Positions 1 to 64,000 of a DNA stretch of 64,000 bases are shown here, piece after piece; within the stretch, counting starts at the first letter, position 1; the number at the start of each line of letters is the position of its first letter. The position numbers were made by a program, and so were the translations under genes. Under the pieces are notes generated by a model, which worked only from the letters and a program-made list of their open reading frames with translations, made no database searches and was not told the DNA's origin. The DNA comes from Takakia lepidozioides. Lineage: Eukaryota > Plantae > Bryophyta. Where the stretch lies: NCBI GenBank assembly GCA_030704615.1, contig CM060734.1, forward strand, positions 10,416,001-10,480,000, written 5' to 3'.

Positions 1-162
1 TTTTGACATGTTACTTGCCAATGTGGCAACAAGAAAGTATCAAAAAATAGATAACAGAGACGAGGAGAAGCTCTGGAATGAATACGTTTCCAATCCCAGT
101 CAATGGTGGAACAACCGAGGCAAAAAGGTGTATGCCTGTTGGAAGTAGACGCAAGTCAGCAT

Positions 163-1180
163 AGGAACTAGTGTGATAAGTAGGTTGGGGTGTTTGCTGG
201 AAGAGTTCTAGGCTGTCATTGTTAACTGCTAGCAGCAAGGCAAGGATGTATGCATGATTTGTGTAGAGGCATAGAGTTGAAGGAGCAGGGGCAGCGGAAA
301 CCTTGGAGGCGCAAAGATGGTGTGTTCATGTATTTTGAAGGTATGTGTTTTGGGTCTTTTCTACTGTGTCCAGTTAGGATGTGCTTTCTTGCCATGAGGA
401 AGGCTGGGTCAAGGAGGGAGGATTCCGGCATTTGATTCAGATGTAGCAGCCTTTTTAGTACCGCTACTTTCTGGTGGCTGAGTTATGTCCTTGAAGAACA
501 GACCAAGTATTCCGACCTGTTGTCTTTCTTCTAGGGTGGGATTGAATTGTCAGGCAGGGTTTTAGGATAGAGGTGGAACAGAAAGTGATCATATGATTGT
601 TGTATGGGTATATCTCTTGTAAGCAAAGTTCTCCCTTTACAGGGATTTTAAGCATATATAGGCCACACACACACAGAGCTTTTTGATCTCCTATTTTTTT
701 AATGCACTCAAGTGATTGGTGGTATGGTGGGGACAGACAATCTGGCATGATTGTGAATCCGAAGGGAGAAACAAAGGGTGAGTGAGATGACATCAATGTA
801 CTTGGCCCATCTGTTGGAAAGGAGTGTGCAGACTTGTGGCAAGAATTGCAAGTGTTGCCAATGCTCCCCCAATGCTATTGTTTGATTACCTTCAAAGTGG
901 TTGGTTCTATGGACTCTGACCTCAGTAACAGCTTTTTCATGGGATTTTGCAGCAAAGTTATATGCACAGTTCGGAGGTTGAATACTATCTTTGTTGAGAC
1001 ATGATTAGAAAAGTTGTGATGGTTTGCATGTCATAGATTCCTGGAGAATAGGAACTAGTGTGATAAGTTGAGCTGGGTGTTTGCTGGAACAAATCTAGGC
1101 TGTCATTGTCAGCTGCTAGCAACAAGGCAAGGATGTATGCATGATCTATACAGAGGCATGGATAGCTGAAGGAGCAGGGA
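163..1180. repeat. Dispersed ~130-bp imperfect direct repeat (163-290 and 1051-1180)
   Basis: Both copies read ggaactagtgtgataagt...gggtgtttgctggaa...ctaggctgtcattgt...gcaaggatgtatgcatgat...gaaggagcaggg. The ORF track shows the similar peptides LLAVNNDSLELFQQTP and LLAADNDSLDLFQQTP. Confidence 0.7.
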
Positions 1181-1479
1181 TAGAGTGTGGGTCCAGATTT
1201 ATCCAAGAGGGCCGGACTTCAAGCTCCAGATTACCTATGATTCCCTGTGGAAGGATAGCTACAAGAAACCTGCATGGGTAGATGGTCAACTGTCCAATGC
1301 CGCAGCAGTAGCGACACAATTGATAAAATCAGGCATTGGTAATCAAGGCACCTTCTTCAACACATTTCACCCTGGTTTTCCCTCTTATCAGAATCGGCCC
1401 TAAATTTCCATGTTGAATTCTGCAACTTATGTCTGAGGCAGGGATAGCTGCAGCAAGATGAAAGTCTTGTAAGCTGGAA

Positions 1480-1860
1480 ATTAGGTGCATGCGTGTGTAA
1501 GTGTGGCAGCCTTGGAAAAGGGCAAACAGTCCATGGGAACATCATCAACGCTAGAATTGTACCAGATGTCGTTATGAACGCTGCCCTAATGAAAATGTAT
1601 GCCATATGTGGGAGCATTGAGGATGCGAAGGGGGCAATTGGTCCAATGTAACCAAACAAGATGTGGCATGTGACGATTGCAAGATGTGCAGTACACCAGG
1701 GGCGTGGGATGGAGGCTTTGGAGACCTATGATCAACAAATGATGCAGGAAGGGTTGAAGCTGGACCAGGTCATGTTTGTTTGTGTTTGTAATGCGTGTAC
1801 AAGCCTACAACAGCCCTAGAAAAGGTCAAAGCAATCCATGTTATTGATGTTGTCAGCGCT
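1480..1860 (+). pseudogene. Degenerate PLS-class pentatricopeptide repeat (PPR) gene fragment
   Basis: Manual translation gives CGSLGKGQTVHGNIINARIVPDVVMNAALMKMYAICGSIEDAK...MW..TIARCA.HQGRGMEALETY.QMMQEGLKLDQVMFVCVCNAC, matching the plant PPR consensus (NALVDMYAKCGSIEDA). It contains an in-frame stop and a frameshift. Confidence 0.75.
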
Positions 1861-2487
1861 GGAATAATACTCTGTCATTCTTCACAGAAGCATACTTGAT
1901 TTCACAAAGAAATTAATTATTATGTTTGCAAAATTCAGACTTTGCATTACATAATAGCGTTGCAGAAAGACACGTGCTTGCTTGCTTGCGGAGGTCTTGG
2001 GATGGGCCCGCACATAAGACACCCTACATGTGCCAAAAAAAATGAAGAATAGGGGCGGGCCCTTGGGGCAGGACATGCCCTCCTTGACATGTGCACCCTC
2101 TTACCCCTGACCCCTAACATCATGTGCACCCGCCCAATTTCCTATCCATACCATGGTATAGTCCTTGTTTTTGCCCATAATACGGATATTGGATGGGTAT
2201 TGCCTTGGCAATACCAGCCGGTCCGGTTATCAACCATAGTATTGGGTTATTAACCATAGTAAAAAAAGAGGTAGAAAAAAGTATGACGCCTTCCCAGCCT
2301 GTGCGGGAAGGTGGTGGTTGGGCACGATTTGGTAGCCTTTGAAGGACAGTGGCTTAACTGTGGTGACTATTGGTTGTGGGGGGGGGGGCCGGCGGTTGGG
2401 TAATAGATATATACACGATATCATAATGGAGTATGGATTGGGATCGGAGTGGCGGAGATACGTTCTCAAGGCCAGGGAGCTAGGGAG

Positions 2488-4590
2488 CTAGCTGGGCGGC
2501 GTTCTGGTGGATTGGAGAGGGAGTGCTTTGATGGGAGGCAAACCAATTGTAGCCTGGTCATGCGGTAGACGAGGTAAAACCATTTGTGTTTGATTTACAT
2601 TAGATGGAACATTAATTATACTACCACGAAGTCCATACTGTCCATACCGTTGTAATTGGTATATTTGTGCAAAAGCGATACGCGGTGCTATTAGTCTTTC
2701 TTCTAATTGGCTTAATTTATGAACAGAATCTATCGATTTATTGAGTGATATTTGACTTGGTACATGGTATTTAGGAATTTCATCCTTACCAAGTAGTAAT
2801 TTACAACTTCGACATATAAATAATTTGTTCATTTGTATTATATTTAATATCAATTTTTTCAGAATTATAAATATTAAGTTTTTTTTTGAATTTTTTTGTA
2901 AGTTTGGATATTTGTTTTTTGAAACATAGTCTATGACAACATATGCATGGATGTATTGGAATATCAAGCAAGTTTTCAGTATATTGGTATTTATGATTAT
3001 CTGATGAGTTCGAACTAATTTCTTCCTCAACATTTGAGACTGAAATTGGAGTGGAGGCAGTGTTCTTGTTACTTGGTTGTACAGTGTTTGACATATTGTC
3101 AAGTTGTATTATTGAATTATCTATATGTTTTGCAGCATTTCTTCGTTTTTGGATGATATACTTTAGGTGAGAGTAGATTTGAGAGAACGATAGTTGTAAA
3201 TTCATTTGTTGTATTGCAAAAATTTCTGCTATATGTTTGAGAGTGGAAGAAGGATAAGTTTCCATTAAATTAAACATCATATTGTCATGAATAGATAACC
3301 ATTTAAAACGTACTCGTTTAGTATGAAAGTTCATACATTCATTATTGTCTATAGATAATTGGAAATTAGTGGTTATCACTTGGTTTGCAATGTTTGGAGG
3401 AACTTCTAAACAAGTGCGATTATAGCTTTGATGGGTGTCATTTCGAGTATGTGTTGGGACCACTGTTGACATATCCTCACATATGGGACTCAATGTTGAA
3501 AGAGGAGAGATGATCGGCTCGTAATGACCATTTTTACTTGACAAAGTAGGAGAAGTATAGAAAAATATTTGAAGTGGGGTTTGCGAAACAAACTCATCGC
3601 CTGCTGATAACATAATTGTTTTTGTTGTATTTGACCAAATTAATATTCGTTTTTGCAAATAATTGGCCAAACATAATATAGCGCGATTGTCACCTTCTAG
3701 ACCCCCATTTTCAACCTTTCTCATTGTTGAATAATTGGGAGTTTAAGGCTCACGTGTGCGTAAAGGCAGCGGCAGCGGCCCACGCATACGGACGCGGGGT
3801 GGCCTCGGGTCCCCGCCCCAGACACGGCAGCCGCGCGGGGTCTGCTCAGGTAGGGTCTGCTAGCCCCTAACCCTGCGAGGGTCTGCTCAGGTAGGGTCCA
3901 CCCTCCTCCTAGGCCACGTTGGGGCTGACAGCTCCCCTTTTCTAGTATAAGCAATAAAAAAAACAGATGGAGTAGCAGGAAACAGCGGTTAGTGTGGTAG
4001 TTGGGCGCTTCGGATGGTGTTCATGAGGTTGCGGGTTCAAATTTGGCTGGTGCTGTGGTGCATTTAATGATCTGCAGTGCATTAATGATGATTTTTTTTA
4101 CAAGCGAGTTTCCCCGGAAAGTTAAGTCTCGAGAGGGCGGGGCGGTATGCGGCGGGTCTGCTGCGGCAGACCCTACCGAGTATACCCGGACCCGCGAGCA
4201 AACCCACCGGGTGGTCGGGGGCGACTCGATATTCGTGCGTCCGTGCGCTGCCTGGCCCACACGTGAGCCTTATACTTCCAATTATTCAAAAATGAGAGGC
4301 ATTTTTAACACTCAAAGCCATTCTCTCAATATATTCTTGGAAAGTATGGACGCCATGTAATTCAAAAAAGATTTCTGGAGAAAAATGTATTTGATTATCT
4401 CCAACATGTCGTTATTTGAGGTTTGATAATTTTGTAAGAAATAAGTCATGCTTTGTTGTCGCAACTCTTTGGATGCATATGCATCCTCCAATAAAAATGC
4501 AATACAGTCGAACAAACAATCACCGACGACATATGGATAATTTTTTACTCGTTCAAGATTTTTAGAATGTAAGACAAAATTTATATCCCA
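2488..4590 (-). pseudogene. Helitron/Helentron-type RepHel N-terminal relic: OTU cysteine protease domain plus DUF6570-like region; frameshifted, truncated and interrupted by a MITE
   Basis: OTU motifs VVGDCLFDCIAF (~4500-4535) and GGLEGDNRAILCLANYLQKRILIW...GHYEPI (ORF 2801-3724). CICCHR/CRSC zinc ligands. LEERLIAPRIAF..YGQYGLRGSIINVP...LPR (ORF 2488-3102) is the motif typically found upstream of the Helitron Rep domain. Confidence 0.7.
3715..4299. mobile_element. Non-autonomous MULE/MITE (585 bp) inserted in the OTU coding region
   Basis: ~40-bp TIRs tctcatt(g/t)ttgaataattgg(g/a)agt(t/a)taaggctcacgtg. 9-bp TSD cattttcaa (3706-3714) / catttttaa (4300-4308). The same TIR ends the MULE at 25812. 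Confidence 0.85.
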
Positions 4591-5321
4591 TGTTCAAAAA
4601 ATGATTTGAGAATAAACTTTTTATCTGAGTAATAAATGATTACAAGATTTTTTTTATTATGACTTATTAATTTTAGTTAGATTTGATACACTATAAATGA
4701 TATCGCATAAAAAATAGGTGGTGAACATATATTTTAATAATAATAAGATATCAAAATACAGCTCATCATGACTCAAAATTACAAATCATTAATTATATTA
4801 TATAAAGGTATATGATAAATAATAATGAAAACCTTAAGAGTATATGAATTTTAAAAAATAAATAATTTTGTAACGTAAGTATTCGTGGATGTGAAATGGT
4901 ATATAAAATTGATGGATCTAAAGGGATCTGAAGGGATCTAAGATCTGAAAAAAAAATACATACAGTTTTTTCTAAAAAATAGTTCTTCATTTGCAACTTA
5001 GTTGTTTTAAAAAAATTGCTTCTTGATTTGTATATAAAATGATGGATCTAAAGGGACTTGAAGGGATCTAAGATCTGAAAAAAACTAAAGCTTTTGAAAA
5101 GTTGGAAAAATGTGGTCATTACTACACATGGAAACTTATTTAATGATTAAATATCTAATATAAAAAAATCACCTACATTCATTTAAAAATATGTATATTT
5201 ATTAATAAATTTAAGAAAAACAGATTATTGATAAATGTGAGTACTTTATTTATGGCATAAATCTATTGATTAATTACAGTGTTTTTCCCAATAATAGGGC
5301 CCACCCTCGAAAAGGGGCACT

Positions 5322-5942
5322 TGTCAAGGACGAGAACATGACTGAAAACAAACAAGAGATTAGACTAGAGGTACAAGACTAGACAAGAAGTCAAGGTCAG
5401 CGTGGCCGAGTGCATGGTGGATAAACATGAATCAAGATGATCTTTATAACAATGGACAAGAGTACAAGATACTGGAACTCGACTCGAATACTGGAAACTG
5501 GACTGGAGTACCAGATACTGGAAACTGGACTAGATACTGGAAGCTGGACTGGAGTAGGAACAAGAGTAGCTTGAACTTGTGTTGGCGAGACTGAAGAGTG
5601 TCCAGTCTCGCCTCCTATATATACTGACTACTAAGAAGTTCCCTAAGAAGCTTTCCCTATGGAGGTTTCTTAATGGAGAAGTTTCCAAGATTAAACAAAG
5701 GTTTCTTGATGGAGAAGCTTCCTTAAACAAATGAAGTATCTTGATGGAGAAGTTTCCTCCAAAAGAAGTTTCTTGAACAGTTTCCAAGTTACTATTGATA
5801 ATTTGATAAACTCCCGGTAACTTGGTAAGTAATGGTAAATCATGGTAGATCATGGTAAATCACGGTAAATTGTGGTAACATGATAACTTGGTAACTTCTG
5901 GTATTTACTCATGGTAAGTTCCTCTGGGCTATGTCTGTGACA
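5322..5942 (-). repeat. 3' LTR of the Tcn1-like chromovirus fragment
   Basis: TGTCA...TGACA termini. A polypurine tract (minus strand GAGGGGGTGA, 5943-5952) directly abuts the LTR. Confidence 0.75.
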
Positions 5943-8252
5943 TCACCCCCTCATCTAGCGCCGAGTTCCTCGAGGAGCAGTAAAATCTTGGACTTGCTTA
6001 GAGTCGGAGAAAATCCAAAAATTCGGCGAATGGTACTTGCCAAGTATTCGGCTCTTCGTTCTTGACTCAAATGATTTATAGGTCCCTACAACCATCGATA
6101 GTGTCCAACATTTTGAACTTGGGACCACGCAGTGATTTGAGCATTCTGATTTTCGAAACTGCCTTCAAACATGATTTCGTTGCCCTTAAGGTCCGAAGCC
6201 TCAACCTCCAACAAAATTATCAGACTTCGAGTAGGCTCCACTTGCCGTCGTACGGGGTCTAGACGAGGGAGTACGCGTCGCATTGGTGGCCCATCGTCTC
6301 GAGAGCGTCGGCGTGATGTTGAAGGTCGTGAGAGTCGGAACGGCTGATCTGGTAGTTAGGTAAGCGACAACTCCAATGTATCTGGTTCCTGTGATTCCAT
6401 GTTGCCAATACAAAATGCAAGAGTGTTGGAAGTGTAGCAATATATACTGATGTATGGTGTTCCTCCCTCCTTAGCGTATATCAGGTACATTGAATGTGGA
6501 GTCTTCACCTTGAAGCTAACTTGGCTGACATCATCGTTGTGACGTCTTATTGACGTGTAGCTCGGGACTTAGCTGGATATCGTTGATGAAACTCTTGGAC
6601 TTTGTCAGATGCATTGGCGAGGTTGGATGAAGGTTCACACGTTCATTCGCTGATGTCGTAGCCTTTCCAATGTACGAAATACTCAAAACGTTTATACTTG
6701 ATGCGAGAGTCTAGGACTTCGTCGACTTCATACTCAATTTCTTGATTGACTTCAATTGGTGGAGGTGGTACGGAGACTTTCCCTGGAATATTCGATGGAT
6801 GATACAACTCCAATAATGAAACATGAAAGACTGAATGGATGCGCATACTTCGTGGGAGTTCAAGCCGAAAACTGACCGGATTTATTTGTCGAATAATTTT
6901 GAATGGTCCCAGGCGTTGATAATCCAACTTCCTTGATGGTCGCGAGGTTTGTATGTCCCGTCGAAGAAGCCACACACGATCTCCGACCTTGAACTGGGGT
7001 TGGAGTTGGCGACGTTGATCTGCATACTCATTGTATTGTTTTTGAGCTTCTGCGAGGTGGAATGTAAGCTCCTTGTGAATCGTAGCAAGATGAGTAGCAA
7101 GGTTTTCTACAGCAGGGCTTCTAATAGTCTTCATGAGGAAAGGGTTTGCTCGAGGATAATGACCATAATTGAAGAAAAATGAAGTTTGTTTGGTCGAAGA
7201 ATGTATAGTGTTGTTGTAGGCAAACTCAGCCAATGACAGAAAGTCCGTCCAATTATCTTGGTGATAATTTATCGTACAGCGAAAATACTGCTCCAAAATC
7301 TGGTTTACACGTTCGGTTTGACCATCAGTCTGTGGATGATTAGCTGTAGAGAGGTTGATCTTAGTATCCAATATGTGAAATAATCCCCTCTAAAAATTTG
7401 ATATGAACTGTGGTCCTCGATCAGATATGATATCCTTCGGGAGTCCATGAATGCGGTAGATATTATTGAGGAAGAGTCTTGCAGTTTCCTCGCCGGTAAC
7501 CATCTTATTACATAGAATGAAATGTGTCATCTTCGTAAAACGATCTACAATAACAAGGATTGAATCGGTGGTCTTGGAAATTGAAAGGTCCATAATAAAG
7601 TCCATAGACACGGACGACCATGGACCCTTGGGAATGGGTAATGGTTGAAGAAGGCCGTAAGGTCGATATCGTGGTCCCTTCGCTCTAGCACATGTGTCGT
7701 AAGATTTTATAAATTCTTTCACAAGTTTTCACATCTGCGGCCACCAATAGTCCCTGGATATCAATTCCATTGTTTTGTTGAAGCCGAAATGTCCTGCAGC
7801 CGGAAGATCATGACATGTTTGAAGAATTCGAAGTCCTGTAGGTCCTGGAGGTACATAGAGAAGTCCATTGAAATAAAATAAGTCATCTTTGAATTCGAAG
7901 TCGTTTGTAACCTGTGGGTTGTCTCGAGGTCGATTTAATTGACTTCGTAGTGTCGTAGCAAATTGGTCGATCTTCAGTGCTTCCTGAATTTCCTTTATGA
8001 TCTTTGCATCATCATAGGTAGACATAGATAGTATATTCAATTGGAGATTTGCCGGTTTCAAGATGATGGATTTATGTTGGTTGAAAGCCGTCTCCTTTTT
8101 TTTCGGCGCAAGATACGATCGTCGAAAAAGAGCATTGAAAATGTCCGGGGCGATAGGTAATAACAAATCAAACCTTGCTAGTGACATACCCCATCTGGCT
8201 TGACGTCGATTCAAAACACGAGCACTCATAAAATATTCGAGGTTTTTGTGAT
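5322..8252 (-). mobile_element. 5'-truncated Ty3/Gypsy chromovirus (Tcn1-like): end of RNaseH, integrase, chromodomain, PPT and 3' LTR
   Basis: HKNLEYF..LNRRQARW; CHDLPAAGHFGFNKT; SMDFI / SDRGPQF / HPQTDGQTERVNQ (DDE); GPF motif; chromodomain EYEVDEVLDSR..YFVHWKGY. Several stops and frameshifts. Confidence 0.9.
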
Positions 8253-8323
8253 ATCTGCCATTTTGATTTGCAGCTGTTCCATTGTGCTGATGCACCCTGC
8301 GTTGTGGCAGGTCTCATTGGAGT

Positions 8324-8806
8324 TTGGTGATTATTGATCGGGTGCTCCACGTATTCACTCATCTGAACTCAATCAAAGAGATGCACAAACCCATGGAGAT
8401 ATTGCCATGGGTTCGAAATGTGTATGGAGCATGTCTCGGCTTGGAGCCGCACACTGCGTCATGGGACGAGGCCACTGCATTCATTTTTCATGTCCCTGAA
8501 GTGCCACAGCAACCCTTCTCGTGGGAATGTGGCTTTTACGTCATGTCCTTTATCGAGGGGTTCTACGACTGGTTGACGGGCGATCGTGGCAAAGGACTTG
8601 GAGAGAGAGGAAAGCCGTTTATCTCAAAGTGGTTTACATTTCGCTATGCTTGCAGGCAACGCCTAAAGTGTGTTGAGTACATTTTGGAAGCACTCAGTAC
8701 TATGGAGAATGTAGTTGTAGAAAGGCAGTTGTCATCTAGGAAGATGTCGGACGTGTCAGACTCTTCCGATGTCCGGATTATTTCATCTAGGCCGGGCAAT
8801 AAATGA
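8324..8806 (+). pseudogene. Ulp1-like (C48) cysteine peptidase C-terminal fragment, accessory gene of the MULE
   Basis: VPQQPFSWECGFYVMSFIE matches the PQQ.N..DCG.YV catalytic motif. It is convergent with the MULE transposase, an arrangement known for Ulp1-carrying MULEs. Confidence 0.7.
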
Positions 8807-9237
8807 AAATTTACTCATGTGGTCTGTGGTGCAGGTCTGTTCATTTTTATATATGATGTGTCTGTCACTTTTGTGGATCATTTCATTAGTCTGCTGTCGT
8901 GGTCTACTGCTAAACATTTCTGGTCGATGTTTTGTATTGAGTAGTGCTCCACGTGGTCTGGCAGTACTCCTGGTCGTGGTCTGCTGCTGAACTGATGTTA
9001 TTGGTCTACTACTTCCACGGAGTTGAGTGTACTGTCTTGGTCTACCCCTGTACTGTATTGGTCTGCTTCATGTGGTCTGTGGTGCATGTCTGTTCATTTT
9101 TATATATGATGTACACTTTTGTGGAACATTTCATTAGTCTGTTATCGTGGTCTACTGCTTAACATTTGTGGTCGATGTTTTGTATTGAGTACTGCTCCAC
9201 GTGGTTTGTTGGTGAACCGATGTTATTGATCTCTCGC

Positions 9238-9324
9238 TGTCGTGCGCATACGTATCGCTACACAACTACATCGTTGTCCAAACCACACCACACATATATG
9301 CACAATAAAGTAGTCTGCCACAAT
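9238..9324 (-). repeat. Terminal repeat segment A, outer copy (87 bp)
   Basis: tgtcgtgcgcatacg...gtctgccacaat, repeated at 9682-9767, 28650-28736 and 29094-29180. Confidence 0.95.
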
Positions 9325-9679
9325 GATAAGAAAGCTAAAAGACACACTGTTCACACAAGAAACAACATGAATCCAACAGCATCACTCTTTAAAATAGAAG
9401 TCGAGCCAGGGGCACCCCAAGCTATGGGGACTCCACCCCACAACAACCTATCCTCCCATCATAAGCACACTCAGCTTCTAAACGCATGAAGGAGCTCGGT
9501 CGCGCAGGCTCAACTCGAGAGAGATGAGCTGCGTGACTGCCGCTCTCGTGAAGATAAGACGGGTCAGGTGTCAAACTAAACTTGACACCTGATTTAACAC
9601 TTGACCTAAATCCAAGTGTTAAATACAAATAACTAGCTTTATTCTAGCTAGTTTCACACTGTGCTTATTTAACTTGACA
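9324..9679 (-). repeat. Terminal repeat segment B, 3' copy (356 bp)
   Basis: Near-identical to 20925-21280; only one substitution was noticed by eye (ESGSHAA vs ESGSRAA in the ORF track). Confidence 0.95.
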
Positions 9680-9681
9680 GT

Positions 9682-9767
9682 TGTCGTGCGCATACGTATC
9701 GCTACACAACTACATCGCTTCCAAACCACACCACACATATATGCACAATAAAGTAGTCTGCCACAAT
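9682..9767 (-). repeat. Terminal repeat segment A, inner copy (86 bp), immediately downstream of the PPT
   Basis: Separated from B by the 2-bp spacer in ttGACA-gt-TGTCgt. Confidence 0.95.
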
Positions 9768-9776
9768 CGCCCCCCT
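9767..9776 (-). promoter_or_regulatory. Polypurine tract (AGGGGGGCGA)
   Basis: Plus-strand tcgcccccct abuts inner segment A; identical in copy 2 (29180-29189). Confidence 0.7.
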
Positions 9777-10025
9777 AGCTGGTGGATAGGTCCCTCTAAC
9801 TCCAGATAGCTACAAGATGTAATAGCCACAGCCGTACTAAGTCCTCTATCACTGTCCCTATCGTGCTCAAACTCTATCAACCAAGAGGCCGGGTACAAGA
9901 GTAGCCCCATCGTTAGTCGCCGTCTTGCAATCTGTGAACTTGAGCCAAGATCTCGTGTGTTCAAGGTCTCATAGTAGCTTGGCCTTGCATTTCTTGTTAG
10001 CCTTCCATGGTTGTATCCACTCCCA

Positions 10026-13000
10026 TTATCCAATGCAATGTGGACATAACCAATCCCCATCCGGAACCATCTCAAGAGGTGGAGTCAAGCATCCCATATG
10101 CCAACCTCTAGAGCATCGATCACACACCAGCATGGTGGCTGCCCCTTTAGCAGACGCACACAACATGCACCTCAAACCTGCAGATACCACTGCCAGGTTT
10201 GGGTCAATCCTGCCATCGACATTCGGAAGGTGACATGGCGCACAATTACGCACATGGTCCTTCCAAGTTATGCCATCCCGACCCTCCAAGATCAAGACGC
10301 CTGAGGGCAATACCTCTCGAACCCTCAAAATAAGCCATCCTGCAGTCACATCCAAGGTCGTAGGAGTAGTTTGTTGCAGATAGACATAGTCACCAGGGTT
10401 CAATCTCCGAACCCCAGGACGATAGCCCCCACCACGTATAGTAGCATACCTCAACGTATCACGATGTTGTGCAATGGCAAGGTTCTCGAAAGCCATGGGC
10501 ATGACTTTCTCGAACAACTCTGCACGTTGATCACATGCACGTGCCCACACGTCCGGATCGTCAAGGTTAAGAACTGTAGTAGTTTCTCTACGAATGGATG
10601 TAGGCAAATCCGACTCTCGGCCAAAGAGAAGAAAGTATGGTGAGAAGGAGGCAAGTGATGCTTGCTTGCTGAACCTGTAGCCCATGGCTAACCAGGGTAA
10701 CTGAAGGTCCCAATCTCCTAGGTGTCCCTTCTGCAAGCCATACTTGCGCAAACCCCTCTTTACTGTCTGAACAACCCTCTCTGCCAAGCCATCGGCCTCA
10801 GGATGATCCCGAGAAGTGGTGCGGTGGTCTACCAAGGCCTTGTCACACAAAGCCTGAAACTCCCCCAAGAACTCTCTCCCTTGGTCCGTGAGTACCTCAG
10901 CTGGAGCACCGAATCGGCTAAGCACACAATCCAAGAATGCATACGCAGCTCCCTCACTAGCCTTATCAGGCAATGGAACCAATTCAATCCACTTGGAGAA
11001 GTGCTCCACCATCACCAACACGTACTTGTTGTGGCGCATGGTCAGTGGCAACGGCCCTGCGAAGTCAAGACTCCACCTGTAGCCCAATCCCATGATCGGA
11101 AGAGGGTGCAATTGTGGAGTAGGGGCGTTGAATGAAGCACGCACCCTGTCACACACCATGCACCTAGCCACAAATTGTTGCACCTCTGTGTGCATACCAC
11201 GCCACCAATACTGCCCCTGCAGTAGACTATGAGTGCGTCGCACCCCAAAATGCCCCAACTCCTCATGGGCATGCCGCACTAACCGTGCCCGCTGTGTTGG
11301 GTGAGGCACAATCCTCACTCGACCATCCTCCCACACTCGGAGCAGGTGTGTCCCCTCCCACTTGAACCTCTTGGCTCGTTGTAGGATCCGATCCCTCTCC
11401 TTGGCAGTCACAATGGCTGTAGTGTCTCCAGTGCGGAGGTAGTCCAACACAACTGAATCCTCATGTATATCTTTGGCGCCACATTGCTCATTGCTGGCCT
11501 CAGGGTCCTCAGACACTTGATCTACAGTCATCCCTGTTGCAGGTCCAACCTGGCCTTCCGCTGCCAAGATACACAGAAATGCAGATGCATGCCATCTGGG
11601 CACCATCTCCTCGTCCGTCTCACCATGCCACCGAGCTCCAGTGTCATCCTGCTGGCTTGTGCATGGATTGCGACTCAACCCATCTGCATTGCGATTGACC
11701 AAACCCGGTCGATGCACCACCTGAAAGTCATACTCTTGAAGGATGAGTGCCCACCGTGCAAGCTTCCCCGTAAGCTTGTCTGACTCCATCAACCACTTGA
11801 GTGGTTGGTGATCCGTGACAAGGGTGAAGAGATTGTCGTATAGATAGCACCTGAAGTGTGCCACGGCCCACACTGCAGCTAAGCATTCTCCCTCATATGA
11901 GCTATACTTAGACTCTGCAACGTTGTTCGAGCGGCTAGCATAAGCCACTACGAACTCTCTTCCCTCATCATCCACCTGTGTGAGCACCGCTCCAAGCCCC
12001 AGCATGCTCCAATCTGTATGCAGCTGAAAAGGACGCCCCCTGATAGGTCGTCTCAAGATGGGCGCCGAGGTCAACCTCGCCTTGAGCTCTTGAAAAGCTT
12101 GTTCTTGCTCATCTTCCCACTGCCACTCCTGGTCCACCTTGGTCAGCTTGGTTAGAGCCTTTGCAATGGCACTAAATCCCTTAACAAACCGTCTGTAATA
12201 GTTTGCTAACCCCATGAAAGCTCGAACTCGGCTCACATCCGTGGGGCGTGGAACCTGTGCAATGGACTCTACCTTAGTCTGTTGTACCCCCAATCCTCCA
12301 GGATATATCATGTGACCCAGATACTCAATCTGGTTGTGGAAAAACTTGCACTTTCCCGGATGTAACTTCAATCCGTGCGCCCTCAAGCGCTCAAATACCC
12401 CCTGAAGGTGTCTCTCATGCTCCTCCACCGTAGCACTAAAGATGATGATGTCATCTATGTAGCACCGAGCAAACTCCACCCCTGCTAGAATCCTGTCCAT
12501 GACTCTTTGAAACTCAGCGGGAGCGTTTTTAAGCCCAAATGGTAAGAACCGCCACTGGTATAGGCAATCCTTCCCGTGCTCATTGATCCCCCAGAATGCC
12601 GTCTTTTGCTTATCCGCCTCTTTGATCGGCAACTGGTGATATCCGGATCGTAAATCCAACGTGCTAAAGACCTTGGAATGCCCAATGGCATCAAAGATCT
12701 CCTCTGGTGTCGGCATGGCATACCTATCGGACTTGGTCTGACGATTTACAGGCCGGTAATCACCGCACATACGTCTCTCCGTCCAATTGCCATAGACATC
12801 CTTCTTGGCTGGCATCACTGTGGCTGAAGCATACTCTCCACCAGAGAGCTCCACCAAACCTGCCTCCCAAAGATCTTGAGTCCTCATCTGAATCAAAGAC
12901 CTCTCCATGTCACTGTATCTATAGGGTCTCCGAAAGATTGGCGTGTCAGTGGCCAACTCAATACGGATCTCTTGACCTTTCAGTGCTCCCAAGTCCTTCA

Positions 13001-13160
13001 AACTGAAGGCAAAGCAATTCCTGTAAGCCCTCAGGAACCGCCGTATACGTCGTCTCTCTCCTCCGGTGACAATGGGTCCAATGTCAGGCTCCCAATTGTC
13101 CTCCGTAACTGCAACCTTAAGTCCAGTGGGCTTAGAGGTAGAGGACGCGTCCCGTGGTTG
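10026..13160 (-). CDS. pol: Gypsy Pol: reverse transcriptase, RNase H, integrase (HHCC + DDE) and C-terminal PHD finger; intact reading frame
   Basis: LDLRSGYHQ, PFGLKNAP, YIDD; TDWS..GLGAVL, TDHQPL; HAHEELGH..CMVC, SLDFAG, TDQGREF, DGLAER; PHD CMLC..CDRC..WHMGC..CPHC. The frame is open from 13160 (991 aa from 13001). Confidence 0.97.
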   Translation of the reverse strand, partial: QPRDASSTSKPTGLKVAVTEDNWEPDIGPIVTGGERRRIRRFLRAYRNCFAFSLKDLGALKGQEIRIELATDTPIFRRPYRYSDMERSLIQMRTQDLWEAGLVELSGGEYASATVMPAKKDVYGNWTERRMCGDYRPVNRQTKSDRYAMPTPEEIFDAIGHSKVFSTLDLRSGYHQLPIKEADKQKTAFWGINEHGKDCLYQWRFLPFGLKNAPAEFQRVMDRILAGVEFARCYIDDIIIFSATVEEHERHLQGVFERLRAHGLKLHPGKCKFFHNQIEYLGHMIYPGGLGVQQTKVESIAQVPRPTDVSRVRAFMGLANYYRRFVKGFSAIAKALTKLTKVDQEWQWEDEQEQAFQELKARLTSAPILRRPIRGRPFQLHTDWSMLGLGAVLTQVDDEGREFVVAYASRSNNVAESKYSSYEGECLAAVWAVAHFRCYLYDNLFTLVTDHQPLKWLMESDKLTGKLARWALILQEYDFQVVHRPGLVNRNADGLSRNPCTSQQDDTGARWHGETDEEMVPRWHASAFLCILAAEGQVGPATGMTVDQVSEDPEASNEQCGAKDIHEDSVVLDYLRTGDTTAIVTAKERDRILQRAKRFKWEGTHLLRVWEDGRVRIVPHPTQRARLVRHAHEELGHFGVRRTHSLLQGQYWWRGMHTEVQQFVARCMVCDRVRASFNAPTPQLHPLPIMGLGYRWSLDFAGPLPLTMRHNKYVLVMVEHFSKWIELVPLPDKASEGAAYAFLDCVLSRFGAPAEVLTDQGREFLGEFQALCDKALVDHRTTSRDHPEADGLAERVVQTVKRGLRKYGLQKGHLGDWDLQLPWLAMGYRFSKQASLASFSPYFLLFGRESDLPTSIRRETTTVLNLDDPDVWARACDQRAELFEKVMPMAFENLAIAQHRDTLRYATIRGGGYRPGVRRLNPGDYVYLQQTTPTTLDVTAGWLILRVREVLPSGVLILEGRDGITWKDHVRNCAPCHLPNVDGRIDPNLAVVSAGLRCMLCASAKGAATMLVCDRCSRGWHMGCLTPPLEMVPDGDWLCPHCIG

Positions 13161-14507
13161 CTATGCTGCAACCTCTTGAGCAGTACTCCCTTCCTGCTCA
13201 GTCAATGACAAGGCCTCATCCTGCCCCATCATCTCATCATTGAGAACCTCCTCATCCCGAGAAGAATCCCCAACCTCATCCATCACAGCCGCCTTGGCTG
13301 CCAACTCCCTCTGAACCTCGAGCACCTCCCACGTGTGCCATGGATGTCTACACCCCGTGGTCCTCACCGGCTCGCCCCCACTCGCTGCCTGTACCGTCTC
13401 GGTAGGCAGAGAGACCGTCAAGGGAAGTGCACTCCGCACTCTACGTTGCTCAGCCATAGCCAAGCTGATAATCCAGGTCAAGCAATTGAGATCCATTGCT
13501 TGCCCCAACACCTGACGACGTGATGCCTCAGAAAGAGAAGGCACCGCCGTGGTCCCAGTGGAAAATCCCATAGCCCGCTCTCGCTCGTCGGCATTAGGCT
13601 CCACTAACTGTTGCAACTGAGCATCCCACAGGAGGCCAGGTCCACCATCCCGAAAAGCATGGGATCCTGGGAAGCTGAGCAGTGTAGGTAATGCTGCTCG
13701 TGGTTGACCCACCCTGTTGACCACTGCCAAAGGCGAACGGTCATCGTGTCTCACACGTTGAGACTGCCTCCCTGTGTCCAAAATGCTGTCCACTATGAGG
13801 TGTGTTGGCCGCTGCACCCCATCAAATGCACGCTTGAGCAGTGCGGGTGGCATCAAGTTAGTCCACCATAGCCGTGGACGATGAGCCCGTGATCCCACTG
13901 CAGCTGCATCCAGCAGCACTGCTGACCCAAGCCACGACCGGACTTGATGCACACTGGCCATCACCCTGGCCCGAGAATCGCCCATCAGTGGCACATTCTC
14001 CAAGATGTATGCTGGCGATACAGCTTGATGAAGCTGCAAGTGGCGCAAAATCCGCCCCATCTCCCAAAACAGACCCGTCCTCGAGTCTCGCAATCCATTG
14101 CCATGCCCGGCTGATGAATGCCCTTGGCAGGGCCAACCTGCCACTACCAGATCAATGGAGCCAACCTGCTCCAAATCCGGCGCCCCCAGCAACGAAATGT
14201 CTGCTGGCAAGGCTTGTTGGTATCCACGAACTGCAGACACTGGCAACAAAGCAGGGTACTGCTGTACCAACTGAGCAACATGGCGCAGTGAGACGCGTCG
14301 TGCAGTCTCATCCCTCTCCACATACAGGTAACGCCTTACCCACACACCTGCCTGTAGCACAGCAGCCAATCCGGTGCTGATCCCGCCAAACAAGTCCAGA
14401 AGGCAAATGCCTTCATCCGGATACTGCCACACAATAGGTGTGGTATGGTGACAACTGAGGTGGTCCTGGTGCAATACCCGCACTCTCCTCCTCTCCTGAC
14501 GGTACAA
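13161..14507 (-). CDS. C5 cytosine DNA methyltransferase domain (DNMT3-like) within the retrotransposon polyprotein
   Basis: Motif I LLDLFGGISTG, II YVERD, IV DLVVAGWPCQG (catalytic PC), VI ILENV, VIII AHRPRLWWTN, IX/X ERERAMGF...RRQVLGQAM. Same frame as RT, separated by one TAG. Confidence 0.93.
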   Translation of the reverse strand: MYRQERRRVRVLHQDHLSCHHTTPIVWQYPDEGICLLDLFGGISTGLAAVLQAGVWVRRYLYVERDETARRVSLRHVAQLVQQYPALLPVSAVRGYQQALPADISLLGAPDLEQVGSIDLVVAGWPCQGHSSAGHGNGLRDSRTGLFWEMGRILRHLQLHQAVSPAYILENVPLMGDSRARVMASVHQVRSWLGSAVLLDAAAVGSRAHRPRLWWTNLMPPALLKRAFDGVQRPTHLIVDSILDTGRQSQRVRHDDRSPLAVVNRVGQPRAALPTLLSFPGSHAFRDGGPGLLWDAQLQQLVEPNADERERAMGFSTGTTAVPSLSEASRRQVLGQAMDLNCLTWIISLAMAEQRRVRSALPLTVSLPTETVQAASGGEPVRTTGCRHPWHTWEVLEVQRELAAKAAVMDEVGDSSRDEEVLNDEMMGQDEALSLTEQEGSTAQEVAA

Positions 14508-14858
14508 AAGCCTCTACCCAGGCTTGTTGCACCCGTCGATCAGCAACCTGCTGCAAATCCTTGCTCGTACCCCACAATGGAGTGTGAGCAACCATGGCAG
14601 GCAACTCCGCCATACCATGCATGTCATCCTGCTCTGCTGGAGGTGGCACATCCTCTGCATGGGCATTGCCTTCCAGCAACTCTCCAGGCCAACTAACTGC
14701 AGCTGTAAAGGCGGCTAGTGTTGGCATCTTGCCCCGTTGGGCAGCCGCAATACCCCAATGAATGTCACAGGGAGCTGTGCACGACGACCATCCCCTGACT
14801 GCCATCCGGCCTGTAGAATGCTGACTCCTCCCAAAAGTCCAGGGTGAAGCCCATGGGG

Positions 14859-15797
14859 TTATAACACTGCCCCACCAACGAGGACATCGTAAGAGACCGC
14901 GTCTGTCACAATGGCCTTGGCTCGCATCACTGAGCCATCTGTAGGATGATCCGGCTGCAGTCTAATGGCCAACTGATGCCGTGTCATGCCCCGAGCCTGC
15001 TCTGATCCTCCCAGAGATGTCTGTATCTGGAAAGGACAAGGCTCCATATCCGCCTCCATGAGGCCCAAACCTGCAATAGCAGCTCTGCCCAACATCAGTG
15101 GCTGAGCTCCCGAGTCCAACAAGACCCGCAGTGGCCGGTACTTCTTGCCTGCCGGTCCACTCAAAGAGAAAATGTCATCCTGGTTGTCTAACAAGACAAC
15201 TCCAGGTGTCACCATGGCGCGCTCAAAGGCTGGCCTAGCTGGCAGCTCCGTCAACCTGGCAGCTGCAGCTTGCCATGGCGCAGCCGTGGCAGTCTTGACC
15301 CTCAAATCCGAGGATCCCTCTGCCACTACACCTTCCACTAACTCCGCAGAAGATGAAGTGACCTCCCCACTCTCACAGAGTGTTGCTGCTAGTCTGAACA
15401 CTGCAGCTGGTCTTACCCCCGGCGTCGCAATCATGGTTGCCGAGAACAGTGGGGCTTGACACACAGAGGTGGCTGCCCCCAACAACACACCGGCTGCACT
15501 AGCCTTGGCAGCAGGTGTCAGTGCTGCACGTGTAGCTCTCCCCAATGGCATAGAAACCTCCGCCTCGGTAACAGTCGGGCGAGAACTAGGTGCCATGGAT
15601 GGCGTTGACACTGTCTCCGCCAAGGTGAATGACTGAGGCAGCCTCGCCTGACGGCTTGCCTCCCCACGTTGTGGATCCAACTCCACCTCTGCACCTCGTG
15701 GCTCAGGAACTCGTGCTGCTCCTCGAGTCACGGCTGCAGCAGACTCCACCTGCTCTAGTGGTAGTGCTGCTCCGCACATGAATCCCATGCCTCCCAT
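14859..15797 (-). CDS. Retropepsin aspartic protease region of the polyprotein
   Basis: VLLDSGAQ and YDVLVGG motifs. Translation past the TAA continues as PMGFTLDFWEE, indicating a mutated continuous ORF. Confidence 0.85.
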   Translation of the reverse strand: MGGMGFMCGAALPLEQVESAAAVTRGAARVPEPRGAEVELDPQRGEASRQARLPQSFTLAETVSTPSMAPSSRPTVTEAEVSMPLGRATRAALTPAAKASAAGVLLGAATSVCQAPLFSATMIATPGVRPAAVFRLAATLCESGEVTSSSAELVEGVVAEGSSDLRVKTATAAPWQAAAARLTELPARPAFERAMVTPGVVLLDNQDDIFSLSGPAGKKYRPLRVLLDSGAQPLMLGRAAIAGLGLMEADMEPCPFQIQTSLGGSEQARGMTRHQLAIRLQPDHPTDGSVMRAKAIVTDAVSYDVLVGGAVL

Positions 15798-15914
15798 ATC
15801 TCCTCCCTCAGGACAGGAGGTGGACCATCCCGCCTGGGAGCCGGTACCGCCTGAGCTGTAGCCATGGCAGCGAGCCTCTGCTCTAGCTGCTGAAGCCGGT
15901 TGGCCATGCCTTGG

Positions 15915-17335
15915 TCAACACCCTGACCTCCGCGTCCTTGGCCATGTTAAGCTTGCCCGACCACCTCGTCCTCTCTGGGCTGGTCCACCTCGCCCCCGGC
16001 CACCATTGTTCCCTTGGAACTGGCCTGGGCGCAACTCAGGATGCAAGTCATAACACTGGGCATCTCCATGCCCATACTTGCCACAATGCCCACACTGCAA
16101 CTGTGCAGGCTGTGCTTGTGCCGGCCTTCTGCCACTCTCTGGGCAATCTCTCTTGACATGGGGTCCTCCACATGTCCAACATATCACCCCTGGTTGTTGT
16201 TGGCCTGCAAAAGATGCCACGGGCCTCTGCACCTGAGGTCCCCTGTAAGCTCCATGGAACTTGGGTTGGGAAACCTTGCCCCCCTGACCACGCTGTTGGG
16301 CAGTCCCTTGTGCCTGTGGGCTGGCAGCTGCGCCTCGTGCAGGCATGTCCTTGCCAAATCCAATGGTAACAACTCGCTCCTCCACCATGTTGAGCTCAAT
16401 CCGCTCAGCCAGCAGAAACACATCTGCTAATGTGGGTTGGGCTGCTTGTAACAGGGTTGCATCCCGCACCCTTCTCCTGAGCTCCTTGTCCAAAATTCCA
16501 TACCAGAACTGGATTGCCTGAGCTTCAGTAACCCCTTGGGTCACACTTATCAAGCGCCTCATACGAGTGTACGCCTCTCGCAGGCTCTCACTGGGTTTGC
16601 GCTGGAAGTCTTGCAAACTTCGCAGCTTCTCTGTCCGTACACCTTGGTAGTTCCTCCGCAACTCCTGGAAGAACTCCACCACCGGGTTGAATCTAGGCAC
16701 ATGTGTTGTAGTCGTGGCAGGAGGAGTAGTAGCACCTTTTGAACTGGTACCACCTACAGAAGTACCGGCACTACTTGTTCCACTACTAGTGCTGGCAGTG
16801 GGAGATATTGGTACTGATGCAGCTACTGGTCGCGTGTGCCTCGAGTAATGGAGACGTAGTCAGGTGACCAATACATCCTCCACTCCTCAATCTCTGCTTC
16901 ATGTCCTCGCCTGAACTCGTGGTAATCGTCCATAGGCGGGCCTTCCAAATGCTGGAACAGTCCCTTCCACGCCATGAATGGGGTGAATAGCTGTGGATTG
17001 CGCATCTGCTGCAAATCACACCAGCTGTCGAACTCCTGGATAAAGTCATCCAACTCGATTGTGCCCACAGCTCCAGAGTACCTACGAGGCCCCTTGGTAG
17101 CTCCATACATCTCCTCCATGTCGTCCCACAACAATGGCGAATGAAACTGCACACCTGTTGATGAAGCCTCCGAGTCTGTGTCTGACTCTACAGTAGTTGA
17201 GGGTGGCGGTGAAGGTGGTCTGAACCGAATACCTCGTCTTGTGAACCCACTCTCACTGTTACTGCCTGTAGCCGTACTCCCCTCAAAACCCTTGGGTAAC
17301 TCCGTAATGACACTCACAATGTGCACCTCCTCCAC
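15915..17335 (-). CDS. gag: Gag (frameshifted near 16830) with two CCHC zinc knuckles
   Basis: YSG..IELDDFIQEFD and QKPSESLREAYTRM capsid-like motifs; CWTCGGPHVKRDC and CGHCGKYGHGDAQC; split over ORFs 16823-17335 and 15915-16700. Confidence 0.88.
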
Positions 17336-17839
17336 GTGACACTATAAGGCTCTAGTACTTCTAATAGTGACACGGGTAGGCACCTGTTGCAGTTTAAGGG
17401 TCATATCCCAATGGCTCAGGGCACCTGCACCTGCATCCACCGCAAGAACTCCTATGGTTGGCTGGTCATCAACCCAGCCTCACCATAGAAGAAACACTGG
17501 TGGTCTTGCTGGTCATCACTCCAGCCTCACCACCGACAGCATACTCTAGGATTGACCGGTGATCAAATCCGGCCTAATCCCTATGAAAGCAAGCGCCCAC
17601 ACAAAACCAACATGGCGCACAGTCAAGCATGCAGGTGTTGGGGGGGATCCAAACACAAGAAATCAAAACATCAACACCCCCACACCAAAATCCAGCTGCA
17701 ATGCTGATCCTGCAGAATAGCCCAGCCCAAAACCCGGACTGACTGGCCTCCACCAAGAGAGGCTTTGGCAACTACAAGTACAAGGTAATGAAAATAGTAC
17801 AGAGATGGAGGGAAGAATAGAAGCCCGACCAAGCAAGAT

Positions 17840-18589
17840 CTAATCCTGATCTATGCTATCAACTGCCAGACTTCTCTCAAAGTGCCTCGCTCTGCATGAT
17901 GGTAAGGTGTAGGAGGTATATCTATGTCCAGAAACCTTGTCCCAAGCTACAGTAGCTCGCTCTAACCAACCCTCCTCCTCTTTCTGCCAGGTAGAGACAA
18001 AGCAATACTCCCCTATCTCCCGCTCACTGAACACTAAAGAAAACAAAGGTAGGGTCTGATAGTCTCTCAACTCGAAAGCTTTGAGACGGTTGCGGGTGTC
18101 CTCATTGCGAATGACTGCATCTCCTTCACGCACAACAAACATGTCATTGCTAATGAACCCCCGCTCGTGGTTGCCCTGTGCAGAGCGTATCCGGCTGCAA
18201 CCATGTCTGATTGCACAAACTTGTGTAGCTCCTGCTCCTCTGCTCCAGTACACCACGGCCTTGTGGCTGAACACCTTGGTCCCCGGGGCTGTCTTTGGCT
18301 GTGTTCCAAGCCTAGCTTTCACCCACTTTGGTATTTCACCTACAGCTGCAGAACTGCTGGCTCCAACAGAGTTCTGACTGTCCAAGGCGATATTGAGGCC
18401 CTCAATGCCAACTACAGCAGTCTGTTGTCTACTGCTAATGCCTGACTCCCAGTATGCAATCAACTCGTCTAACTGTTCTCCACTCAAATCAGTCTGAGTT
18501 CCTTGGGAAACATAAATCTTGTCCCCTTGTGTGCACAGGCTAAGAGATGAGACCTGCCCTTCAATTACGTCCTCATTTCCCCCAGCCAT
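17840..18589 (-). CDS. Extra 249-aa ORF upstream of gag, unknown function
   Basis: ATG-initiated open frame, co-oriented with gag, globular-looking C-terminal half; no family recognised. Confidence 0.45.
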   Translation of the reverse strand: MAGGNEDVIEGQVSSLSLCTQGDKIYVSQGTQTDLSGEQLDELIAYWESGISSRQQTAVVGIEGLNIALDSQNSVGASSSAAVGEIPKWVKARLGTQPKTAPGTKVFSHKAVVYWSRGAGATQVCAIRHGCSRIRSAQGNHERGFISNDMFVVREGDAVIRNEDTRNRLKAFELRDYQTLPLFSLVFSEREIGEYCFVSTWQKEEEGWLERATVAWDKVSGHRYTSYTLPSCRARHFERSLAVDSIDQD

Positions 18590-19930
18590 ACAAGGAGTAC
18601 ATCCCCAGATTTATCTCTCATGTAGACCAAAACAGGTTCTAGAAACAGGATTGTGGGTCTTTCATGGCACACTCACACTCTAAAAATTCCATAGATTTCT
18701 AGCAGAGTCCCAAAAACAAAAACCAGGTCTAGATAGGTAGATATCCCCTTTCTGCAGCTATCCCCTCAAAAATTGAGTCAAACGGAGCTCATTTGACAAA
18801 GATATGACCAACCAGGCTCTTTAAACATAACACCAAAACTCTTTTTTTTTTCTTTTTTTTTTCTTTTTTTTTTAACACCAAAACGTTCTCGCCATTACAA
18901 CCTGTTCCCAGGTTATCTACGGGTTCCCGAGGCCGTTCCCCCCGACAGGACTTCGCCAGTGAGATTCATAGTCCCTTGGGAGGCATTGAACAGTCTTTAA
19001 CCAGTTAAGGGATAGATCTGGCACGGACTGTCAACTCAGCCTCTTCAGTGCAGGTGATTAGAGGATCTGTTGTTGCTGTCATGGAGGTGACAGAGGAGAC
19101 TCAAGGAGCAGATGGAGTAAATGGAAACACTGCCAAAATACTGGCTGCTGTAGTGACTTCCAATAGGCGACCAGCTGTGTCAGACTCCGAAGATGATGAT
19201 TCAATCTCATGGTCAAGTTCAGGCAGCGAGGAGCATAACCGGAAAGAAAGAGGAAGTATCACAGATGAAGGAAAAGAACAGGTGAGTGTATCACGAGCAT
19301 CTGCAGATGGCGTGGTTATGGACTCTCACCATCAGTTTGACCATTCTGGAAGTTCTGGGAGTTCTCTAAGGGATGCAGAGCTCCACTCTCAAGTGCCTGT
19401 GGCAGACACTGTATCAGAGGTGTATTCGCCTCCCAGCATAAACACACAGGGCTTTCTTGCTGGCGACACAAGGACAAGCACGGCACCCACAACATCCGCA
19501 AGGCTTGATCTTATAGCTCGTGTTCCTCTACTCATAACTGAGACTGTCCGTTTTTCAAGTGTTGATAGTGGTCGTAGGGGGCGATTGGCAGGGGCTGCCG
19601 AACTGGGCATTAAGGAACTCTTCACATACTGTACAGATTGCGAAATGGTGTCGGGCACTTTGTTCAGAACGCCTTCCCCTTGCTGAGGCCTTGAAGTAGA
19701 AGTTGAATCAGTTGGGCTGCCTGTCAATTGACCCACCTGCTCCTTGAAGGCGTCCTTGGCCAACACTGCAGACTGCGTAAGGCTATCGCCTCGTTTCCCT
19801 TCGCTGATCAACCGTCTCTCGCACTCATCTTCGCCAATTCTGTTGTACAAATTTGTGGTACACCACACGGCCTTCTTTGCGCACAAGCTTGCCGTTGTTG
19901 GGATTTTAAGAGCAACCCACCTCGCACAAA

Positions 19931-20761
<831 letters not shown>

Positions 20762-20910
20762 TCAAACTCACGCGCAGAGACGACAACTAAATCTGCGCGC
20801 ACAGCCCATGGCAACAGCAGGGCCAGATGGACTCCTGCCCCAAAATATATATTATAATAGTGCTAAAACAAACATTGTATCTAGCTTAGCACCAGCACAC
20901 TAGATAACGG

Positions 20911-20925
20911 TCATCTCTCTCGAGT
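20911..20925 (-). promoter_or_regulatory. Putative self-priming primer-binding site
   Basis: tcatctctctcgagt (20911-20925) is the exact reverse complement of actcgagagagatga (21114-21128) inside the 5' repeat. No tRNA-type TGG PBS is present. Confidence 0.75.
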
Positions 20926-21280
20926 GATAAGAAAGCTAAAAGACACACTGTTCACACAAGAAACAACATGAATCCAACAGCATCACTCTTTAAAATAGAA
21001 GTCGAGCCAGGGGCACCCCAAGCTATGGGGACTCCACCCCACAACAACCTATCCTCCCATCATAAGCACACTCAGCTTCTAAACGCATGAAGGAGCTCGG
21101 TCGCGCAGGCTCAACTCGAGAGAGATGAGCTGCGCGACTGCCGCTCTCGTGAAGATAAGACGGGTCAGGTGTCAAACTAAACTTGACACCTGATTTAACA
21201 CTTGACCTAAATCCAAGTGTTAAATACAAATAACTAGCTTTATTCTAGCTAGTTTCACACTGTGCTTATTTAACTTGACA
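20925..21280 (-). repeat. 5' terminal repeat (segment B only, 356 bp)
   Basis: Element-strand TGTCAAG...TTATCA; matches 9324-9679. Confidence 0.95.
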
Positions 21281-23251
21281 CGATGTATGCAGTACTCCTC
21301 GCCGAGGTCTGCTGCTGAATTGATGTTATTGGTCTGCTACCTCCACGAGGTGGACTTAGTTTGGACCACGGTTGTTGGTCTGCTCCATGAGATAGTGGTA
21401 TACTAAATTCGGTGGTCGCCTGAATGTGGGGCACAAGTCAGACCCATCGTTAGTCGAGTATACTGTCTTTGTGTACCCCTGTACTGTATTGGTCTGCTTC
21501 ATTGAGCTATGTTTGCTTTATTACTCTACTACATTTGTTTACTGGTTCACTTTGGCTCATTTATTGACTTCATTGGTCTCCTTCATGAAACCTTTAAAAA
21601 GCACATTAAGGGTGTCGCAGATGCTCTACCGCATTGGTCTACTACAAGTCAGTGCTGGTCTACTGTAGGTGGTCTGCGATCATGGTCTGCTGCATTGGAC
21701 AACTGCAGGTGACAATTGGTCTACCGCATTGGACAACTGCATGTCATTTCCTTAGTTAGATTGATCCTTCTTTCTTAGTTCTAGACGATGAGACACCCGC
21801 CTCAGAGCCGAGTAAATATGGCTAACAGGGGGAAGGGCAGACACACGTTTCCCCCCATTTAGTTTCATTTTCCGCCGAGCTTGAAAATATTCCACAAAAT
21901 CATTTTTCCTCTTCAATGACATGTTGTTGTTGTCTTTTACACGATTGAACGTTCATCTGCAGCTGGGTGTAACATGCCGGAAGCTTTTTTGACGAGGATG
22001 TCTTGCATCTGCCCTCGGCAAACACGCACCGCAGATAAGCAATGGTGTATAAGGTATGCGTCGTTGTGTACAAGGTCAAGCAGGTCGGTTATCTCTCGTT
22101 TCAAAATAGCTTCCAACAGGTCTGGCGTGAGCAACGACTCTGCCGTGTTCGGGGTTGCGCTTGCACGCACATTGTCGTTACCGCTTTCGAGGTCGCATGC
22201 TGCCATGTCTTCGTGTTCATCCAAATTCTCCAGCCCACCGTGAACAGTACCGAGATGGGAACCATATGTCCGGATAATGAGACAGTCTTGTAGGTCTGGT
22301 TTTACCAACTTTATGACCCGAACCTGGTGTTTGCACAGATTGCCTTTTAGCGCCCACGGGCAGGTGCAGCAGGCCCACTGTGACTCTAGATTGAACATGG
22401 TGTACGTTGTATTCGGATCGGAGGAGCTGATCACATAAGCAGGCTGCCCAAGCGCTGCAGGCAAAGTCACACGTGAAAGAGGTATGTCACGGGCTGCACA
22501 TATTGCACTGGAAATGTGCTTTTCCAGTTTATCGCTGCGAATAAACCCATGCATCTTCAGATGAATGTCGTACCAGTAGTGGACCAGTACACGCCCAGTC
22601 AACTCCCATATGAGCCAATCGGCTCTTCGACCGGTCATTTTGCCTTTGCCCATATTAAGTCTTGCCTTTAAGTTTTCGTGGTATGCCTCGATGCTTGCAT
22701 TAGTATCTTGGCTTGCATGTGGAATGTTGCGGGCAGCCGTACACCACATAGCAATTTTGGGAACCCAGTACACATGAATGTAGTGGAGGAACAACTGACC
22801 AGCAAGATATTTCTTTTTCATTGCCTTCAATTTTTTCTTAACCCATTTCACAGCTTCGTCTTCTTTCTGCGGTCCACCTTTGCAGTACATAAGGTCGCCC
22901 ATATCTGCCAACAGTTTCGAGGATGTTCCCGGATCACTGATTTTCTGGCATGATTGCTTGACCTAGGCCTTCCGTACATGCCAAAGGCAAAGGAAAATGC
23001 ATACTCCTGTGAAAACAAACCTGCATGCGGCCACAAAGTCAGAAGTGCCTGAACCGGGCATTCGTATTCAGCACTGCCACAAGCGTGAGACCAAACAGGG
23101 CAGACCAAATAGGGCAGACCATATAGCAAACCCCTAAAGCGGACCATAAGGCAGACCATAGGGCAGACCATAGGGCATATCAAGCTCCCAGGGCACCTCA
23201 CCCTTGTGCACCAAACTCCCTGGGAACCCTCGGCAGACGCTCAATGCTGCA

Positions 23252-23254
<3 letters not shown>

Positions 23255-23347
<93 letters not shown>
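23255..23347. repeat. (GA)n microsatellite
   Basis: Pure GA run of ~93 bp inside a transposase intron. Confidence 0.98.
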
Positions 23348-23349
<2 letters not shown>

Positions 23350-23749
23350 CAGACCATAGGGTAGACCATAGGGTAGAATGAGATGTGGCATACCGGATTC
23401 AGTACCGCCACAAGCGTGAGACCAGACAGGGCAGACCTTGCAGCGGACCATATAGCAGACCATAGGGCAGATTGAGATGTGGCATACCGGATTGCATTGA
23501 TTTCTGCTTCAGCGTCGTCGACAATAAAGGCATTTGGCCGCCAGGTGGGCTTTTCCTGAAGGAGGGCATCATGCAATGCTAGCATCCACGGGATAAGGTC
23601 TCATGTTCGATTGCGTGCTGACAATATGTATGCAACCGGAATTCCGTTCAACCCTTGGTTGAACACCATCAACGTGTACAAGGGGAACTGCATGAAATGA
23701 CAATTTGTAATTAGCAGACCAGTGTCGTACCGACAGGGCCTATTTTAAC

Positions 23750-23950
23750 ATGGTGTACTAGCACAGGGTCTACTGCAATAGGGTGAAAACGCACATGGTG
23801 TACTACAACTTGGTGAACACGCACAGGGTGTACTGCAACTTGGTGAACACGCACAGGGTCTACTGTAACAGGGTGAACACGCAAAAGGGTCTGCCCTAAA
23901 ACAGAGTGCAGTGGAAGGTCTGCTGGAACAGGGTGTACTGGGACAAGGTC
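23750..23950. repeat. ~30-bp minisatellite in a MULE intron
   Basis: Repeated gcacagggtgtactgcaacttggtgaacac-like units. Confidence 0.8.
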
Positions 23951-25833
23951 TACAACAGTTAGGTCTATCGGGATTGAGGACGAATAAGCAATGCACCACA
24001 AGAGTGGGAGACCAATGTAGTATGTTATCATGCTAGTAGAAGCCCGTGGAGAGGGTCCATGGTAGACCTTGTGATGGTTAGTTCCAAATGTAGCGTCGCA
24101 AGCTACGATGTGCGCATGGCCCAAGTCCAACATCTTCTGCCGTTGCCAAGGAGTCTAAACCCCAATGGTGAAGGTCAAATCTCCATCAAAATGTTGAAAT
24201 GTGGGTGCCAATGATTCCTCTTGGTAGAAGAAGACCGAGTCCGGGTTTTGATCTTTCCACATACGCACGGATTGTGCGTCATCAGCGTGTTTTTTGAAGG
24301 TCTGCCAGGCTCGTTTTTCAGCGAGATTTCGGACATCTTGCTCGAGGAGAAAGTCGTCGCGTGTCCATGCGTCTCCCAAGCCACTGTTCTGCATGACGTG
24401 CTCCTTGTGTTCAATCATGACTTGGGCGACACTCAAGCCTCAAGACAAGCATTCCATGATCCACTTTTTGAGCTCCTCGCTAATATGTGGAGCATAAGCA
24501 TATCGGCTGAACTGGAACTCAGAATATCCGCCATGAGAGGGTTTTCCGGACACATCCAGGTGTTGCATGTTGTTATAATATGTGATGACCCCAATGTCTG
24601 GAGCAAGATAACATTGCGAGACTTTGAAACAACAGAGACACCCACGCTTGTAAGACTCGCCGTATTGGCTTTTCTATCATCTTGGACCTTTGTGAGGATT
24701 ACTGCTTCCAGCCCCAACGTCCGGACCTCCTCGCTTGACTTTAGGATCTGTGACAGTCAAATTGTTGGTGCGCTTGTCCTCTGGTCCATAGCAACACTGA
24801 TACCTGGACAGGGTCGTATGTCATCGACACCGGAGTATGTCATCGACACCCATGGAGTTCTGCAAGCATGTAAGACAGCCTAAACCCTATCTACATATGA
24901 TGCATGTACATGTCCGGCAAGCACAAGCACAGGGCATGAACAAAGAGGCAGTGCAGGAATATGGTGCAGACATGACAGAGGTTAGATATGTGTTAGCTCT
25001 TGGAGCTCTTCGCGGTCCGGGCTTCGCGTTAACATGCACATTTATGTAAAATTGGGTGGAACACCCGTCTCTACTCTCTTCTCCAAGTACAAAGTCGGGC
25101 ACTCTTTGCCAGGGAATACAGGCCGTGCGGACCCGCACTTGAGAGCCCATGTATCCAGAGCGACTCTGGTTCTTCCAGTAAAGGTCTTTGCAGGAAAATG
25201 GCCCATCATTTGGAGTTTGAAGACATTGTCGCAGTGGACGTATAAGAAAGCTTTCTGGTTGGGCATCGACGGCCGCTGCCATATACACTGCAGTACCCCT
25301 TCGCGCACTCGAAAGCACCTGCAATACGACCTGGAAAAGTGGAAGCGAAGGACGACAACACGCACGTTCTTGGCAGGACGGAAGCGCGTTGGCAGGAACA
25401 GACCAGAGGGAGGAAAAGATCGATGAAACAGTCTTCGCCCACGATTGGCGGCGGCTGCCATGCCCTAAATCCGGGCGACTACGATAGCAGCGCGGCATCA
25501 TGGTGAGATGGCGGCACATCATCTGGGGCGCGTTTGGGTCTGCCGGATCGGGCTGCTTGGTGGCAGACCCAGCAGACCCAGCAGCGGGCAGACCGATCTT
25601 GTGCAGACCCCATCCCGGGCAGACCCACTGGGGACCCGATGGCGGGCGGACCCAGCGGCGAGGGCGAGCGGGCGGGGGCCGCGGTCCGGGGGCGGGCAGG
25701 GCCGCGGGCGGCTGGCAAGTGGGGGTGGGCGGGGCGGGGGAGGGCGACCCCGCATCCGTGCGCCCTGTCCCACACGCGCGACATAAACTCCCAATTATTC
25801 AAAAATGAGAGGCAATATCTGACTTTCTCTATA

Positions 25834-26525
25834 CCGTAGTGGGAAGGCTGATCCGGCAGTGAAGTGCCGAATATTCATTTTCTTTACAACAAACCACTTC
25901 GGCACAACTTAAGGAAATTTCTAGATTTTACGGCACTACAACTAGGAGATTTTAAGTAATTCGGCGGTGACTCCCTGCATGAACTTGCTCTATCTACTGT
26001 ACCAGATGTGGTAAGAGAATTATATACCAACTGGTTAAGTGCACTGAGTGCCACCCAGATGATTCTAGGGTCAAATCTTGCTACTGACGGGTGTGGTATG
26101 GTTCCTCGGCGGTGTCCCACTCATTCGCCTCCATGGTGCATAAATGAAAGAGGTTATTTTCTTCTCTCACTACTAAGGGGCCTGATTTGTGAGCTGTCGC
26201 TCCCAGGTGTTTCCCTTTTTTCAAAAATCAAAAAAACAAAAAAAAACAAATTATGTGGAGAGCCATGAGAGCATCTGGTCAATCATCAAATGCAGTGATT
26301 GTTCAGCCAATTATTCTAGGATTTCTCAGAGCTAAGGAAAATATTTCCTAGAGCTTTATGCCTTGAAACATGCATTTGGAGATTTGATATTTGGAGTTTG
26401 TTTGAGATTTTAGGCATTTTTTTATAAAGTTTCTGGAATTTCGGCAGTTTTTCCTAAATTTTCACTTAATTATTAGGCAAATTCATTTCTAATTATTTAG
26501 TGCCGGATCCGCCTTCCCACTACGG
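25834..26525. mobile_element. Tc1/mariner(pogo)-type MITE (692 bp)
   Basis: 25-bp TIR ccgtagtgggaaggc(t/g)gatccggca flanked by TA on both sides. Confidence 0.88.
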
Positions 26526-28649
26526 TAGCTTTCAACTTTGTTTTGTGTTGTTGGAAGGTACAAAGAAATGAAGGTTAGGTCATGTATATATATGTGCAAG
26601 GTCAATCAATGTCATAGGTGAATAGTTTCACAAAAGTTTTCGGTAGGTTGACGAGCAACATATAAAGAAAGATGCTGACAAGCATGAGTGTAAAAGACAA
26701 GAATGTATATATATGTGGAGTAAAGTCGAGGCAATGTTAAAACGACATTTTGGAATAAATGTAAAGAATTGCAATTGATGCAAAGAAGGAAGAGAAATGA
26801 GATAAAATTCGTGTAGTAGATTACAATAACAGAATCCAAGTGATCAATTTATTTAATCATATACTGCTTTTTGAACTTGACAATTAAATCCATGTCCACA
26901 CCCAGCTCACTCCAAGCTCGGCTCCCATCATTTTTTTGTCCCCCCAAACAAGAGACAAATTATACAAGACTGCAACAATCTCTGCCAATGTATTACTACC
27001 CCCCCCCCCCCCCCCACCCAATTCAAACCTCATAAGGCGTCCACACACAATGCGCTTACATGGCAGCCACCCAAACATAATGGGAAAACGGCTCCTATGA
27101 ACAGCCTATGCAGCCTCACTTACCAGGCACACAACAGCCACCCCAAACAGCCCAAAACCAACGACGCAATGGCGTGAGCCTTGCGTGTGAGCGTACGCTC
27201 ATGCAGGAGTGACGTGGCATGAGCGTACACCAACGCTGACGTGGCGTGAGAGTGATGTCAGCAGGCTGACATGGCGACAAATGCTGACATGGCGCTGCGT
27301 CGTCATCTGCCACGTCAGGATAAACACACGGCGCCTATATCCGAGGAGGGTCCTATGACCGTGGGATTAATCTAGGCAATCGTTGGTTGAATACAATGAA
27401 GACTACCATCAAACACCTGAAATGGGAAATAAGCCTACAATTGTGGCATCCATTCCACAACATTGTGGAATTAGAATTGTAAGTTTCACAATTACAATTA
27501 CAAGGACGACAAAATAACCTCACAACGTGAGTGCCATAGAGGCTGCCACGGGAAGACCTTGCTCCCTCCCCAAATAACAATGAGAGTTGGGATCACATTC
27601 AAAAGATTCCTGCAGTACATAGCGACACTGCAGAGATACACAGTAGCTCGAGATGGAAGAGCATATAATAGGAAAATAGCACCTTCCCCCAATCCCTGGC
27701 ATGCCTTATCCTTTGACAAACGTTCAAGTGGACGAGCTTACAAATTTATCACAACATGGTTTCCCCTCATTGCCTTGACAATTCCCATGTCATGCCAGTC
27801 ATGTTGAACCATGGGAACCATGCATGTGCGAAGTGTCATTTCTTCTGCGTACATAGGAAGCAAAAAACTGGGCAGGGGGCTGTTGAATACGGAATCATCC
27901 CACATCATGGAGGCTCCTGAAGACCCACAGCTGCCTTTCCTGCAAGGGAGATCCAGAAAATTGGTATTAATAATAAAATCAATTATGCGGGCTAACATAT
28001 CATCCAAAGACGAATGAAGAAGTCTATGCTCCTTCGCGGCCAATGCAGCTATTCTTCTCTGATACTCGTCCTCGTCAAGAGGCGCCAGCATTTCCGCATG
28101 GTTGTTCATATGTTTCATTTGCTGTTCTTGAAACGTCGTGTGCTCAAGAGGGCAGTCGAGGTACCATCCGCAGTCCCTGAAATGGGCAGGACTCCAGTCC
28201 TTCAAAATCCCAGCTGTGTACATGGTTGGGTCATTGGCAGGATCCGAGATAATCAGGGACACCGCTCAAGTGTTTTCCCTCCATGAGCACATATTTTGTG
28301 TACCTGCGAACTCGCAAACCCAATGCAATTCCCAACATGTCAATTCACAAAACATGAGAATGTGATGATCGCCGGCTGACTACTGATGGGAATTCTACTA
28401 CCTCACAAGTATCACCCTCAAAGCAAAACGATGCAATTCACATTTCTCGGCGAAATGAAGATTTCTCTGCAAAAGCACACAGCAGTTTGAGTGATGATCG
28501 GTGCCGATCATCACTTCCTTCCATCCCTAAGATCATGTTTTGAGGGACAACTAACTTTGCAATGGGGGAAAGATGCAGGACTCAAACACGAAAGCAAAAT
28601 AATGTGAACCACATTTCTGGCCGATATGAAAAATACTCTGCAAAATCTT

Positions 28650-31600
28650 TGTTGTGCGCATACGTATCGCTACACAACTACATCGTTGTCCAAACTACAC
28701 CACACATATATGGACAATAAATTAGTTTGCCACAATAGATTGTAAGAACTAAACTCACATGTCTGATAACAAAGAAACACAAAACACAACACAATCACTC
28801 GTTAAACTAAGAGTCGAGCCAGGGGCATCCCAAGCTATGGGGACTCCACCCCACAACATCTTATGCTCCCTTCATAAGCACACTCAGATTCTCAGCAGCA
28901 AAGGAGCTCGGTCGTGCAGACTTAACTCGAGAGAGATGAGCCGCACGACTGACGCTCTCGTGAAGATAAGATGGTTTAGGTGTCAAGCTAAACTTGACAC
29001 CTGACTTAACACTTGAACTAAATCCAAGTGTAAAATACAAATAACTAGATTTATTCTAGTTAGTTTCACACTGTGTTTATTTAACTTGATAGCTGTCGTG
29101 CGCATACGTATCGCTACACAACTACATCACTGTCCAAACTACACCACACATATGTGGACAATAAAGTAGTCTGCCACAATCGCCCCCCTAGCTGGTGGAT
29201 AGGTCCCTCTAACTCCAGATAGCTACAAGATGTAATAGCCACAGCCGTACTAGGTCCTCTATCACTGTCCCTATTGTACTCAAACTCTATAGACCAAGAG
29301 ACCGGGTACAAGAGTAGCCCCATCGTTAGTCGCCGTCTTGCAATCTGTGAACTTGAGCCAGGATCTCGTGTGTTCAAGGTCTCATAGTAGCTTGGCCTTG
29401 CATTTCTTGTTAGCCTTCCATGGTTGTATCCACTCCCACTATCCAATGCAATGCGGACATAACCAATCCCCATCAGGAACCATCTCAAGAGGTGGAGTCA
29501 AGCATCCCATATGCCAACCTCTAGAGCATCGATCACACACTAGCATGGTGGCTGCCCCTCTAACAGACCCACACAACATGCACCTCAAACTTGCAGGTAC
29601 CACTGCCAGGTTTGGGTCAATCCTGCCATCGACATTCGGAAGGTGACATGGCGCACAATTACGCACATGGTCCTTCCAAGTTATGCCATCCCGACCCTCC
29701 AAGATCAAGACGCCTGAGGGCAATACCTCTCGAACCCTCAAAATAAGCCATCCTGCAGTCACATCCAAGGTCGTAGGAGTAGTTTGTTGCAGATAGACAT
29801 AGTCACCAGGGTTCAATCTCCGAACCCCAGGACGATAGCCCCCACCACGTATAGTAGCATACCTCAACGTATCACGATGTTGTGCAATGGCAAGGTTCTC
29901 GAAAGCCATGGGCATGACTTTCTCGAACAACTCTGCACGTTGATCACATGCACGTGCCCACACGTCCGGATCGTCAAGGTTAAGAACTGTAGTAGTTTCT
30001 CTACGAATGGATGTAGGCAAATCCGACTCTCGGCCAAAGAGAAGAAAATATGGTGAGAATGAGGCAAGTGATGCTTGCTTGCTGAACCTGTAGCCCATGG
30101 CTAACCAGGGTAACTGAAGGTCCCAATCTCCTAGGTGTCCCTTCTGCAAGTCATACTTGCGCAAACCCCTCTTTACTGTCTGAACAACCCTCTCTGCCAA
30201 GCCATCGGCCTCAGGATGATCCCGAGAAGTGGTGCGGTGGTCTACCAAGGCCTTGTCACACAAAGCCTGAAACTCCCCCAAGAACTCTCTCCCTTGGTCC
30301 GTGAGTACCTCAGCTGGAGCACCGAATCGGCTAAGCACACAATCCAAGAATGCATACGCAGCTCCCTCACTAGCCTTATCAGGCAATGGAACCAATTCAA
30401 TCCACTTGGAGAAGTGCTCCACCATCACCAACACGTACTTGTTGTGGCGCATGGTCAGTGGCAACGGCCCTGCGAAGTCAAGACTCCACCTGTAGCCCAA
30501 TCCCATGATCGGAAGAGGGTGCAATTGTGGAGTAGGGGCGTTGAATGAAGCATGTACCCTGTCACACACCATGCACCTAGCCACAAATTGTTGCACCTCT
30601 GTGTGCATACCACGCCACCAATACTGCCCCTGCAGTAGACTATGAGTGCGTCGCACCCCAAAATGCCCCAACTCCTCATGGGCATGCCGCACTAACCGTG
30701 CCCGCTGTGTTGGGTGAGGCACAATCCTCACTCGACCATCCTCCCACACTCGGAGCAGGTGTGTCTCCTCCCACTTGAACCTCTTGGCTCGTTGTAGGAT
30801 CCGATCCCTCTCCTTGGCAGTCACAGTGGCTGCCGTGTCTCCAGTGCGGAGATAGTCCAACACAGCTGAATCCTCATGTATATCTTTGGCGCCACCTTGC
30901 TCATTGCTGGCCTCAGGGTCCTCAGACACTTGATCTACAGTCATCCCTGTTGCAGGTCCAACCTAGCCTTCCGCTGCCAAGATACACAGAAATGCAGATG
31001 CATGCCATCCGGGCACCATCTCCTCGTCCGTCTCACCATGCCACCGAGCTCCAGTGTCATCTTGCAAGCTCGTGCATGGATTGCGACTCAACCCATCTGC
31101 ATCCCGATTGACCAAACCCGGTCGATGCACAACCTGAAAGTCATACTCTTGAAGAATGAGTGCCCACTGTGCAAGCTTCCCCGTAAGCTTGTCTGACTCC
31201 ATCACCACTTGAGTGGTTGGTGATCCGTGACAAGGATGAAGAGATTGCCGTATAGATAGCACCTGAAGTGTGCCACGGCCCACACTGCAGCTAAGCATTC
31301 TCCCTCATATGAGCTATACTTAGACTCTGTAACGTTGTTCGAGCGGCTAGCATAAGCCACTACGAACTCTCTTCCCTCATCATCCACCTGTGTGAGCACC
31401 GCTCCAAGCCCCAACATGCTCCAATCTGTATGCAGCTGAAACGGACGCCCCCTGATAGGTCGTCTCAAGATGGCGCCGAGGTCAACCTCGCCTTGAGCTC
31501 TTGAAAAGCTTGTTCTTGCTCATCTTCCCACTGCCACTCCTGGTCCACCTTGGTCAGTTTGGTTAGAGCCTTTGCAATGGCACTAAATCCCTTAACAAAC

Positions 31601-32548
31601 CGTCTATAATAGTTTGCTAATCCCATGAAAGCTCGAACTCAGCTCACATCCGTGGGGCGTGGAATCTGTGCAATGGACTCTACCTTAGTCTGCTGTACCC
31701 CCAATCCTCCAGGATATATCATGTGAACCAGATACTCAATTTGGTTGTGGAAAAACTTGCACTTCCCTGGATGTAACTTCAATCCGTGCGCCCTCAAGCG
31801 CTCAAATACCACCTGAAGGTGTCTCTCATGCTCCTCCACCGTAGCACTAAAGATGATGATGTCATCTATGTAGCACCGAGCAAACTCCACCCCTGCTAGA
31901 ATTCTGTCCATGACTCTTTGAAACTCTGCCGGAGCGTTCTTAAGCCCAAATGGTAAGAACCGCCACTGGTATAGGCAATCCTTCCCGTGCTCATTGATCC
32001 CCCAGAATGTCGTCTTCTGCTTATCCGCCTCCTTGATCGGCAACTGGTGATATCCGGATCGTAAATCCAAAGTGCTAAAGATTTTGGCATGCCCAATGGC
32101 ATCAAAGATCTCCTCTAGTGTCGGCATGGCATACCTATCGGACTTGGTATGACGATTTACAGGCCGGTAATCACCGCACAAACGTCTCTCCGTCCAATTG
32201 CCATAGACATCCTTCTCGGCTGGCATCACTGTGGCTGAAGCATACTCTCCCCCAGATAGCTCGACCAAACCAGCCTCCCAAAGGACCTGAGTTCTCATCT
32301 GAATCAAGGACCTCTCCATGTCACTGTATCTATAGGGTCTCCGAAAGATTGGCATGTCAGTAGCCAATTCAATGCGAATCTCTTGACCCTTCAGTGCTCC
32401 TAAGTTCTTCAAACTGAAGGCAAAGCAGTTCCTGTAAGCCCTCAAGAACCGCCGTATACGTCGTCTTTCTCCTCCGGTGACTATAGGTCCAACATCAGGC
32501 TCCCAGTTGTCCTTCGTGACTGCAACCTTGAGTCCAGCAGGCTTAGAA
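28650..32548 (-). mobile_element. Second, 5'-truncated copy of the PHD-Gypsy family (RT-RH-INT-PHD plus A-B-A terminus)
   Basis: Near-identical Pol peptides (ORFs 29439-30944, 30963-31468, 31639-32556) with frameshifts/stops; A 28650-28736, B-variant 28737-29091, gc spacer, A 29094-29180. Broken off just before the DNMT region. Confidence 0.93.
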
Positions 32549-34424
32549 TCCATCACACGGGATGAACTCTACCGCGCAGGATGAAATCTATCGTGATTTC
32601 ATCCGCGTTGGATGAAATTGTCTCTCAATTTTTCATCCGTGTCATCCTCTGAGGATGACATCCATTTATGGATGAAAAAAATAAATAATGGGATGGCTCC
32701 ATTAGGATCCTGACCTTATACCAAAAATCCGGGTACTGTAAATAACCGAAATTAACCAAATTCCAAGAAGGTTAATTAGGGGTCAGGTAACATACCACTG
32801 GTCTTCAACTATCAAGTTTTAAGAGAACCAGCCAGATCCATGGAGGGAGGGAGAGAGATGGAGAGAGAGGGAACCCACCAACCATCCCCTGGTATGGCAG
32901 CTCCTTATGGAGTGAGTGTGGTATGCACTCACCCCGTAAGGGAGTGCATACCAGACCCCATCACATAAATGACCTCCCTCTTCTTTGTAGCTTTTACTTC
33001 TCGTTACAAAGGAACCATAGAAATAAACATGCCTACAATCTCAACTCTCCAAGGTCAACAAACAAAACAAGCCGTGACAAGCAAAGGTACATCAACACTT
33101 ACATCAAAATGTAGAGTTTTACCTTTTAGCTACACATAAGCTTTGATAATGGAAAGATGGGGCCAATGAAGGGACCTTAACTCCGAAATTCATGAAGCAA
33201 CAAACATGAAAGAAACTTTTATCAACCCTTTAGTGTTTACCTAGCCCATATTTTTGGGTACCACATGTGTACAAAACCAATGGGGTGTAGGTTTAGGTAA
33301 TGAATTTTCTGCCATTGGCATGTTCCAAGTTGGCAAGTTGTGACAAACGAAGGTACATCAACACATACATCAAAATGTAGAGTTTTACCTTTTAGTTTAT
33401 ATATAAGCTCTGGTGACCGGAAGAAGAGACCAGTGAAAGAACCCTCAATTCCCAAGGTCATAAGTAACAATCAGGAAAGAATCTTATATCGGACTTTTAG
33501 TGTTTACCCACCCCTTGTTTTGGGTAAAACATGTGTACAAAACCAAAGGGGGCAGGTATTGGGACTTAGGTAATGAAGTCTGGCAGGGGTTTACCACCTG
33601 GTATTCAGACAAAACATCTACCAGCAGCATATCAGAATTGGGTATTTCTTATGGTGCTATAAAGAGCAAAGCCATAACCAGGAGAAACATAGAAACATTT
33701 GAGCCAAAGAAAAGGAACTCATTCGTATCATAAGGTATCTAAATCTGACATAAGGCATCGGCTATAGGGGACCGGCAAACAAGAGTAATGTGCACTGACC
33801 GGATCATGTATAAGGTGTACACGTCTACTCCAATAGGTTGTCTTACCAAGGCCTAGCTCAAAACTTCAGCATTCAGAAGCCCTATAGATGTTCTATGCTT
33901 ATCTCAGGTACCTTCAAGGATGCCTTACTCTCCATGCCCAATTAGCCAACATATTTTTGCTGGAGAAGATCTTACCTTATGAAGGACTTGCTTGCTCCAC
34001 ACCATGGTCATGGCGGGAGAGGAGGCTGATATCTCATGGCTTTGGCCTTCCCATTGCCTTGGGTTCATCACTTCAATCAGGAACATATTTGATAACCTTT
34101 TGTCATGCTCAGACCAAGGTGTTAGTAAATCAAACATAAAACTGAAAACAGAAGGGAGATTGGTTGATAATGTGTACAAGAACCACCAAGTACACTGGTC
34201 TAAATCAGAGAGGGAAGATACTTATGTCTTGTCGAGACATGGACAAAGACCTGACAAGGTCACTGTAAAATTAACGACAAATCAGCCTCATAACAAGGCA
34301 TTATCAACCATTCTTCATTCACAAGTCAGCTTTATGACAAATCCCAGACTTCAAAGTCAATGAAGTCTCTGGGTGGGGGGGTGGGAAAAATTAGAGACTC
34401 AATTACCACTGTTCATAGCAGGAA
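32549..34424 (+). repeat. Isolated partial copy (~1.9 kb) of the 2,640-bp tandem unit
   Basis: Matches 52781-54656; shares the same short ORFs (MHSPRKG..., MFYAYLRY...). Confidence 0.95.
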
Positions 34425-34790
34425 CAGTGTGCGTTGACTCACACTGTTTGAGCTGCCAGTGAGGGATTCTTTCATCCTCAGAAACGTGCCCTAAAGGGCG
34501 AATTCAACACGGAGAAAACCGTGACATGTAGAGCTCAAACAGTGTGCGCCAATGCACACTGTTTGAGCTGCCACTGAAGGGTTCTCTCGTCCTGACATAC
34601 ATATCCTGGAAAACCGATATCCAGACGGAAACAGCAGTGAAATGTTCAGCTCAACTCACACTGATTGAGCTTGCAATTTGGGTTGTATTGAACCTGCTGT
34701 AGTGCCCAAGTTTGGGCGTTTCGCACCTGAACAATCAAGCAAATTGGTAGGCCCAAACAGTGTGCGTTGCCGCACACTGTTTGAGCTTCC
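34422..34790. repeat. Subterminal palindromic repeats of the second MULE-like element
   Basis: 3-4 copies of aacagtgtgc-N6/7-cacactgtttgagct hairpin motifs. Confidence 0.6.
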
Positions 34791-34843
34791 AATTTGCGGT
34801 GCTTTCAGCTTGGTGCAGATGTCCTGTGTGGGCTATATTCATA

Positions 34844-35371
34844 TCAGCAACGTAACACAAATGTGGGTCTTAAAGATTTCACCTTTTTCTTGGTTGCTCC
34901 AGAAGACTCCCCAATTGCCGGGGACCCTTTGCGCTTCGGGCTGCTCTCTGCGCCGAGCGTGTACGTGAGCCTCTCCCCCTTCCTCTTTCCCGCAGGCAGA
35001 CTCCTCGTGAGTCCACCTTCAACATCCTCTTCCATCTCGTCTGTCTCTCCCTCAGATGCAATGTCCTCTTCATCTGTTATTGGAACTATGGCGGGCTGCT
35101 GTTCTTCTGCTGATTCCTGCTCTTCCATCGCCACACTTTCCTCTACTCCCTCTTCTACCTCCTTTTCCTCTTCGTCCACTCTTTCCATCCTCATTCTATC
35201 TCTGGCTCTATTCCTGTTTCTAGAGCTCGTGAAGTATAGTGACTTCCTTCTCTTCCTCCTCCGCTGGAAACAAGGGCTCCCCACGATGCCTCTAGAGCTC
35301 TCCAGTATGACGTTTGTAACAAGTGCTGCTATGGCATGTAACCAAAATCGACATTGGACGTTGTCAACCAT
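34844..35371 (-). CDS. Acidic/basic low-complexity ORF divergent from the transposase, probable TE accessory exon
   Basis: RRRKRRK basic patch followed by an E-rich tract; no family recognised. Confidence 0.3.
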   Translation of the reverse strand: MVDNVQCRFWLHAIAALVTNVILESSRGIVGSPCFQRRRKRRKSLYFTSSRNRNRARDRMRMERVDEEEKEVEEGVEESVAMEEQESAEEQQPAIVPITDEEDIASEGETDEMEEDVEGGLTRSLPAGKRKGERLTYTLGAESSPKRKGSPAIGESSGATKKKVKSLRPTFVLRC

Positions 35372-36129
35372 ATTTGGATGCGGGTGTTGTTATTGTGTGT
35401 GAACGGAATTCATCCATTCCGTCGTCTCCGTATTATCCAAGTAATAAAGCGCTAGAAAAAAAGTACATCCGTTGCATGCACTAGCGATATATGTCAGATG
35501 TACTGCGCCGCCTGCCAATACACCGCGGCCTTCTTGCTTTCTTTCAAATTCGGATGTGCCGTAGAAATCTAATGCTAGTTCATTTTCGAGTAGTTCTTGC
35601 AGATCCGCAATAATTGTTATGCTTCAAATATGCATCCACGTGTGTTGTACTATCTACCCTGTGGTTTGCATTTTACCATAACCGTCAACATGGGGTCATT
35701 CGGCATAAAGGGTTCTGTCGGATACGACCATGTCTGGTAGGCATTCGTGCGAGGTATCTTCTGCAGTGTCAGTGTTTCTGCTGTGCTCTTCTGGCACAGC
35801 ACAACCTCATGACATTTGTGGTCTTCCTGTTTACTGCTCTCCAGGGTTGTTGCCGTCTTTTCATAATGGATGGTTTCATGTCGTTTTCAGTGTTTGATTT
35901 CATCCATAAACAGCACGGCTTCTTATAGTATTTGAAAACAGTTTTTCTGGTTAGTGCCTCTTAGCGTTGCTGTTTCCGAAGTGAAGGTGCATCTCATCCC
36001 TACATCCTTTGCATGCATCACCCGCAACCTTTGGGTTGGAGCTACCCTTGTTGACCTCAGTTTGCTTGTCTTAATTCCCCTTTCGGTGATTGCGGGCTAT
36101 CAGTTCGAGGATTCCGCAACTTTCGTTCC

Positions 36130-39100
36130 GTGAGGGAAAACATGTCGAGGGAGCGAGATACACTTGCTCGATTCCATTCCAATGCAGGTACTCTTCCACT
36201 GACTGCCACTGCAGACGACGATGGATTTGCAGTTGTTCATGAGGATAAGCTGGTTACATTGTTCCCGCTGGAGTTGGGTTCTCTCCTTGTTCAAAAAGAG
36301 GTGTATGACGAGGATGTGAATTTGGATTCTGGGCACTTGGAGAAACCATTGGTTGGCAAGTGTGGAAGGAAGTGGAGAGTCCTTCCAGGCACATACCGTG
36401 TCCTTGGAAAAGAGAGAAGACAATCAGCAGGATCAGTCGTTACCCCTGGCACTGCAGCATCGGTCGTGCAACAGAAGGGCACAGTTCCTGTGAAACAAGA
36501 GGTGAGCACATCCACTACCTTCGTGACTCTTTCAGACTCGTCCTCGAGGATGTTTCTGAGATTCCTCCGCCAGTGCAGACTCCATCATTGGATGATGACG
36601 AATTGCAAGAGATAACGAGTGTCATTCCAAAATTGAAAGCCCTCGCAGGTGTGCCTGGGTGTAAGAGCGAGCTGCGTTTTGTTGATTGGGAGTCCCTTCC
36701 TGTGCAATGGGTTCAATACGTGCCAACACAGTTTGATGGGGACATCCTGTTTGAGCTCAACCCTCCCACCTCTTCCACTGGACTGGCTGGGCTTTTGCAG
36801 GGCATGGACAAGAAACATGACGGACATCCTTGGTGCAGGACAAAAACGTCGAACATCCATAACGACATTGGCTTGAAATTTCGGAGGTCGGTCTGCGTTG
36901 GGCATTGTAAGTGCCAGAACATTTCTTGCCCTCGGCTGAGAAACAGCGCTCAACCAAACAAAAGTGAGTGGGAAGGTGTGTCCCTGAATCCTTTCACCCC
37001 AGGGCTTGCCCCTCCCAGGACCAATACTTTTGTGTGCAGGTTCTGCAAACTTTCCCCGTCCTGTGTTTCTGTGTGCCACGCTCGTATGTATCAGGTGGCA
37101 CACTAATGCAAGACAATGACTCGTGCCTGCATTCATATGGGTGCACACGAGCATCCTGTGTCCAAAGGAAGTTGCAGGGATAGCGTGGACATCGCTAGAA
37201 ATTTGCTGAAGCAGGAGTTCCACAATGCCCCTTGTGCAACACCTTCTGCTATAGCGCTTGCAGCTAGCAAGGCATTCCTGGAGAAACACATACTGGGTGA
37301 AGGGGATGCGACACAACTTATGCTGGATGCAGATTCGCTTAATGCAGTCATGGACCATTTCTCCGTGTTGAGCTCTCCCAATATTCAAAACCAGGTGAAT
37401 GCACTCAGAATGGGCACAGGCACTGCTGGATTCATGGACAACATTATGGACCTAAACGGAGGAGTCGCTATGAATTCATTCAAAACAGTATCTTCCCTGG
37501 CCAGGGCTCGTCCAAGGTGTATTTGTTCAAGATGTCCGCTGTGGGCGAAGGCAGTGGTGTGAGCATTGTCCGCCGTATGCAACCAGGAGGAGATTTTGGC
37601 TAAATGTTGGTTAATGTTTGATCACTGCAAACGGGTGAAGGGTTGGACAACCATGGCATGCCATGTGTATGATCCGGCGTACCAGCGTGTGCTCTCCATA
37701 GCAATTTGTGATATGCAGTCGGAAGACACTGAATCCCAGATGCTCATGTGGAATTCGCTCTTGGCCGTCATGCAGCGCAATGGAATACAAAACACAAATT
37801 TTGCGGGCTTCATGGCTGATAGTGCACAGGCAAATTTCAATGCAGTGCGACGCGTGTTTGGTTCGGGGGATCCTAAGGTCCCAATGGAAAATAGGAGCGC
37901 ACATGCCTCTTCCATTGGACTCAATCTCTGGCACGTCATACAAAGCGCTGCATTCGCCCTGACCTGCAGTTGGAGCACAGAAGGCTCTGTCTCAAGTACA
38001 AGAATGCCACCTCAATGGGAGAAGCTGAGAGCACTTACCAAGCAATCCGGGCTTGGTGGTTCTCCTCTGGTGCTGCAACAGGTACCCACGTAAAAGAGTT
38101 GGAGGACTGGTTGGTTTTCTGGCACTTCAGGTACAGACAGTGGGGAGCTTTCATGACGACGGTAAGCCTCTTCAATCCCAAAAACAAAATTTTGCATCGT
38201 GCCTGTTCATTTGGGGTTCTTCGATTGTCACTTGAAGAACCTCTACCATTTGTTTTTGTTCCTCACATATCCATGCAATGCCTCCTGCAGGACATGTCCT
38301 TGGAGGACTTGGCCGACATGCCATCCTATAATTTGGCGGAGACTGTTCACAACGCCTGGATGCAGCAGTCTACCAAAGCAGGTCGTGACTTATATGTGGC
38401 CACTGCTGATGACATGGTGCGTGCACTTACACAACAAACCAGGTACCACAATTTTCTGATGGGACGGGGTGGAGGCAAGGGCCCTGATACGACTTTGTTG
38501 ATGCTAAGGGCTGCGAGTAGGTCCGGAGTCCCGTCAAAGATGGCCAGAGCTCTAAACAGATGCACTGAAGGGTCCCCTCTACAATCCAGGCTCCCCCATT
38601 TGGAAGGCGAGGAAAGATTTGGATCATGCAAAAGGAAATTGAACACTCTTCCAAGGTCAGATGGAGATTCCCATCAGCCAGACAGGGTCAATTTCTCTGT
38701 GCCAAAGGTGTCTCCACTGCAGACTGAGTCGTGTGCCCGCCCCTTCCCAGGTGGGTCCTCCTCCAGTGGAGCAGGTGCAGAACATACAAGCACAGCAGCG
38801 GGAATCCCATTGGAGGAGGTGGTGGCCATGGTGCAGGAATCCGATTGCATTGATAGTGAGTGGCATATAGAACGCACCCCACCAGGATCTAGAGTGGCTT
38901 GCATGGCAATTCGGACCCCCTCATTCAAGAAATGCAAATCAAAGATATGCAAAGGCTCCAGGGGGACTCCAGCTCCAACATTCATAGGGTTGTTCCGATC
39001 TTATCATAGTGGGGAGTCAAAGGACCACAAATTTTGGTTCTGCCCAGATGATATGGCACGATGCGTGAAGGGAACAGTTCGTCCTTCGGTGATAATGAAA

Positions 39101-39703
39101 CCCCCTCCCCCCGCAATTTGGCCTGTGCAAATTGGGACGTCGCTGTCATCAACCGAGATAAGCATGCTGGAGGAGGGAGGGTTCTGTCTTGCACGGTCCC
39201 GGGTGGTGCCCTCATGCACTGTCGGCACAGATGTGCCACATGCTCCGGCAATGCCGCCACCCGGTGCCGACTCCCACCCAACAAAAAGAGATGGAAAAAC
39301 AGTGCGCCGTTTCGCTTCGGGTGCAGATCACGAATGCAAGATGGAATCTGCTAGAATTTTGCAGGCTCGGGTGTCTCGTATCACCGAAGTCCCTTCTCCG
39401 GGGTATGGACGGATTTACACAGTGCTGTCAATTGGGTCAGTTCTTCATGGCAAAGAATATCAGGTTACCGTCGGGAATTCCCCTCCGTGCACTTGTTCGG
39501 ACTTTGTAACGATGCGTGAGGGCGCTCTCGGCATGAGAGGGAAGTGGGTCCCCTGCAAGCATCAATATTACATATATCTTGTGATTATGTGTTGCGACGG
39601 TAAGAGAGACCAATTCATCCACCAAGCCACACTAGGCTATGGAGAAGTGAACACCCTTCTACAGCGGGACACCTCGCGTGGAGCTCCGCCAACTTCTCTT
39701 TGA
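36130..39703 (+). pseudogene. Second MULE-like DDE transposase with SWIM finger, frameshifted
   Basis: WLMFDHCKRV, GFMADSAQAN, CLFHW (alternative frame), NLAETVHN; SWIM CTCSDF...CKHQYY; N-terminal Cys-rich region; split over five ORFs. Confidence 0.75.
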
Positions 39704-40120
39704 ACACATACGAGCCATGCCCGCTTCCCATGCTGGTTTGCAGGTTGCCGTGTGAAGACTTTGCATTTCTGACAAACATATGGATTTCGTTTACAGAACC
39801 AGGGCAAATGCACATGCAATTCATTGTAAGCGTCTATCTGTGAATTGAAATAAACTGTGACAATCATTCTGAGCTCAAATCTGCCATGTTTTCATATTTC
39901 TGTTTTTGAGCGGGCATTGCAGACATGGTGTGTGTTGGCCCCCTTTGTTTTGTCCACGGTAATAGGCCCTCTTCCTGCAATCCTCGCCTATAGGACCTTC
40001 TTCTCCAGCAGATTCGTGCCGCTCACGCTTCCCTAAAGCGTGAGCTCAGCTCACGCTTTGTAGCTTGAACGTGAGCTCAGCTCCCAGGCTCACGGGGCTG
40101 GGCTCACGCCGTAGCTACGC

Positions 40121-40780
40121 TCGTCTTAATCCACCATCTTTCTTCTTTCTGAACATGACTGGAGCGCCCCAAGGGGACTTGCTAGCCCGAATATACCCTT
40201 TCTCAAGCAAGTCACTCAATTGTTTTTCAAGCGAGCTTCAGTTTCTACAATTGAGTGTCGATAGAGCGCCCGTGCAAATGGTACTGAATCAGCCACCAAC
40301 TTGATGGCATGATCAATATCACGTACAGGAGGCATCCCATGGATTTCCTCCGGAAACATATCCCTATAATCATTCAGAATTGCTTCTATTCTGACATGTA
40401 CTCATGTACTTTCAGTACCTGACTCAGGTAGACTTTCATGCACACTCAGGACAAAAATCTGACCATTTCCCTTACGCGCACACATTTTCATCTGAACTGC
40501 AAACATCAAGGGAACATTGGGGAGAGCTCGAGTACCTTTCAACTCGAAAGATTTTCCAGAGGGTAAGGTACCGCTCACTAACCCACGCTTGCAAGCCACC
40601 ACTGCATCTACAGTATCGAGCCATTGCATCCCCAGAATGCAGTCGTAGCAGGCGCCATTCCAAACTTCAAAATCTGCCTTCGTGTGCTCCGCTTGCATAA
40701 CAACTGGCACAACTGAAAGATTCGCAGCAACAGGGGGGCTGGCCGCGCTGGTGCGCGCAGGCACCGCAGCCCACATGGGT
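40121..40780 (-). pseudogene. Fragment of a third Ty3/Gypsy element (protease to start of RT)
   Basis: YDCILGMQWL; downstream translation PPVRDIDHAIKL...[29 protein letters not shown]. Confidence 0.8.
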
Positions 40781-41568
40781 TTTTTTTTTTTTAAATTTGG
40801 GTAATGCAGGCACCCTCTCTCTCTCCCTCACCACCACTGGATCCTTCCATGTATTTGTCATCATTCACCCTATACATGCCCCTCCCGATTATGCCCGGAT
40901 ATCCTACTTGTCCAAGGCTTACCCATCAATGCCCCCCTACCCACTTCCCCTTCCCCGGAACTCACCATTCACTTCGTTGAATTCACATACTGTCATGACC
41001 GATACCCAACCCCCTCCACCTTAGAGAAACGACAAAAATATGCCCCCCTTGTCCTCACTATCCGCTAGCGTGGTTGGCGCACCGGCCCCATATCAGTCAT
41101 CATAGCCGGTACTAGAGGTGGTATTCATACCGTTAGTATAAACGCGTTACACGATAATCTTAAAATCCCTATCCCCCCGATCCACAAATGCTTTAAAACC
41201 ATTCACTTCACTGCACTTCGCTCCCTAACAGCTATCATAACCAATAAGAGGCAACTCGATTCCAATCCCTCTGCGCTACCCCAGGGTACCCTAGGTACCG
41301 CTATCCTATCTACTACTTCCCCCTCGTTACCTGTGTCCCCTGGACACATGTTTCTTTATAGGCCCCACCCCCGAAAGGGGGCAGTAGCCGTGAGGCGAAG
41401 TGACTCTTAGTTACGCCGGCTTCGGCTGGAGTCTTCTCTCTAAATTATGGTGTCTCTTAATAACAGAAAATGATGTGACCGCCACTTGGCGGTCGCTGCT
41501 TTTTGTTAGTTTTAAAAATGAAGCAACCTCTTCATTTTGTTATTTTATTTTCTATGGAATTCTCAGGT

Positions 41569-41610
<42 letters not shown>

Positions 41611-41639
41611 GGTGGCACAATACTTAAGTTCTTGGACTA

Positions 41640-42300
41640 GAGAGTACATGAACATTCATAGTGTGGACTATGTTGTTGAGAACATACTATACAATAATTT
41701 TATATTCCAGAAAGAACCATTTTATTTTTTTCCATGAACTTATTGATTATTAGATATCCAATCATTGTCCGAGGAAAGCCCACTTCATGTGTGAAGAGTT
41801 GAAAAAAACACTTGAAAACAAAAAAATAAACTACCTTGCTTCGTATATTGAAATAACCAATTTATTTTTTTCCATTAATTTATTGAGTATTAGATATCCT
41901 ATCATTGTCCAAGGAAAACCCACTTCATGTGTGAAGAGTTGAAATAAATACTTGAAAACAAACGAATAAACTACCTTGCTTCATATATTGAGAAAACCAA
42001 TTTATTTTTTTCCATGAATTTATTTAGTAATATATCCATTCATTGTTACAGGAAAGCTATTTTCCGGGAATTTCCAGGGACCAAAAGTACTTGAAATTCC
42101 ATATCTCCCACCCCGCAGGTCCAAAAATCATGAGAATAAGCCGGTGCATCCCTACTATACCGATATCCAATCATTGTCTGAGGAAAACCCACTTCATGTG
42201 TAAAGAGTTGAAAAAAACACTTGAAAACAAACAAATTAACTATTGAAAAATTCAATTGAATTTTTCTATGAATTTATTTAGTAATATATCCGATCATTGT
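41640..42300. repeat. AT-rich degenerate tandem repeats (~140-bp units)
   Basis: Recurrent atcattgtccgaggaaa.cccacttcatgtgtgaagagttgaaa. Confidence 0.65.
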
Positions 42301-42350
42301 TCCAAGAAGGCCCACTATTTTTCACCAATTTCCAGCGTCCATGTGTGAAC

Positions 42351-42788
42351 CAGTGTTGTACCAATATTGGTATTTGGACATACCAGACTAGTACTGGTAG
42401 TGAATTATGGACTAATTTTGAGACATGGCAGGCACTGGTATTACATTAATTTAACAATTCTAGATACTGGACTCGTATAAGTAAAAGGAATTGAGTATAT
42501 TTTATGGTCTGGTAGGTCAAGGTATGGTCTGAAGGTCAAATCTTTTTCTCAGGTTATTGAATATTTTCTTCAATCTACCAAATATTTCATATACATACCC
42601 GGGCAATATTCATATATTCCCCCCCATATGAGATGGAAAAAAACAAATATTGATGCCCTACTAATATACATCCACACTTTTATGTTATATACCCCTCATA
42701 TACCCTACCGGGCCCCCCTTACCCCAATACCAGGACCATACCAGTATTGGGACTGGTATCGTATTTTCGTGATACCAGTCCAACACTG
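42351..42788. mobile_element. hAT-type MITE (438 bp)
   Basis: CAGTGTTG...CAACACTG termini with a perfect 8-bp TSD gtgtgaac (42343-42350 / 42789-42796). Confidence 0.88.
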
Positions 42789-43309
42789 GTGTGAACACTT
42801 GATTTTGCACCTAGGCTCTTGGACTATATAGTACGTGATCAGTCATAGTGTGGACTATGTCGTTGAGCACATACTATACAGTCATCTTATATTCCAGAAA
42901 GAACCAAGTATTTTATTTATTTATTTATTATTTATTTTGCAGATGTAACCGTATAACAGAGCAAATCATTGTCCGAGGAAAGCCCACTTTATTATATTTT
43001 GGACAGAATCATCCTCATCTGTACTTTCATCCATGTATATCATCCATATTAGACGAATTAATCATCCAAGATTTATATATTTTTGGAGAGGTTTGGCGAT
43101 TTCATCCATGAGAAAATAGGAAATTTACGACAGAATCTTTGATTTTTTTCTAAGAGGTCGAAAAAGTGCGAAATTTCGCCAGAAATATAAACACTAGGTC
43201 GCACTATGACGTCCGCAGTGTCATTTTCAAAGCGACGGAAACAACTTGATTAATAGGGCCTCTGTCCCATTTCTCTTTTAAAATAAAATAAAAAACGGAA
43301 ACAAGAGTG

Positions 43310-43779
43310 ACCGTGCGACACCTCGGGCATCACAGTTATGGACTTCGCCAAAATGGCAAGCGTCGTTCCCATTGCGACGTCCGTGGCGTTGCAGTAAATC
43401 TGCGACGTTTTTCTTTTTTCTTTTCCCCAGACTGACCCTGCGACGCTTTTCGGCGTCGCAAAAATGGACTTGGCAAAAATGGCATCGCGCTGCGACACCC
43501 GAGTCGTCGTTTTCCAAGTGACGGCAGCGGCGTCGCCATAAAACAACAACGCTTTTGCCCTCCAAGAGTAAACCTGCGACGCTGGCCAGGCGTCGCAACT
43601 AGGGACTTGGCCAAATTGGTAGTCCCTCTGCCGCCTTGCGACGCTCTGGGCGTCACAAAAAATTTCTGCGACGCTCCGGACGTCGCAAAAACCGCCGTGG
43701 CCGTTGCGTCACATGGAAAATGGGGCTCGGGGGGTTGGGCGTCGCTAAACCCCCCCCCCCCCCCCCTTTTGCAGTAGTG
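43310..43779. mobile_element. One terminus of a CACTA (EnSpm) element
   Basis: Ends in gcagTAGTG (reverse complement CACTActgc) with many tgcgacgc subterminal repeats in both orientations; no matching second TIR found. Confidence 0.6.
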
Positions 43780-43919
43780 ATTGTGTGTGATACTTAGACT
43801 GTGCTCCCAGTGCCCCCTCTCTCTTCCCTCTCTATCCCCTCTTCACTTCTCGGGTGTTACTGTTGATATACCACTCTCCAGAGCCAAATTATATCTCTGT
43901 TCCACTTCTCACTAACTTG

Positions 43920-44419
43920 NNNNNNNNNNNNNNNNNNNNNNNNNNNNNNNNNNNNNNNNNNNNNNNNNNNNNNNNNNNNNNNNNNNNNNNNNNNNNNNNN
44001 NNNNNNNNNNNNNNNNNNNNNNNNNNNNNNNNNNNNNNNNNNNNNNNNNNNNNNNNNNNNNNNNNNNNNNNNNNNNNNNNNNNNNNNNNNNNNNNNNNNN
44101 NNNNNNNNNNNNNNNNNNNNNNNNNNNNNNNNNNNNNNNNNNNNNNNNNNNNNNNNNNNNNNNNNNNNNNNNNNNNNNNNNNNNNNNNNNNNNNNNNNNN
44201 NNNNNNNNNNNNNNNNNNNNNNNNNNNNNNNNNNNNNNNNNNNNNNNNNNNNNNNNNNNNNNNNNNNNNNNNNNNNNNNNNNNNNNNNNNNNNNNNNNNN
44301 NNNNNNNNNNNNNNNNNNNNNNNNNNNNNNNNNNNNNNNNNNNNNNNNNNNNNNNNNNNNNNNNNNNNNNNNNNNNNNNNNNNNNNNNNNNNNNNNNNNN
44401 NNNNNNNNNNNNNNNNNNN
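43920..44419. other. Assembly gap (500 N)
   Basis: Run of n. Confidence 1.
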
Positions 44420-47400
44420 TGTAAGAGCTGATTTGTCGTTAATTCTTACAGTGACCTTGTCGGTATTTGTCCATGTGCGACAAAGACATAAGTATCGTGT
44501 CCTCTCGAATTTAGACCCGTGTACTTGGTGGTTCTTGTACACCTTATCAACCAATCTCCTTCTTGTTTTCGTTTTTATGTTTGATTTACTAAACACCTTG
44601 GTCGTAGCATTTGACAAAGGTTATCAATAGTTCCTGATTTGACGTGAGGAAACCAGGCAATGGAAGGCCAAAGCCATGAGATATCAGGCCTGCCTCTCCC
44701 GCCATGACATGGTGCGGAGGCAAGCCACGTCCTTCATAGGTAAGATCTTCTCCAAGCAAAAATTGTTGGCTAATTGGCATGGAGAGTAAGGCATCCTTGA
44801 AGGTACCTGAGATCAGCATCGAAATCTTAGGGCTTCTGAATGCATGATGTTTGAGCTCGGCCCTTTGAAGACAAACCTGCGGGAGTAGACGTGTACACCG
44901 TATACATGATCCGGTACAGTGCACATTTACTCTTGTTTGCCGGTCCCATGTAGCGATGCCTTATGTCAGATTAGATACCTTATGATACGAATGAGTTCCA
45001 TTTCTTTGGTCAAATGTTTCTATGTTTCTCCTGGTTTATGGCTTTGCTCTTTATAGCACCAGAAGAAATACCCAATTCTGATATGCTGCTGGTAGATGTT
45101 TTGTCGGAATACCGGGTGGTAAACCCCTGCCAGACTTCATTACCTAAGTCCCAATACCTGCCCCTTTGGTTTTGTACACATGTTTTACCCAAAACAAGGG
45201 GTGGGTAAACACTAAAAGTCCGATATAAGATTCTTCCTGATTGTTACTTTATGACCTTGGGAATTGAGGGGTTGGTTCTTTCAGGCTCTTCTTCCGGTCA
45301 CCAGAGCTTATATATAAACTAAAAGGTAAAACTCTACATTTTGATGTATGTGTTGATGTACCTTCGTTTGTCACAACTTGCCAACTTGGAACATGCCAAT
45401 GGCAGAAAATTCATTACCTAACCTACCCCCATTGGTTTGTACACATGTGGTACCCAAAATATGGGCTAGGTAAACACTAAAGGGTTGATAAAAGGTTCTT
45501 CATGTTTGTTGCTTCATGAATTTCGGAGTTAAGGTCCTTCATTGGCCCCATCTTTCCATTATCAGAGCTTATGTGTAGCTAAAAGGTAAAACTCTACATT
45601 TTGATGTAAGTGTTGATGTACCTTTGCTTGTCACGGCTTGTTTTGTTTGTTGACCTTGGAGAGTTGAGATTGTAGGCATGTTTATTTCTATGGTTCCTTT
45701 GTGACGAGAAGTAAAAGCTACAAAGAAGAGGGAGGTCATTTATGTGATGGGGTCTGGTATGCACTCCCTTACGGGGTGAGTGCATACCACACTCACTCCA
45801 TAAGGAGCTGCCATACCAGGGGATGGTCGGTGGTTCCCTCTCTCTCCATCTCTCTCCCTCCCTCCATGGATCTGGCTGGTTCTCTTAAAACTTGATAGTT
45901 TAAGACCAGTGGTATGTTACCTGACCCCTAATTAACCTTCTTGGAATTTGGTTATTTCGGTTATTTACAGTACCCGGATTTTTGGTATAAGGTCAGGATC
46001 TAATGGAGCCATCCCATTATTTATTTTTTCATCCATAAATGATGTCATCCTCAGAGGATGACACGGATGAAAAATTGAGAGACAATTTCATCCAACGCGG
46101 ATGAAATCACGATAGATTTCATCCTGCGCGGTAGAGTTCATCCCGTGTGATGGATTTCATCCCGAATGGATGAAATCGTGGGAAACACGGGATGATGAAA
46201 TCGCGCTTCATCTCTTCCCTGCCCTAACCCTCTGCACGACGATCGTGCTTAAGGGATGGCTGGAGCTGAGAGGTGGTGGCGGGGGGCGCATGGAGCTCGA
46301 TTCAAGCGCCCTTGAATGCCATGGAGCTGCGCCATTAAGACCATTTAGGTGTTCTGGCAAGATTCAGTACCTTCTTCCCTCTTGGGGTGCGCAATGGCGG
46401 CAGTACCTGCAATTTCCCTGTGGCGGTTGTCTCTGATGCTTGGCGGGCGATCTACCTGTGCTGCGGTTGCTTGCTGTGACCTTCATTGATCATTAAGATA
46501 CAAGCGCGATCTCAAGGCCTCGGGGAAGTGTCTGAACTCTTTTAAGTTGGGCGATTCACTTTCTTGTGCATGCTTTGGTACATTTTGTTGTGCATTCTGT
46601 TTGCTGGTCTTGAGAGCTATGGCGCAGGCCTTGCTCTTATTTTGTTCTTAAGCCTTCTATGATCATAAATGGCTTCTTTAAGACAAACAGACATTTCCAG
46701 CCATGAACAGTGATCGATGGATCTTTATTTGGACATGGATACTTACTGCTCAGTCACTTTGGTATGTCAATGATACAAAGAACAAAAATATATGTTTTTG
46801 GGCCAACAATAAATTAGGATGGTTGGTTATGCCTTGGTATGTAAGCTGACCAAAAATACAGACTGAATGACATGGCATGTCATGAATGGCACTTTTAGCA
46901 TGCTGAACAATGGGTTCCTGCTATGAACAGTGGTAATTGAGTCTAATTTTTCCCACCCCCCACCCAGAGACTTCATTGACTTTGAAGTATGGGATTTGTC
47001 ATAAAGCTGACTTGTGAATGAAGAATGGTTGATAATGCCTTGTAATGAGGCTGATTTGTCGTTAATCTTACAGTGACCTTGTCAGGTCTTTGTCCATGTC
47101 TCGACAAGACATAAGTATCTTCCCTCTCTGATTTAGACCAGTGTACTTGGGGTTCTTGTACACATTATCAACCAATCTCCCTTCTGTTTTCAGTTTTATG
47201 TTTGATTTACTAAACACCTTGGTCTGAGCATGACAAAAGGTTATCAAATATGTTCCTGATTGAAGTGATGAACCCAAGGCAATGGGAAGGCCAAAGCCAT
47301 GAGATATCAGCCTCCTCTCCCGCCATGACCATGGTGCGGAGCAAGCAAGTCCTTCATAAGGTAAGATCTTCTCCAGCAAAAATATGTTGGGGTACATGAG

Positions 47401-50400
47401 ATAAGCATAGAACATCTATAGGGCTTCTGAATGCTGAAGTTTTGAGCTAGGCCTTGGTAAGACAACCTGCTGGAGTAGACGTGTACACCTTATACATGAT
47501 CCGGTCAGTGCACATTACTCTTGTTGCCGGTCCCCTGTAGCCGATGCCTTATGTCAGATTTAGATACCTTATGATACGAATGAGTTCCTTTTCTTTGGCT
47601 CAAATGTTCTATGTTTCTCCTGGTTATGGCTTTGCTCTTATAGCACCATAAGAAATACCCAATTCTGATATGCTGCTGGTAGATGTTTTGTCCGAATACC
47701 AGGTGGTAAACCCCTGCCAGACTTCATTACCTAAGTCCCAATACCTGCCCCCTTTGGTTTTGTACACATGTTTTACCCAAAACAAGGGGTGGGTAAACAC
47801 TAAAAGTCCGATATAAGATTCTTTCCTGATTGTTACTTTATGACCTTGGGAATTGAGGGTTCTTTCACTGGCCTTTCTTCCGGTCACCAGAGCTTATATA
47901 TAAACTAAAAGGTAAAACTCTACATTTTGATGTATGTGTTGATGTACCTTCGTTTGTCACAACTTGCCAACTTGGAACATGCCAATGGCAGAAAATTCAT
48001 TACCTAAACCTACACCCATTGGTTTTGTACACATGTGTACCCAAAAATATGGGCTAGGTAAAACACTAAAGGGTTGATAAAAGTTTCTTTCATGTTTGTT
48101 GCTTCATGAATTTCGGAGTTAAGGTCCCTTCATTGGCCCCATCTTTCCATTATCAGAGCTTATGTGTAGCTAAAAGGTAAAACTCTACATTTTGATGTAA
48201 GTGTTGATGTACCTTTGCTTGTCACGGCTTGTTTTGTTTGTTGACCTTGGAGAGTTGAGATTGTAGGCATGTTTATTTCTATGGTTCCTTTGTGACGAGA
48301 AGTAAAAGGCTACAAAGAAGAGGGAGGTCATTTATGTGTTGTGGTTCTGTATGCACTCCCTTCACGGGGTGATTGCATACCACACTCACTCCATAAGAGC
48401 TGCCATACCAGGGGATGGTCGGTGGGTTCCCTCTCTCTCCATCTCTCTCCCCTCCCTCCATGGATCTGGCGGTTCTCTTAAAACTTGATAGTTTAAGACC
48501 GTGGTATGTTACCTGACCCCTAATTAACCTTCTTGGATTTGGTTAATTTCGGTTATTTACATACCCGGATTTTTGGTATAAGGTCAGATCCTAGGAGCCA
48601 TCCCATTATAGTTTTTTCATCCATAATGATGTCATCCTCAGGATGACACGGATGAAAAATTGAGAGACAATTTCATCAACGCGGATGAAATCACGATAGA
48701 TTTCATCCTGCGCGGTAGAGTTCATCCCGTGTTATGGATTTCATCCCGAATGTTAAATCGTGGGAAATCACGTGGATGAAATCGCGGAAATCGCGCTTCA
48801 TCTCTTTCCCTGCCTAACCCTCTGCACGACGATCGGGCTTAAGGGATGGCTGGAGCGAGAGGTGGTGGCGGGGGCGCATGGAGCTCGATTCAGCGCCCTT
48901 GAATGTCCATGGAGCTGCGCGCATTAAGACATTTAGGTGTTCTGGGCAAGATTCAGTAACCTTTCTTCCCCTCTTGGGGTGCGCATTGCGGGCAGTACCT
49001 GCAATTTCCCTGTGGCGGTTGTCTCACTGATGCTTGGCGGGGCGATCTACCTGTGCTGCGTTTGCCTTGCTGTACCTTCATTGATCATTAGAACAAGCGG
49101 CGATCTCAAATGCCCCTCGGGGAAGTGTCTGAACTCTTTTAAGTTTGGGCGATTCACTTTCTTTGTGCATGCTTTGTACATTTTGTTGTGTCATTCTTGT
49201 TTGCTGGTCTTGAGAGCTATGGCGCAGGCCTTGCTCTTATTTTGTTCTTAACCTTCTAATGATCATAATGGCTTCTTTAAGACAAACAGACATTTTCCAG
49301 CCATGAACATTGATCGATGGATCTTTAGTTTGGACATGGATACTTACAACTGCTCAGTCACTTGTTAGTCCAATGATACAAAGAACCCAAAACTATACTA
49401 GTTTTTGGGCCAACAATAAATTAGGATGGTTGGTTATGCCTTGGTATGTAGCTGTGACCAAAAATACAGACTGAATGACATGGCATGTCATGAATGGCAC
49501 TTTTAGCATGCTGAACAATGTTTCCTGCTATGAACCGTGGTATTGAGTCTCTAATTTTTCCCACCCCCCCCCCACCCAGGGACTTCATTGACTTTGAAGT
49601 CTGGGATTGTCATAAAGCTGACTTGTGAATGAAGAATGGTTGATAATGCCTTGTTATGAGGCTGATTTGTCGTTATTTTACAGTGACCTTGTCAGGTCTT
49701 TGTCCATGTCTCGACAGACATAAGTATCTTCCCTTCTGTTTTCAGTTTTATGTTTATTTACTTACCACCTTGGTCTGAGCATGACAAAAGGTTATCAAAT
49801 ATGTCCTGATTGAAGTGATTAACCCAAGGCAATGGGAAGGCCAAAGCCATGATATATCACAGCCTCCTCTCCGCCATGACCATGGTTCGGAGGGCAAGCA
49901 AGTCCTTCATAAGGTAAGCTCTTCTCCAGCAAAATATGTTGGCTAATTGGGCATGGATATAGGCATCCTTGAAGGTACCTGAGATAAGCATAGACCATCT
50001 ATAGGGCTTCTGAATCTGAAGTTTTGAGCTAGGCCTTGGTAGACAAACCTGCTGGAGTAGCGTGTACACCTTATACATGATCCCTGTCAGTGCACATTAC
50101 TCTTGTTGCCGGTCCCCCCCTGTAGCCGATGCCTTATGTCAGATTAGATACCTTATGAGCCGAATGAGTTCCTTTTCTTTTGCTCAAATGTTTCTAGTTT
50201 CTCCTGGTTATGGCTTTGCTCTTTATAGCACCATAAGAAATACCCAATTCTGATATGCTGCTGGTAATGTTTTTGTCCGAATACCCGGTGGTAAACCCCC
50301 TGCCAGACTTCATTACCTAAGTCCCAATACCTGCCCCCCCTTTTGGTTTTGTACACCTTGTTTTAACCCAAAACAAGGGGTGGGTAACACTAAAAGTCCG

Positions 50401-50470
50401 ATATAAGATTCTTTCCTGATTGTTACTTTATGACCTTGGGAATTGAGGGTTCTTTCACTGGCCTCTTCTT
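44420..50470 (-). repeat. ~2.3 inverted, indel-rich copies of the 2,640-bp unit
   Basis: Reverse complement of the plus array; many 1-bp indels. Confidence 0.9.
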
Positions 50471-53400
50471 CCACCATCCCCTGGTATGGCAGCTCCTTAT
50501 GGAGTGAGTGTGGTATGCACTCACCCCGTAAGGGAGTGCATACCAGACCCCATCACATAAATGACCTCCCTCTTCTTTGTAGCTTTTACTTCTCGTCACA
50601 AAGGAACCATAGAAATAAACATGCCTACAATCTCAACTCTCCAAGGTCAACAAACAAAACAAGCCGTGACAAGCAAAGGTACATCAACACTTACATCAAA
50701 ATGTAGAGTTTTACCTTTTAGCTACACATAAGCTCTGATAATGGAAAGATGGGGCCAATGAAGGGACCTTAACTCCGAAATTCACGAAGCAACAAACATG
50801 AAAGAAACTTTTATCAACCCTTTAGTGTTTACCTAGCCCATATTTTTGGGTACCACATGTGTACAAAACCAATGGGGTGTAGGTTTAGGTAATGAATTTT
50901 CTGCCATTGGCATGTTCCAAGTTGGCAGTTGTGACAAACGAAGGTACATCAACACATACATCAAAATGTAGAGTTTTACCTTTTAGTTTATATATAAGCT
51001 CTGGTGACCGGAAGAAGAGGCCAGTGAAAGAACCCTCAATTCCCAAGGTCATAAAGTAACAATCAGGAAAGAATCTTATATCGGACTTTTAGTGTTTACC
51101 CACCCCTTGTTTTGGGTAAAACATGTGTACAAAACCAAAGGGGGCAGGTATTGGGACTTAGGTAATGAAGTCTGGCAGGGGTTTACCACCTGGTATTCGG
51201 ACAAAACATCTACCAGCAGCATATCAGAATTGGGTATTTCTTATGGTGCTATAAGGAGCAAAGCCATAACCAGGAGAAACATATAAACATTTGAGCCAAA
51301 GAAAAGGAACTCATTCGTATCATAAGGTATCTAAATCTGACATAAGGCATCGGCTACAGGGGACCGGCAAACAAGAGTAACGTGCACTGACCGGATCATG
51401 TATAAGGTGTACACGTCTACTCCAGCAGGTTGTCTTACCAAGGCCTAGCTCAAAACTTCAGCATTCAGAAGCCCTATAGATGTTCTATGCTTATCTCAGG
51501 TACCTTCAAGGATGCCTTACTCTCCATGCCCAATTAGCCAACATATTTTTGCTGGAGAAGATCTTACCTTATGAAGGACTTGCTTGCTCCACACCATGGT
51601 CATGGCGGGAGAGGAGGCTGATATCTCATGGCTTTGGCCTTCCCATTGCCTTGGGTTCATCACTTCAATCAGGAACATATTTGATAACCTTTTGTCATGC
51701 TCAGACCAAGGTGTTAGTAAATCAAACATAAAACTGAAAACAGAAGGGAGATTGGTTGATAATGTGTACAAGAACCACCAAGTACACTGGTCTAAATCAG
51801 AGAGGGAAGATACTTATGTCTTGTCGAGACATGGACAAAGACCTGACAAGGTCACTGTAAAATTAACGACAAATCAGCCTCATAACAAGGCATTATCAAC
51901 CATTCTTCATTCACAAGTCAGCTTTATGACAAATCCCAGACTTCAAAGTCAATGAAGTCTCTGGGTGGGGGGGTGGGAAAAATTAGAGACTCAATTACCA
52001 CTGTTCATAGCAGGAAACCATTGTTCAGCATGCTAAAAAGTGCCATTCATGACATGCCATGTCATTCAGTCTGTATTTTTTGGTCAGCTTACATACCAAG
52101 GCATAACCAACCATCCTAATTTATTGTTGGCCCAAAAACTAGTATAGTTTTGGGTTCTTTGTATCATTGGACATACCAAAGTGACTGAGCAGTAAGTATC
52201 CATGTCCAAATAAAGATCCGTCGATCACTGTTCATGGCTGGAAATGTCTGTTTGTCTTAAAGAAGCCATTTATGATCATAGAAGGCTTAAGAACAAAATA
52301 AGAGCAAGGCCTGCGCCATAGCTCTCAAGACCAGCAAACAAGAATGCACAACAAAATGTACAAAGCATGCACAAAGAAAGTGAATCGCCCAAACTTTAAA
52401 GAGTTCAGACACTTCCCCGAGGCCTTGAGATCGCCGCTTGTATCTTAATGATCAATGAAGGTCACAGCAAGCAACCGCAGCACAGGTAGATCGCCCGCCA
52501 AGCATCAGAGACAACCGCCACAGGGAAATTGCAGGTACTGCCGCCATTGCGCACCCCAAGAGGGGAAGAAGGTACTGAATCTTGCCGGAACACCTAAATG
52601 TCTTAATGGCGCAGCTCCATGGCATTCAAGGGCGCTTGAATCGAGCTCCATGCGCCCCCCGCCACCACCTCTCAGCTCCAGCCATCCCTTAAGCACGATC
52701 GTCGTGCAGAGGGTTAGGGCAGGGAAGAGATGAAGCGCGATTTCCCGCGATTTCATCCACGTGATTTCCCACGATTTCATCCATCACACGGGATGAACTC
52801 TACCGCGCAGGATGAAATCTATCGTGATTTCATCCGCGTTGGATGAAATTGTCTCTCAATTTTTCATCCGTGTCATCCTCTGAGGATGACATCCATTTAT
52901 GGATGAAATAAATAAATAATGGGATGGCTCCATTAGGATCCTGACCTTATACCAAAAATCCGGGTACTGTAAATAACCGAAATTAACCAAATTCCAAGAA
53001 GGTTAATTAGGGGTCAGGTAACATACCACTGGTCTTAAACTATCAAGTTTTAAGAGAACCAGCCAGATCCATGGAGGGAGGGAGAGAGATGGAGAGAGAG
53101 GGAACCCACCCACCATCCCCTGGTATGGCAGCTCCTTATGGAGTGAGTGTGGTATGCACTCACCCCGTAAGGGAGTGCATACCAGACCCCATCACATAAA
53201 TGACCTCCCTCTTCTTTGTAGCTTTTACTTCTCGTCACAAAGGAACCATAGAAATAAACATGCCTACAATCTCAACTCTCCAAGGTCAACAAACAAAACA
53301 AGCCGTGACAAGCAAAGGTACATCAACACTTACATCAAAATGTAGAGTTTTACCTTTTAGCTACACATAAGCTCTGATAATGGAAAGATGGGGCCAATGA

Positions 53401-56400
53401 AGGGACCTTAACTCCGAAATTCACGAAGCAACAAACATGAAAGAAACTTTTATCAACCCTTTAGTGTTTACCTAGCCCATATTTTTGGGTACCACATGTG
53501 TACAAAACCAATGGGGTGTAGGTTTAGGTAATGAATTTTCTGCCATTGGCATGTTCCAAGTTGGCAAGTTGTGACAAACGAAGGTACATCAACACATACA
53601 TCAAAATGTAGAGTTTTACCTTTTAGTTTATATATAAGCTCTGGTGACCGGAAGAAGAGGCCAGTGAAAGAACCCTCAATTCCCAAGGTCATAAAGTAAC
53701 AATCAGGAAAGAATCTTATATCGGACTTTTAGTGTTTACCCACCCCTTGTTTTGGGTAAAACATGTGTACAAAACCAAAGGGGGCAGGTATTGGGACTTA
53801 GGTAATGAAGTCTGGCAGGGGTTTACCACCTGGTATTCGGACAAAACATCTACCAGCAGCATATCAGAATTGGGTATTTCTTATGGTGCTATAAGGAGCA
53901 AAGCCATAACCAGGAGAAACATATAAACATTTGAGCCAAAGAAAAGGAACTCATTCGTATCATAAGGTATCTAAATCTGACATAAGGCATCGGCTACAGG
54001 GGACCGGCAAACAAGAGTAACGTGCACTGACCGGATCATGTATAAGGTGTACACGTCTACTCCAGCAGGTTGTCTTACCAAGGCCTAGCTCAAAACTTCA
54101 GCATTCAGAAGCCCTATAGATGTTCTATGCTTATCTCAGGTACCTTCAAGGATGCCTTACTCTCCATGCCCAATTAGCCAACATATTTTTGCTGGAGAAG
54201 ATCTTACCTTATGAAGGACTTGCTTGCTCCACACCATGGTCATGGCGGGAGAGGAGGCTGATATCTCATGGCTTTGGCCTTCCCATTGCCTTGGGTTCAT
54301 CACTTCAATCAGGAACATATTTGATAACCTTTTGTCATGCTCAGACCAAGGTGTTAGTAAATCAAACATAAAACTGAAAACAGAAGGGAGATTGGTTGAT
54401 AATGTGTACAAGAACCACCAAGTACACTGGTCTAAATCAGAGAGGGAAGATACTTATGTCTTGTCGAGACATGGACAAAGACCTGACAAGGTCACTGTAA
54501 AATTAACGACAAATCAGCCTCATAACAAGGCATTATCAACCATTCTTCATTCACAAGTCAGCTTTATGACAAATCCCAGACTTCAAAGTCAATGAAGTCT
54601 CTGGGTGGGGGGGTGGGAAAAATTAGAGACTCAATTACCACTGTTCATAGCAGGAAACCATTGTTCAGCATGCTAAAAAGTGCCATTCATGACATGCCAT
54701 GTCATTCAGTCTGTATTTTTTGGTCAGCTTACATACCAAGGCATAACCAACCATCCTAATTTATTGTTGGCCCAAAAACTAGTATAGTTTTGGGTTCTTT
54801 GTATCATTGGACATACCAAAGTGACTGAGCAGTAAGTATCCATGTCCAAATAAAGATCCGTCGATCACTGTTCATGGCTGGAAATGTCTGTTTGTCTTAA
54901 AGAAGCCATTTATGATCATAGAAGGCTTAAGAACAAAATAAGAGCAAGGCCTGCGCCATAGCTCTCAAGACCAGCAAACAAGAATGCACAACAAAATGTA
55001 CAAAGCATGCACAAAGAAAGTGAATCGCCCAAACTTTAAAGAGTTCAGACACTTCCCCGAGGCCTTGAGATCGCCGCTTGTATCTTAATGATCAATGAAG
55101 GTCACAGCAAGCAACCGCAGCACAGGTAGATCGCCCGCCAAGCATCAGAGACAACCGCCACAGGGAAATTGCAGGTACTGCCGCCATTGCGCACCCCAAG
55201 AGGGGAAGAAGGTACTGAATCTTGCCGGAACACCTAAATGTCTTAATGGCGCAGCTCCATGGCATTCAAGGGCGCTTGAATCGAGCTCCATGCGCCCCCC
55301 GCCACCACCTCTCAGCTCCAGCCATCCCTTAAGCACGATCGTCGTGCAGAGGGTTAGGGCAGGGAAGAGATGAAGCGCGATTTCCCGCGATTTCATCCAC
55401 GTGATTTCCCACGATTTCATCCATCACACGGGATGAACTCTACCGCGCAGGATGAAATCTATCGTGATTTCATCCGCGTTGGATGAAATTGTCTCTCAAT
55501 TTTTCATCCGTGTCATCCTCTGAGGATGACATCCATTTATGGATGAAATAAATAAATAATGGGATGGCTCCATTAGGATCCTGACCTTATACCAAAAATC
55601 CGGGTACTGTAAATAACCGAAATTAACCAAATTCCAAGAAGGTTAATTAGGGGTCAGGTAACATACCACTGGTCTTAAACTATCAAGTTTTAAGAGAACC
55701 AGCCAGATCCATGGAGGGAGGGAGAGAGATGGAGAGAGAGGGAACCCACCCACCATCCCCTGGTATGGCAGCTCCTTATGGAGTGAGTGTGGTATGCACT
55801 CACCCCGTAAGGGAGTGCATACCAGACCCCATCACATAAATGACCTCCCTCTTCTTTGTAGCTTTTACTTCTCGTCACAAAGGAACCATAGAAATAAACA
55901 TGCCTACAATCTCAACTCTCCAAGGTCAACAAACAAAACAAGCCGTGACAAGCAAAGGTACATCAACACTTACATCAAAATGTAGAGTTTTACCTTTTAG
56001 CTACACATAAGCTCTGATAATGGAAAGATGGGGCCAATGAAGGGACCTTAACTCCGAAATTCACGAAGCAACAAACATGAAAGAAACTTTTATCAACCCT
56101 TTAGTGTTTACCTAGCCCATATTTTTGGGTACCACATGTGTACAAAACCAATGGGGTGTAGGTTTAGGTAATGAATTTTCTGCCATTGGCATGTTCCAAG
56201 TTGGCAAGTTGTGACAAACGAAGGTACATCAACACATACATCAAAATGTAGAGTTTTACCTTTTAGTTTATATATAAGCTCTGGTGACCGGAAGAAGAGG
56301 CCAGTGAAAGAACCCTCAATTCCCAAGGTCATAAAGTAACAATCAGGAAAGAATCTTATATCGGACTTTTAGTGTTTACCCACCCCTTGTTTTGGGTAAA

Positions 56401-59400
56401 ACATGTGTACAAAACCAAAGGGGGCAGGTATTGGGACTTAGGTAATGAAGTCTGGCAGGGGTTTACCACCTGGTATTCGGACAAAACATCTACCAGCAGC
56501 ATATCAGAATTGGGTATTTCTTATGGTGCTATAAGGAGCAAAGCCATAACCAGGAGAAACATATAAACATTTGAGCCAAAGAAAAGGAACTCATTCGTAT
56601 CATAAGGTATCTAAATCTGACATAAGGCATCGGCTACAGGGGACCGGCAAACAAGAGTAACGTGCACTGACCGGATCATGTATAAGGTGTACACGTCTAC
56701 TCCAGCAGGTTGTCTTACCAAGGCCTAGCTCAAAACTTCAGCATTCAGAAGCCCTATAGATGTTCTATGCTTATCTCAGGTACCTTCAAGGATGCCTTAC
56801 TCTCCATGCCCAATTAGCCAACATATTTTTGCTGGAGAAGATCTTACCTTATGAAGGACTTGCTTGCTCCACACCATGGTCATGGCGGGAGAGGAGGCTG
56901 ATATCTCATGGCTTTGGCCTTCCCATTGCCTTGGGTTCATCACTTCAATCAGGAACATATTTGATAACCTTTTGTCATGCTCAGACCAAGGTGTTAGTAA
57001 ATCAAACATAAAACTGAAAACAGAAGGGAGATTGGTTGATAATGTGTACAAGAACCACCAAGTACACTGGTCTAAATCAGAGAGGGAAGATACTTATGTC
57101 TTGTCGAGACATGGACAAAGACCTGACAAGGTCACTGTAAAATTAACGACAAATCAGCCTCATAACAAGGCATTATCAACCATTCTTCATTCACAAGTCA
57201 GCTTTATGACAAATCCCAGACTTCAAAGTCAATGAAGTCTCTGGGTGGGGGGGTGGGAAAAATTAGAGACTCAATTACCACTGTTCATAGCAGGAAACCA
57301 TTGTTCAGCATGCTAAAAAGTGCCATTCATGACATGCCATGTCATTCAGTCTGTATTTTTTGGTCAGCTTACATACCAAGGCATAACCAACCATCCTAAT
57401 TTATTGTTGGCCCAAAAACTAGTATAGTTTTGGGTTCTTTGTATCATTGGACATACCAAAGTGACTGAGCAGTAAGTATCCATGTCCAAATAAAGATCCG
57501 TCGATCACTGTTCATGGCTGGAAATGTCTGTTTGTCTTAAAGAAGCCATTTATGATCATAGAAGGCTTAAGAACAAAATAAGAGCAAGGCCTGCGCCATA
57601 GCTCTCAAGACCAGCAAACAAGAATGCACAACAAAATGTACAAAGCATGCACAAAGAAAGTGAATCGCCCAAACTTTAAAGAGTTCAGACACTTCCCCGA
57701 GGCCTTGAGATCGCCGCTTGTATCTTAATGATCAATGAAGGTCACAGCAAGCAACCGCAGCACAGGTAGATCGCCCGCCAAGCATCAGAGACAACCGCCA
57801 CAGGGAAATTGCAGGTACTGCCGCCATTGCGCACCCCAAGAGGGGAAGAAGGTACTGAATCTTGCCGGAACACCTAAATGTCTTAATGGCGCAGCTCCAT
57901 GGCATTCAAGGGCGCTTGAATCGAGCTCCATGCGCCCCCCGCCACCACCTCTCAGCTCCAGCCATCCCTTAAGCACGATCGTCGTGCAGAGGGTTAGGGC
58001 AGGGAAGAGATGAAGCGCGATTTCCCGCGATTTCATCCACGTGATTTCCCACGATTTCATCCATCACACGGGATGAACTCTACCGCGCAGGATGAAATCT
58101 ATCGTGATTTCATCCGCGTTGGATGAAATTGTCTCTCAATTTTTCATCCGTGTCATCCTCTGAGGATGACATCCATTTATGGATGAAATAAATAAATAAT
58201 GGGATGGCTCCATTAGGATCCTGACCTTATACCAAAAATCCGGGTACTGTAAATAACCGAAATTAACCAAATTCCAAGAAGGTTAATTAGGGGTCAGGTA
58301 ACATACCACTGGTCTTAAACTATCAAGTTTTAAGAGAACCAGCCAGATCCATGGAGGGAGGGAGAGAGATGGAGAGAGAGGGAACCCACCCACCATCCCC
58401 TGGTATGGCAGCTCCTTATGGAGTGAGTGTGGTATGCACTCACCCCGTAAGGGAGTGCATACCAGACCCCATCACATAAATGACCTCCCTCTTCTTTGTA
58501 GCTTTTACTTCTCGTCACAAAGGAACCATAGAAATAAACATGCCTACAATCTCAACTCTCCAAGGTCAACAAACAAAACAAGCCGTGACAAGCAAAGGTA
58601 CATCAACACTTACATCAAAATGTAGAGTTTTACCTTTTAGCTACACATAAGCTCTGATAATGGAAAGATGGGGCCAATGAAGGGACCTTAACTCCGAAAT
58701 TCACGAAGCAACAAACATGAAAGAAACTTTTATCAACCCTTTAGTGTTTACCTAGCCCATATTTTTGGGTACCACATGTGTACAAAACCAATGGGGTGTA
58801 GGTTTAGGTAATGAATTTTCTGCCATTGGCATGTTCCAAGTTGGCAAGTTGTGACAAACGAAGGTACATCAACACATACATCAAAATGTAGAGTTTTACC
58901 TTTTAGTTTATATATAAGCTCTGGTGACCGGAAGAAGAGGCCAGTGAAAGAACCCTCAATTCCCAAGGTCATAAAGTAACAATCAGGAAAGAATCTTATA
59001 TCGGACTTTTAGTGTTTACCCACCCCTTGTTTTGGGTAAAACATGTGTACAAAACCAAAGGGGGCAGGTATTGGGACTTAGGTAATGAAGTCTGGCAGGG
59101 GTTTACCACCTGGTATTCGGACAAAACATCTACCAGCAGCATATCAGAATTGGGTATTTCTTATGGTGCTATAAGGAGCAAAGCCATAACCAGGAGAAAC
59201 ATATAAACATTTGAGCCAAAGAAAAGGAACTCATTCGTATCATAAGGTATCTAAATCTGACATAAGGCATCGGCTACAGGGGACCGGCAAACAAGAGTAA
59301 CGTGCACTGACCGGATCATGTATAAGGTGTACACGTCTACTCCAGCAGGTTGTCTTACCAAGGCCTAGCTCAAAACTTCAGCATTCAGAAGCCCTATAGA

Positions 59401-62400
59401 TGTTCTATGCTTATCTCAGGTACCTTCAAGGATGCCTTACTCTCCATGCCCAATTAGCCAACATATTTTTGCTGGAGAAGATCTTACCTTATGAAGGACT
59501 TGCTTGCTCCACACCATGGTCATGGCGGGAGAGGAGGCTGATATCTCATGGCTTTGGCCTTCCCATTGCCTTGGGTTCATCACTTCAATCAGGAACATAT
59601 TTGATAACCTTTTGTCATGCTCAGACCAAGGTGTTAGTAAATCAAACATAAAACTGAAAACAGAAGGGAGATTGGTTGATAATGTGTACAAGAACCACCA
59701 AGTACACTGGTCTAAATCAGAGAGGGAAGATACTTATGTCTTGTCGAGACATGGACAAAGACCTGACAAGGTCACTGTAAAATTAACGACAAATCAGCCT
59801 CATAACAAGGCATTATCAACCATTCTTCATTCACAAGTCAGCTTTATGACAAATCCCAGACTTCAAAGTCAATGAAGTCTCTGGGTGGGGGGGTGGGAAA
59901 AATTAGAGACTCAATTACCACTGTTCATAGCAGGAAACCATTGTTCAGCATGCTAAAAAGTGCCATTCATGACATGCCATGTCATTCAGTCTGTATTTTT
60001 TGGTCAGCTTACATACCAAGGCATAACCAACCATCCTAATTTATTGTTGGCCCAAAAACTAGTATAGTTTTGGGTTCTTTGTATCATTGGACATACCAAA
60101 GTGACTGAGCAGTAAGTATCCATGTCCAAATAAAGATCCGTCGATCACTGTTCATGGCTGGAAATGTCTGTTTGTCTTAAAGAAGCCATTTATGATCATA
60201 GAAGGCTTAAGAACAAAATAAGAGCAAGGCCTGCGCCATAGCTCTCAAGACCAGCAAACAAGAATGCACAACAAAATGTACAAAGCATGCACAAAGAAAG
60301 TGAATCGCCCAAACTTTAAAGAGTTCAGACACTTCCCCGAGGCCTTGAGATCGCCGCTTGTATCTTAATGATCAATGAAGGTCACAGCAAGCAACCGCAG
60401 CACAGGTAGATCGCCCGCCAAGCATCAGAGACAACCGCCACAGGGAAATTGCAGGTACTGCCGCCATTGCGCACCCCAAGAGGGGAAGAAGGTACTGAAT
60501 CTTGCCGGAACACCTAAATGTCTTAATGGCGCAGCTCCATGGCATTCAAGGGCGCTTGAATCGAGCTCCATGCGCCCCCCGCCACCACCTCTCAGCTCCA
60601 GCCATCCCTTAAGCACGATCGTCGTGCAGAGGGTTAGGGCAGGGAAGAGATGAAGCGCGATTTCCCGCGATTTCATCCACGTGATTTCCCACGATTTCAT
60701 CCATTCGGGATGAAATCCATCACACGGGATGAACTCTACCGCGCAGGATGAAATCTATCGTGATTTCATCCGCGTTGGATGAAATTGTCTCTCAATTTTT
60801 CATCCGTGTCATCCTCTGAGGATGACATCCATTTATGGATGAAATAAATAAATAATGGGATGGCTCCATTAGGATCCTGACCTTATACCAAAAATCCGGG
60901 TACTGTAAATAACCGAAATTAACCAAATTCCAAGAAGGTTAATTAGGGGTCAGGTAACATACCACTGGTCTTAAACTATCAAGTTTTAAGAGAACCAGCC
61001 AGATCCATGGAGGGAGGGAGAGAGATGGAGAGAGAGGGAACCCACCCACCATCCCCTGGTATGGCAGCTCCTTATGGAGTGAGTGTGGTATGCACTCACC
61101 CCGTAAGGGAGTGCATACCAGACCCCATCACATAAATGACCTCCCTCTTCTTTGTAGCTTTTACTTCTCGTCACAAAGGAACCATAGAAATAAACATGCC
61201 TACAATCTCAACTCTCCAAGGTCAACAAACAAAACAAGCCGTGACAAGCAAAGGTACATCAACACTTACATCAAAATGTAGAGTTTTACCTTTTAGCTAC
61301 ACATAAGCTCTGATAATGGAAAGATGGGGCCAATGAAGGGACCTTAACTCCGAAATTCACGAAGCAACAAACATGAAAGAAACTTTTATCAACCCTTTAG
61401 TGTTTACCTAGCCCATATTTTTGGGTACCACATGTGTACAAAACCAATGGGGTGTAGGTTTAGGTAATGAATTTTCTGCCATTGGCATGTTCCAAGTTGG
61501 CAAGTTGTGACAAACGAAGGTACATCAACACATACATCAAAATGTAGAGTTTTACCTTTTAGTTTATATATAAGCTCTGGTGACCGGAAGAAGAGGCCAG
61601 TGAAAGAACCCTCAATTCCCAAGGTCATAAAGTAACAATCAGGAAAGAATCTTATATCGGACTTTTAGTGTTTACCCACCCCTTGTTTTGGGTAAAACAT
61701 GTGTACAAAACCAAAGGGGGCAGGTATTGGGACTTAGGTAATGAAGTCTGGCAGGGGTTTACCACCTGGTATTCGGACAAAACATCTACCAGCAGCATAT
61801 CAGAATTGGGTATTTCTTATGGTGCTATAAGGAGCAAAGCCATAACCAGGAGAAACATATAAACATTTGAGCCAAAGAAAAGGAACTCATTCGTATCATA
61901 AGGTATCTAAATCTGACATAAGGCATCGGCTACAGGGGACCGGCAAACAAGAGTAACGTGCACTGACCGGATCATGTATAAGGTGTACACGTCTACTCCA
62001 GCAGGTTGTCTTACCAAGGCCTAGCTCAAAACTTCAGCATTCAGAAGCCCTATAGATGTTCTATGCTTATCTCAGGTACCTTCAAGGATGCCTTACTCTC
62101 CATGCCCAATTAGCCAACATATTTTTGCTGGAGAAGATCTTACCTTATGAAGGACTTGCTTGCTCCACACCATGGTCATGGCGGGAGAGGAGGCTGATAT
62201 CTCATGGCTTTGGCCTTCCCATTGCCTTGGGTTCATCACTTCAATCAGGAACATATTTGATAACCTTTTGTCATGCTCAGACCAAGGTGTTAGTAAATCA
62301 AACATAAAACTGAAAACAGAAGGGAGATTGGTTGATAATGTGTACAAGAACCACCAAGTACACTGGTCTAAATCAGAGAGGGAAGATACTTATGTCTTGT

Positions 62401-64000
62401 CGAGACATGGACAAAGACCTGACAAGGTCACTGTAAAATTAACGACAAATCAGCCTCATAACAAGGCATTATCAACCATTCTTCATTCACAAGTCAGCTT
62501 TATGACAAATCCCAGACTTCAAAGTCAATGAAGTCTCTGGGTGGGGGGGTGGGAAAAATTAGAGACTCAATTACCACTGTTCATAGCAGGAAACCATTGT
62601 TCAGCATGCTAAAAAGTGCCATTCATGACATGCCATGTCATTCAGTCTGTATTTTTTGGTCAGCTTACATACCAAGGCATAACCAACCATCCTAATTTAT
62701 TGTTGGCCCAAAAACTAGTATAGTTTTGGGTTCTTTGTATCATTGGACATACCAAAGTGACTGAGCAGTAAGTATCCATGTCCAAATAAAGATCCGTCGA
62801 TCACTGTTCATGGCTGGAAATGTCTGTTTGTCTTAAAGAAGCCATTTATGATCATAGAAGGCTTAAGAACAAAATAAGAGCAAGGCCTGCGCCATAGCTC
62901 TCAAGACCAGCAAACAAGAATGCACAACAAAATGTACAAAGCATGCACAAAGAAAGTGAATCGCCCAAACTTTAAAGAGTTCAGACACTTCCCCGAGGCC
63001 TTGAGATCGCCGCTTGTATCTTAATGATCAATGAAGGTCACAGCAAGCAACCGCAGCACAGGTAGATCGCCCGCCAAGCATCAGAGACAACCGCCACAGG
63101 GAAATTGCAGGTACTGCCGCCATTGCGCACCCCAAGAGGGGAAGAAGGTACTGAATCTTGCCGGAACACCTAAATGTCTTAATGGCGCAGCTCCATGGCA
63201 TTCAAGGGCGCTTGAATCGAGCTCCATGCGCCCCCCGCCACCACCTCTCAGCTCCAGCCATCCCTTAAGCACGATCGTCGTGCAGAGGGTTAGGGCAGGG
63301 AAGAGATGAAGCGCGATTTCCCGCGATTTCATCCACGTGATTTCCCACGATTTCATCCATCACACGGGATGAACTCTACCGCGCAGGATGAAATCTATCG
63401 TGATTTCATCCGCGTTGGATGAAATTGTCTCTCAATTTTTCATCCGTGTCATCCTCTGAGGATGACATCCATTTATGGATGAAATAAATAAATAATGGGA
63501 TGGCTCCATTAGGATCCTGACCTTATACCAAAAATCCGGGTACTGTAAATAACCGAAATTAACCAAATTCCAAGAAGGTTAATTAGGGGTCAGGTAACAT
63601 ACCACTGGTCTTAAACTATCAAGTTTTAAGAGAACCAGCCAGATCCATGGAGGGAGGGAGAGAGATGGAGAGAGAGGGAACCCACCCACCATCCCCTGGT
63701 ATGGCAGCTCCTTATGGAGTGAGTGTGGTATGCACTCACCCCGTAAGGGAGTGCATACCAGACCCCATCACATAAATGACCTCCCTCTTCTTTGTAGCTT
63801 TTACTTCTCGTCACAAAGGAACCATAGAAATAAACATGCCTACAATCTCAACTCTCCAAGGTCAACAAACAAAACAAGCCGTGACAAGCAAAGGTACATC
63901 AACACTTACATCAAAATGTAGAGTTTTACCTTTTAGCTACACATAAGCTCTGATAATGGAAAGATGGGGCCAATGAAGGGACCTTAACTCCGAAATTCAC
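50471..64000 (+). repeat. Head-to-tail tandem array of a 2,640-bp unit (~5.1 copies, runs off the window)
   Basis: Identical ORFs recur at 53154, 55794, 58434, 61090 and 63730 (period 2640; one unit is 2656 because of a 16-bp insertion near 60705). Confidence 0.98.

Follow-up and report, generated by a model that had tools for sequence, protein, structure and literature searches.

An internal palindromic site whose halves form the inserted ends of a permuted Ty3/Gypsy element from Takakia lepidozioides

The Takakia element, its genes and its relatives

The stretch of Takakia lepidozioides DNA analysed here (contig CM060734.1 of assembly GCA_030704615.1, 64,000 nucleotides in full, called the window below) carries a 12-kb Ty3/Gypsy element, copy 1, that encodes a Dnmt3-like methylase, a reverse transcriptase (RT), RNase H, an intact DDE integrase and a PHD finger, together with the 3' part of a second copy, copy 2 (Table 1). 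The pol domains are arranged in the order PR-RT-RH-IN with an RT of the Ty3 type (best solved match, Ty3-G Gag-Pol), the D, D and E of the integrase align with the catalytic residues of foamy-virus integrase, and the combination of a DDE integrase with an H2C2 zinc finger is that of the Ty3/Gypsy group. No chromodomain was matched in pol by Pfam, the PHD finger being present there instead. No Pfam match to a tyrosine recombinase was detected in the ORFs scanned, i.e., 11 of the 19 element ORFs of at least 120 aa in the window and 55 of the 134 ORFs of at least 110 aa in nine related loci. In the sense direction the window element has the layout X - PBS - genes - PPT - Y - AC - X - Y, in which X and Y are repeats, PBS is the primer-binding site and PPT the polypurine tract.

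Table 1. Features of copies 1 and 2 (positions within the window)
Feature	Position	Strand
Whole element, copy 1: sense X - internal - Y - AC - X - Y; ends TGTC...GACA; without target duplication	9238..21280	-
5' repeat X, 356 bp; begins TGTC, ends TCA before PBS	20925..21280	-
14-mer in X complementary to PBS; predicted self-primer / transcript 5' end; second copy at 9514-9527	21115..21128	-
Primer-binding site, not tRNA-like, abuts X	20911..20924	-
gag (weak Retrotrans_gag match, CCHC motifs) and protease (DSG motif); interrupted in this copy by stops and frame changes	14859..17341	-
C5 cytosine methyltransferase (PF00145); best solved matches DNMT3A	13164..14513	-
In-frame TAG followed by CAACCA, between ORF1 and pol; predicted read-through stop, common to relatives	13155..13163	-
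Open pol frame, 1044 aa: RT, RNase H, H2C2 zinc finger, DDE integrase, PHD finger	10026..13160	-
Polypurine tract AGGGGGG, directly before Y	9770..9776	-
Internal repeat Y1, start of the true LTR (U3 side); sense end GACA	9682..9769	-
Palindromic internal attachment site GACA-GT-TGTC at the Y/X (A/B) boundary; likely ancestral form GACAGCTGTC	9676..9685	
3' repeat X	9324..9679	-
X/Y joint, presumed join of the true cDNA ends; first Y bases after PPT missing here	9316..9332	
Terminal repeat Y2; sense end GACA is the element boundary	9238..9324	-
Copy 2, 3' part only: Y-X-Y and pol; same terminal base as copy 1	28650..32547	-
Copy 2 internal site GATA-GC-TGTC	29088..29097	

Relatives were collected with an integrase alignment as query, which gave 80 metagenome loci and 8 genome-bin loci (L numbers below). 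The integrases of the metagenomic relatives are 44-78% identical to that of the window, and most copies in the survey are old and deaminated and lie on metagenomic contigs that can be chimeric. Contigs L081-L087 are filed in prokaryote genome bins, probably as eukaryotic contamination; the circular contigs L081 and L050 were considered as real circles and rejected as assembly loops. Named protein relatives among the matches listed come from green algae and charophytes (Coleochaete, Closterium, Volvox, Pleodorina, Tetrabaena and Haematococcus), the nearest of those listed being Coleochaete scutata (73% over the integrase-PHD region). No Klebsormidium-named protein was among the matches listed, and the polyprotein search with the RT region was dominated by unrelated Gypsy proteins. 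In IMG/VR the single protein found no match and the alignment found three weak ones.

A single in-frame TAG parts the gag-protease-methylase frame from pol in the window element and in L001 and L081, where it is followed by CAACCA, CAGTTA or CAATCA; a further family has TAG CAACCC. The contexts of these three elements fit the CARYYA read-through signal, and judged from the sequence, pol is likely made through stop read-through. The position of the methylase varies among relatives: it lies before RT in the window, L001 and L081, and between RNase H and integrase in L027 and L084, and the palindrome described below is present with either position. The 5' internal region (19009-20761) contains several ORFs without an assigned family and a fragment weakly matching pyridine-nucleotide oxidoreductases, presumably a captured monodehydroascorbate reductase.

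Copy 1 is surrounded by a degenerate repeat of roughly 60-bp units (8900-9237 and 21281-21700). Copy 2 is broken off at 32547 by another repeat, a partial copy (32548-34424) of a 2640-bp unit beginning exactly at the break point; this unit forms a head-to-tail array (44427-64000) with copies up to 100% identical, and inverted copies at about 44.4-50.5 kb adjoin a 500-N gap (43920-44419). A remnant of an ordinary chromovirus integrase (H2C2, Tf2-type SH3 and chromodomain) lies at 6643-8313 on the minus strand. A search of sequencing runs listed 16 with a match, none of them RNA, a result that says nothing on expression; contigs from four runs over 9100-10400 had a summed depth far higher on the element than on its flank and were too fragmented for forms or spacers to be counted in them.

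Repeats, internal site and target duplications

The internal junction of the repeats in copy 1 reads ttGACA-gt-TGTCgt (9674-9687, core GACAGTTGTC at 9676-9685), and that of copy 2 reads ttGATA-gc-TGTCgt (core at 29088-29097), both as given in the preliminary description of this DNA. In a self-BLAST of the window the Y repeats (9238-9324 and 9682-9767) are 97.7% identical and the X repeats (9324-9679 and 20925-21280) 99.7% identical. Because of these repeat limits, the outer ends of copy 1 (TGTCGT at 9238, its start, and TTGACA at 21280, its end) are exactly the two palindrome halves minus the 2-bp spacer, as had been claimed before. Copy 2 starts at the base equivalent to the start of copy 1 (28650, TGTTGT), in a flank unrelated to that of copy 1.

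The PPT stands directly before Y1 in four families. Since the PPT abuts Y and the PBS abuts X, the LTR of ordinary reverse transcription would, by the established scheme of LTR replication, be Y-NN-X, and the palindrome is therefore internal to the LTR; an attachment site carried inside the LTR had been proposed earlier, and the positions of PPT and PBS place it there. The complement of the PBS is found at position 153-183 of X in four families with differing sequences (best matches, 13-17 nt), the match being shorter in older copies and none being found in 3 of 14 loci. Pairing between the PBS and the self-primer occurs in the predicted fold (z -3.3), and together with the conserved position of the complement it leads us to predict a self-priming PBS. 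No tRNA gene was found in the 64-kb window. The first 155 nt of X (21126-21280, minus strand) contain several hairpins, three of them long-stemmed and one with AATAAA in its loop.

Thirty-two junction rows were aligned, 22 placed via repeat homology and 10 via the motif, so that spacer length is tested by the former group alone; one insertion is represented by two rows, and the spacer of L018 was counted as AC. The spacer is 2 bp in all 32 rows (GC in 16, AC in 7, GT in 6, AT in 2 and TC in 1), and 31 of the 32 are GC or its deamination products. Since C-to-T changes on one strand or the other turn GC into AC, GT or AT, GACAGCTGTC is likely the working site; this perfect palindrome, previously guessed to be the consensus, is indeed the commonest class. 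The junction consensus across copies thus has a constant spacer length, and the ends are the two halves of the site in the families whose repeats could be checked. Of 67 related loci, 11 have exact GACAGCTGTC within 4 kb downstream of the integrase, where mononucleotide shuffles predict 0.155, and 18 have GACA(GC/GT/AC/AT)TGTC, for which such shuffles predict 0.61; the 67 include a few insertions counted twice. Six of the loci with exact GACAGCTGTC are distant (44-53% integrase identity), and the site, recognised in them solely by motif and position, lies 59-246 nt after a G-rich run; in about half of the distant loci no palindrome was found within the contig. GACA-NN-TGTC is a real, conserved and probably functional site. 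The palindrome arms are 6-8 bp per side in the distant loci L023, L083, L084 and L052, with 16-bp perfect palindromes in L023 and L083.

Terminal Y ends were read in 42 rows from 37 distinct insertions, and all end in -ACA (GACA in 33, AACA in 8 and TACA in 1). Intact 5' ends, counted without L011 and L012, in which the start of X is missing, read flank followed by TGTC with no Y upstream in 13 of 13 distinct cases. The layout X-int-Y-X-Y occurs in five repeat families, between which X and Y hardly align. By tally, the Y-X-Y kind accounts for 21 distinct 3' ends (three of them irregular: L029 ends inside Y2, L034 is degenerate and L049 is without Y1) and 18 end after a single Y. The X-int-Y form is represented by five complete copies, three with exact duplications, and its ends are the same as those of X-int-Y-X-Y. 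The canonical order Y-X-int-Y-X was not found among the 39 distinct 3' ends reaching the terminal Y or the 13 5' ends, and none of the 13 distinct intact 5' ends shows the mirror product X-Y-X-int-Y; the protein-anchored search is blind to solo X-Y. All copies with ends are thus X-int-Y-X-Y or X-int-Y and none has the two complete collinear LTRs at its ends that are usual in Ty3/Gypsy elements.

Ten complete copies were compared for target duplications. A 4-bp duplication is exact in five and present within one mismatch in eight, while mismatched flank pairs as a control gave 1/90 exact and 6/90 within one mismatch. The duplicated 4-mers vary from copy to copy, and lengths of 2, 3, 5, 6 and 7 bp, tried likewise, were rejected with zero exact matches. 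Duplications of 4-6 bp are those of Ty3/Gypsy elements, and a 4-bp duplication is the mark of a DDE integrase. No duplication was found at copy 1 in the window or at L066; in copy 1, recombination between insertions in the tract of ~60-bp units may be the cause.

A candidate integration route and its alternatives

Ordinary LTR retrotransposons and retroviruses integrate via their DNA ends. The layout, the fixed site, the ends, the duplications, the variable X/Y joint and the intact integrase are directly observed in the elements studied here. On this sequence evidence we consider it likely that the element's own DDE integrase cuts the palindrome, which lies inside the LTR and supplies the inserted ends with its halves, and that it does so after CA on both strands, a geometry that by analogy would fit the foamy-virus/HIV-1 type. 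Cleavage after each CA had been suggested in the preliminary description; the 4-bp duplications, the intact D-D-E triad and the failure to find a tyrosine recombinase in the scanned ORFs all favour it, and from these we infer the cut itself. The palindrome is not itself a circle junction, being a templated, inherited site internal to the LTR; the true cDNA ends are presumably joined elsewhere, at the imprecise boundary at 9324.

The proposed route would begin with a self-primed transcript from X and ordinary reverse transcription into a linear cDNA with two Y-NN-X LTRs. The integrase would pass over the true cDNA ends (on the PPT side, the end lacks a TG in any fixed place) and would cut GACA^NN-TGTC on both strands to give two CA-3'OH ends with 2-nt 5' overhangs, i.e., the geometry of processed retroviral ends. 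Insertion then yields the 4-bp target duplication with loss of the spacer, as the flanks show, and the true cDNA ends would be joined imprecisely, either beforehand in a 2-LTR circle or afterwards by host repair; the sequences are compatible with both. Opening at the 5'-LTR site would produce X-int-Y-NN-X-Y, with an intact site and both R copies and thus able to replicate again, and the use of one half from each LTR (or of a 1-LTR circle) would produce a dead-end X-int-Y. Only X-int-Y-X-Y combines an intact site with a copy of R at each of its ends, and therefore only that form would replicate. The X-int-Y form could alternatively originate from Y-Y recombination and not from the integrase.

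Some points stand against this route. A symmetric circle should also open at its other site and give X-Y-X-int-Y, the form that is absent from the 5' ends; because of this absence, a bias for the 5'-LTR site must be assumed. A candidate reason for such a bias is that the 5' LTR would be double-stranded right after the second strand transfer, and the 3' LTR only at the end of plus-strand synthesis. The window copy, moreover, is young, judged from its X repeats, and is without a target duplication, and the same lack of a duplication is seen in L066.

A DIRS/PAT-like intermediate, in which the transcript runs through the terminal Y, the Y/X boundary templates a circle and the integrase cuts the rebuilt junction, would require no extra rule for the missing X-Y-X-int-Y, and the repeat order is the A1-B1-A2-B2 of PAT and Ngaro as given in the available parts of PMC4157794 and PMC5890265. 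We nevertheless regard it as improbable, for the PBS and PPT are in their ordinary positions and the X/Y joint, which would be inherited if templated by a transcript, varies between close copies. In one family, with the end of X at the joint read off the self-primer match, 13 distinct insertions have eight forms of the joint: exact in four, two extra PBS bases in three, and three extra, one base short, one extra base and loss on both sides in one each, the remaining two being large deletions. From 0 to 3 PBS bases are thus retained; L031, L044 and L074 have an identical X/PBS end and three different joints, and the joint of L009 has an insertion partly copied from nearby X. The Y copies also speak against a DIRS/PAT-like intermediate: Y1 and Y2 of one element have private variants in common, and they are closer to each other than Ys of different elements (transversion distance 0.009 within an element vs 0.020-0.023 between elements; all changes, 0.08 vs 0.11-0.13), while no site separating Y1s from Y2s was found in 12 loci, two of which are the same insertion. 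Private variants and closeness argue for a single template of both Ys in each cycle, which is what LTR duplication would lead one to expect. One site shared by the two window copies had suggested that the terminal Y is inherited position-specifically, a reading rejected after it was not borne out by the 12 loci.

It is very improbable that the palindrome is the recombination core of a tyrosine recombinase, encoded elsewhere in the element or acting in trans, as in elements of DIRS order. The split-direct-repeat layout, the inverted 4-7-bp arms around a spacer and the 2 of 10 complete copies without duplication, the window copy included, would suit such an enzyme; 4-bp duplications of unrelated sequences in the other eight, a spacer that is lost and not matched to the target, the intact integrase triad and the lack of a recombinase match in the scanned ORFs would not. 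Equally improbable, and already largely refuted, is a secondary origin of the layout, in which ordinary LTR elements were rearranged after insertion (by autointegration, tandem or nested insertion, or recombination) or mis-assembled and the palindrome is merely adjacent TG...CA ends. Such an origin would suit the collapse to which repeat contigs are prone (L081 and L050 form circular paths, and the loop is read in L001 as well) and the missing duplication of the window copy. Against it, the identical, base-precise ends recur across independent assemblies in 37 distinct insertions, the permuted form is itself flanked by target duplications, the 39 3' and 13 5' ends include no canonical copy, and the same layout has been published for Klebsormidium.

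Returning to cleavage of the LTR-internal palindrome by the element's integrase, we are inclined to extend it, with less assurance than the cut, to a green-lineage clade of Ty3/Gypsy elements in which the cDNA ends would have been abandoned, integration would proceed only via the palindrome and end-joining of the true ends would be obligatory in every productive cycle. If true, integration of this kind would stand as a third route, next to linear DDE integration and the circles of tyrosine recombinases.

Comparison with known systems

The papers compared here are cited from excerpts. The closest described element is KnitGypsy-Dnmt3 of Klebsormidium nitens (de Mendoza et al. 2018, PMC5890265), for which the legend of Fig. 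4c gives DIRS-like repeats in the order A-coding-B-A-B. Both elements have Gypsy domains and a Dnmt3-like methylase in the polyprotein (PMC5890265), and the DIRS-like A-coding-B-A-B order recurs in the window element and its relatives; compared by description and not by sequence, the window element probably belongs to the KnitGypsy-Dnmt3 group. The layout, having been published for KnitGypsy-Dnmt3, is therefore not new. Nothing is said in the available parts of that account (PMC5890265) of how the element is primed or integrates, or of a palindromic junction, a target duplication or an X-int-Y form. The proposed route would account for this unexplained layout without a recombinase. Surveys that require paired LTRs, e.g., REXdb, would miss such elements, and a widespread family may be under-annotated for that reason.

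PAT, Ngaro, TOC and VIPER have the order A1-ORFs-B1-A2-B2 (PMC4157794), and the split direct repeats that mark PAT and Ngaro are found in the window element as well; those elements, as described there, use a tyrosine recombinase, whereas the present ones have a Ty3-type RT, a DDE integrase, PBS, PPT and 4-bp duplications. The self-priming Ty3/Gypsy elements Tf1/Sushi and Tcn1 have a PBS complementary to their own LTR and not to a tRNA, a mode of priming that the one predicted for the window element resembles, but they are chromoviruses with ordinary paired LTRs (PMC6317226), whereas the window integrase ends in a PHD finger. In the Ginger1/2 DNA transposons a Gypsy-like DDE enzyme acts on embedded ends with TGT termini and a 4-bp duplication, and one Ginger1 family also has a PHD finger; Ginger elements, however, are not reverse-transcribed and have inverted repeats of 40-270 bp (PMC2836005), compared with only 4-7 bp here. 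The active Gypsy-7a_cRei of Chlamydomonas has a PHD finger and LTRs with described subparts; compared by description only, its left and right LTRs are both reported, the left without its last 8 bp (PMC9940879). The available parts of PMC8226300, PMC9977147 and 10.64898/2026.05.21.726589 hold nothing on the X-int-Y-X-Y layout, and the literature covered was not found to describe the internal palindrome or the duplications, nor the X-int-Y form or the mechanism; outside its scope lay theses, Repbase, the Chlamydomonas repeat library and the REM1 paper, which may affect how new these features are.

In the circle junctions of IS3- and IS30-family elements, too, the ends are abutted, with 2-3 bp between them. 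An integrase able to open a defined 10-bp site within closed DNA and to insert the product may be of use as a tool. Whether LTR circles or junction palindromes serve as integration precursors is an old question of retrovirology, for which the evidence so far points to a side route (PMC1180852, PMC4372172, in the parts cited). Foamy-virus integrase cuts the palindromic LTR-LTR junction after CA on both strands and leaves 5'-AT (PMC1180852), the same 2-nt 5' overhang as proposed here, and a cut after CA on both strands of a palindrome is likewise described for HIV-1 (PMC4372172; also PMC1905944). In these viruses the palindrome arises from ligated true ends and cleavage restores a collinear provirus as a side route (PMC1180852, PMC4372172), whereas in the window element the palindrome is templated in the LTR, the product is permuted and the route is apparently the only one. 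The elements would be a natural system with internal cleavage as the rule, and a single intact integrase together with a short oligonucleotide would suffice for a test.

What the first reader, a model, noticed from the sequence alone, without database searches (positions are those of the whole stretch)
13161..14507. DNMT3-like cytosine methyltransferase embedded between protease and RT
Seen: an apparently intact C5-MTase domain (motif I FGGISTG, PCQ, ENV, RxRxxW, motifs IX/X) in frame with Pol and inside the terminal repeats. The motifs resemble DNMT3 (LSLFDGIATG, AHRARYFWGN, ERVFGF..RQRLLG). Established (from memory): DNMT-carrying retrotransposons were reported in dinoflagellates and the charophyte Klebsormidium (de Mendoza et al. 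2018). Inference: a young copy in what looks like a land-plant genome would extend this. The enzyme could be packaged in the particle and methylate new cDNA (self-marking or camouflage) or alter host methylation.
Basis: partly seen in the sequence, partly recalled or inferred. Interest (0 to 1): 0.9.

Follow-up and report, generated by a model that had tools for sequence, protein, structure and literature searches.

The report
Methyltransferase retrotransposon with permuted ends
This is a broken copy of an abundant plant jumping gene that carries its own DNMT3-like DNA methyltransferase domain, likely makes that enzyme in bulk and its reverse transcriptase only by reading through a conserved stop codon, and has rearranged end repeats suggesting that it likely inserts from a DNA circle instead of the linear DNA used by retroviruses.

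Summary
The DNMT3-like domain is real (PF00145 E=5e-12; DNMT3A best by sequence and fold; all motifs intact). It is not simply in frame with Pol. A TAG-CAA-CCA stop separates it from RT, and stop+CAR-Y recurs in 47 of 57 rows across several subfamilies, so Gag-PR-DNMT is likely made in bulk and RT-RH-IN-PHD by readthrough. This copy has 6-7 frameshifts in gag/protease. The element belongs to the lineage of KnitGypsy-Dnmt3 (Klebsormidium). Relatives occur in Marchantia, Calypogeia, Riccia, Sphagnum, Closterium and chlorophytes; the scan noted a peat-moss relative before. The ends are split repeats, A-ORFs-B-A-B: a normal LTR (B+A) permuted at a conserved palindrome (GACA-NN-TGTC). Relatives show 4-bp target duplications (5 exact of 7 pairs; none here), a polypurine tract before B, and a Tf1-like self-primer match after A. 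Best model: a DDE integrase inserts a circular cDNA by cutting the internal palindrome, and the packaged DNMT methylates the new DNA. Methylation activity, readthrough and circles are untested.

The parts
20925..21280 (-). 5' repeat A1 (356 bp, starts TGTCA); likely holds the promoter
   Evidence: 99.7% identical to A2; termini
21115..21126 (-). Predicted first 12 nt of the transcript, complementary to the sequence just after A1 (candidate self-primer)
   Evidence: start site inferred from the TATA spacing in relatives
20913..20924 (-). Candidate primer-binding site directly after A1
   Evidence: complement of 21115-21126; an X3 contig joins other sequence right after 20913
18939..20900 (.). 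About 2 kb of apparently captured host DNA: oxidoreductase (MDHAR-like, name recalled) fragment at 20339-20761(-) and a LEA-like ORF at 19910-20620(+)
   Evidence: far lower laid depth than the rest of the element and matches to contigs of a presumed RNA run; PF07992 E=1.7e-5; Atlas lead only, 0.84
15918..17341 (-). gag with CCHC-type zinc-knuckle motifs, frameshifted in this copy
   Evidence: PF03732 weak, E=0.0013; 61-78% to Marchantia P0123; frame map
14862..15350 (-). Aspartic protease (LLDSG), separated from the DNMT by frameshifts in this copy
   Evidence: PF13975/PF13650 E about 0.01
13452..14420 (-). DNMT3-like C5 cytosine methyltransferase domain, motifs I-X in unpermuted order, no stop
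13155..13163 (-). In-frame stop TAG followed by CAA-CCA, matching the type I readthrough motif UAG-CAR-YYA
   Evidence: conservation; motif in PMC3542737
12306..12776 (-). Reverse transcriptase core (YIDD)
   Evidence: PF00078 E=1.9e-32
11730..12035 (-). RNase H
   Evidence: PF17917 E=7.9e-35
10800..11300 (-). DDE integrase (HHCC finger and core) with 34 rather than 35 residues between the second D and the E
   Evidence: PF17921 and PF00665; spacing
10035..10169 (-). C-terminal PHD finger
   Evidence: PF00628 E=3.7e-10
9767..9778 (-). Polypurine tract directly before B1
   Evidence: same position in relatives
9682..9766 (-). Repeat B1
   Evidence: 97.7% identical to B2
9675..9686 (-). Retained B1|A2 palindromic junction, GACA-2 nt-TGTC (candidate integrase attachment site)
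   Evidence: same junction in L023, L026, L032, L038, L048, L075, L077, L078 and the second copy
9324..9679 (-). Repeat A2
9238..9323 (-). Repeat B2, the element's 3' end (ends CGACA); the A2|B2 join abuts the two predicted cDNA ends
28650..32547 (-). Second, 5'-truncated copy (RT to B-A-B end), 95.7% identical, cut off by a 2.6-kb repeat just short of the stop codon

Best explanation
This is a frameshifted copy of a PHD-finger Ty3/gypsy retrotransposon of the KnitGypsy-Dnmt3 lineage whose first frame ends just after a DNMT3-like domain, so that Gag-protease-DNMT is likely the bulk product, RT-RH-IN-PHD is likely made by stop-codon readthrough, and the element likely integrates a circular cDNA cut at an internal palindrome. 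Shown: domain content and order, the conserved stop and its context, the A-ORFs-B-A-B ends, the palindrome, the polypurine tract, the primer complementarity, and 4-bp duplications in relatives. Inferred steps: (1) transcription starts inside A and the first 11-12 nt prime reverse transcription as in Tf1; (2) ordinary LTR-type synthesis gives B-A-ORFs-B-A; (3) the two ends are joined, by ligation or by an RT jump across them, making the A|B junction; (4) integrase makes a 2-bp staggered cut at the palindrome of the 5' B|A, which gives CA-3' ends with 2-nt overhangs like processed retroviral ends, and inserts A-ORFs-B-A-B with a 4-bp duplication; (5) the DNMT, present at Gag-like amounts in the particle, would methylate the new DNA at CG. 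My odds: lineage membership 0.95, readthrough 0.85, self-priming 0.8, circular intermediate 0.6, catalytically active DNMT acting on its own cDNA 0.55.
For: Lineage: the RT-RH tree groups 102 of 111 rows (SH-aLRT 99) including Klebsormidium, Closterium, Tetraselmis and liverwort proteins; the window sits with Marchantia, Calypogeia and L010 (97). The Klebsormidium element has DIRS-like repeats with gypsy domains (PMC5890265 Fig. 4c legend). Readthrough: stop+CAR-Y in 47 of 57 rows, exact CARYYA in 6 (window, L010, L012, L031, L032, L038), with linkers of different length and sequence that keep the frame; first-frame proteins P0122-P0124 and P0137 end just after the DNMT; a contig of a presumed RNA run crosses the junction without a gap (weak). 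Ends: full A-ORFs-B-A-B in the window, L048 and L075; exact 4-bp duplications in L048, L075, L025, L072 and L042, one mismatch in L012; palindrome kept with a 2-nt spacer in lineages 41-70% identical at the DNMT, while the predicted left cDNA end (start of B) is not conserved between them. Priming: complement of 10 nt or more (at most 1 mismatch) at the TATA-proximal site in 11 of 16 A1 ends, with different sequences in two families. Selection: DNMT dN/dS 0.07-0.25 between families where dS is measurable, 0.12 for L031/L032; 15 of 26 listed core variants in the window's family are synonymous. Precedent: HIV-1 integrase cuts the palindromic 2-LTR junction (PMC1905944 abstract).
Against: No target duplication around the window copy. 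No circle, transcript start, readthrough product or methylation was observed. The most abundant family reads CAACCC, one base off CARYYA, and no strong RNA structure follows the stop (z -0.4 to -1.7 in 8 of 8). The stop is absent in L077/L078, Klebsormidium P0185, P0190 and Closterium P0274, so it is not family-wide. The basal L076 shows no primer complement. A 2-LTR circle has two palindromes, yet 0 of 17 5' ends show the alternative A-B-A-ORFs-B form while 10 of 20 3' ends keep palindrome+A; the model does not explain this without an extra assumption. Close pairs in the peat-moss-like family have dN/dS 0.5-0.9 for the DNMT, higher than for RT (0.3-0.85), and most of those DNMT frames carry stops (32 of the 44 full-length DNMT frames examined overall have 2 or more). 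CG depletion (0.46-0.56) does not stand out from all neighbours (0.44-1.0). The Klebsormidium domain was inactive in yeast.
Confidence: 0.6

Rival explanations
1. Same element and expression, but the ends are rebuilt without a free circle: template switches during reverse transcription (or head-to-tail dimers of linear cDNA) give a linear A-ORFs-B-A-B molecule that is integrated in the ordinary way.
For: The A2|B2 junction is precise in 4 of 4 close copies (window, L026, L048, L075), unlike the ragged joints usual for end-joining (recalled). The alternative A-B-A form is never seen (0 of 17).
Against: With the primer site after A and the polypurine tract before B, standard synthesis must put B at the left end (inference). 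The retained palindrome with an invariant 2-nt spacer has no role unless it is cut internally.
Confidence: 0.25
2. RT-RH-IN is reached by splicing out the stop or by reinitiation, not by readthrough.
For: Marchantia gene models P0125 and P0135 skip the region; several algal relatives have a separately called second frame starting with Met (P0201, P0225). Ogre elements splice between gag-pro and rt (recalled).
Against: One stop in an otherwise open, frame-keeping linker with CAR-Y kept across subfamilies; the gene models are predictions; an ungapped contig from a presumed RNA run spans the site.
Confidence: 0.12
3. The DNMT is active but serves a targeted role: it methylates the CG beside one copy of the palindrome (or the copy left in the chromosome) and so protects it from integrase, as in a restriction-modification pair.
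For: The palindrome carries a CG four bases from the cut (CACGACA) that often shows C-to-T or G-to-A changes. DNMT and permuted ends occur together in Klebsormidium and in every lineage whose ends could be read here. It would explain why only one of two palindromes is cut.
Against: No direct evidence. CG decay is expected from host methylation. Whether DNMT-less relatives have normal LTRs was not tested.
Confidence: 0.12
4. The domain is kept for a non-catalytic or host-directed role (DNA or RNA binding in the particle, or interference with host methylation), or is a passenger.
For: No activity in yeast for the Klebsormidium domain; it is less conserved than RT.
Against: Catalytic motifs are invariant or nearly so in alignment A1, and dN/dS is low between families. 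The domain was kept after moving to a second position, between RH and IN, in a subclade.
Confidence: 0.25

Closest known systems
KnitGypsy-Dnmt3 of Klebsormidium nitens (de Mendoza et al. 2018, PMC5890265; seen: abstract, passages, main-text parts 2-3 of 7, passages of the peer-review file and one table; Fig. 4c itself and the main supplementary PDF not seen)
   Same: Intronless, unpermuted DNMT3-like domain between protease and RT of a gypsy Pol; DIRS-like repeat structure; purifying selection; same RT-RH clade.
   Different: Land-plant relatives; DNMT separated from RT by a conserved readthrough-type stop, where the Klebsormidium element has one ORF. The text read does not mention the PHD finger, the palindrome, target duplications, self-priming or an integration mechanism.
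PAT/Ngaro-type DIRS retrotransposons with split direct repeats (layout described in the peer-review file of PMC5890265; mechanism recalled)
   Same: A1-ORFs-B1-A2-B2 layout; a circular intermediate is the usual explanation.
   Different: No tyrosine recombinase found; a DDE integrase, TG...CA termini and 4-bp duplications instead.
Tf1/sushi and Tcn1 self-priming chromoviruses (PMC7175516 and PMC6317226, passages)
   Same: First 11-12 nt of the predicted transcript are complementary to the site after the 5' repeat.
   Different: PHD finger instead of a chromodomain, permuted ends, DNMT cargo.
Type I readthrough of tobamoviruses, UAG-CAR-YYA (PMC3542737, passages); SIRE1 pol-env readthrough (recalled)
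   Same: Same stop and 3' context, no strong downstream structure.
   Different: Here it separates Gag-protease-DNMT from RT, putting an enzyme cargo on the abundant side.
Integrase cleavage of retroviral 2-LTR circle junctions (PMC1905944, abstract; PMC1180852 and PMC4372172, search listing only); IS3/IS911 circle junctions (recalled)
   Same: A DDE enzyme cuts an internal palindrome made of two abutted ends.
   Different: A side reaction in retroviruses; here it would be the main route, with the palindrome inside the repeat unit and a 2-nt spacer.
DAM-LTR and EpiLTR elements (bioRxiv 10.64898/2026.05.21.726589, passages)
   Same: Gypsy-type elements carrying DNA methyltransferases and a chromatin-reader domain.
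   Different: Those carry DAM or DNMT4-like domains with chromodomains; the preprint treats streptophyte Gypsy-DNMT3 as a separate capture.

Membership tests
C5 cytosine methyltransferase, DNMT3 group | PF00145 above cut-off with motifs I, IV (PC), VI (ENV), VIII, IX, X | tested here: met
C5 cytosine methyltransferase, DNMT3 group | Closer to DNMT3 than to DRM, DNMT2 or bacterial enzymes; unpermuted motif order | tested here: met
   (best-match ranking; no tree with host DNMT3 and DRM was built)
C5 cytosine methyltransferase, DNMT3 group | De novo methylation of DNA | not testable with these tools
   the Klebsormidium domain was inactive in yeast, called inconclusive
KnitGypsy-Dnmt3 lineage | DNMT3 within gypsy order PR-(DNMT)-RT-RH-IN | tested here: met
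KnitGypsy-Dnmt3 lineage | DIRS-like split repeats | tested here: met
KnitGypsy-Dnmt3 lineage | RT groups with the Klebsormidium elements | tested here: met
   102 of 111 rows, SH-aLRT 99, quick tree, few outgroups
KnitGypsy-Dnmt3 lineage | DNMT and RT in one uninterrupted ORF | tested here: not met
   conserved in-frame stop in this sublineage: hence a variant, not a plain member
KnitGypsy-Dnmt3 lineage | Purifying selection on the DNMT | tested here: met
   (between families; dS often saturated)
Canonical Ty3/gypsy LTR retrotransposon | Two complete LTRs at the ends | tested here: not met
   B lies after the ORFs and at the 3' end, never before A1 (0 of 17)
Canonical Ty3/gypsy LTR retrotransposon | TG...CA termini and a 4-6 bp target duplication | tested here: met
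   termini met in all copies read; duplication exact in 5 of 7 single-contig pairs, near in 1, absent in the window copy
DIRS/Ngaro/PAT | Tyrosine recombinase, no DDE integrase | tested here: not met
   rve integrase present, no recombinase family hit in the 9 frames scanned
Tf1/sushi-Tcn1 group | Self-primer complementary to the PBS | tested here: inconclusive
   complementarity in 11 of 16 A1 ends; transcript start not mapped
Tf1/sushi-Tcn1 group | Chromodomain after the integrase | tested here: not met
   PHD finger instead
Troyka | CG...CG termini, 3-bp duplication, animals only | tested here: not met
   PMC12440569 parts 1-3 of 5

The most novel reading that the evidence does not exclude
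A green-plant-wide clade of Ty3/gypsy elements has moved its attachment site from the cDNA ends to an internal palindrome, so that a retroviral-type integrase normally inserts circular cDNA. The same elements package a DNMT3 at capsid-like amounts through a leaky stop, and the enzyme marks the new DNA, possibly choosing which palindrome is cut.
Probability: 0.45. Interest if true: 0.9.

Novelty: new variant of a known kind. Interest (0 to 1): 0.74.

Why it matters
Retroviral-type integrases are taught to use linear cDNA, with circles as dead ends. An element whose genomic layout is best read as an opened 2-LTR circle with ordinary target duplications would be a natural exception and would tie gypsy, DIRS and IS3-type chemistry together. 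The conserved stop predicts methyltransferase at Gag-like amounts in the particle, which sharpens the open question of why retrotransposons carry DNMTs. Annotated Marchantia polymorpha genes (for example Mp_4g09160 and Mp_8g17980) are 73-75% identical, so the question moves into a model plant with methylation mutants. LTR finders would miss these elements, and their DNMT frames can be miscounted as host genes.

Tried and rejected
No whole genome is held for the window, so copy number and empty sites could not be measured; laid depth is high across DNMT and pol alike but is no copy number. Troyka was checked as a name for split-repeat gypsy elements and rejected. Viral contigs gave 1 weak locus of 83 candidates, L081. 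No RNA holder was listed for the DNMT stretch; X14 is only guessed to be RNA. A stimulatory RNA structure after the stop was not found. CG depletion did not discriminate. The variant table did not list a change at the stop, but 103 of 143 rows were hidden, so it was not used. The idea that the stop is a chance mutation was rejected. The idea that the poly(A) at 18840-18875 is the tail of the captured DNA was dropped, because it has its own 11-bp flanking repeats. The 256-codon frame at 17843-18610 has no Pfam hit and no homologue in the loci. No DNMT tree with host DNMT3/DRM was built, for lack of named reference sequences. No complex prediction was run. Ten literature searches found no paper describing these elements in land plants, nor their stop, primer or palindrome; most subscription journals, Repbase and the main supplement of PMC5890265 were not searchable.

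Full report
What is there. The finding lies in a minus-strand retroelement spanning 9238-21280. The frame 13164-14513 hits PF00145 (E=5e-12), and the next frame, 10029-13160, holds RT, RNase H, integrase and a PHD finger. All catalytic motifs are present in normal order. DNMT3A is the best solved match by sequence and by fold of a model with mean pLDDT 68, ahead of DRM2, DNMT2 and bacterial enzymes. Upstream, gag and protease are broken by six to seven frame switches between about 16835 and 14444 (five also appear as indels in laid contigs). Several lie in short homopolymer runs and may be assembly errors; the one near 14444 does not. DNMT and pol have no such break, an asymmetry I cannot explain. 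A second copy at 28650-32547 is cut off just before the DNMT.

Family. The domain has 234 relatives at E<=0.001 among 7997 candidates of similar length and 78 among 7989 longer ones. Named ones come from Marchantia, Calypogeia, Riccia and Sphagnum (58-77% among the best named hits), Klebsormidium (46%) and Monoraphidium. The profile finds 484 clusters at E<=1e-30. Pol relatives add Closterium, Tetraselmis and Coleochaete; one DNMT-bearing cluster is Hariotina. A quick RT-RH tree puts 102 of 111 rows in one clade (SH-aLRT 99, few outgroups) and the window with the liverwort and peat-moss-like rows. In a subclade the DNMT sits between RNase H and integrase; 69 of 137 new representatives show RT or RH before the DNMT, or integrase directly after it. 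Of 126 integrases matched by a pattern, 122 have D-34-E spacing; the 4 with 35 are outgroup rows. The host is not identified; a bryophyte-grade plant is likely. De Mendoza et al. described the Klebsormidium element, with one Pol ORF and DIRS-like repeats; later papers say only 'streptophytes'.

The stop codon. DNMT and RT share a frame but are separated by TAG-CAA-CCA. Of 57 rows with both domains (56 of the 80 metagenome loci plus the window), 47 have TAG or TAA followed by CAR-Y at this place and 6 match CARYYA exactly. The rows are not independent: most belong to one peat-moss-like family, and about five subfamilies carry the signal (window, L010, the large family, L031/L032, L038). Three more rows have a second stop in place of CAR, as a C-to-T change would give. 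Linkers differ in length (288-411 nt where intact) yet keep the frame. L077/L078, P0185, P0190 and P0274 lack the stop. UAG-CAR-YYA is the type I readthrough signal of plant viruses (PMC3542737). Inference: Gag-protease-DNMT is the main product and RT-RH-IN-PHD a minor extension, which would load many DNMT molecules into each particle.

The ends. Self-comparison gives A1 (20925-21280), then the ORFs, then B1-A2-B2 (9766-9238). L048 and L075 have the same full layout. A G-rich tract lies directly before B1 in all families read, and the bases directly after A1 are complementary to a site inside A about 30 nt after a TATA box in relatives: 11 of 16 A1 ends match over 10 nt or more, with different sequences in the window's family and the peat-moss-like family. 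Two of the 5 misses have lost the site, and the basal L076 shows no match. This resembles Tf1 self-priming (PMC7175516). So B+A behaves as the working LTR. Yet the integrated ends are the start of A and the end of B: exact 4-bp duplications flank L048, L075, L025, L072 and L042, L012 has one mismatch, and the window copy has none. Where B1 meets A2 the two ends are abutted as GACA-NN-TGTC with a 2-nt spacer in the window, its second copy, L023, L026, L032, L038, L048, L075, L077 and L078. A staggered cut after CA on both strands would give the geometry of processed retroviral ends. The simplest path from B-A-ORFs-B-A to A-ORFs-B-A-B is to join the ends and open the circle at the first palindrome. 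HIV-1 integrase can cut the palindromic 2-LTR junction (PMC1905944, abstract).

What does not fit. After merging repeated assemblies by hand, 0 of 17 5' ends are preceded by B, 10 of 20 3' ends keep palindrome plus A, and 10 end after a single B. Left out were L003, L005/L006, L009, L080 and the 3' end of L042/L044 (truncated, rearranged or belonging to a neighbour). Single-B copies are more diverged than B-A-B copies (median distance 0.091-0.145 against 0.089-0.092; 10 against 4; p=0.024), so many may come from later B1-B2 recombination; one-LTR circles or double cuts are alternatives. Why the second palindrome is spared is open. An RT jump across the ends would give both the precise A|B join and an asymmetry; protective methylation is a bolder possibility.

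Selection and function. Between families, DNMT dN/dS is 0.07-0.25 where dS is measurable, and 274 of 946 pairs are saturated; RT and integrase are more conserved (L032/L038: 0.12, 0.04, 0.02). Close pairs approach 0.5-0.9, as expected for copies decaying after insertion. In the window's family 15 of 26 listed core variants are synonymous; only the best-supported 40 of 143 rows were shown. Activity is untested. The DNMT3 domains of Symbiodinium DIRS elements methylate CG in yeast, and the Klebsormidium one did not. I favour methylation of the element's own cDNA (0.55). The PHD finger may steer integration by reading histone H3 tails (inference from the family, untested).

Verdict. The land-plant and chlorophyte range, the readthrough stop, the self-primer and the internal palindrome with true target duplications were not found in the ten searches listed. 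Together they make a testable case for a gypsy integrase that uses circular cDNA. New variant of a known kind; interest 0.74.

Noticed in passing
window 18939-20900: About 2 kb of low-depth, host-like DNA between the primer site and the rest of the leader, matching pieces of at least two contigs of a presumed RNA run; holds an oxidoreductase fragment (PF07992) and a LEA-like ORF on the opposite strand. An X3 contig joins 18820 to 20913 without it.
   Followed up: partly
window 18829-18886: A 36-nt poly(A) tract (element sense) between 11-bp direct repeats; looks like a tail-only insertion by target-primed reverse transcription.
   Followed up: no
window 17843-18610 (-): 256-codon open frame in the leader, covered at high laid depth, with no Pfam hit and no homologue in the fetched loci.
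   Followed up: partly
window 50473-64000, 44427-49742 and 32547-34424: A 2,640-bp unit in at least five near-identical tandem copies, inverted copies beside a 500-N gap (43920-44419), and a partial copy that truncates the second retroelement; longest frame 126 codons. Could be a tandem array or an assembly artefact.
   Followed up: partly
window 6643-8313 (-): Remnant of an ordinary chromovirus (integrase zinc finger, SH3, chromodomain).
   Followed up: partly
window 2488-3742 (-), 8291-8806 (+), 21937-22962 (-), 36055-39703 (+): DUF6570 frame (Helitron-associated, recalled), Ulp1-type protease fragment, SWIM-finger frame and further transposase-like frames (MULE-like, recalled).
   Followed up: partly
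P0170, P0176, P0179, P0195 and most multi-domain rows: A large subclade, including the chlorophytes Hariotina and Monoraphidium, carries the same DNMT between RNase H and integrase: the domain has changed position within one lineage.
   Followed up: partly
P0312: A PHD-bearing gypsy Pol with an adenine methyltransferase family hit (PF05869), outside the DNMT clade in the tree.
   Followed up: no
L042:13156-13444: Rearranged copy in which part of A, nine bases of the primer site and B are joined directly, still flanked by a 4-bp duplication.
   Followed up: no
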